A stretch of 34,523 bases of DNA from Vicinamibacteria bacterium (GCA_031364765.1 JANLWV010000382.1:1-34523), one strand, 5' to 3'. Counted from the first letter of the stretch, positions 1 through 34,523 are shown. Made by a program: numbers and translations. The notes: generated from the letters alone by a model not told the origin.

Positions 1-2
1 TG

Positions 3-356
3 GATTCTCTGACCGCCGTCGGGGCCACCCTGGTTGGGATGGCTCATACGCGCCTGGACCTTTTGTCCACCGACCTGGAGGAGGCTCGGGAGCATTTTCT
101 GTCGATCACCATCCTGGGGTTTGTCGCTCTATTCAGCGTCGGGGTTGGCGTGGTGTTATCAGCGCTCTTCCTGGTGGTCGCGTTCTGGGAGACGCACCGG
201 CTCCTGATGCTGGGCGCCCTGGCCGGTTTCTTCCTCGCTGCGGGAGCGGCCGCCCTGGTGTTCGCGAAACAAAGAGCGAAAACAACGCCGCGCCTGTTCG
301 CTTCCAGTCTGTCGGAGCTGTTCAAGGACCGGCAGCAGCTTGTCTCGCGTCCATGA
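3..356 (+). CDS. yqjE: YqjE-like (phage holin family) membrane protein, 5'-truncated by the window edge
   Basis: Frame is open from position 3 (DSLTAVGATLVGMAHTRLDLLSTDLEE). Two TM helices and a C-terminal SLSELFKDR motif; followed by a YqjK-like gene through an ATGA overlap. Confidence 0.8.
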   Translation, partial: DSLTAVGATLVGMAHTRLDLLSTDLEEAREHFLSITILGFVALFSVGVGVVLSALFLVVAFWETHRLLMLGALAGFFLAAGAAALVFAKQRAKTTPRLFASSLSELFKDRQQLVSRP

Positions 357-682
357 ACGAGAGACTGATCCGGCTTTTGGAGCGACGTGAAGTCCTGGTG
401 GCGCAGGCTTCAGCCCAACGACTGACGCTGGCTCGCAGCCTGGAGCCCTGGCGAAGACCCCTGAGCCTGGCCGGCCATGGGCTGGCCGCCCTTCAATTCG
501 TCCGGAACCACCCGGTCTGGTTGGTCGGAAGTGCTGTCCTGCCTGCAGCATTGCTGCCGACGCGCGCCGGCAAATGGATGCGGCGTGGCCTGCTGGCCTG
601 GCAGGTCCTGCGTCAGTTGCGCCAAAGAGTGCCCGGGGCGAGGCCTGCCGATGAGTCCGGCGGGCGACTGACGATCTTATGA
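353..682 (+). CDS. yqjK: YqjK-like protein
   Basis: RREVLVAQASAQRLTLA...FVRNHP pattern; ATGA-coupled to yqjE as in yqjDEK clusters. Confidence 0.7.
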   Translation: MNERLIRLLERREVLVAQASAQRLTLARSLEPWRRPLSLAGHGLAALQFVRNHPVWLVGSAVLPAALLPTRAGKWMRRGLLAWQVLRQLRQRVPGARPADESGGRLTIL

Positions 683-698
683 GCCCAAGGGACCTGAA

Positions 699-1205
699 AT
701 GAGTTCCACAACACCAGGCTGGCTCGTGATCGGGTTTTCGCTGGCGATGGCGGTGAGCGGTGCCCCGTCCGCCGTGCGCGCGACGGAAGGGGCGGCTCGA
801 TCCGATTCGCAGTGGGGCGAGAAAACGCTCCCAGGTCCGGTCGAGAGCGCTGAGCTCAAGGATCTCGATCGGCGTCTGAACCTCGCAGTCAATGGCCCTG
901 GGTCTGTGACCGCAAGAGGGCCGGCCACGACTTTGGCGAAAAAGCCGCAAGCGCACGTACCTGACCGGAATGCTCAGCCGTGGACCGATTCGGTGGCCCG
1001 GATCGTGCTCGGCGGGTTTGCCGCAGCGGCCATCGCAGGCGCCGCCATGAGTCTATTGTTCATCTCAAAGCTGAGGCCGCTCTCCATACCGCTGATGCTC
1101 CTGCATGCGTTCCTTGCCGTGGGCGGACTCATTCTGTTGCTGGCGTCCCTTTATGCGCAGGCCATTCCCTCCGTGTCGGCTTCGACGACACGGCATCCAA
1201 TCTAA
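699..1205 (+). CDS. Hypothetical membrane protein with N-terminal signal and two C-terminal TM helices
   Basis: ORF fills the operon gap. Hydrophobic N-terminus and two C-terminal hydrophobic segments (LLHAFLAVGGLILL). Confidence 0.55.
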   Translation: MSSTTPGWLVIGFSLAMAVSGAPSAVRATEGAARSDSQWGEKTLPGPVESAELKDLDRRLNLAVNGPGSVTARGPATTLAKKPQAHVPDRNAQPWTDSVARIVLGGFAAAAIAGAAMSLLFISKLRPLSIPLMLLHAFLAVGGLILLLASLYAQAIPSVSASTTRHPI

Positions 1206-1213
1206 GGACGAGT

Positions 1214-1387
1214 ATGTCATTCTCGATATATGTTGTCGGCTATCTGATCCTGATCGGTGGCCTGATTTACGGCGCCGTGCTCCTGGACGTTCCGCAGCGG
1301 TGGATTGTGGTGGGCGCCATCGTCATGCTCGGGCTCGCGATTCTTACCGGCGCCCAGGCGACGCGCCAGAAGGACTCGTCGGGATAA
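1214..1387 (+). CDS. Small 2-TM membrane protein (57 aa)
   Basis: ATG at 1214 after AAGGA. MSFSIYVVGYLILIGGLIYGAVLL...; its TAA overlaps the next ATG (TAATG). Confidence 0.75.
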   Translation: MSFSIYVVGYLILIGGLIYGAVLLDVPQRWIVVGAIVMLGLAILTGAQATRQKDSSG

Positions 1388-1929
1388 TGACCACCACTCA
1401 GGCCTTCACCGACATCAAAGCCCTGCGTTCTCGGGCGCGGAAGCACATCGAAGAAGGGGCGGTGACCGCGGGATACTCGGCCGACCGGGCCACCGTCCTG
1501 AAGCTCCTCAACGACGCGCTGGCTACGGAAATCGTCTGCGTTCTACGCTACCGGCGGCATCATTTCATGGCCCGCGGCATTCACGCGAAGAGCATTGCCG
1601 ATGAATTCCTCGTCCACTCCAACCAGGAGCAGGGACATGCCGATCAGCTTGCCGAACGCATCGTGCAACTGGGCGGCGAGCCGGATTTCGCGCCGGACGG
1701 CCTCAGCGGCCGCAGCCATGCCGAATACGTGGCCGGCGGGTCGCTTGTGGAGATGATCAAGGAAGATCTGGTGGCGGAACGCATTGCCATCGACAGCTAT
1801 CGCGAACTCATCCAGTATCTCGGCCACCAGGACCCCACGACCAGTCACATGCTGAGGGGCATCCTTGCCGTCGAAGAAGAGCATGCTGACGAGCTTGCGG
1901 ATTTTCTCGCGGGCACCGCGGCGAAGTAA
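1387..1929 (+). CDS. Ferritin-like di-iron protein (bacterioferritin/Dps-like)
   Basis: LNDALATE...YRRH, EQGHAD...ERIVQLGG, EDLVAERIAIDSY and EEEHAD carboxylate/His ligand motifs. Start at ATG 1387. Confidence 0.88.
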   Translation: MTTTQAFTDIKALRSRARKHIEEGAVTAGYSADRATVLKLLNDALATEIVCVLRYRRHHFMARGIHAKSIADEFLVHSNQEQGHADQLAERIVQLGGEPDFAPDGLSGRSHAEYVAGGSLVEMIKEDLVAERIAIDSYRELIQYLGHQDPTTSHMLRGILAVEEEHADELADFLAGTAAK

Positions 1930-1946
1930 AGGCACCCTTTCGTCGT

Positions 1947-2954
1947 TCAGGGCTTGGGCGGTGCGGTGGGGGCCTTGGGGGTGTTTTGGACCTCGACCGA
2001 AACGCTCGACCACAACGTCGCGGTTTCGACGCGGAGACTCTCCGCCTTCACCGCGAGACCCACGGCGCGTTGATTCACCCTGACTGACTGCTGCACGCGG
2101 GCGGGAAGGCTCACCGTCCGGAAGATGGACTCCGGAAGGCGGACGATGATGCCCCGCGCGGCCAGCTCCTTGAGACCCTGGAGAGCGAGTTCCGGATTCA
2201 TCAGCGTTCCACACTTCCCGAAGGTGTCCTGGGAACGCAGCGCTGACTCCACGACGGCCCACGACTTTGCGCTGAGGTCCATGGTGAGCGGGACCCGCCG
2301 ATCGGGGAAAACCGGCGTCACGGTCAGGGCCTCACCGGTGTTGTCGAGGCGGAGCGCGCCCGAGAGTACATGGTGCTGGGCCAGGACGCGGCCGCGGATT
2401 TCCCGAGTCAACTCAAAGTCCTCACAGACCACGTTGGCGATGCCTGCAGAGTCCCAGGCAAAGCGGAGGGTCGCGCTCCCTTCCGTCTCCCGAACGTCCA
2501 CCGGCATCTCGATGTCGATCAGGTCGGGACCGCGCAGAGAGACCCGCGGCGAGCCCGCGCGAAGTTCGCCCGCCATGTCTCCGAGGTTGACCCTCACGTC
2601 CCATGCGCCGGCCTTGATCTGGCCGAGGAAGGTCTTCTTGCGCAGTTCGCCAGAGCTATGGGCATGGACGTCGGTCAGATCCACGGTGACGCGATCGAGG
2701 TAGCGAAAGGCGACGTTCCCGGCCAGCTCTTCGATGAGCCCGGAGCGGATCGCCAGGACCACCTGTCCGCGCTCGGCGAAGGCCGAAGCGACGAGCGGGT
2801 CGCTGGCCGCCGCCTTCTCGAGCCGTTCGCTGAGCTGCTTGTGGGTGACCCCGAGCGACGCCATTTTGAGGGGATCGTCTTTCGGTTCCCTGGCCGTGCA
2901 ACCCGTGAGCGCCACGATGGCGATTCCCAGGACGGCCGGTGAGGCCCCCTTCAA
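1947..2954 (-). CDS. Hypothetical beta-rich lipoprotein
   Basis: 335-aa ORF with signal peptide and lipobox LTGC; overlaps the stop of the upstream gene by 4 nt. Confidence 0.7.
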   Translation of the reverse strand: MKGASPAVLGIAIVALTGCTAREPKDDPLKMASLGVTHKQLSERLEKAAASDPLVASAFAERGQVVLAIRSGLIEELAGNVAFRYLDRVTVDLTDVHAHSSGELRKKTFLGQIKAGAWDVRVNLGDMAGELRAGSPRVSLRGPDLIDIEMPVDVRETEGSATLRFAWDSAGIANVVCEDFELTREIRGRVLAQHHVLSGALRLDNTGEALTVTPVFPDRRVPLTMDLSAKSWAVVESALRSQDTFGKCGTLMNPELALQGLKELAARGIIVRLPESIFRTVSLPARVQQSVRVNQRAVGLAVKAESLRVETATLWSSVSVEVQNTPKAPTAPPKP

Positions 2955-3697
2955 CTCCTCGCCTCGGGCGTTGTCGGACGGGGTGCGAGAGCGACATCAA
3001 CGAAAACCCACAGTCGTCCGCCAAACACTTTGATCTGCCGGGCCGCGACGGTCAGAGGAAGATTCTCGGCGGCGATATGCAGGCGCTTCGACGAAACCGC
3101 GGGGATGGACAGGCGGTTTTCCACGCTCACCGGGATTTCGAGAGTCCCGAGAAGCAGCGAAAGCCCACCCTGGGTCAACGCTTCGGTGAGCCGGCCGATC
3201 GGATCGTTGCGCCCGAGAGCCGAGGCGTCTTGCGCCTCGACGCCCAGAATGCTGACGCCGCACTGGAGGATGCCGGTTTTCGGGTCGATGTTGACGACAT
3301 CAATCGCGCCCAGCACCGCGACCTGAGCCCCCACGGAGGCGCCACGGACCGTGGCTGTGCCGGTCAGGCGTACGAGAGCGACTCCGTCCCTGAACGCGGC
3401 GTCGGCGGAGTCGATTCGCACGTGAAAGCCGTTCCCGACATCGGCCGAAAGGGGTGTGACCGCGCGGAGAAGATCCTGAACGAGGACCTGATCAATGACG
3501 ATGAGGATGCTCTTGAAGTCCAGCAGCGTGCCCTTCTCGGCCGCGTCGACCAGCTCGATGAGCTCCTTGTCCTGCCGCAAAAGCAAAGCCTGCTGCGCGG
3601 AGGCCCGGGAGGGTTGGGTCAGCCGCAACTGCACCACGACGAGGGCAAGGACGGCGAGACCTACTACCGCCGCGCCGGTGACTCGAAGGGCGTGGAT
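2951..3697 (-). CDS. Hypothetical membrane-anchored beta-rich protein (start uncertain: ATC 3697 or GTG 3637)
   Basis: Open frame from 3709. The hydrophobic anchor VTGAAVVGLAVLALVVV lies upstream of the first GTG; a GGAG lies 7 nt before ATC 3697. Confidence 0.65.
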   Translation of the reverse strand: MHALRVTGAAVVGLAVLALVVVQLRLTQPSRASAQQALLLRQDKELIELVDAAEKGTLLDFKSILIVIDQVLVQDLLRAVTPLSADVGNGFHVRIDSADAAFRDGVALVRLTGTATVRGASVGAQVAVLGAIDVVNIDPKTGILQCGVSILGVEAQDASALGRNDPIGRLTEALTQGGLSLLLGTLEIPVSVENRLSIPAVSSKRLHIAAENLPLTVAARQIKVFGGRLWVFVDVALAPRPTTPEARS

Positions 3698-3709
3698 GCG
3701 GCGACTCCG

Positions 3710-4450
3710 TTACGGTTCGCGCTTTGGGGGAGCCGGCAGCGCCCAGCCGTCCCAATTCATGGCATGAAGGGTGCGAATGTCACGAATCTCTCCGACGCTC
3801 AACGTCTTGAGCGCCACGTCCTCCGCTGCGGCCATGGCTTTCTTGATGCCTTCGCCGGAACTGATGATCTGGTTGAACAGGTCGCGGCAAAAGCCGCTCG
3901 AGTAATCGGCCTGGACACGGGTGTCCCATAGACCAAACCAATCGCGGCCGCCGCCCGTGTTCGCGGGTTGCTTGACATTGCAGGAGGTCACGAACGACGA
4001 CCACGCCGCGTCGATCGATCGCGCATCCTCAGACAGCGTCTTCACCTGGGTCGCGAAACGATCTCGCATTTCAACCTGGGCGCCACCCTTCAGGGCGGCA
4101 TCCGCGATCACGGGGCGACGCGCCGGCGGTGAGGTCACCGCCATATTGGCCGGAACTGCGCTCACCGTCACCACCGACATCGCGCTGATCCGCTTACGCC
4201 CTGGACCTCCGCGCAGCGTGACCATGACGCGGTCGCCGGCTCTCACCCCGCCTGTTCCGGCGAGCAGGTCATCGAGCACGAAGCTCTCATTGACGCCCTT
4301 TGAGCTCCTGAGCACGACGATACGACTGGCGGCGTCGACCGAGACGACTTGCACGTTTGCGTAGGTCGGCGTGTCCTGTGCTGATCCGACGGCCGCCCCT
4401 GCCAAGAGGTACGAGGTTACGAGACCGAGTGTTCGAAGGATGTTCGTCAT
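3710..4450 (-). CDS. Hypothetical secreted protein
   Basis: MTNILRTLGLVTSYLLAGAAVGSA signal peptide, an OB-fold-like beta region, then a helical domain with two Cys. A sigma54 promoter lies immediately upstream of ATG 4450. Confidence 0.7.
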   Translation of the reverse strand: MTNILRTLGLVTSYLLAGAAVGSAQDTPTYANVQVVSVDAASRIVVLRSSKGVNESFVLDDLLAGTGGVRAGDRVMVTLRGGPGRKRISAMSVVTVSAVPANMAVTSPPARRPVIADAALKGGAQVEMRDRFATQVKTLSEDARSIDAAWSSFVTSCNVKQPANTGGGRDWFGLWDTRVQADYSSGFCRDLFNQIISSGEGIKKAMAAAEDVALKTLSVGEIRDIRTLHAMNWDGWALPAPPKREP

Positions 4451-4462
4451 CCAGGCAAAGAG

Positions 4463-4478
4463 AGCAAGCGGGATGCCA
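4463..4478 (-). promoter_or_regulatory. sigma54 -24/-12 promoter
   Basis: TGGCATCCCGCTTGCT (GG-N10-GC), oriented toward ATG 4450. Confidence 0.8.
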
Positions 4479-4721
4479 TGAGTGCCCCGCTTGCCCCCGT
4501 TGACGCTAGAGGCCCAAATGGGGCCTGGGACGTGTTTTGCACATGGAAAGTCGCCTTTCGGCGCAGGTCGTGACGAAGCGTTTTGTAGATTCGACCGAAG
4601 TTTCCTGGCGCCTGAAGAGTGCTCCGGCGCTTGATCGCGGACTACGGCCTTCGGGAACCTCATCGCATCCTGGATGAAGACCGGGACGTTGTTTCCCGCG
4701 ATGGCCGAGTTCCCTCCGCGA

Positions 4722-5990
4722 TCAGAACGCAGGCCCCATCTTGAGGTGCAACTGTGTGCCCTCAACGCTGCGCATGACATCGATACGGAAACGGACCTTC
4801 CGATGCGACTTCAGGCGGATCCCGGCGCCGTAGCTTCGCTGCAGGTTATGGCGATCGAAATCGCTCGTGGCGGAGAACACCTTGCCGGTCTCGTAAATGA
4901 GCGCGAACTCGATCTTCGGCCACAACTCGAGGCGATATTCGGCGGCCAGGGCCAGGAGCTTATTGTCGCGGAACCGGGAGGAACTGTAACCCCGGAGAAG
5001 AGTGCCGCGACCCAGCGTGTGCTGCATGTAAAAAGGCACGCTGCTGCCCGCGTCCGGTTTGTCGAGCGACGCGATCTGGCGCAGCGCAACGACGTGCCGG
5101 TTCGAGCCGAGGGGCAGGTACTCGCGAGCGTCGACGGCGGTTCGGCTGAACTGGAAGGCGTTCCCATGACGGTCGTCAAAACGCGAAACCGCGACGCCGA
5201 GAGAGACGCCGCGATGGGGGTTGCCCGGCTCGTCGCGGAGCTCGAGCCAAGCGCCGCCGGACATGTGCAGGAAATCAGGAGACCGGAGGAGGCCCGGTGC
5301 AGTCCGTTCGTTGTTGGAGAGTTCGATGTTGGGGATGGCGGAGTCGAGCCCTGGGCCGATCGAGGTCCGGAGCACGCCGGCGCGGCCCATGACGGAGAGG
5401 CGCTTGACGCGGAAGCGAACGATGCCCTCGTAAAGACCGTCCTTCAGGCGGTAATCGCTGTGGCTCAAGCGCGAGGACGTGGGACCGAGTCCGTAGAAAT
5501 CCTCCCGCGGATAGTCGCGATATCGGGCGGACGCGTAGATGTTGAAGCCTGGCGGCGCCGCCGACGTCTTCTCGATGTCCGAGAGAGGGAACAGGGCGCT
5601 TGTGCCCGTCTCGACGCGGGGCAGGCGCTGGCCGTCGTGGGGAACGAGGCCCACCTGCAGGTCGTAGTACTGGTACCTGAATATGGAGTACGCAGCCGAC
5701 GCGTGGATGTCGATGGGCGAGCCGCCGATATCAGGCGTCCAGAAATGGAGCATCGGTGCTATTCCGCCGCCGGAACTCAAGATGTCGACCGCCGGCGAAA
5801 AGGGACCCCAGTGCGGGCCACGGCCCCCCTTGTCTTCATCATCGTTAAAGAATGACCGGATCGTCCGCTTCACGAGGCCAGGGCGCTCGACCTTCGGCTC
5901 GTCGTCTTTGTCTTTGGCGTCCTTGGCGAAGGAATCGGCTGGCATGAGTCCAGTCCACAAGGCGGCAAGCACGACAGCAGTTCGTGACAT
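4722..5990 (-). CDS. Omp85/BamA-TamA family beta-barrel lacking POTRA and passenger domains
   Basis: Signal peptide; LG(R)G..LRGY...RFRD loop-6 motif, AEYR, YETGKVF, SYGAGIR and C-terminal Phe. Confidence 0.8.
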   Translation of the reverse strand: MSRTAVVLAALWTGLMPADSFAKDAKDKDDEPKVERPGLVKRTIRSFFNDDEDKGGRGPHWGPFSPAVDILSSGGGIAPMLHFWTPDIGGSPIDIHASAAYSIFRYQYYDLQVGLVPHDGQRLPRVETGTSALFPLSDIEKTSAAPPGFNIYASARYRDYPREDFYGLGPTSSRLSHSDYRLKDGLYEGIVRFRVKRLSVMGRAGVLRTSIGPGLDSAIPNIELSNNERTAPGLLRSPDFLHMSGGAWLELRDEPGNPHRGVSLGVAVSRFDDRHGNAFQFSRTAVDAREYLPLGSNRHVVALRQIASLDKPDAGSSVPFYMQHTLGRGTLLRGYSSSRFRDNKLLALAAEYRLELWPKIEFALIYETGKVFSATSDFDRHNLQRSYGAGIRLKSHRKVRFRIDVMRSVEGTQLHLKMGPAF

Positions 5991-6074
5991 TTTCCGATAG
6001 TCTCCTTAAGCAGACGGGGACGCCCCAACCGGCGTGACGTCCGTAAACGGATGCGACCGTCTGACCAGTGGCTG

Positions 6075-6090
6075 AGCAACCCACGTGCCA
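6075..6090 (-). promoter_or_regulatory. sigma54 -24/-12 promoter
   Basis: TGGCACGTGGGTTGCT, upstream of the Omp85 gene. Confidence 0.85.
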
Positions 6091-6268
6091 GGGGGGCGAA
6101 CGCAGGCGCTTTTTTCGGGCCTATCTTCCTGCTTGAGGACCGTCTTAACCGCGAGGCCTAGCTTCAGTCTCCCATGACCCGGGCGTTCGCGGCTCCCCCG
6201 GGGCGGGGGCGGGCCGCCCCGCCCATGGCGGAATGTACAAAGAGCCGAGGTGGGCTCACGCCCGTTTG

Positions 6269-6284
6269 TGGCATACCCCTTGCT
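6269..6284 (+). promoter_or_regulatory. sigma54 -24/-12 promoter
   Basis: TGGCATACCCCTTGCT, upstream of the OmpA lipoprotein gene. Confidence 0.82.
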
Positions 6285-6360
6285 CAATTTCCGCGGACAG
6301 ACGTCTGCGGGGCGAACTTTCGTTCGTGGCCGCCATATGGACGTCTAGAGGAGATAAATC

Positions 6361-7044
6361 ATGAAACGCGTCAACTACTTCATCGTTGCGGGGACCGTGG
6401 CGGCCGTGCTCGCAAGCACGCCGGGTTGTGCGAGCTGGGGTGACAAGCAGAAGAAGGGCACCGTGATCGGTGCCGGCGGTGGGGGCGTGCTTGGCGCCAT
6501 CATCGGCCACAAGACGGGGTCGACGGCGCGCGGCGCCATCATCGGCGCTGTGGTGGGAGGCGCCGCCGGCGCCCTTATCGGACGGCGAATGGACTCGCAG
6601 GCGGAGAAGCTGGCGCAGGAGCTTGAAGACGCCCAGGTCTCACGGGTGGGCGAAGGCATCGCGGTCACCTTCGACTCGGGAATCCTGTTCCCCTTCGACT
6701 CGGCAGAGCTGACGTCACAGGCGCAGACCAATCTGCGCAAACTATCGGACAGTCTGCAGTCGGAAGCGCGCACCAACGTGATGATCGTGGGCCACACCGA
6801 TTCCGACGGGACCGATGCCTACAATCAGCAGCTCTCGGAACGGCGCGGACGGTCCGCCTCGGACTACCTCGCGTCCCATGGCGTGATGTCCTCGCGTCTG
6901 CAAAGCCGCGGCCGGGGCGAGGCCGAGCCGATCGCATCCAACGGAGCGGACGAAGGCAAGAGGCAGAACCGCCGCGTCGAGGTAGCCATCTACGCGAACG
7001 AAGCGTGGCGCGACGAAGCGAAGCGGACGTCCAGCCTGCGCTAA
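6361..7044 (+). CDS. OmpA-family lipoprotein with glycine zipper (YiaD-like)
   Basis: Strong SD GAGGAG, lipobox TPGC, glycine zipper, and OmpA_C motifs GHTD, N..LS..R and NRRVE. Confidence 0.93.
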   Translation: MKRVNYFIVAGTVAAVLASTPGCASWGDKQKKGTVIGAGGGGVLGAIIGHKTGSTARGAIIGAVVGGAAGALIGRRMDSQAEKLAQELEDAQVSRVGEGIAVTFDSGILFPFDSAELTSQAQTNLRKLSDSLQSEARTNVMIVGHTDSDGTDAYNQQLSERRGRSASDYLASHGVMSSRLQSRGRGEAEPIASNGADEGKRQNRRVEVAIYANEAWRDEAKRTSSLR

Positions 7045-7060
7045 GCGACCCTTCGCACCG

Positions 7061-7089
7061 CCCCGCGCCCGTTTCCTTCGGGCGCGGGG
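7061..7089. terminator. GC-rich hairpin between convergent genes
   Basis: CCCCGCGCCCG-TTTCCTT-CGGGCGCGGGG, a perfect 11-bp stem. No strong U-tract. Confidence 0.55.
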
Positions 7090-7135
7090 TGACGACGGAA
7101 CCTCGGACGACGACCGATACCGTTGAGGCCGACCT

Positions 7136-8695
7136 CTACCGCCGGGGTTGGCGCCGGGACTGCAGCGACGATCCGGTCTGCGTTCCGCGATGGGCCGCTT
7201 CTTCGTTCACCGTCATCGACCGCAACATGCGCGTGAAGGTCTGCGACATCGCGTTGTTGCGGTTAGCGGGGACGACGGACAGGGCGTAGATCACGTGGCT
7301 GTCGGACAGGCCGCGGGTCACAACCGTCACCTGCTCATCCTGCCCAGTGACCGGGGAACGGCCGGAGAGCACCACCGAGAAGGACGGCGCTCCGTCGATC
7401 AGTTCTCGTCGGGCCAGACTGTCTTGTGCTCGCAGATACGTGTTCGATCGGATGAGCGTACGGACGAGGTCGTCGGTGGCGTCCGCGAGGCTCCCGCGCC
7501 ACTGGTCCGTATCCTCGAAGGGCGCGTAGCTGCGCTCCATGCTTCCCAGCCGGCGGTCCGTGTCCCCCTCGAAGGGCGCGTAATGGTTGATGATCACACC
7601 GTAGAGCATGGCCTGCTGGCCGTTTCCGGTGTCGACGACGCCCCCGTCGGGAGCCATAGAAACGGCGTATCCAGAGGTGGACCCATAGGTCCGCCAGTTG
7701 TCCGGGTACTCGATGGTGAAGAGGCCATTGCGCTGATCGAACTGCTGGAACCTTGTGGACGGCTCGGCCACGCGCACGTCGAATTGACCGCTCTGGGGTG
7801 TGTTCTGGTACACCGGCTCATCGGCAATCCGCTGCGCCGCCGTCGTGGAAGCGGCAGGGAGACGCCGCATGTTGGCTTTGATTTCGGCGAAGCCGCCCAC
7901 GTCCCGCGACTGCGCCAGCCGCAGGCCTGAGGCCTGGGCCCGTATGCGCGCCTCGCGATCGGCGGACGCGGGATGGCTGCTGAAGAACTTCTCCAGCTTG
8001 CCGGGATCGCGGCCCTGCTCCTGGCGCAGAAGTTCGAAGAAGTCCGCCATGGCCACGGGGTTGTATCCAGCTGCGGCCATGATCTCCGCTCCGACTTGGT
8101 CGGCCTGATACTCATCATCGCGTCCGAACTTAAGGAAGGCCACGTTTAAGCCCACGCCGCCGACCGTGTTCAGGATCTTTGAGGTGTTGCCGCCGTTCCT
8201 TCCAAGCAGTCCTCCCAATATCCCGAGACCGGACTGGCTGAGATAGGCCTTGGAGGCCTGGTGGGTGCCGTGGCGCAGGGCCACATGCGACATTTCGTGA
8301 GCCAGGACGCCGGCGAGCTCCGCCTCGCTTCGCGCCGCCTCGAACAGACCGCGGTTCACGTACATCGGTCCGCCGGGGAGGGCGAAGGCGTTGATCGCGG
8401 GGTCGTTGACCGCCTTGATCGTGTAGGGATAGCGCGTGCCCGGAGCCTGCGCCGCGAGCCTCGTGATGATCCCGGTGAGGTAGCGGTTCACGTTGCCATT
8501 GTTCAGCAATTTGAGCTGGCGCTCGGCCTCCACGGCGGACTGACGTCCGATTTCTACGTCCTGTTCAACGGTGAACAGGTTGAAGCCGGGCGTTGGGCGT
8601 CTGTTCTGTGCCGAGGCCCCAAGGGGCGCACAAAGCACGAGAGCGCTTGCCAGCAAAAGGGACCGCATACGAATTCGTCTCATTATCGTCATCAT
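7136..8695 (-). CDS. Exported M48-family Zn metalloprotease with extra C-terminal domain
   Basis: Signal peptide, INAFALPGG, HEMSH zinc motif, EYQAD and FFSSHP. Confidence 0.92.
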   Translation of the reverse strand: MMTIMRRIRMRSLLLASALVLCAPLGASAQNRRPTPGFNLFTVEQDVEIGRQSAVEAERQLKLLNNGNVNRYLTGIITRLAAQAPGTRYPYTIKAVNDPAINAFALPGGPMYVNRGLFEAARSEAELAGVLAHEMSHVALRHGTHQASKAYLSQSGLGILGGLLGRNGGNTSKILNTVGGVGLNVAFLKFGRDDEYQADQVGAEIMAAAGYNPVAMADFFELLRQEQGRDPGKLEKFFSSHPASADREARIRAQASGLRLAQSRDVGGFAEIKANMRRLPAASTTAAQRIADEPVYQNTPQSGQFDVRVAEPSTRFQQFDQRNGLFTIEYPDNWRTYGSTSGYAVSMAPDGGVVDTGNGQQAMLYGVIINHYAPFEGDTDRRLGSMERSYAPFEDTDQWRGSLADATDDLVRTLIRSNTYLRAQDSLARRELIDGAPSFSVVLSGRSPVTGQDEQVTVVTRGLSDSHVIYALSVVPANRNNAMSQTFTRMLRSMTVNEEAAHRGTQTGSSLQSRRQPRR

Positions 8696-8782
8696 TTTTT
8701 CTGTTCCTTCTAATTCCTAGCTAGTAGTGGTGGCCTGAGAGGCTCGTGGGCGTTTTCTCGCGATGAGCCTGCGGGTGTAGCC

Positions 8783-8798
8783 AGCAACCCCTGTGCCA
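8783..8798 (-). promoter_or_regulatory. sigma54 -24/-12 promoter
   Basis: TGGCACAGGGGTTGCT, upstream of the M48 gene. Confidence 0.85.
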
Positions 8799-8954
8799 TG
8801 GCAGCGAAAACCCAACTGCCACCACCCTCTACGAGCATCCTCGGGCGTGACCGGCTCTGATGGAGGAGAAGCAGAATCTACAATCCGCGCTCCGGTAAGC
8901 AGGCCGAAAGCGGAAGGGGTGTAAGCGGACTCGCCCCCGCTACGGTTCGGACTC

Positions 8955-8970
8955 GGGCATGCCGCTTGCA
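8955..8970 (+). promoter_or_regulatory. sigma54 -24/-12 promoter
   Basis: GGGCATGCCGCTTGCA, upstream of the small protein-HK-HK-bEBP operon. Confidence 0.72.
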
Positions 8971-9069
8971 GCGTCCTCGGGCAACGAACGTGGAATACAT
9001 CGCCCTCAGCGTTGCCGCCGCACCTGGTCTCAACCCCTACCGGGCGCCCCCGCGAAGGAGAATCGCAGA

Positions 9070-9228
9070 ATGAACCCCCCTTTCACGAAGAACATCGGAA
9101 TGCTCCTGTTGGGAATCTGGCTGATCCTGATGAACCTTGTGGGCTTTGTCCCCCTGATCGCCTCTCTCGGCATCCTCCTCAACTTCCTGGGGATCGCGGC
9201 CGGCGTTTTGATCCTGTTAGGGCGATAG
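9070..9228 (+). CDS. Small 2-TM membrane protein (52 aa)
   Basis: SD AAGGAG; KNIGMLLLGIWLIL...LGIAAGVLILLGR. Confidence 0.75.
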   Translation: MNPPFTKNIGMLLLGIWLILMNLVGFVPLIASLGILLNFLGIAAGVLILLGR

Positions 9229-9253
9229 CCCGCACACCCTCGAGGCCCACCCA

Positions 9254-10867
9254 TTGGCTGAGGTTCAGACAGCCGACCGCGCGGGGCGCTGGTTTGATCG
9301 ACTCGTCCCTTACGCCATAGGCCTCCTCGGCATCGTCCTGGCCGCCGGCATCAACGTTCCTGTCGACCCGGAAGCGGACACCAGAACTGCTTTCCTTTTG
9401 CTCCTGGTCGCCGTGATGGCCGCGGCCTGGCACGGTGGACTTCTTCCCGGCCTCTCGACGACGCTGCTCTCCGCCCTGGTCGGCGACTACCTCTTCGCTT
9501 CGAGGGCCTCATTCAGTTCAGGCCACAGGGCCGATGCCGCCGGCATCGGATTCTTCCTCCTTGAAGGCAGTCTCATCAGCATCCTTGGAGGTCAGTTCCG
9601 CGCGGCCCGGCGCAAGGAACAGGCCCTTTCCAAACTCTCCGCGACCCAGGCGGCCATCGCCCTGGACAACGCCCAACTCTATAGGGAGGCGCAAAAGGCG
9701 CGGGCTTCTGCCGAGGCCGCGAGCGGCCGGAAGGACGAGTTCCTGGCGACCTTGTCGCACGAGCTCCGCACCCCGCTGACCGCCATCGTCGGCTGGGCGC
9801 ACCTGCTTCAACGCGGCCAGCTTTCGACCGACGAGACGACTCGAGCGGTGGAGACCATCATCCGAAACGCCACCGCGCAGAGCCAGATCATCGACGAGTT
9901 GCTCGACGTGTCGCGGATCATCACGGGCGACCTTCAGCTCGATCTGAGATCGGTAGACGTCGCCGCGGTGGTCAGGGCGGTCATCGCGACGGTGACGCCG
10001 GCGGCCAGCGCCAAGGGCATTTCGCTCCAACTCATCCAGAACCCGGCAGGGAATTACGTCATGGGCGACCCCGAGCGCCTCGAGCAGGTTTTCTGGAACC
10101 TGTTCTCGAACGCGATCAAGTTCACGCCGAAGGACGGCCGGGTTCGGGCCGTGGTCGAGTCCGTCGGCCCGAACGTCGAGGTGGTCATCGCCGACACCGG
10201 CGCCGGCATCGACGCCGAATTCTTCCCCCGCCTGTTTGACCGCTTCACGCAAGACGATTCGTCGAGCACGCGGCCCGCGCGCGGTCTCGGCCTGGGCCTA
10301 TCTATTGCTCGCCGGCTGGTCGAACTCCACGGTGGCAGCATCACGGCGGAGAGTCCAGGAGTTGGCCTCGGGTCGACGTTCACGGTGCGTTTCCCCGGTT
10401 CCCCCGCGATGTCCCCGCCCCTCGATTCCTTCGCCTCGTCCCCGGCGGGCAGGATGGCGGGACGGGAGGCCGGCCCCGGCCTGAAGGGAGTCCGGGTCCT
10501 GGTCGCCGACGACGACGCGGATGCCCGTCTCCTTATTGAGAAAGTGCTTGAGATCCAGGGCGCGATTGTCAAGACAGTCTCCTCGGCGCGGGAGGCCCTC
10601 GATGTCCTGGGCAGAGAACGCGTCGATGTCCTTTTGAGCGACATTGAGATGCCTGGCACCGATGGGTGTCAGTTGATCAAGGATCTACGCCTGCGGCCAT
10701 CACAGGAAGGAGGGTCCGTCCCCGCCGCGGCCTTGACCTCTTATGCCCGTACCGAGGATCGACTGCGGGCGCTGCGCGCCGGATTCCAGCTACACTTGGC
10801 GAAGCCCGTACAGCCCTCGGAACTCGTCACCGTTGTCGCGCGCCTCGCCGCGCGACGTAACTTGTGA
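9254..10867 (+). CDS. Membrane hybrid histidine kinase (DUF4118-like TM, HisKA, HATPase, REC)
   Basis: Four TM segments, H-box SHELRTPL, NAIKFT, DTGAGI, GLGLGL, and REC motifs ADDD/SDIEMP/KP. Confidence 0.9.
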   Translation: MAEVQTADRAGRWFDRLVPYAIGLLGIVLAAGINVPVDPEADTRTAFLLLLVAVMAAAWHGGLLPGLSTTLLSALVGDYLFASRASFSSGHRADAAGIGFFLLEGSLISILGGQFRAARRKEQALSKLSATQAAIALDNAQLYREAQKARASAEAASGRKDEFLATLSHELRTPLTAIVGWAHLLQRGQLSTDETTRAVETIIRNATAQSQIIDELLDVSRIITGDLQLDLRSVDVAAVVRAVIATVTPAASAKGISLQLIQNPAGNYVMGDPERLEQVFWNLFSNAIKFTPKDGRVRAVVESVGPNVEVVIADTGAGIDAEFFPRLFDRFTQDDSSSTRPARGLGLGLSIARRLVELHGGSITAESPGVGLGSTFTVRFPGSPAMSPPLDSFASSPAGRMAGREAGPGLKGVRVLVADDDADARLLIEKVLEIQGAIVKTVSSAREALDVLGRERVDVLLSDIEMPGTDGCQLIKDLRLRPSQEGGSVPAAALTSYARTEDRLRALRAGFQLHLAKPVQPSELVTVVARLAARRNL

Positions 10868-12420
10868 AAGGCACGCACAATTTGAGACTGCCCGATAGCG
10901 ACCACGAACTGCGAGAGTTCCTGGAGCACGCGACGGTCGGGTTTTTATGGGTCGGCCCCGACGGTCACATCCTCTGGGCGAACCAAGCCGAGCTGGATCT
11001 CGTTGGGTGTTCGGAGGCCGAATGTGTGGGCCGCCACATCGCCGAGTTCCTCACCGAGCCCTTGACCGCCGCCGACATCCTGGGGCGGCTCGCGCGCGGC
11101 GAGAGCGTCCAGTCCCATGAGACCTGCCTTCGAACCAAGGACGGATCCATCAAGAAGGTTCTGCTCGAGGGGAGCGGGCTCTTCCGCGACGGCAAGTTCG
11201 TTCACGGCCGGCTCGTGACCCACGACATCACCGGCCTCATGGAAAGGGAGCAGGCCGCACGGCATCGAGCCGAGGCGACAAGCCAGCTCAAGGACGAGTT
11301 TCTGGCCCTGCTTTCCCACGAACTGCGGACCCCGCTCGGGGCCATCCTGGTCTGGCTCGGCCTCCTGCGGCAGGGAGGCTTCGATGTCGCCGAGCGAGAA
11401 CGCGCCCTCGAGATCATCGAGCGTAGCGCTCGTTCCCTGGAGCGCATCATCGAGGACCTGCTTCACGCCTCCCGCATTGCCGCGGGCGGCCTCATGCTCC
11501 ATCCGCAGCTGGTAGACATCCGAAGCGTGGTTCACGTTGCGGTCGATGCCGTGGCGGGAGACGCGGCCTTGAAGGGCCTGTCTCTCGCGTGGACCCACGG
11601 TGAGACTCCCATCTGGGTAAGGGGGGATCCCGGCCGTCTGCAGCAGGTCGTCTCCAATCTCCTGTCGAATGCCATCAAGTTCACTCCCACCGGAGGCGAC
11701 GTGAGGGTTTCGCTGGACACCATCGATCAGCAGGCCCGGCTCTGGGTCGTCGATAGCGGCGAGGGGATGAGTCCTGCTTTTTTACCGTTCGCTTTTGAGA
11801 GGTTCCGGCAGCAGGACAGCACAAGCACCAGGGCCCACCATGGTCTGGGCCTGGGTCTTTATGTGGTCCGCCATGTCGTGGGGAGCCACGGCGGCTTTGC
11901 CGGCGCCGAGAGTCATGGACCGGGCCGCGGCAGCAAGTTCACGGTGTTGCTTCCGCTCGCGGCCGACCCCCACCATGAAGTTGGCATCCGAGCCCGCGAG
12001 CCGGGCCCGAACGGGAGTCGGCCACCCGATGGTCTCACCGTGTTGTTCGTTGACGACGAGGAGGATGTGCGCGAAGCCCTCAGACTGATCCTTCAGCAGA
12101 ACGGAATGGTCGTCACCACGGCCGCATCGGCTCGCGAAGCGTTCGGTCTTCTCGAACGCCTGCGACCGGATATTCTCCTGAGCGACATCGCCATGCCCGG
12201 CGAAGACGGTCTCTCGCTCATTCGGCGCGTACGTCTGCTGCCGCCCGCCAGCGGCGGCCTCATCCCGGCGGCGGCGCTGTCGGCCTATGCCAGCGCCTCG
12301 GACCGTCGGAACGCGCTCCTGGCCGGCTTTCAGCACCACCTTACGAAGCCGGTCGATCCCGCCCGCCTGCTCGCGGTGATTGCGAGCATGGCCCGAACGA
12401 ATGAGATTCGAAATGAGTAA
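10864..12420 (+). CDS. PAS hybrid histidine kinase
   Basis: PAS (ILWANQAE...TKDGS), SHELRTPL, NAIKFT, G-boxes and REC SDIAMP; GTGA overlap with the upstream gene. Confidence 0.92.
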   Translation: MKGTHNLRLPDSDHELREFLEHATVGFLWVGPDGHILWANQAELDLVGCSEAECVGRHIAEFLTEPLTAADILGRLARGESVQSHETCLRTKDGSIKKVLLEGSGLFRDGKFVHGRLVTHDITGLMEREQAARHRAEATSQLKDEFLALLSHELRTPLGAILVWLGLLRQGGFDVAERERALEIIERSARSLERIIEDLLHASRIAAGGLMLHPQLVDIRSVVHVAVDAVAGDAALKGLSLAWTHGETPIWVRGDPGRLQQVVSNLLSNAIKFTPTGGDVRVSLDTIDQQARLWVVDSGEGMSPAFLPFAFERFRQQDSTSTRAHHGLGLGLYVVRHVVGSHGGFAGAESHGPGRGSKFTVLLPLAADPHHEVGIRAREPGPNGSRPPDGLTVLFVDDEEDVREALRLILQQNGMVVTTAASAREAFGLLERLRPDILLSDIAMPGEDGLSLIRRVRLLPPASGGLIPAAALSAYASASDRRNALLAGFQHHLTKPVDPARLLAVIASMARTNEIRNE

Positions 12421-13753
12421 CGCGCCCCGTGCGTTGATCGTCGACGACGACCCCGGTTTCCTCGCCGGGCTTGCCGAACTTGTCAGGCGTGAAGGCTTTG
12501 CCGTCGTGAGCGCGAGCGACCTGAAGCAGGCCCGCGAGGAGATCGCCGCGAGCCCTCCGGACATTCTGCTGATCGATCTTCATTTGCCGGACGGCAGCGG
12601 GCTCAGCCTTCTCGAAGGCATGGATCAGGCGTCGCGTCCCGAGGTCCTTCTGATCACGGGGAGCGCTTCGGTCGAAACCGCGGTGGACTCGCTTCGCCGA
12701 GGCGTCACCGACTATCTGACCAAGCCGGTGGACTTCGCGCGGGTGAAGATGGCGCTCGGCAACGTCACCCGCGCCCTGGAAATGAGGGGCGAAATCAGCA
12801 CGCTCCGGGGCGAGCTGCGGAGGCTCGGCCGATTCGGGCCGATGATCGGCGCTTCCCCGGCGATGCAGAAGGTTTACGATTTGATCAGCCGGGTGGCCGG
12901 AACCGATGCATGCGTCCTCATCAGCGGCGAAACCGGCACCGGCAAGGAGCTGGTCGCCGAGACCATCCACAGCCTGAGCCGCCGGGGCAAGCAGTCCTTC
13001 CTACCCGTGAACTGCGGCGCCCTCTCGGCGCATTTGATCGAGAGCGAGCTGTTTGGTCACGAGCGTGGAAGCTTCACCGGCGCCGAGCGCATGCACCGGG
13101 GCTATTTCGAACGAGCGAGCGGAGGCACCCTGTTCCTTGATGAAGTCACCGAGGCGATGGAGATTCAGGTTCGACTCCTTCGCGCCCTCGAAACCTCCAC
13201 GATCACGCGGGTCGGCGGAACCGAGCCGATCAAGATCGATGTGCGGATTGTCGCCGCCACCAGCCGTCGTGTCGACGAAGCCGTCGCGGCCGGGAAGTTG
13301 CGGGAGGACCTCTTCTACCGCCTGAATGTCTTCCCGATCCAGCTTCCTCCGCTGCGGGCGCGCGGCGACGATGTCGAACTCCTCGCGGAAAAGGTGCTGA
13401 GCGACCTGAACATCGCGGCGGGGACGGCCAAGCACTTCACCCGGGCGTGCCTTGATCGGTTGCACCGCCATAGCTGGCCCGGCAACGTACGGGAGTTGCA
13501 GAACGTCATCCGTCGCGCCTTCATTCTCGCCGAGGAGGATGTGGGTGTTGACTCCCTGCCCCTGGGCGTCACCGCAGAGGCCTCAGCCACGAGTCTGGTG
13601 ACACGGGTAGGGACGCCGATCGCGGAAATGGAGCGCCGCCTCATCCTGGCGACGCTTGAGCACTGCGATGGCAACAAGAAGGCGGCCGCCGAGGTACTGA
13701 AAATCAGCCTGAAGACCCTTTACAACCGCTTGAACGAATACAAGATCGACTGA
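12413..13753 (+). CDS. sigma54-dependent NtrC/AtoC-family response regulator (REC-AAA+-Fis HTH)
   Basis: REC VDDD/IDLHLPD/KP, Walker A GETGTGKE, ESELFGH..GSFTGA, LFLDE, REDLFYRL, WPGNVREL and HTH ISLKTLYNRL. Confidence 0.95.
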   Translation: MSNAPRALIVDDDPGFLAGLAELVRREGFAVVSASDLKQAREEIAASPPDILLIDLHLPDGSGLSLLEGMDQASRPEVLLITGSASVETAVDSLRRGVTDYLTKPVDFARVKMALGNVTRALEMRGEISTLRGELRRLGRFGPMIGASPAMQKVYDLISRVAGTDACVLISGETGTGKELVAETIHSLSRRGKQSFLPVNCGALSAHLIESELFGHERGSFTGAERMHRGYFERASGGTLFLDEVTEAMEIQVRLLRALETSTITRVGGTEPIKIDVRIVAATSRRVDEAVAAGKLREDLFYRLNVFPIQLPPLRARGDDVELLAEKVLSDLNIAAGTAKHFTRACLDRLHRHSWPGNVRELQNVIRRAFILAEEDVGVDSLPLGVTAEASATSLVTRVGTPIAEMERRLILATLEHCDGNKKAAAEVLKISLKTLYNRLNEYKID

Positions 13754-13886
13754 CCCCCCGAGACCGCGCCGCCCGCCCCCCGTGGAACAATCTACAAAAC
13801 ATCCATGATTCAGGGGGCCGACCGACAGAGCCTACCGGGCGCGAATTGGGGCGGCGAGAGATGGCCTTGAGGCGCGAGACCGGCTG

Positions 13887-14030
13887 ATGGCAGCGCTGCA
13901 CGAGTTTTTGACCACCAACACACCGGAACTCATCAGCCGCACCTAGGCGAAGGCCGCCCAGCGGACGAGCCCGGTGCCGACCGACGCCGAGCTCAAGAAC
14001 GGCGTGCCCTCTTCCTGATTCGGCCGGACC
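13887..14030 (+). pseudogene. Probable relic of a sensor-kinase N-terminus
   Basis: MAALHEFLTTNTPELISRT*AKAAQRTSPVPTDAELKNGVP/LFL, with an in-frame TAG at 13944 and a -1 frameshift near 14009. From memory it resembles the LHEF...GVPLFL N-termini of cytoplasmic HKs. Confidence 0.45.
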
Positions 14031-14047
14031 TAGTTCACGACCCGGCG

Positions 14048-14063
14048 CGGCACACCGTTTGCT
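14048..14063 (+). promoter_or_regulatory. sigma54 -24/-12 promoter of the kai operon
   Basis: CGGCACACCGTTTGCT, about 115 bp upstream of kaiC. Confidence 0.8.
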
Positions 14064-14178
14064 TGAAACGGCCTAATCGAGCAGGACGTGCTTGGATCTG
14101 GTCCGTAAATGACGACCGTGCAGCACAACTAATGTCGGTTGGCGATCTGGGGTCGCGAGAGCGGTTCCCTAGCGAGGA

Positions 14179-15669
14179 GTGCCTGTTAAGAAGAAGACGG
14201 TCGTATCGCCCTTGCTGAAAGCCAGAAGTGGCATCCGAGGCCTTGACGAAATCACAGGCGGAGGCCTGCCCCGAGGTCGCCCCACTCTCGTTTGCGGAAG
14301 TGCTGGCGCTGGTAAGACACTTTTTTCGGTGGAGTTCCTCGTGCGCGGCATCGAGATGGGCGAGCCGGGCGTGTTCATGGCCTTCGAGGAGACGTCCGAG
14401 GAACTGGCGCAGAACGTGGCCTCGCTGGGCTTCGACCTCGCTCACCTCACCGCCCAGAAGAAGCTGGTCGTCGACTTCGTCCGCGTCGAGCGTGCAGAGA
14501 TTGCGGAGACGGGGGAGTACGACCTCGAGGGACTTTTCGTTCGCCTGGGCCACGCCATCGACGCCATTTCCGCCCGGCGGGTGGTGCTCGACTCGATCGA
14601 GACACTGTTCGCTGGTTTGTCGAACACGACACTGCTGCGCGCGGAGCTGCGTCGCCTGTTCCGCTGGCTGAAGGCCCGCAAGGTGACGGCCGTCATCACG
14701 GCCGAGCGCGGGGCGGGAGCCCTCACCCGGCATGGGCTTGAAGAATACGTTTCCGACTGCGTGATCCTGCTCGATCACCGGGTCACGGATCAGGTCTCCA
14801 CGCGAAGACTGCGTGTGGTGAAGTACCGGGGCTCCGCCCATGGCACGAACGAGTATCCCTTCCTGGTCGACGCCCACGGCTTTTCCGTCCTGCCCATCAC
14901 CTCTTTGGGGCTGCAACATCGAGCGTCCGCGGTGCGGGTTTCGAGCGGCATATCGCGGCTCGACACCATGCTGGGAGGCGGCTATTTCCGCGGCAGCACC
15001 GTCCTTTTCTCGGGAACGCCAGGGTCCGGCAAGACCAGTGTGGCCGCCCGCTTCGTGCAGGACGCCTGCGCTCGCGGAGAGCGCTGCCTGTTTCTCGCTT
15101 TCGAGGAATCGCCGGAACAGCTCACCCGCAACATGGGCTCGATCGGCATGGACCTGGGCCGCTGGCGCAGGCAGGGACTTTTGCGACTGGAATCGGCCCG
15201 GCCGGCGGTCTACGGGCTGGAGACGCACCTCGCCTTCATACACAGGACGATCAAGGACTTCAAACCGACGGCCGTCCTCGTGGATCCCATCACAGACTTC
15301 ACCACTGCGGTCGCCGACAACAAGGCCATGCTCACGAGACTTATCGACTTCCTCAAGATGGAAGGCATCACCGCGGTGTTCACGAGCCTCACCACGGCGG
15401 GGGCGTCCGTCGAGCAGTCGGAAGCAGGGGTATCGTCCCTCATCGACACGTGGATCGTGCTGCGGGATCTGGAACGCGAAGGCCGGCGCTACCGCGCTCT
15501 CTCGGTGCTCAAGTCGCGCGGCATGCCCCACTCCCGCGACATCCGGGAATTCCGAATCACGGGTCAAGGTATCGATATCGGCGAGGACCAGCCTGTGCTG
15601 TCCGAACGGCCGGAGGGCAAGATCCGGAAGAGCGCCGGAACTGGCACCCACCAGGAAGCGGCGCGATGA
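14179..15669 (+). CDS. kaiC: Double-domain KaiC ATPase
   Basis: Two RecA-like domains (GSAGAGKT and GTPGSGKT, each with FEE), [23 protein letters not shown] and KSRGMPHS. Confidence 0.95.
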
Positions 15670-16010
15670 CGGTCGAGAGGCGGCCGGGTCGCAAGTCCAC
15701 GCTGCGGCTCGTCGCCGCGAGCCTCGAGGCCGCCGAGCGCTGGGAACTGCGGCTCTACGTGGCCGGACAGACCCCCAGATCCCTCGCCGCCTTTGCGAAC
15801 CTCAAGAAGATCTGCGAGGCCCACCTCCAGGGCAAGTACCGGATCGAAGTGATCGACCTCCTGGTCAAACCGGAGCTCGCCCGAGCGGACCAGATCGTCG
15901 CCATACCCACCCTGATCCGGAAGCTCCCGGAACCGGTGAAGAGGATCATCGGCGACCTGTCAAATAGGGAGCGCACGCTGGTCGGCATGGAGCTCGTTCG
16001 GGAACTCTGA
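15666..16010 (+). CDS. kaiB: KaiB protein 1
   Basis: [12 protein letters not shown]...IEVIDL...QIVAIPTL...IIGDLS; ATGA overlap with kaiC. Confidence 0.95.
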
Positions 16011-16011
16011 G

Positions 16012-16356
16012 ATGGCGCACAAGAAGAATAGATCGCCGCAACGCGGGCGCGGATCGGCGACGGCCGATAAGCAGGCGGAGCGTTACGAGTTGACGCTCTA
16101 CGTGACGGGCGCCACGGCTAGGTCCCTTCGGGCGATCGCCAACATCAAAGCTATCTGCGAGGAATACCTGAAAGGCCACTACCAACTGGAGGTCGTGGAC
16201 ATCTATCGGCGGCCGGAACTGCTGCACCGGGACCAGATTGTGGCCGTGCCGACGCTCGTCAGGAAGCTTCCGCGTCCGGTGCGCCTCCTGGTCGGCGACC
16301 TCTCGAGGGCGGAGCAGGTGCTTTCGGGCCTGGACATCGTCGCCGGTCCTTCCTAG
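16012..16356 (+). CDS. kaiB: KaiB protein 2
   Basis: LTLYVTGATARS...LEVVDIY...QIVAVPTL...LVGDLS. Confidence 0.93.
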   Translation: MAHKKNRSPQRGRGSATADKQAERYELTLYVTGATARSLRAIANIKAICEEYLKGHYQLEVVDIYRRPELLHRDQIVAVPTLVRKLPRPVRLLVGDLSRAEQVLSGLDIVAGPS

Positions 16357-16363
16357 AAGCGAC

Positions 16364-18316
16364 ATGCCCGTCAAAGCAGAGCGGGGCGCACTGGCAGAAG
16401 AGAACGAAGGGCTGCGCGCCCGGCTTCTCGAGTTGGAGGAGACGCTGCGTGCCATCCGCAGCGGCGAAGTGGACGCGCTGGTCGTGGAGACCGCCGGGGA
16501 AAGCCAAGTCTTCACGCTGAAGAGCGCCGACCTGACCTACCGCGTAATGGTGGAAGCGATGCAGAAAGGCGCGGCTACGCTGTCCGAGGACGGACTCGCG
16601 CTCTATTGCAACCCCTTCCTGGCCGCCCTGCTGGACGTGCCCGTGGAAACGGTGGTCGGCTCGCCGCTTTCGGGCTTCCTGGACGAGCAGGCAGCGGCCT
16701 CCCTGAGCGCGCTGCTACGGGCCGCGGAGAACGGGGTCAGCCGGGGCGAGGTCTCGTTCCGGAAGGGCCGGGACTCTGTCCCCACCCAAGTCTCCCTCAC
16801 GCTGCTGCCTCTCGAGGGCGCGCACGTCTTCTGCATGATCGTCACCGACCTGACGGAGCGCAAGCGCGGGGAGGCAGAGCGCGCGCAGCTCGAACGCGAA
16901 CAAATGGCGCGGGCGGCGGCGGAGGAGGCGAACCGAACCGCTCTACACGAGATTGAAAGGCGCAAGGGCGTCGAGGAGTCGCTCCTTCGAGCCGAGAAGG
17001 ACAGGACAAGGCTCCTGGCCCTTGAACGGGCCGCGCGCACCGAGGCGGAGGAGGCCAACCGGTTGAAGGACGAGTTCCTGGCGACCCTGTCCCACGAACT
17101 CCGTACGCCGCTGACCGCCATCGTCGGCTGGGCCCACCTGCTTCACCGCGGCAGGCTCTCGCCCGACGCGACCGTCCGCGCCGTGGACACCATCATCCGG
17201 AACGCCACCGCCCAGAACCAGATCATTGACGAGTTGCTCGACGTGTCGCGGATTATCACCGGCAAATTCCAGATGAGCTTGAGCCCGGTGCGTCTGCACG
17301 ACGTGATCGAATCGGCGGCGGACACCGTGCGGCACGCCGCGCAGGCCAGGGAGGTCGAGCTCGATCTGACCATCGACCCTTCGGCCGGGCCGGTGTTGGG
17401 GGACGCGAGCCGGCTGCAGCAGGTGATCTGGAATCTGCTGTCTAACGCCATCCGGTTTGCGCCCGTGGGGGGACGGGTGGAGGTGCGCGTTTCCGCCGTG
17501 GGCTCGTGGGTCGAGATCTCGGTCACGGACGATGGCGCCGGGATCGATTTCGCGTTTCTGCCCTACGTCTTCGACCGCTTCCGACAGGCGGACTCATCCA
17601 GCACTCGCCCCCACACCGGACTGGGTCTCGGCCTGGCCATCACGCGGTACCTGGTCGAGCTGCATGGCGGATCGGTCGAGGCGCGGAATCGCGAAGGCCG
17701 GTCGGGGGCCGTGTTTATCGTCAGGCTGCCGCGGCCGATCCAGGCCTCGACCGACAGGCGGCCAGCCGAAGGGGATCAGCCGATCCCGCGGGCACAACCG
17801 CCACGGGCTGCACCCTCGCTCGAAGACGTGACCGTGCTCTTGGTCGACGACAGTGAGGATACGCGCGAGGCCGTGGCCATGGCCCTCGCGCACTACGGCG
17901 CTCGTGTGACCGCCGCCTCCTCGGCCCGGCAGGCTTTTGACATCCTCGTGCAAGAGCGACCGCAAGTTCTTGTGGCCGACATCGGCATGCCGGGCGAGGA
18001 CGGTCACACTCTCCTCAAGTGGGTACGCTCGCTCCCGGTCGAGAGAGGGGGCGCGACGCCGGCCATGGCTCTCACGGCGTACGCAAGCGAACAGGATTCT
18101 CTGGCTGCGCTGCGCGCTGGCTTCCAGATGCATCTCTCCAAGCCCGTGACGCCGGCCGAACTGGCCACCGCAGTCGAAAGTCTTGTCGGGGCGGTCCGAA
18201 ACGGGACGGCCTTGCTTCCTGGGCCGTCGCCTACGGCGCAGGAAAGCCCGGCCGGCTCTCCTTCGGTTCCGCGGACCTTTGGAGCGCGGCCGAAAGCGCC
18301 GCGACCAGTTCGATGA
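16364..18316 (+). CDS. Cytoplasmic PAS hybrid histidine kinase of the kai operon
   Basis: Coiled coil + AIRSGEVDALVV, PAS, SHELRTPL, HATPase G-boxes and REC ADIGMP/KP. ATG at 16364. Confidence 0.92.
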   Translation: MPVKAERGALAEENEGLRARLLELEETLRAIRSGEVDALVVETAGESQVFTLKSADLTYRVMVEAMQKGAATLSEDGLALYCNPFLAALLDVPVETVVGSPLSGFLDEQAAASLSALLRAAENGVSRGEVSFRKGRDSVPTQVSLTLLPLEGAHVFCMIVTDLTERKRGEAERAQLEREQMARAAAEEANRTALHEIERRKGVEESLLRAEKDRTRLLALERAARTEAEEANRLKDEFLATLSHELRTPLTAIVGWAHLLHRGRLSPDATVRAVDTIIRNATAQNQIIDELLDVSRIITGKFQMSLSPVRLHDVIESAADTVRHAAQAREVELDLTIDPSAGPVLGDASRLQQVIWNLLSNAIRFAPVGGRVEVRVSAVGSWVEISVTDDGAGIDFAFLPYVFDRFRQADSSSTRPHTGLGLGLAITRYLVELHGGSVEARNREGRSGAVFIVRLPRPIQASTDRRPAEGDQPIPRAQPPRAAPSLEDVTVLLVDDSEDTREAVAMALAHYGARVTAASSARQAFDILVQERPQVLVADIGMPGEDGHTLLKWVRSLPVERGGATPAMALTAYASEQDSLAALRAGFQMHLSKPVTPAELATAVESLVGAVRNGTALLPGPSPTAQESPAGSPSVPRTFGARPKAPRPVR

Positions 18317-18989
18317 GCGGTCCCGCGTCCGCCGGTCCGAAGCGCCCCGGCGCGCGCTTGTTCGAGAAGTCGGCCACCCGCTTCGCGGCCTCGCTCACCA
18401 ATGGGAACCCGTAGATCGCCGCCGATCCGGCCAGGCGATGCGCCATCTCGTCAAGCGAACCCGCGACCCGGTTGTCCCACCCGTTGTCCCGCAGCGAACT
18501 GGCTGCTTTCTCAATGGCCAGGAGCCTTTCGGGAAGATCCGCGGCGTAGTGCGCCCGGAGGGCCGCGAAGTCCTCCGCGCGCGTTTCATTCATGCGTGAG
18601 TTCTGGTGGCCGTCCCACATTCCCTTTATGGTATCGGCGAGCGTATCCGGATCAAAAGGCTTGGCGATGACCCCGAGTGAGCCAAGTTGCCGGTACTCCA
18701 TGATCTCGTGAGGCTGCACCCGGGCGGTCATGAAGATCACCGGCGTCATGGCGGTTGCGGGCATTTGCCGAAAGGCCTCAAAAGCTCCGTGGCCGTCAAG
18801 GCCGGGCATCATCACGTCGAGCAGGATAAGGTCGGGATCGAACGCTTGGGCGGCTTGAAGTGCTTCTGCTGCGGTCCCACAGGCCTGCACCTCGAAATCC
18901 CCCATGTGGGAGAGGAGCAGCGTCGTCACTTCCTGGATGTCGGTGTCGTCCTCCACCAGGAGGATGCGTTTTAGAGATCTCTTCGTCAT
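18231..18989 (-). CDS. REC-Hpt phosphorelay protein
   Basis: REC (VEDD, LDVMMP, FMTA, KPF) plus Hpt motif AHRLAGSAAIYGF. ATG at 18989 after AGGA. Confidence 0.88.
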   Translation of the reverse strand: MTKRSLKRILLVEDDTDIQEVTTLLLSHMGDFEVQACGTAAEALQAAQAFDPDLILLDVMMPGLDGHGAFEAFRQMPATAMTPVIFMTARVQPHEIMEYRQLGSLGVIAKPFDPDTLADTIKGMWDGHQNSRMNETRAEDFAALRAHYAADLPERLLAIEKAASSLRDNGWDNRVAGSLDEMAHRLAGSAAIYGFPLVSEAAKRVADFSNKRAPGRFGPADAGPLIELVAALSAALQRSAEPKESRPGFPAP

Positions 18990-19088
18990 GGCTTTCCTGC
19001 GCCCCGGGGCCCGTGTTCGACGACGTCTTCTGAGGACGAGAACCACGCAAGCACGGGGTGATCACGGGGGCGCCACCTCAACTCCAAA

Positions 19089-19104
19089 AGCAAAACGCGT
19101 GCCC
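19089..19104 (-). promoter_or_regulatory. sigma54 -24/-12 promoter
   Basis: GGGCACGCGTTTTGCT, upstream of REC-Hpt. Confidence 0.78.
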
Positions 19105-19159
19105 TCCTGACCCGGAGCATCCACGACCACCCACCCTTCGATTTCCACGAGTGGGAGCA

Positions 19160-19175
19160 GGGCACGCCTCTTGCA
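19160..19175 (+). promoter_or_regulatory. sigma54 -24/-12 promoter
   Basis: GGGCACGCCTCTTGCA, upstream of the NarL regulator. Confidence 0.78.
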
Positions 19176-19197
19176 CGCTTGTCGAACGAGGTCTTTT

Positions 19198-19830
19198 ATG
19201 GGCATTCGGGTTTTGCTCGCGGACGATCATGCGGTGGTCCGTAGCGGCGTCAAGCTTCTCCTCGAGATGGAGGGCTTCGAGGTTGTGGGCCAGGCCGCCG
19301 ATGGCCTGGAGGCCGTGAGGCTCGCGCGCGAGTTGACCCCGGAAATCGCCGTCCTGGACCGTTCCATGCCGCTCCTGAACGGGGTCGACGCGGCTCGCGA
19401 GATTCTACAAGTCTCCCCGAAAACCCGACTGATCCTTTTGACCGTGGACACGGATGAGGGCCACCACCTTGAGGCCCTGCGTGCGGGCTTTCGGGGATGC
19501 GTGCTCAAGTCCTACGAGGTCCGCGAGCTGATTCAGGCAATTCGAACCGTGGTGAACGGGGGCACGTACCTTCACCCCGCCCTGTCGCGCGTCGTCGTGG
19601 ACGCCTACATCTCCCGAACCGACCTGCAGCCCGACCTTTTGAGTCCTCGCGAGCGTCAGGTTCTCCAACTCCTCGCCGAGGGAAAGAAGACGCGGGAGGT
19701 GGCCGCGCTCCTGGGCCTCAGCACCAAGACCGCCGAGTCCCACCGTACCCGCCTCATGAAGAAACTCGCCATCAAGGAAACCGCTGGACTCGTCCGCTAC
19801 GCCCTCCGCCAGGGCATGACGCAGCTCTGA
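19198..19830 (+). CDS. NarL/LuxR-family response regulator
   Basis: LADDH...LDRSMP REC domain and LuxR HTH LSPRERQVLQLLAEG...KTAESHR. SD GAGG. Confidence 0.93.
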   Translation: MGIRVLLADDHAVVRSGVKLLLEMEGFEVVGQAADGLEAVRLARELTPEIAVLDRSMPLLNGVDAAREILQVSPKTRLILLTVDTDEGHHLEALRAGFRGCVLKSYEVRELIQAIRTVVNGGTYLHPALSRVVVDAYISRTDLQPDLLSPRERQVLQLLAEGKKTREVAALLGLSTKTAESHRTRLMKKLAIKETAGLVRYALRQGMTQL

Positions 19831-19840
19831 GCGGCGGTGC

Positions 19841-19856
19841 TGGCCGCGATCTTGCT
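19841..19856 (+). promoter_or_regulatory. sigma54 -24/-12 promoter
   Basis: TGGCCGCGATCTTGCT, upstream of the oxidoreductase. Confidence 0.7.
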
Positions 19857-19917
19857 CTTATGAACGATCCGAGCCCGCCAACCCCGGATTTGCTCCGGAA
19901 GATCTCGAGGAGATTCA

Positions 19918-19977
19918 ATGATCCATCGCACCACACCGGACAACACGCCTCCAGGGGGCCGGACGCTTAACCCATGA
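19918..19977 (+). CDS. Candidate 19-aa leader peptide
   Basis: GAGGAG-5nt-ATG; MIHRTTPDNTPPGGRTLNP. Its TGA overlaps the ATG of the oxidoreductase (ATGA). Confidence 0.35.
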   Translation: MIHRTTPDNTPPGGRTLNP

Positions 19978-20993
19978 CAAGCGTGAATCGACAGATCAGG
20001 CTCGCTTCACGGCCGGTGGGTTTCCCCACGGCGTCTGACTTCCAACTCGCCGAATCGCCGATGCGCTGGCCGGCTCGCGGGCAGCTCCTCGTCCAGACCC
20101 TCTATCTGTCGGTTGATCCCTACATGCGGGGGCGCATGAGCGCCGCCGACTCCTCTGCGCCTCCGCTTTCGATTGGCGAGGTGATGCCCGGCGGAGCGGT
20201 GGGTCGGGTCCTCGAGTCGGCGGATCCGCAGTTCGCGGTGGGGGATGTCGTCCAGGGGATGCTCGGGTGGCAGGACTATTCCGTCGTCAACGGAAGCGAG
20301 CTGCGCGCGATCGACCCCAGTCTCGCCCCGATTCAGACAGCTCTCGGAGTGCTGGGTCTGCCCGGCCTCACCGCCTACTTCGGCCTGATCGACGTCTGTC
20401 ACCCGAAGGCAGGCCAAACTGTCGTGGTGTCCGGAGCAGCCGGCGCGGTTGGAATGCTCGCCGGGCAGATCGCCGTGATCATGGGCTGCCGCGTGGTGGG
20501 AATCGCGGGGTCCGACTCCAAAGTCGAGTTCCTGCAACGCGAGCTCGGCTTCGATGGGGCATTCAACTATAAGACCACGACCGACTACGTCGAAACGCTC
20601 AAGACGCTTTGTCCCGAGGGCATCGACATCTACTTCGACACCGTGGGGGGCGCCATCAGCGATGCGGTCCTGCGGCTCATCAACGTGAAGGCGCGAATCT
20701 CCGTCTGCGGGCAGAGCTCGCAGTACAACCTGGAGCAGCCCGAGCCCGGGCCTCGATGGTTTTCTCAGGTGGTCCTCAAACGGGCCCGGGTGCAGGGCTT
20801 TCTGGTTTCGGACTATCAGGACCGTTTCTCCGAAGGGTTGCAGGGAATGGGGCATTGGCTGAGGCTGGGAAAGCTCAAGCATCCCGAAGATGTCGTCCAC
20901 GGTCTAGAAAATGCTCCTCAAGCTTTCATCGGGATGCTGCATGGGAAAAACCTCGGAAAGCAACTGGTGCAGGTATCGGACTGGAGGGCTTGA
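19974..20993 (+). CDS. NADP-dependent oxidoreductase (CurA/YncB, PTGR-like MDR)
   Basis: LSVDPYMRGRM, GLPGLTAYFGL, VSGAAGAVG, GLENAP.AF and GKNLGK. Confidence 0.93.
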   Translation: MTSVNRQIRLASRPVGFPTASDFQLAESPMRWPARGQLLVQTLYLSVDPYMRGRMSAADSSAPPLSIGEVMPGGAVGRVLESADPQFAVGDVVQGMLGWQDYSVVNGSELRAIDPSLAPIQTALGVLGLPGLTAYFGLIDVCHPKAGQTVVVSGAAGAVGMLAGQIAVIMGCRVVGIAGSDSKVEFLQRELGFDGAFNYKTTTDYVETLKTLCPEGIDIYFDTVGGAISDAVLRLINVKARISVCGQSSQYNLEQPEPGPRWFSQVVLKRARVQGFLVSDYQDRFSEGLQGMGHWLRLGKLKHPEDVVHGLENAPQAFIGMLHGKNLGKQLVQVSDWRA

Positions 20994-21073
20994 AGGGCCC
21001 GTAATGAGACGAAGGCCGGCCGAGCCGTTTCTACATTCCTCCGCTCCGGGGCAAGCGCGAGTCGGCGTGTTCG

Positions 21074-21089
21074 TGGCCCGCGTCTTGCT
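21074..21089 (+). promoter_or_regulatory. sigma54 -24/-12 promoter
   Basis: TGGCCCGCGTCTTGCT, upstream of ATG 21160. Confidence 0.75.
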
Positions 21090-21159
21090 GGTCACGGTGG
21101 AGTAGAAATTGTTGATTGTCGTTATTGCCGTAATCAAAATGGAAACTTGAGGGTTTGAA

Positions 21160-22566
21160 ATGATTCTGAATAGCAAGATGTCATGGTTGTCGGCAGCGGG
21201 GCTCGGCGCTCTGCTCGTGGCCGGGTCCGCCGTTCCAGGCATGAGTCAGGGGGCCTCCGGTCTGTACGGCGCGGGAGACCGGAGGTTGGAAGGGCAGCGT
21301 TTCACGACCATGCGCGCCCTGGCCCACCGGCTTGATGAAGCGGCGCAGCAGGCCGCACGTACTGCGGGCGACACCGCGCAACCGCGCAACGGCCGGATGC
21401 GGCAGCGCTTTTTGTCGGCGGTCAACGACTTCGCCCGCCAGGCGCGTTCGTTTCACGAGCGCCTCGATCAGTACGGAAACTCACCCTGGGATGTGGCCGA
21501 TGAAGTGGCCGCTCTCAATCAGCGTGCTCGCCAGGTCAGCGCTCAGATCCGCGCCGCGAACGCATTTCGTGAAACGTATGAAGACTGGACGCAGGCTGAG
21601 GAAGCGCTCAACCTCATGAACCGTTTGCTGCGCGGGGAGAACGTGTCTATTCCGGCCCAGGGTACTCGTACCTACCAACCTTTCGACGAGCATTACCGGT
21701 ACAGCGATGGGGGGCATCTTGAAGGCTTCGGAGACTCCGCGGTTCCAGCTCCGTACGATCAGCGTGACGCCCGGCCTCGCGATCTGGTGGCCCTCCAGGA
21801 CGATCTCAGGCTTCTGGACGACAGCATGAGCGCCCTCCAAACGAGGGATCCGCGGTATCAGGAATTTCAGCGCCGGGCCGAGGTCATCCGGCGTGACGTC
21901 AGCGTGCTCGCGGACGGGATACGCCAGCGCGGGCAGGCCGGTGGTCAAGGTTACGGAGGTGGGCGGAGGGAGGTCATTGCTCTTCGCCTGAACATTGCGG
22001 CGCTTCGCTCCGACGTGGAGAACACCCAGAGCAGCCGCGTCGGCCAGGGATATGGCGCGTTTCTCATCCCCGCCGGAACTGAAATGCAAGTGATGCTGAA
22101 TCAGGATCTGTCGTCCCGGTCGGCCAATCTGGAGGATCGCATCGAGGCCTCGACGGTAACTGCGTTGCAACTGAATGGCCGCACGGTGATTCCCGCGGGA
22201 GCGACCGTATCGGGTTTCGTGAGCGAAGTCCGCTCGAAAAATCGGGGCCAGCAGGACGACTGGCTGAAGCTGGACTTCAATAGCCTGGCGGTCGAAGGCG
22301 GTCCGCGAACGAACATCCGCTCGCGCGTCGTGTCGGTATCGGCGGAGCGCTCGGGGAACCACACCCTGCGGAACGGGGGCATCGGCGCGCTCCTGGGCGG
22401 CGTGCTCGGCGGGATCATAGACGGCAAGAAGGGCGCCTTGATCGGCGCGGCCGTGGGCGCGGGCGGCGGCATCCTCGCGAGTCAGGGCAAGGACGATGTC
22501 GAGTTGCCCGAAGGAACGCTTATCACGCTTCGGCTCGATGGGCCGATAAACGTCGCGCGGCGGTAG
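21160..22566 (+). CDS. Secreted protein: helical N-terminal domains plus TrbI/VirB10-like domain with glycine zipper
   Basis: Signal peptide; IPAGT...LSS...IPAG.V.G.V, glycine zipper GALLGGVLGG..GKKGALIGAAVGAGGG, and VELPEGT. Confidence 0.7.
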   Translation: MILNSKMSWLSAAGLGALLVAGSAVPGMSQGASGLYGAGDRRLEGQRFTTMRALAHRLDEAAQQAARTAGDTAQPRNGRMRQRFLSAVNDFARQARSFHERLDQYGNSPWDVADEVAALNQRARQVSAQIRAANAFRETYEDWTQAEEALNLMNRLLRGENVSIPAQGTRTYQPFDEHYRYSDGGHLEGFGDSAVPAPYDQRDARPRDLVALQDDLRLLDDSMSALQTRDPRYQEFQRRAEVIRRDVSVLADGIRQRGQAGGQGYGGGRREVIALRLNIAALRSDVENTQSSRVGQGYGAFLIPAGTEMQVMLNQDLSSRSANLEDRIEASTVTALQLNGRTVIPAGATVSGFVSEVRSKNRGQQDDWLKLDFNSLAVEGGPRTNIRSRVVSVSAERSGNHTLRNGGIGALLGGVLGGIIDGKKGALIGAAVGAGGGILASQGKDDVELPEGTLITLRLDGPINVARR

Positions 22567-22588
22567 CCGCCGGCGACGCCCTCGCACT

Positions 22589-22624
22589 GTCGCGGTGAGA
22601 CTCCTCTCGGGACCTCACCGCGAC
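22589..22624. terminator. Hairpin between convergent genes
   Basis: GTCGCGGTGAG...CTCACCGCGAC 11-bp stem followed by TCTTCCTT. Confidence 0.55.
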
Positions 22625-22638
22625 TCTTCCTTAAACTC

Positions 22639-23175
22639 TTACTTCTCGTCGGTCTCGATAGTGGAGGCCACGTGTCGCGCCCCGACGCAGCTGTACGCGG
22701 TCTCGATGGCCACGAGCTTGAGATCCAGACTCGTGGTCTTCCCACTGAGAAGGACCACGCCATTGTCGACCGAATCCACCTTGATTCCGTCGAGGCTCTT
22801 GTTGTTCTTCAGAGCGGTCTCGACGGCTTTCCTGACCTCTTTGTCCGAGGCCTTTACGGCCTTCTTCCGAAGTTCAGGAACGACCTGAACAAGGTTCCGA
22901 ACCCCCGTCACGCCATCGATCGTCCGTACGGTGGCTTCCGCCTTATCCTTCACGGCCTGGCTCTCCACCTTGCCGTGGAGCGTGATCCTTCCCTTCTCCG
23001 TGTCGACTTTCACGTCCATCCGGCCTGCGCCGTCGGTGGTGAGGAGCGAGATCCTGGCCTTTGTCGTGATCCACGTGTCAGACGTTGCCGCGTAGGTCGA
23101 ACAAGCCGCCAGGGTTGACACCAGGACGACACCGCAGAAGGCGAAGCCCAGCTTTCCGTTTGAGTTCATGTGCAT
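22639..23175 (-). CDS. Dual BON-domain (OsmY-like) lipoprotein; start uncertain
   Basis: Lipobox LAAC, SDTWITTK..., ITLHGKV, GVTGVRNL, and a second BON domain GVVLLSG. Confidence 0.85.
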   Translation of the reverse strand: MHMNSNGKLGFAFCGVVLVSTLAACSTYAATSDTWITTKARISLLTTDGAGRMDVKVDTEKGRITLHGKVESQAVKDKAEATVRTIDGVTGVRNLVQVVPELRKKAVKASDKEVRKAVETALKNNKSLDGIKVDSVDNGVVLLSGKTTSLDLKLVAIETAYSCVGARHVASTIETDEK

Positions 23176-23267
23176 GTTTTTCCATGGAGCGCCTCCACAT
23201 CCGCCATTCGGACGCAGCCTTTCGGTGCGGCGCTCATCCGAGACTTCGGGGAGCAACCTCCGTGCCA

Positions 23268-23504
23268 TCACCTCTCGCTCTTCTTGTTGCCCTCCGCTTC
23301 GCGGGCTCGAGATCCCCAATGATTTTCACCCTCCTCTTGCGACTCGACCGTGGCGGCGGAAACACCACCTTCATCGGCGAGCGATGCGGAGCGATCCTGA
23401 TCAAGCTCGTTCAGCCCGTCTGTTTTGGGTGGCGCGCCGCGCTTTGGGCCTGCCTCGTTCGCGCGCCCGCCCGCGACTCGGGGCCCTGAGTTCGGTGGGC
23501 TCAT
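23268..23504 (-). CDS. Small hydrophilic hypothetical protein (78 aa)
   Basis: Its ATG overlaps the csbD stop (ATGA) and it fills the gap between csbD and BON. Contains DQDRSASLADEGG. Confidence 0.5.
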   Translation of the reverse strand: MSPPNSGPRVAGGRANEAGPKRGAPPKTDGLNELDQDRSASLADEGGVSAATVESQEEGENHWGSRAREAEGNKKSER

Positions 23505-23668
23505 TTCATCGCGTCCCTGACCTTGTCGATCACCTTCTCGCTCGTCTTCTTGGCCTTTCCAACCTTTTGATCGAGGCGGCCCTCCCGTTTCAGCTTCGCG
23601 TCGCCGGTCAGTGCTCCTGCGGCTTCCTTGACGCGCCCCTTGAGTTCGTCCGTCTTTCCGCTCGTCAT
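23501..23668 (-). CDS. csbD: CsbD-family stress protein
   Basis: DELKGRVKEAAGALTGDAKLKREGRLDQKVGK signature. Confidence 0.92.
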   Translation of the reverse strand: MTSGKTDELKGRVKEAAGALTGDAKLKREGRLDQKVGKAKKTSEKVIDKVRDAMK

Positions 23669-23765
23669 TTCGATTTCCACCTTTTCCAGAGTTGTCTGCC
23701 TTGTTCTTAAAGAGGGGCCGCCGACTTGAGAGCCGAAGATGAGGTCGGGACCGAAGACGGAATGC

Positions 23766-23781
23766 AGCAAGAGGCGGGCCA
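23766..23781 (-). promoter_or_regulatory. sigma54 -24/-12 promoter
   Basis: TGGCCCGCCTCTTGCT, upstream of csbD. Confidence 0.78.
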
Positions 23782-23983
23782 GGATCAAAGGAAGCCGGAG
23801 CTGCCTCCAAACGCCAGGCACGCGCGAACCTTGCCTTCGGGTTTCCGCACACCTCAAGTTCGTTCGCCAGATAGCGGCACTTTGTAGAAACGACGGGACT
23901 TGCGTCCTCCCGGCGATGGTTGCGATTCGGTCGCGCAGAATCCCTGCTTGCTCGTTGAGGGTTTTCCCGCAAAGGTTCCTCTC

Positions 23984-23999
23984 GCGCATGATTCTTGCT
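23984..23999 (+). promoter_or_regulatory. Degenerate sigma54-like promoter (GG replaced by CG)
   Basis: GCGCATGATTCTTGCT, just upstream of ATG 24013. The -12 element and spacing are correct but the -24 GG is broken. Confidence 0.4.
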
Positions 24000-24012
24000 C
24001 CCTTGCTTTCAA

Positions 24013-24816
24013 ATGACTCGCTCCAAGCCGTCCGCTGTGAAACCAGCCCCCCTACCGCAGTGGTTCGGCTGGCCTCGTCCCGTTGTTGCGATCCTCGCCT
24101 TGATACCTGTCGTTCTGAGTACCGTCGCCGCGGCCCAGGAGAAGGCGGCCGAGGCCCTGACCCAGGCCGGCTACGGTGACCTCAAACCCTTCTCGTTGTC
24201 GGACCTCGGCCACGCACTGCTCTGCATGGTGGTGGCCGCCGCGCTGGGGACGCTGCTGGCCTTCAGGCCGCGCCGGGCCGGGGGGCCGCCGCGCGTCGTC
24301 CACGTCACCCAGGCGCAGATCATGATGGCGATCGTCGGCGCCCTGGTCATGCTGATCGTGGGTGCGAGTCTCGCGCGGGCGTTCGCCATCGCCGGTACGG
24401 CTGGCCTGGTGCGTTACCGAGCCAAGATCGATGATCCCAAAGACGCGAGCGTCATGCTCTCGTGCCTGGCCATCGGCCTCGCCTCCGGGGTCGGGCTCCT
24501 CTACTTGGCTGCCGCGGGCGCCCTATTTATCGTGGGCGTCCTGTGGGCCCTGGAATGGCGCGAGCCTTGGCCCGCGAAGAAGTTCGATCTCACGGTCGCG
24601 GCCAAGGCCCCGGCCGCCCTGAAAACGCAGGTCGAGGCGCTGCTGACCAGGCACCGCATCAAGTATGAGCTTCGGGAATCGACCGAAAAACACATCGCCT
24701 ACGTCGCCGAGGTGCCGCAGGGCAAGCGGACCGACCGGATCTCGGAAGCGATCTCGGCGCTCAACGGAGCCGAGGCGGTTGAGGTCGTCTGGGACGAGAA
24801 GAAAGCGCCCAAGTGA
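24013..24816 (+). CDS. DUF4956/MgtC-like membrane protein
   Basis: IVGASLARAFAIAGTAGLVRYRAKIDDPKD...AIGLASGVG motif, several TM helices and a C-terminal ACT-like domain. Confidence 0.75.
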   Translation: MTRSKPSAVKPAPLPQWFGWPRPVVAILALIPVVLSTVAAAQEKAAEALTQAGYGDLKPFSLSDLGHALLCMVVAAALGTLLAFRPRRAGGPPRVVHVTQAQIMMAIVGALVMLIVGASLARAFAIAGTAGLVRYRAKIDDPKDASVMLSCLAIGLASGVGLLYLAAAGALFIVGVLWALEWREPWPAKKFDLTVAAKAPAALKTQVEALLTRHRIKYELRESTEKHIAYVAEVPQGKRTDRISEAISALNGAEAVEVVWDEKKAPK

Positions 24817-26168
24817 GTCTTATCGTAGAGCCGGACGATGGCATCGGCCCGATCATCTCCGCCATCAACAAGGCGAAGACCGGCATCGACATCGGGATCT
24901 TTCGTCTGGACCGGGGCGACATCGCCAAAGCGCTCCGGGCCGCGGTCGCGAGGGGTGTGGCCGTGCGCACCCTCATCGCCCACACGAATCGCGGGGGGGA
25001 CAAGCGGCTTCGCAAACTAGAGCACGATCTGCTGAAGACCGGGGCGAGCGTGCGCCGCACCGACGACGATCTCCATCGCTATCACAACAAGATCATGATC
25101 GTGGATCGCGCCACTCTCTTCGTGCTCGGTTTCAACTACACCGCCCTCGATGTGAACAAGAGCCGGAGCTTTGGTCTCGTCACTAGAAAACGCGAACTCG
25201 TCCAGGCGGCGATCAAGCTATTCGAGGCCGATTCCTTGCGTCTGCCCTACTCCGCCGGCCCGAAGGCGTTTCTCGTCAGTCCGGTCAATGCCCGGGAACG
25301 GCTCGCCATCTTTCTGCGCGGCGCGCGAAAACATCTCCTCGTATACGACCCCAAACTCACCGACCCCATGATGATCCGCATTCTGCACGAGCGCAGGGCG
25401 GCGGGAGTCAGCGTTCGCATCTTGGGCACCCTGGGCAAACGGGGGGCCGGTCTCACCGCAGAAGGGTTCCCCGGGCGAAGGCTTCACGTACGGGCGATCG
25501 TCCGGGATGGGCAGCAGGCCTTCATGGGCAGCCAGGGTCTTCGGAAACTCGAGCTCGATGGCCGGCGGGAAGTGGGAATGATCGTCAACGATCCGAAGGT
25601 TGTGGCTCGTATGGCCGCGATCTTCGAAAGCGACTGGGCTCTGACCGACCGGGCCAAGAAGGACATCACCGACGCCAAGAAGGACAAAAAGGCGGTAGCC
25701 AAGATCGAAGCCGCGACCACGGCCGAGGTCAAGGCCGAGGTCAAAGCCGTAGCCGAAGCCAAGACTGAAGCGAAAGCCGAGGCAAAGGCGGAAGCGAAAG
25801 CTGAAGCCAAGGTCGAAGCGAAGGCGGAGAAGAAAGAAGCCAAGTCCGAAGCCAAGATCGAGGCGAAAGCCGAAGCAAAGGCGGAAGCCAAGGTCGAAGC
25901 GAAGGCGGAGGAGAAGGAAGCGAGGTCCGAAGCCAAGAGGGAAGCGAAAGCCGAAGCCAAGTCAGAAGCCAAGGTCGAGGCCAAGGCGGAAGCCAAGGCG
26001 GAAGAGAAGGAAGCCAAGGCGGAAAAGAAAGAGGCCAAGGCGGAAAAGAAGGAAGCCAAGGTCGAGGCCAAGGCGGAGAAGAAGGAAGCCAAAGCCGAGG
26101 CGAAGGCGGAGAAGAAAGAAGCCAAGGCCGAGGCCAAGGCCGAAGAGAAGGCAGCAGCCCACGCATAA
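24813..26168 (+). CDS. Phospholipase D-superfamily protein with long Ala/Glu/Lys tail
   Basis: HNKIMIVD and variant HVRAIVRD...GSQ...RREVG motifs; GTGA overlap with the upstream gene. Confidence 0.85.
   Translation: MSLIVEPDDGIGPIISAINKAKTGIDIGIFRLDRGDIAKALRAAVARGVAVRTLIAHTNRGGDKRLRKLEHDLLKTGASVRRTDDDLHRYHNKIMIVDRATLFVLGFNYTALDVNKSRSFGLVTRKRELVQAAIKLFEADSLRLPYSAGPKAFLVSPVNARERLAIFLRGARKHLLVYDPKLTDPMMIRILHERRAAGVSVRILGTLGKRGAGLTAEGFPGRRLHVRAIVRDGQQAFMGSQGLRKLELDGRREVGMIVNDPKVVARMAAIFESDWALTDRAKKDITDAKKDKKAVAKIEAATTAEVKAEVKAVAEAKTEAKAEAKAEAKAEAKVEAKAEKKEAKSEAKIEAKAEAKAEAKVEAKAEEKEARSEAKREAKAEAKSEAKVEAKAEAKAEEKEAKAEKKEAKAEKKEAKVEAKAEKKEAKAEAKAEKKEAKAEAKAEEKAAAHA
25720..26150 (+). repeat. Coding low-complexity repeat (AEAK/VEAK/AEKKEAK)n
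   Basis: Degenerate 12- and 21-bp units such as GCCGAGGCCAAG and GCGGAGAAGAAAGAAGCCAAG. Confidence 0.9.
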
Positions 26169-26184
26169 GCAGACAGGCGGAACC

Positions 26185-34411: not shown

Positions 34412-34523
34412 CAGCGACCGGCTCCTTGCGGGACAGTCGCACCACGGCAAGGAAAAACGACAGGATCAGCGGACCGGCGACGAGCCCGACCGGGCCGAAG
34501 GTGGCGATCCCACCGACGAGCGC
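34386..34523 (-). CDS. C-terminal fragment of an AI-2E family transporter (5' end outside the window)
   Basis: Manual translation ALVGGIATFGPVGLVAGPLILSFFLAVVRLSRK...* matches the GG..FG..GL..GP signature. Not in the ORF track. Confidence 0.7.
   Translation of the reverse strand, partial: ALVGGIATFGPVGLVAGPLILSFFLAVVRLSRKEPVAATEPARQR

Follow-up and report, generated by a model that had tools for sequence, protein, structure and literature searches.

A KaiA-less kaiC-kaiB-kaiB-kinase operon behind a sigma54-type site in a Vicinamibacteria bacterium and its possible place in a two-tier stress-signalling unit

Organisation of the locus

The window, i.e. the whole stretch of 34,523 nucleotides that was analysed, contains kaiC, two kaiB genes and a PAS hybrid kinase (HK3), which form a single, tightly packed predicted operon behind a sigma54-type site (Table 1). 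As read from the sequence, the junction between kaiC and the first kaiB is an ATGA overlap, the gap between the two kaiB genes is 1 nt and that between the second kaiB and the kinase gene is 7 nt. The REC-Hpt gene is convergent with HK3, which its 3' end overlaps by 86 nt, and the NarL-type gene lies beyond it, while two further hybrid kinases (HK1 and HK2) and an NtrC-type activator are encoded upstream of the kai operon. All elements listed in an earlier note on this DNA (promoter, kaiC, two kaiB, PAS hybrid kinase, REC-Hpt, NarL regulator and an HK-HK-bEBP operon) were thus recovered. The open reading frames scanned with Pfam extended over 16238/16364-18316 for HK3, 18231-19046 (-) for REC-Hpt, 19171-19830 for the NarL-type regulator and 12380-13753 for the activator; the start codons were revised, and the ATGs at 16364 (HK3), 18989 (REC-Hpt) and 19198 (NarL) are the most likely ones.

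KaiA (PF07688) was matched neither in the window nor in the whole genome (92.6% complete), although the Synechococcus positive control was; the earlier note had reported its absence from the window only. The genome carries one rpoN and a second, fragmented Kai system which likewise ends in a NarL-type gene. According to the labels of the DNA runs the source habitat is sediment or soil; no RNA run was found to contain the stretch. The window shows no sign of phototrophy.

Table 1. Genes, sigma54-type sites and upstream elements of the window
Feature	Position	Strand	Evidence
Sigma54-like site before 246-aa secreted-looking protein (3710-4450)	4463..4478	-	motif match
Perfect sigma54 site before Omp85-like gene (4722-5990)	6075..6090	-	motif match
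Sigma54-like site before OmpA/glycine-zipper gene (6361-7044)	6269..6284	+	motif match
Perfect sigma54 site before M48 peptidase gene (7136-8695)	8783..8798	-	motif match
Common upstream element GCAGAATCTACAATCCGC, flanked by the divergent M48 promoter (8798, -) and by the weaker sigma54-like site at 8955 (+)	8861..8892		
Sigma54-like site GGGCATGCCGCTTGCA before 52-codon membrane ORF (9070-9228) and HK1-HK2-activator	8955..8970	+	2 mismatches
HK1, DUF4118-HisKA-HATPase-REC hybrid kinase	9254..10867	+	Pfam
HK2, PAS-HisKA-HATPase-REC hybrid kinase	10864..12420	+	Pfam
NtrC-type sigma54 activator, REC, AAA+ with GSFTGA, HTH_8	12413..13753	+	Pfam, sequence
Upstream element AATCTACAAAAC, at a distance of 258 nt from the kaiC site	13790..13801	+	
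Sigma54-type -24/-12 element CGGCACACCGTTTGCT of the kai operon	14048..14063	+	TGGCAC-N5-TTGCW, one mismatch
kaiC, 496 aa, two domains, Rhodobacter type	14179..15669	+	PF06745, E 1.6e-111
kaiB, conserved first-position clade	15666..16010	+	PF07689, 92.4 bits, E 1.5e-26
kaiB, divergent second-position clade	16012..16356	+	PF07689, 87.9 bits, E 3.8e-25
HK3, Kai-linked N-terminal helix, hairpin and PAS, then HisKA-HATPase-REC (hybrid kinase)	16364..18316	+	Pfam
REC-Hpt phosphotransfer protein	18231..18989	-	Pfam; Hpt 27.8 bits, cut-off 24.6
Sigma54-like site GGGCACGCGTTTTGCT facing REC-Hpt	19089..19104	-	motif match; upstream element not found
Sigma54-like site GGGCACGCCTCTTGCA facing NarL-type gene	19160..19175	+	motif match; upstream element not found
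NarL-type response regulator, REC-GerE	19198..19830	+	Pfam
Sigma54-like site before 468-aa glycine-zipper protein (21160-22566)	21074..21089	+	
Perfect sigma54 site before BON-domain gene (22639-23175)	23252..23267	-	
Sigma54-like site before CsbD-like gene (23501-23668)	23766..23781	-	
Sigma54-like site before 73-aa membrane protein (31469-31690)	31723..31738	-	
Sigma54-like site before 91-aa membrane protein (31940-32215), then patatin gene	31909..31924	+	

The Kai proteins and the Kai-linked kinase

PF06745 matches the window KaiC twice, once for each of its two RecA-like domains, and both Walker A motifs (G43/G45/K46 and G282/G284/K285) as well as both EE pairs (E70/E71 and E309/E310) are invariant in a comparison of 77 sequences. 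Residues S419/S420 align with the serine pair S413/S414 of 8DB3 and are candidate phosphosites; in the same comparison S420 is invariant and S419 at least 90% conserved. The nearest solved relative is the Rhodobacter KaiC 8DBA (E 4.9e-168; residues 14-467 of 496 aligned), beyond which core only a tail of 29 residues remains, and the C-terminal extension of about 100 residues, a coiled coil joining two hexamers, was looked for in the window KaiC and is absent. Five type-A orthologues have tails of 21-31 residues, whereas the majority of the family has about 105 (67-129 residues in 73 of 79 family loci), and while the KaiC of locus L011 aligns with 8DBA up to residue 555, the window KaiC does so only up to 463. 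Judged by its sequence, the window KaiC belongs to the Rhodobacter type and naturally lacks the coil. Those sections of the Rhodobacter work that deal with the coiled coil (PMC10076222) tie it to fast autodephosphorylation and describe the engineered coil-less protein as a hexamer with little autodephosphorylation.

Both KaiBs lie well over the domain cut-off of 27 bits and have 8FWJ chain M as their top solved match; they are ancient paralogues, and a literature search on such a pair found no study. In our survey, which lists 80 family loci and is a lower bound, the kaiC-kaiB(-kaiB)-PAS-kinase module recurs in at least 80 loci of many phyla and is therefore in itself of an already known kind. 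Two kaiB reading frames are present in 39 of the 80 listed loci and a single one in 36, so that the pair accounts for about half of the sample, and in 70 the kinase has the same N-terminal module as HK3.

This N-terminus, AIRSGEVDALVV, which the earlier note had singled out, is indeed the most conserved stretch of the Kai-linked kinases, with G34, D37 and A38 invariant in 64 sequences. It is predicted to fold into a helix, a hairpin and a PAS domain (pLDDT 93), and the solved folds nearest to this model are short LOV and FixL PAS domains. A SasA-type kinase was rejected for HK3, as a KaiB-like (thioredoxin-like) N-terminal domain is lacking and Pfam reports PAS only; a CikA-type kinase was likewise rejected, as there is no GAF domain and the receiver keeps its DD pair, acceptor Asp, Thr and Lys.

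Sigma54-type sites and their upstream element

In the site before kaiC, a C replaces the first T of TGGCAC. The site nevertheless has the GG/GC spacing of a sigma54 promoter and lies upstream of a gene in a genome with rpoN, and it is found in six of the eight loci of the order (window, L111, L114, L115, L117 and L120) as opposed to one of 79 loci from other phyla, i.e. it is specific to this lineage. It was not found before kaiC in L113 and L118, nor within 560 nt of kaiC in genome G020. In four other genomes an identical CGGCAC-N5-TTGCT precedes kaiC even though the flanks have diverged. The survey of RpoN motifs before kai operons that had been proposed thus gave a positive answer within the order, but not for other phyla.

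Moreover, the contig (34.5 kb) holds 13 of the 59 sigma54-like sites of the genome, where 0.42 would be expected from the remaining genome, and 12 of these 13 precede a plausible gene start. Genome-wide there is no enrichment (59 sites versus 105 in reversed sequence), so that single sites elsewhere may be due to chance, and we argue for the function of the sites from their clustering and conservation only. On both counts, namely conservation in five of the seven other loci of the order and clustering on the contig, the site at 14048 appears to be more than a chance match, which supports the earlier proposal that kai is under a putative sigma54 promoter.

The site at 8955 is a candidate autoregulatory promoter of the HK1-HK2-activator operon; in L113 and L132 better sites with the upstream element precede HK1. 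The sites facing REC-Hpt and the NarL-type gene are separated from the start codons by 11 to about 90 nt, with a nearly leaderless arrangement in G002 and G004, and could alternatively constitute an inverted-repeat operator. The product of the gene at 31940-32215 falls just below the Pfam cut-off for the transglycosylase-associated family (Transgly_assoc). A Dps-like gene (1105-1929) has no sigma54-like site at up to one mismatch.

Most of the 13 contig sites share a AATCTACAAA-like upstream element. When the window was taken together with 24 related loci, 31 of their 56 sigma54-like sites had this element no more than 300 nt upstream, as opposed to 531 of 10,000 random positions. It precedes kaiC in the window, L111, L115 and L117, although the window distance is unusually large when compared to the 79-113 nt in congeners. 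The activator encoded upstream of kaiC contains PF00072, PF00158 (219.7 bits) and PF02954 together with the GSFTGA loop and is thus of NtrC type; since the genome encodes about ten sigma54 activators, we infer rather than observe that the local one binds the element.

Distribution of the signalling genes

Activator orthologues with at least 77% identity are present in 13 of 40 relatives, eight of which have no KaiB. In the Kai-less loci L127-L130 and L132, HK1-HK2-activator is accompanied by sigma54 sites and by CsbD, BON, Omp85 and M48 homologues, with neither REC-Hpt nor NarL. Full-length REC-Hpt orthologues (68-71% identity), on the other hand, were found only in G002, G004, G015 and G017, all of them congeners with a Kai-linked kinase. 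REC-Hpt thus travels with the Kai kinase while HK1-HK2-activator exists in relatives without Kai, although this co-occurrence rests on close kin and may reflect a single evolutionary event. Of 17 congeners, 14 also have a distinct, stand-alone Hpt, and G025 carries kai on one contig and the activator on another.

With regard to the complete phosphorelay that had been claimed, all parts can be recognised by their motifs, namely the H-box HELRTPL and receiver Asp of the kinase, the Hpt motif AHRLAGSA and receivers with their Asp, whereas the branch from REC-Hpt to the activator is unsupported by co-occurrence. Cross-talk of HK1 and HK3 onto the activator is conceivable, since the two kinases share 54% identity in transmitter and receiver (residues 213-613).

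A two-tier stress-signalling unit

Starting from the observed gene content, operon packing, conservation of promoter and element, co-occurrence and KaiC catalytic and phosphosite residues, we consider it somewhat more probable than the contrary (roughly 0.55) that the region serves as a stress-signalling unit of two tiers, leading from the stress kinases, activator and sigma54 to the Kai timer and from there via HK3 and REC-Hpt to the NarL-type regulator. For this we infer the protein-protein contacts, the phosphotransfer steps, the pairing of activator and element and the stress signal. On this reading, the kai timer would resemble a second-stage switch turned on by stress instead of a clock for day and night.

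In the first tier, which is conserved across the order independently of Kai, HK1 with its membrane DUF4118 input and HK2 with its PAS input would control the receiver of the activator, which would bind the AATCTACAAA-like element and open the sigma54 promoters. Targets would be a general-stress and envelope set (CsbD, BON, glycine-zipper/OmpA, Omp85-like, M48 protease and small membrane proteins), but also kaiC-kaiB-kaiB-HK3 and probably the activator's own operon. The second tier, the Kai module, would be made only when the first is on. If it behaves like the Rhodobacter protein engineered to lack the coil, KaiC would be a hexamer which needs no KaiA for autophosphorylation and hardly dephosphorylates on its own, so that its state would be set by KaiB binding and the ATP/ADP ratio. 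The N-terminal helix-hairpin-PAS module of HK3 might read this state, and phosphate would pass from HK3 to its own receiver, to REC-Hpt and finally to the NarL-type regulator.

The earlier note had closed these parts into a loop, in which KaiBC signals through HK3 and REC-Hpt to both the NarL-type regulator and the sigma54 activator, which in turn drives kai. This we regard as unlikely, even though all parts lie within 11 kb and, in four module-bearing congeners, still adjoin HK1-HK2-activator in permuted gene order, with the two operons being divergent neighbours in G020. In addition, one Hpt could serve three kinases given the close paralogy of HK1 and HK3, and kai, REC-Hpt and NarL each have a sigma54-like site. 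The cascade nevertheless fits better, because REC-Hpt tracks the Kai kinase only, HK1-HK2-activator stands without REC-Hpt in Kai-less relatives and the stand-alone Hpt can complete its relay, leaving the feedback via Hpt to the activator unsupported.

It appears still less probable that the operon encodes a light- or day-entrained hourglass as in Rhodobacter or Rhodopseudomonas, with incidental sigma54 sites and a kinase that is a redox/PAS input sensor instead of an output. KaiC and the two KaiBs resemble the Rhodobacter proteins most closely, and the histidine kinase of the Rhodobacter kaiBC operon is proposed as a redox input in the part of that work concerned with it (PMC5520375); however, an acidobacterium of sediment or soil whose window lacks signs of phototrophy, a promoter and element that are conserved and common to stress genes, and a KaiC without the coiled coil on which fast autodephosphorylation depends in the reported Rhodobacter results (PMC10076222) all speak against it. 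That the sites arose by chance in GC-rich DNA and that kai is transcribed from a conventional sigma70 promoter would agree with the genome-wide counts and the C at the first position of the kaiC site, but is very improbable in view of the clustering on one contig, the fitting orientation and distance to gene starts, the identical site in four other genomes and the co-occurring upstream element.

Extended beyond this locus, the cascade raises the possibility, which we put forward tentatively, that in this order of Acidobacteriota the general stress response is run by sigma54 through hybrid kinases, an NtrC-type activator and a AATCTACAAA-like enhancer, with CsbD, BON, glycine-zipper and envelope genes as targets, and that some lineages have added a Kai unit of coil-less KaiC and paired KaiBs, which under stress would time an interval or the energy state and then release a delayed NarL programme. 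If so, sigma54 would take the place of an RpoS-, SigB- or EcfG-type sigma factor, and a Kai hourglass would gauge the duration of stress instead of the time of day.

Comparison with known systems

KaiBC systems outside cyanobacteria are common and poorly understood. The locus offers testable handles on both ends of such a system, the input being a conserved sigma54 promoter and enhancer common to recognisable stress genes and the output a co-inherited REC-Hpt/NarL branch after the kinase.

The KaiBC hourglass of Rhodobacter (Cereibacter) sphaeroides (Pitsawong et al. 2023, PMC10076222; 8DBA, 8DB3, 8FWJ) is likewise KaiA-less, its KaiC and KaiB are the nearest solved relatives and its serine pair is kept in the window KaiC. 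There too, as far as the operon is described in PMC5520375, a kinase gene follows kaiB. Unlike in Rhodobacter, the window combines a KaiC tail of 29 residues (versus about 105) with two KaiB paralogues, a sigma54 promoter and a stress-gene island. The coil-less KaiC is a natural experiment, since the engineered Rhodobacter equivalent is described as losing autodephosphorylation (PMC10076222).

In Pseudomonas, KaiC adjoins a (hybrid) kinase, to which in P. putida it binds via the N-terminal PAS, the neighbourhoods contain the kinase and single-domain regulators, and the role is given as stress resistance and not as circadian in the relevant part of that report (10.1101/2022.01.26.477890). The window, by comparison, has two KaiBs, a REC-Hpt protein and a DNA-binding NarL-type regulator.

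In the KaiABC-SasA/CikA-RpaA system of Synechococcus elongatus, the state of KaiC is likewise read by a histidine kinase and passed on to a DNA-binding regulator, and KaiB is of the same family. The window, however, has no KaiA, its PAS-module kinase carries neither the KaiB-like domain of SasA nor the GAF of CikA and is a hybrid that needs an Hpt, and its output regulator is of NarL type, whereas RpaA is of OmpR type.

Finally, CsbD, BON/OsmY-like, glycine-zipper lipoprotein and Dps-like genes, and with a score slightly below threshold a Transgly_assoc-like one, are of the kind found in the RpoS regulon of E. coli, the SigB regulon of Bacillus and the EcfG regulon of Alphaproteobacteria. Unlike those, the promoters of the window are of sigma54 type, which need an ATP-dependent activator, here presumably fed by hybrid kinases, and they suggest that a stress regulon based on sigma54 exists in a soil and sediment lineage which is abundant and seldom cultured.

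A Kai operon under putative sigma54 control

Our analysis favours a cascade in which the histidine kinases HK1 and HK2 and the adjoining NtrC-type activator would switch on the Kai genes through sigma54, and in which Kai would signal through the hybrid kinase HK3 and the REC-Hpt protein to the NarL-type regulator. The junction spacings (an ATGA overlap between kaiC and kaiB1, 1 nt between kaiB1 and kaiB2, 7 nt between kaiB2 and HK3) indicate that kaiC, both kaiB genes and HK3 form a single translationally coupled operon. Among the sequencing runs listed, no RNA run contains 13754-17000. The G+C content of the window is 62–68%. The 3' ends of HK3 and the convergent REC-Hpt gene share 86 nt (18231-18316), and the final ~35 residues of HK3 are of low complexity and show no conservation among relatives. 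A small hydrophobic protein is encoded by a 52-codon reading frame that stands after a weak sigma54-like site (8955) and ahead of HK1, and with which the kinase-activator operon may begin.

Genes and sites of the locus and of the second Kai system; "yes" marks a site with at most one mismatch to the sigma54 pattern
Feature	Coordinates	Strand	Basis or remark	Sigma54-like site before gene
52-codon ORF	9070-9228	+
HK1: DUF4118-HisKA-HATPase-REC	9254-10867	+	Pfam, junction reading
HK2: PAS-HisKA-HATPase-REC	10864-12420	+	Pfam, junction reading
Activator: REC, sigma54 AAA+, HTH_8	12413-13753	+	Pfam, junction reading
Short reading frame LMAALHEFLTTNTPELISRT*AKAAQRTSPVPTDAELKNGVP	13884-14018	+	in-frame stop
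Sigma54 site CGGCACACCGTTTGCT	14048-14063		one mismatch
KaiC, 496 aa, two KaiC domains	14179-15669	+	Pfam, junction reading	yes
KaiB (kaiB1), 114 aa	15666-16010	+	Pfam, junction reading
Second KaiB (kaiB2), 114 aa	16012-16356	+	Pfam, junction reading
HK3: coil, PAS, HisKA, HATPase, REC	16364-18316	+	Pfam, junction reading
REC-Hpt	18231-18989	-	Pfam, junction reading	yes
REC-GerE (NarL type)	19198-19830	+	Pfam, junction reading	yes
Sigma54-like site TGGCCGCGATCTTGCT	19841-19856	+	two mismatches
Zinc-type oxidoreductase	19974-20993
246-aa secreted-looking protein				yes
Omp85-like protein				yes
OmpA/glycine-zipper lipoprotein				yes
M48 peptidase				yes
468-aa glycine-zipper protein				yes
BON protein				yes
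CsbD-like protein			53 bits, cut-off 40	yes
73-aa membrane protein				yes
91-aa membrane protein			transglycosylase-associated family, 24.4 bits, under Pfam cut-off of 25.3 bits	yes
Ferritin/Dps-like, YqjK-like, PLD-like, metallophosphoesterase genes	1105-1929, 2-682, 24813-28097
Second-system kaiC	C292:15005-16393
Second-system HK3-like N-terminus (PAS-module gene), then NarL-type gene	C439:195-1981

Every item that the earlier note had observed at the locus is borne out by Pfam, the junctions, the sigma54 site and genome searches, including the absence of kaiA, which extends to the whole 92.6%-complete genome (3.84-Mb assembly, 551 contigs): no KaiA match was obtained there, and a Synechococcus control was positive. 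The idea that REC-Hpt is a disguised KaiA, composed of a receiver and a helical bundle, was ruled out, as the Hpt model scores over its cut-off, the His motif is present and the genome has no KaiA match. The genome contains one rpoN copy, about ten sigma54 activators and no KaiB other than the two in the window. A second two-domain KaiC, 61% identical to that of the window, lies at the end of contig C292 and belongs to a second Kai system that is broken at contig ends and whose kaiB genes are absent from the assembly; its gene order over C292 and C439 agrees with that of L118, a locus from another genome.

The sigma54-like site is largely confined to one taxonomic order

A one-genome-per-species scan gave at least 80 loci with KaiC 60–68% identical to that of the window, and those listed span Acidobacteriota, Verrucomicrobiota, Nitrospirota, Planctomycetota, Bacteroidota, Pseudomonadota and others. 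Among the 80 loci listed, tblastn and ORF calling found two kaiB genes after kaiC in at least 39 (a lower bound, since the ORF caller overlooked the first kaiB in L052 and L066 and any kaiB in L049), one in 36 and none in 5, these last being mostly contig ends in a set where some kaiBs were overlooked; 70 of the 80 have a kinase whose first 170–190 residues match HK3. The kaiC-kaiB(-kaiB)-kinase module is thus of a known and widespread kind; according to passages in PMC5520375, the Rhodobacter operon includes a kinase, and KaiB2/KaiC2-type pairs exist beyond cyanobacteria.

The earlier note had proposed a survey of RpoN motifs before such operons; the motif recurs in the taxonomic order to which the window belongs but hardly elsewhere. 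When the 400 nt before kaiC are searched for TGGCAC-N5-TTGCW, with one mismatch allowed but none in GG and GC, only 1 of the 79 wider-family loci listed has a site, so that a general trait of kaiC operons is ruled out. Within the taxonomic order of the window (41 genomes searched), however, 6 of 8 loci, window included, have one. Among the orthologous type A loci (KaiC 74–86% identical to that of the window), the window, L111 (G002), L117 (G004), L115 (G015) and L114 (G025) carry the site and L113 (G020) does not; of the second type, B (KaiC about 60%), L120 (G021) has a perfect site and L118 (G001) none. The sites of the congeners read CGGCACAT-N3-TTGCT despite diverged flanks. In L113 (G020:C43:95000-114999), from a relative of another family, kaiCBB-HK3 and a divergent HK1-HK2-activator are surrounded by 10 sigma54-like sites within 20 kb; none lies directly before kaiC, upstream of which homologues of the 73-aa membrane protein and of CsbD are found on the opposite strand.

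A sigma54 island with a common upstream element

Of the 59 matches to the sigma54 pattern in the genome, 13 fall on the 34.5-kb contig, against 0.42 per 34.5 kb predicted from the remaining sequence. As the reversed genome sequence gives 105 matches versus 59 real ones, there is no genome-wide enrichment, and therefore only clustering, orientation and conservation of the sites carry weight. A plausible start codon follows 12 of the 13 sites at a distance of 12–132 nt. The thirteenth (4526, +) was discounted as a promoter because the reading frame that it faces overlaps the oppositely oriented Omp85-like gene; it stands back to back with a minus-strand site (4478) within 4463-4541, with one common copy of the upstream element at 4584, and of these two sites the minus-strand one alone points at a convincing gene. 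The ferritin/Dps-like, YqjK-like, PLD-like and metallophosphoesterase genes also lie in the island and have no sigma54-like site at one mismatch or fewer. A further, two-mismatch site is found just past the NarL stop codon, 118 nt before the oxidoreductase gene; in locus L112 the oxidoreductase lies between NarL and HK1.

The upstream element has the core [AT]T[CG]TACA, which is found in AATCTACAAA or TTTCTACA context in 7 site-bearing intergenic regions. It occurs within 300 nt upstream of 31 of 56 sigma54-like sites in the window and 24 related loci, compared with 531 of 10,000 random positions, usually at a distance of 45–135 nt. We read this element as a putative enhancer of one activator; of the about ten such activators in the genome, the NtrC-type protein encoded within the island is the most natural candidate. 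Before kaiC the distance is 258 nt in the window versus 79–113 nt in L111, L115 and L117. Between the element and the kaiC promoter lies a short reading frame with an in-frame stop, which we take to resemble the N-terminal helical domain of an RsbR-type sensor and which may be a gene remnant that displaced the enhancer to 258 nt. The activator operon is probably autoregulated, because the weaker site at 8955 (two mismatches), 79 nt from an element at 8876, faces the small membrane ORF and HK1, and because HK1 in L113 and L132 is preceded by better sites with the element.

Two proposed units and the probable direction of signalling

Activator orthologues of at least 77% identity were found in 13 of 40 relatives, 8 of the 13 without a KaiB over the cut-off, these relatives being close kin so that co-occurrence counts are not independent events. 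In the Kai-less loci L127-L130 and L132, HK1-HK2-activator lies amid sigma54 sites and CsbD, BON, Omp85-like, glycine-zipper or M48 homologues, and neither REC-Hpt nor NarL was seen in them. A PLD homologue (88%) flanks the Kai-less island of L127. Only G002, G004, G015 and G017, the four congeners with an HK3 orthologue, yielded full-length REC-Hpt orthologues (68–71% identity), which adjoin HK3 in 4 of 4 cases; the remaining 12 congeners yielded none. Of 17 congeners, 14 have the stand-alone Hpt of contig C166, irrespective of Kai.

On account of these counts we favour a division into two units: Kai with HK3, REC-Hpt and NarL, and the activator with HK1 and HK2, the latter unit driving, in this reading, expression of the former. 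The earlier note had suggested a closed feedback loop, with REC-Hpt acting back on the sigma54 activator that drives kai. This fits the comparative data less well, as REC-Hpt tracks HK3 and the activator unit occurs without Kai; the cascade appears to fit them better.

The HK3 N-terminus

In an alignment of 64 HK3-like N-termini G34, D37 and A38 are invariant, all within AIRSGEVDALVV, the stretch singled out in the earlier note, and past about residue 170 the kinase type varies among the loci listed. In the model (pLDDT 93), a helix (2-33) and a hairpin (38-51) precede the PAS core, which extends to residue 162 and is followed by a long exit helix. Among solved structures, short LOV and FixL PAS domains come closest to it. 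Being an ordinary PAS fold in the model, a LOV, SasA-like or pseudo-receiver module was ruled out; by eye, the YCN motif of HK3 also differs from the LOV motif NCRFLQ. As modelled, the N-terminus is neither SasA-like nor CikA-like. A contact between KaiC and the PAS domain of HK3 is plausible by analogy, since a Pseudomonas preprint (10.1101/2022.01.26.477890) reports that KaiC binds the neighbouring kinase through an N-terminal PAS. A complex prediction of KaiC, both KaiBs and HK3(1-215), with an alignment for each, scored 0.01 against a mark of 0.32, which speaks neither for nor against such a contact.

Comparison with known Kai systems

Among the papers searched, none treats kaiC, kaiB and sigma-54 together. 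By titles and abstracts, kaiC with RpoN, and kaiB and kaiC with Acidobacteria, co-occur only incidentally; the records retrieved on RpoN, CsbD, general stress and BON contained no comparable sigma54 stress regulon, and those on Acidobacteria, sigma-54, stress and enhancer-binding protein nothing specific. The finding is real, and what is new is the putative sigma54 and enhancer control of a Kai module within a stress-gene island, the REC-Hpt/NarL branch co-inherited with Kai, and the coil-less KaiC.

Both KaiBs have the Rhodobacter KaiB of 8FWJ as their best solved match. A quick tree built from 116 KaiBs places all 40 first-position and 32 single KaiBs in one clade (support 98) and all 40 second-position KaiBs outside it; this split by position points to an old duplication with fixed gene order that is not peculiar to the window.

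The best solved relative of KaiC is that of Rhodobacter sphaeroides (8DBA, E 4.9e-168), to which only residues 14-467 align. Conservation extends to the two Walker A motifs, the two Glu pairs and the serine pair S419/S420, which aligns with that of 8DB3. Beyond the core KaiC has 29 residues in the window and 21–31 in five type A orthologues; the tail is 67–129 residues long in 73 of the 79 family loci listed, and KaiC of L011 aligns to 8DBA through residue 555, coiled coil included. Short-tailed KaiCs occur both with two KaiBs (L088) and with one (L019), and a link between coiled-coil loss and two KaiBs was discarded for want of a pattern. According to passages in PMC10076222, a Rhodobacter KaiC construct stopped at residue 490 is a hexamer, with nearly normal nucleotide exchange and autophosphorylation and little autodephosphorylation; as far as that account goes, the KaiC of the window is the natural counterpart of this construct.
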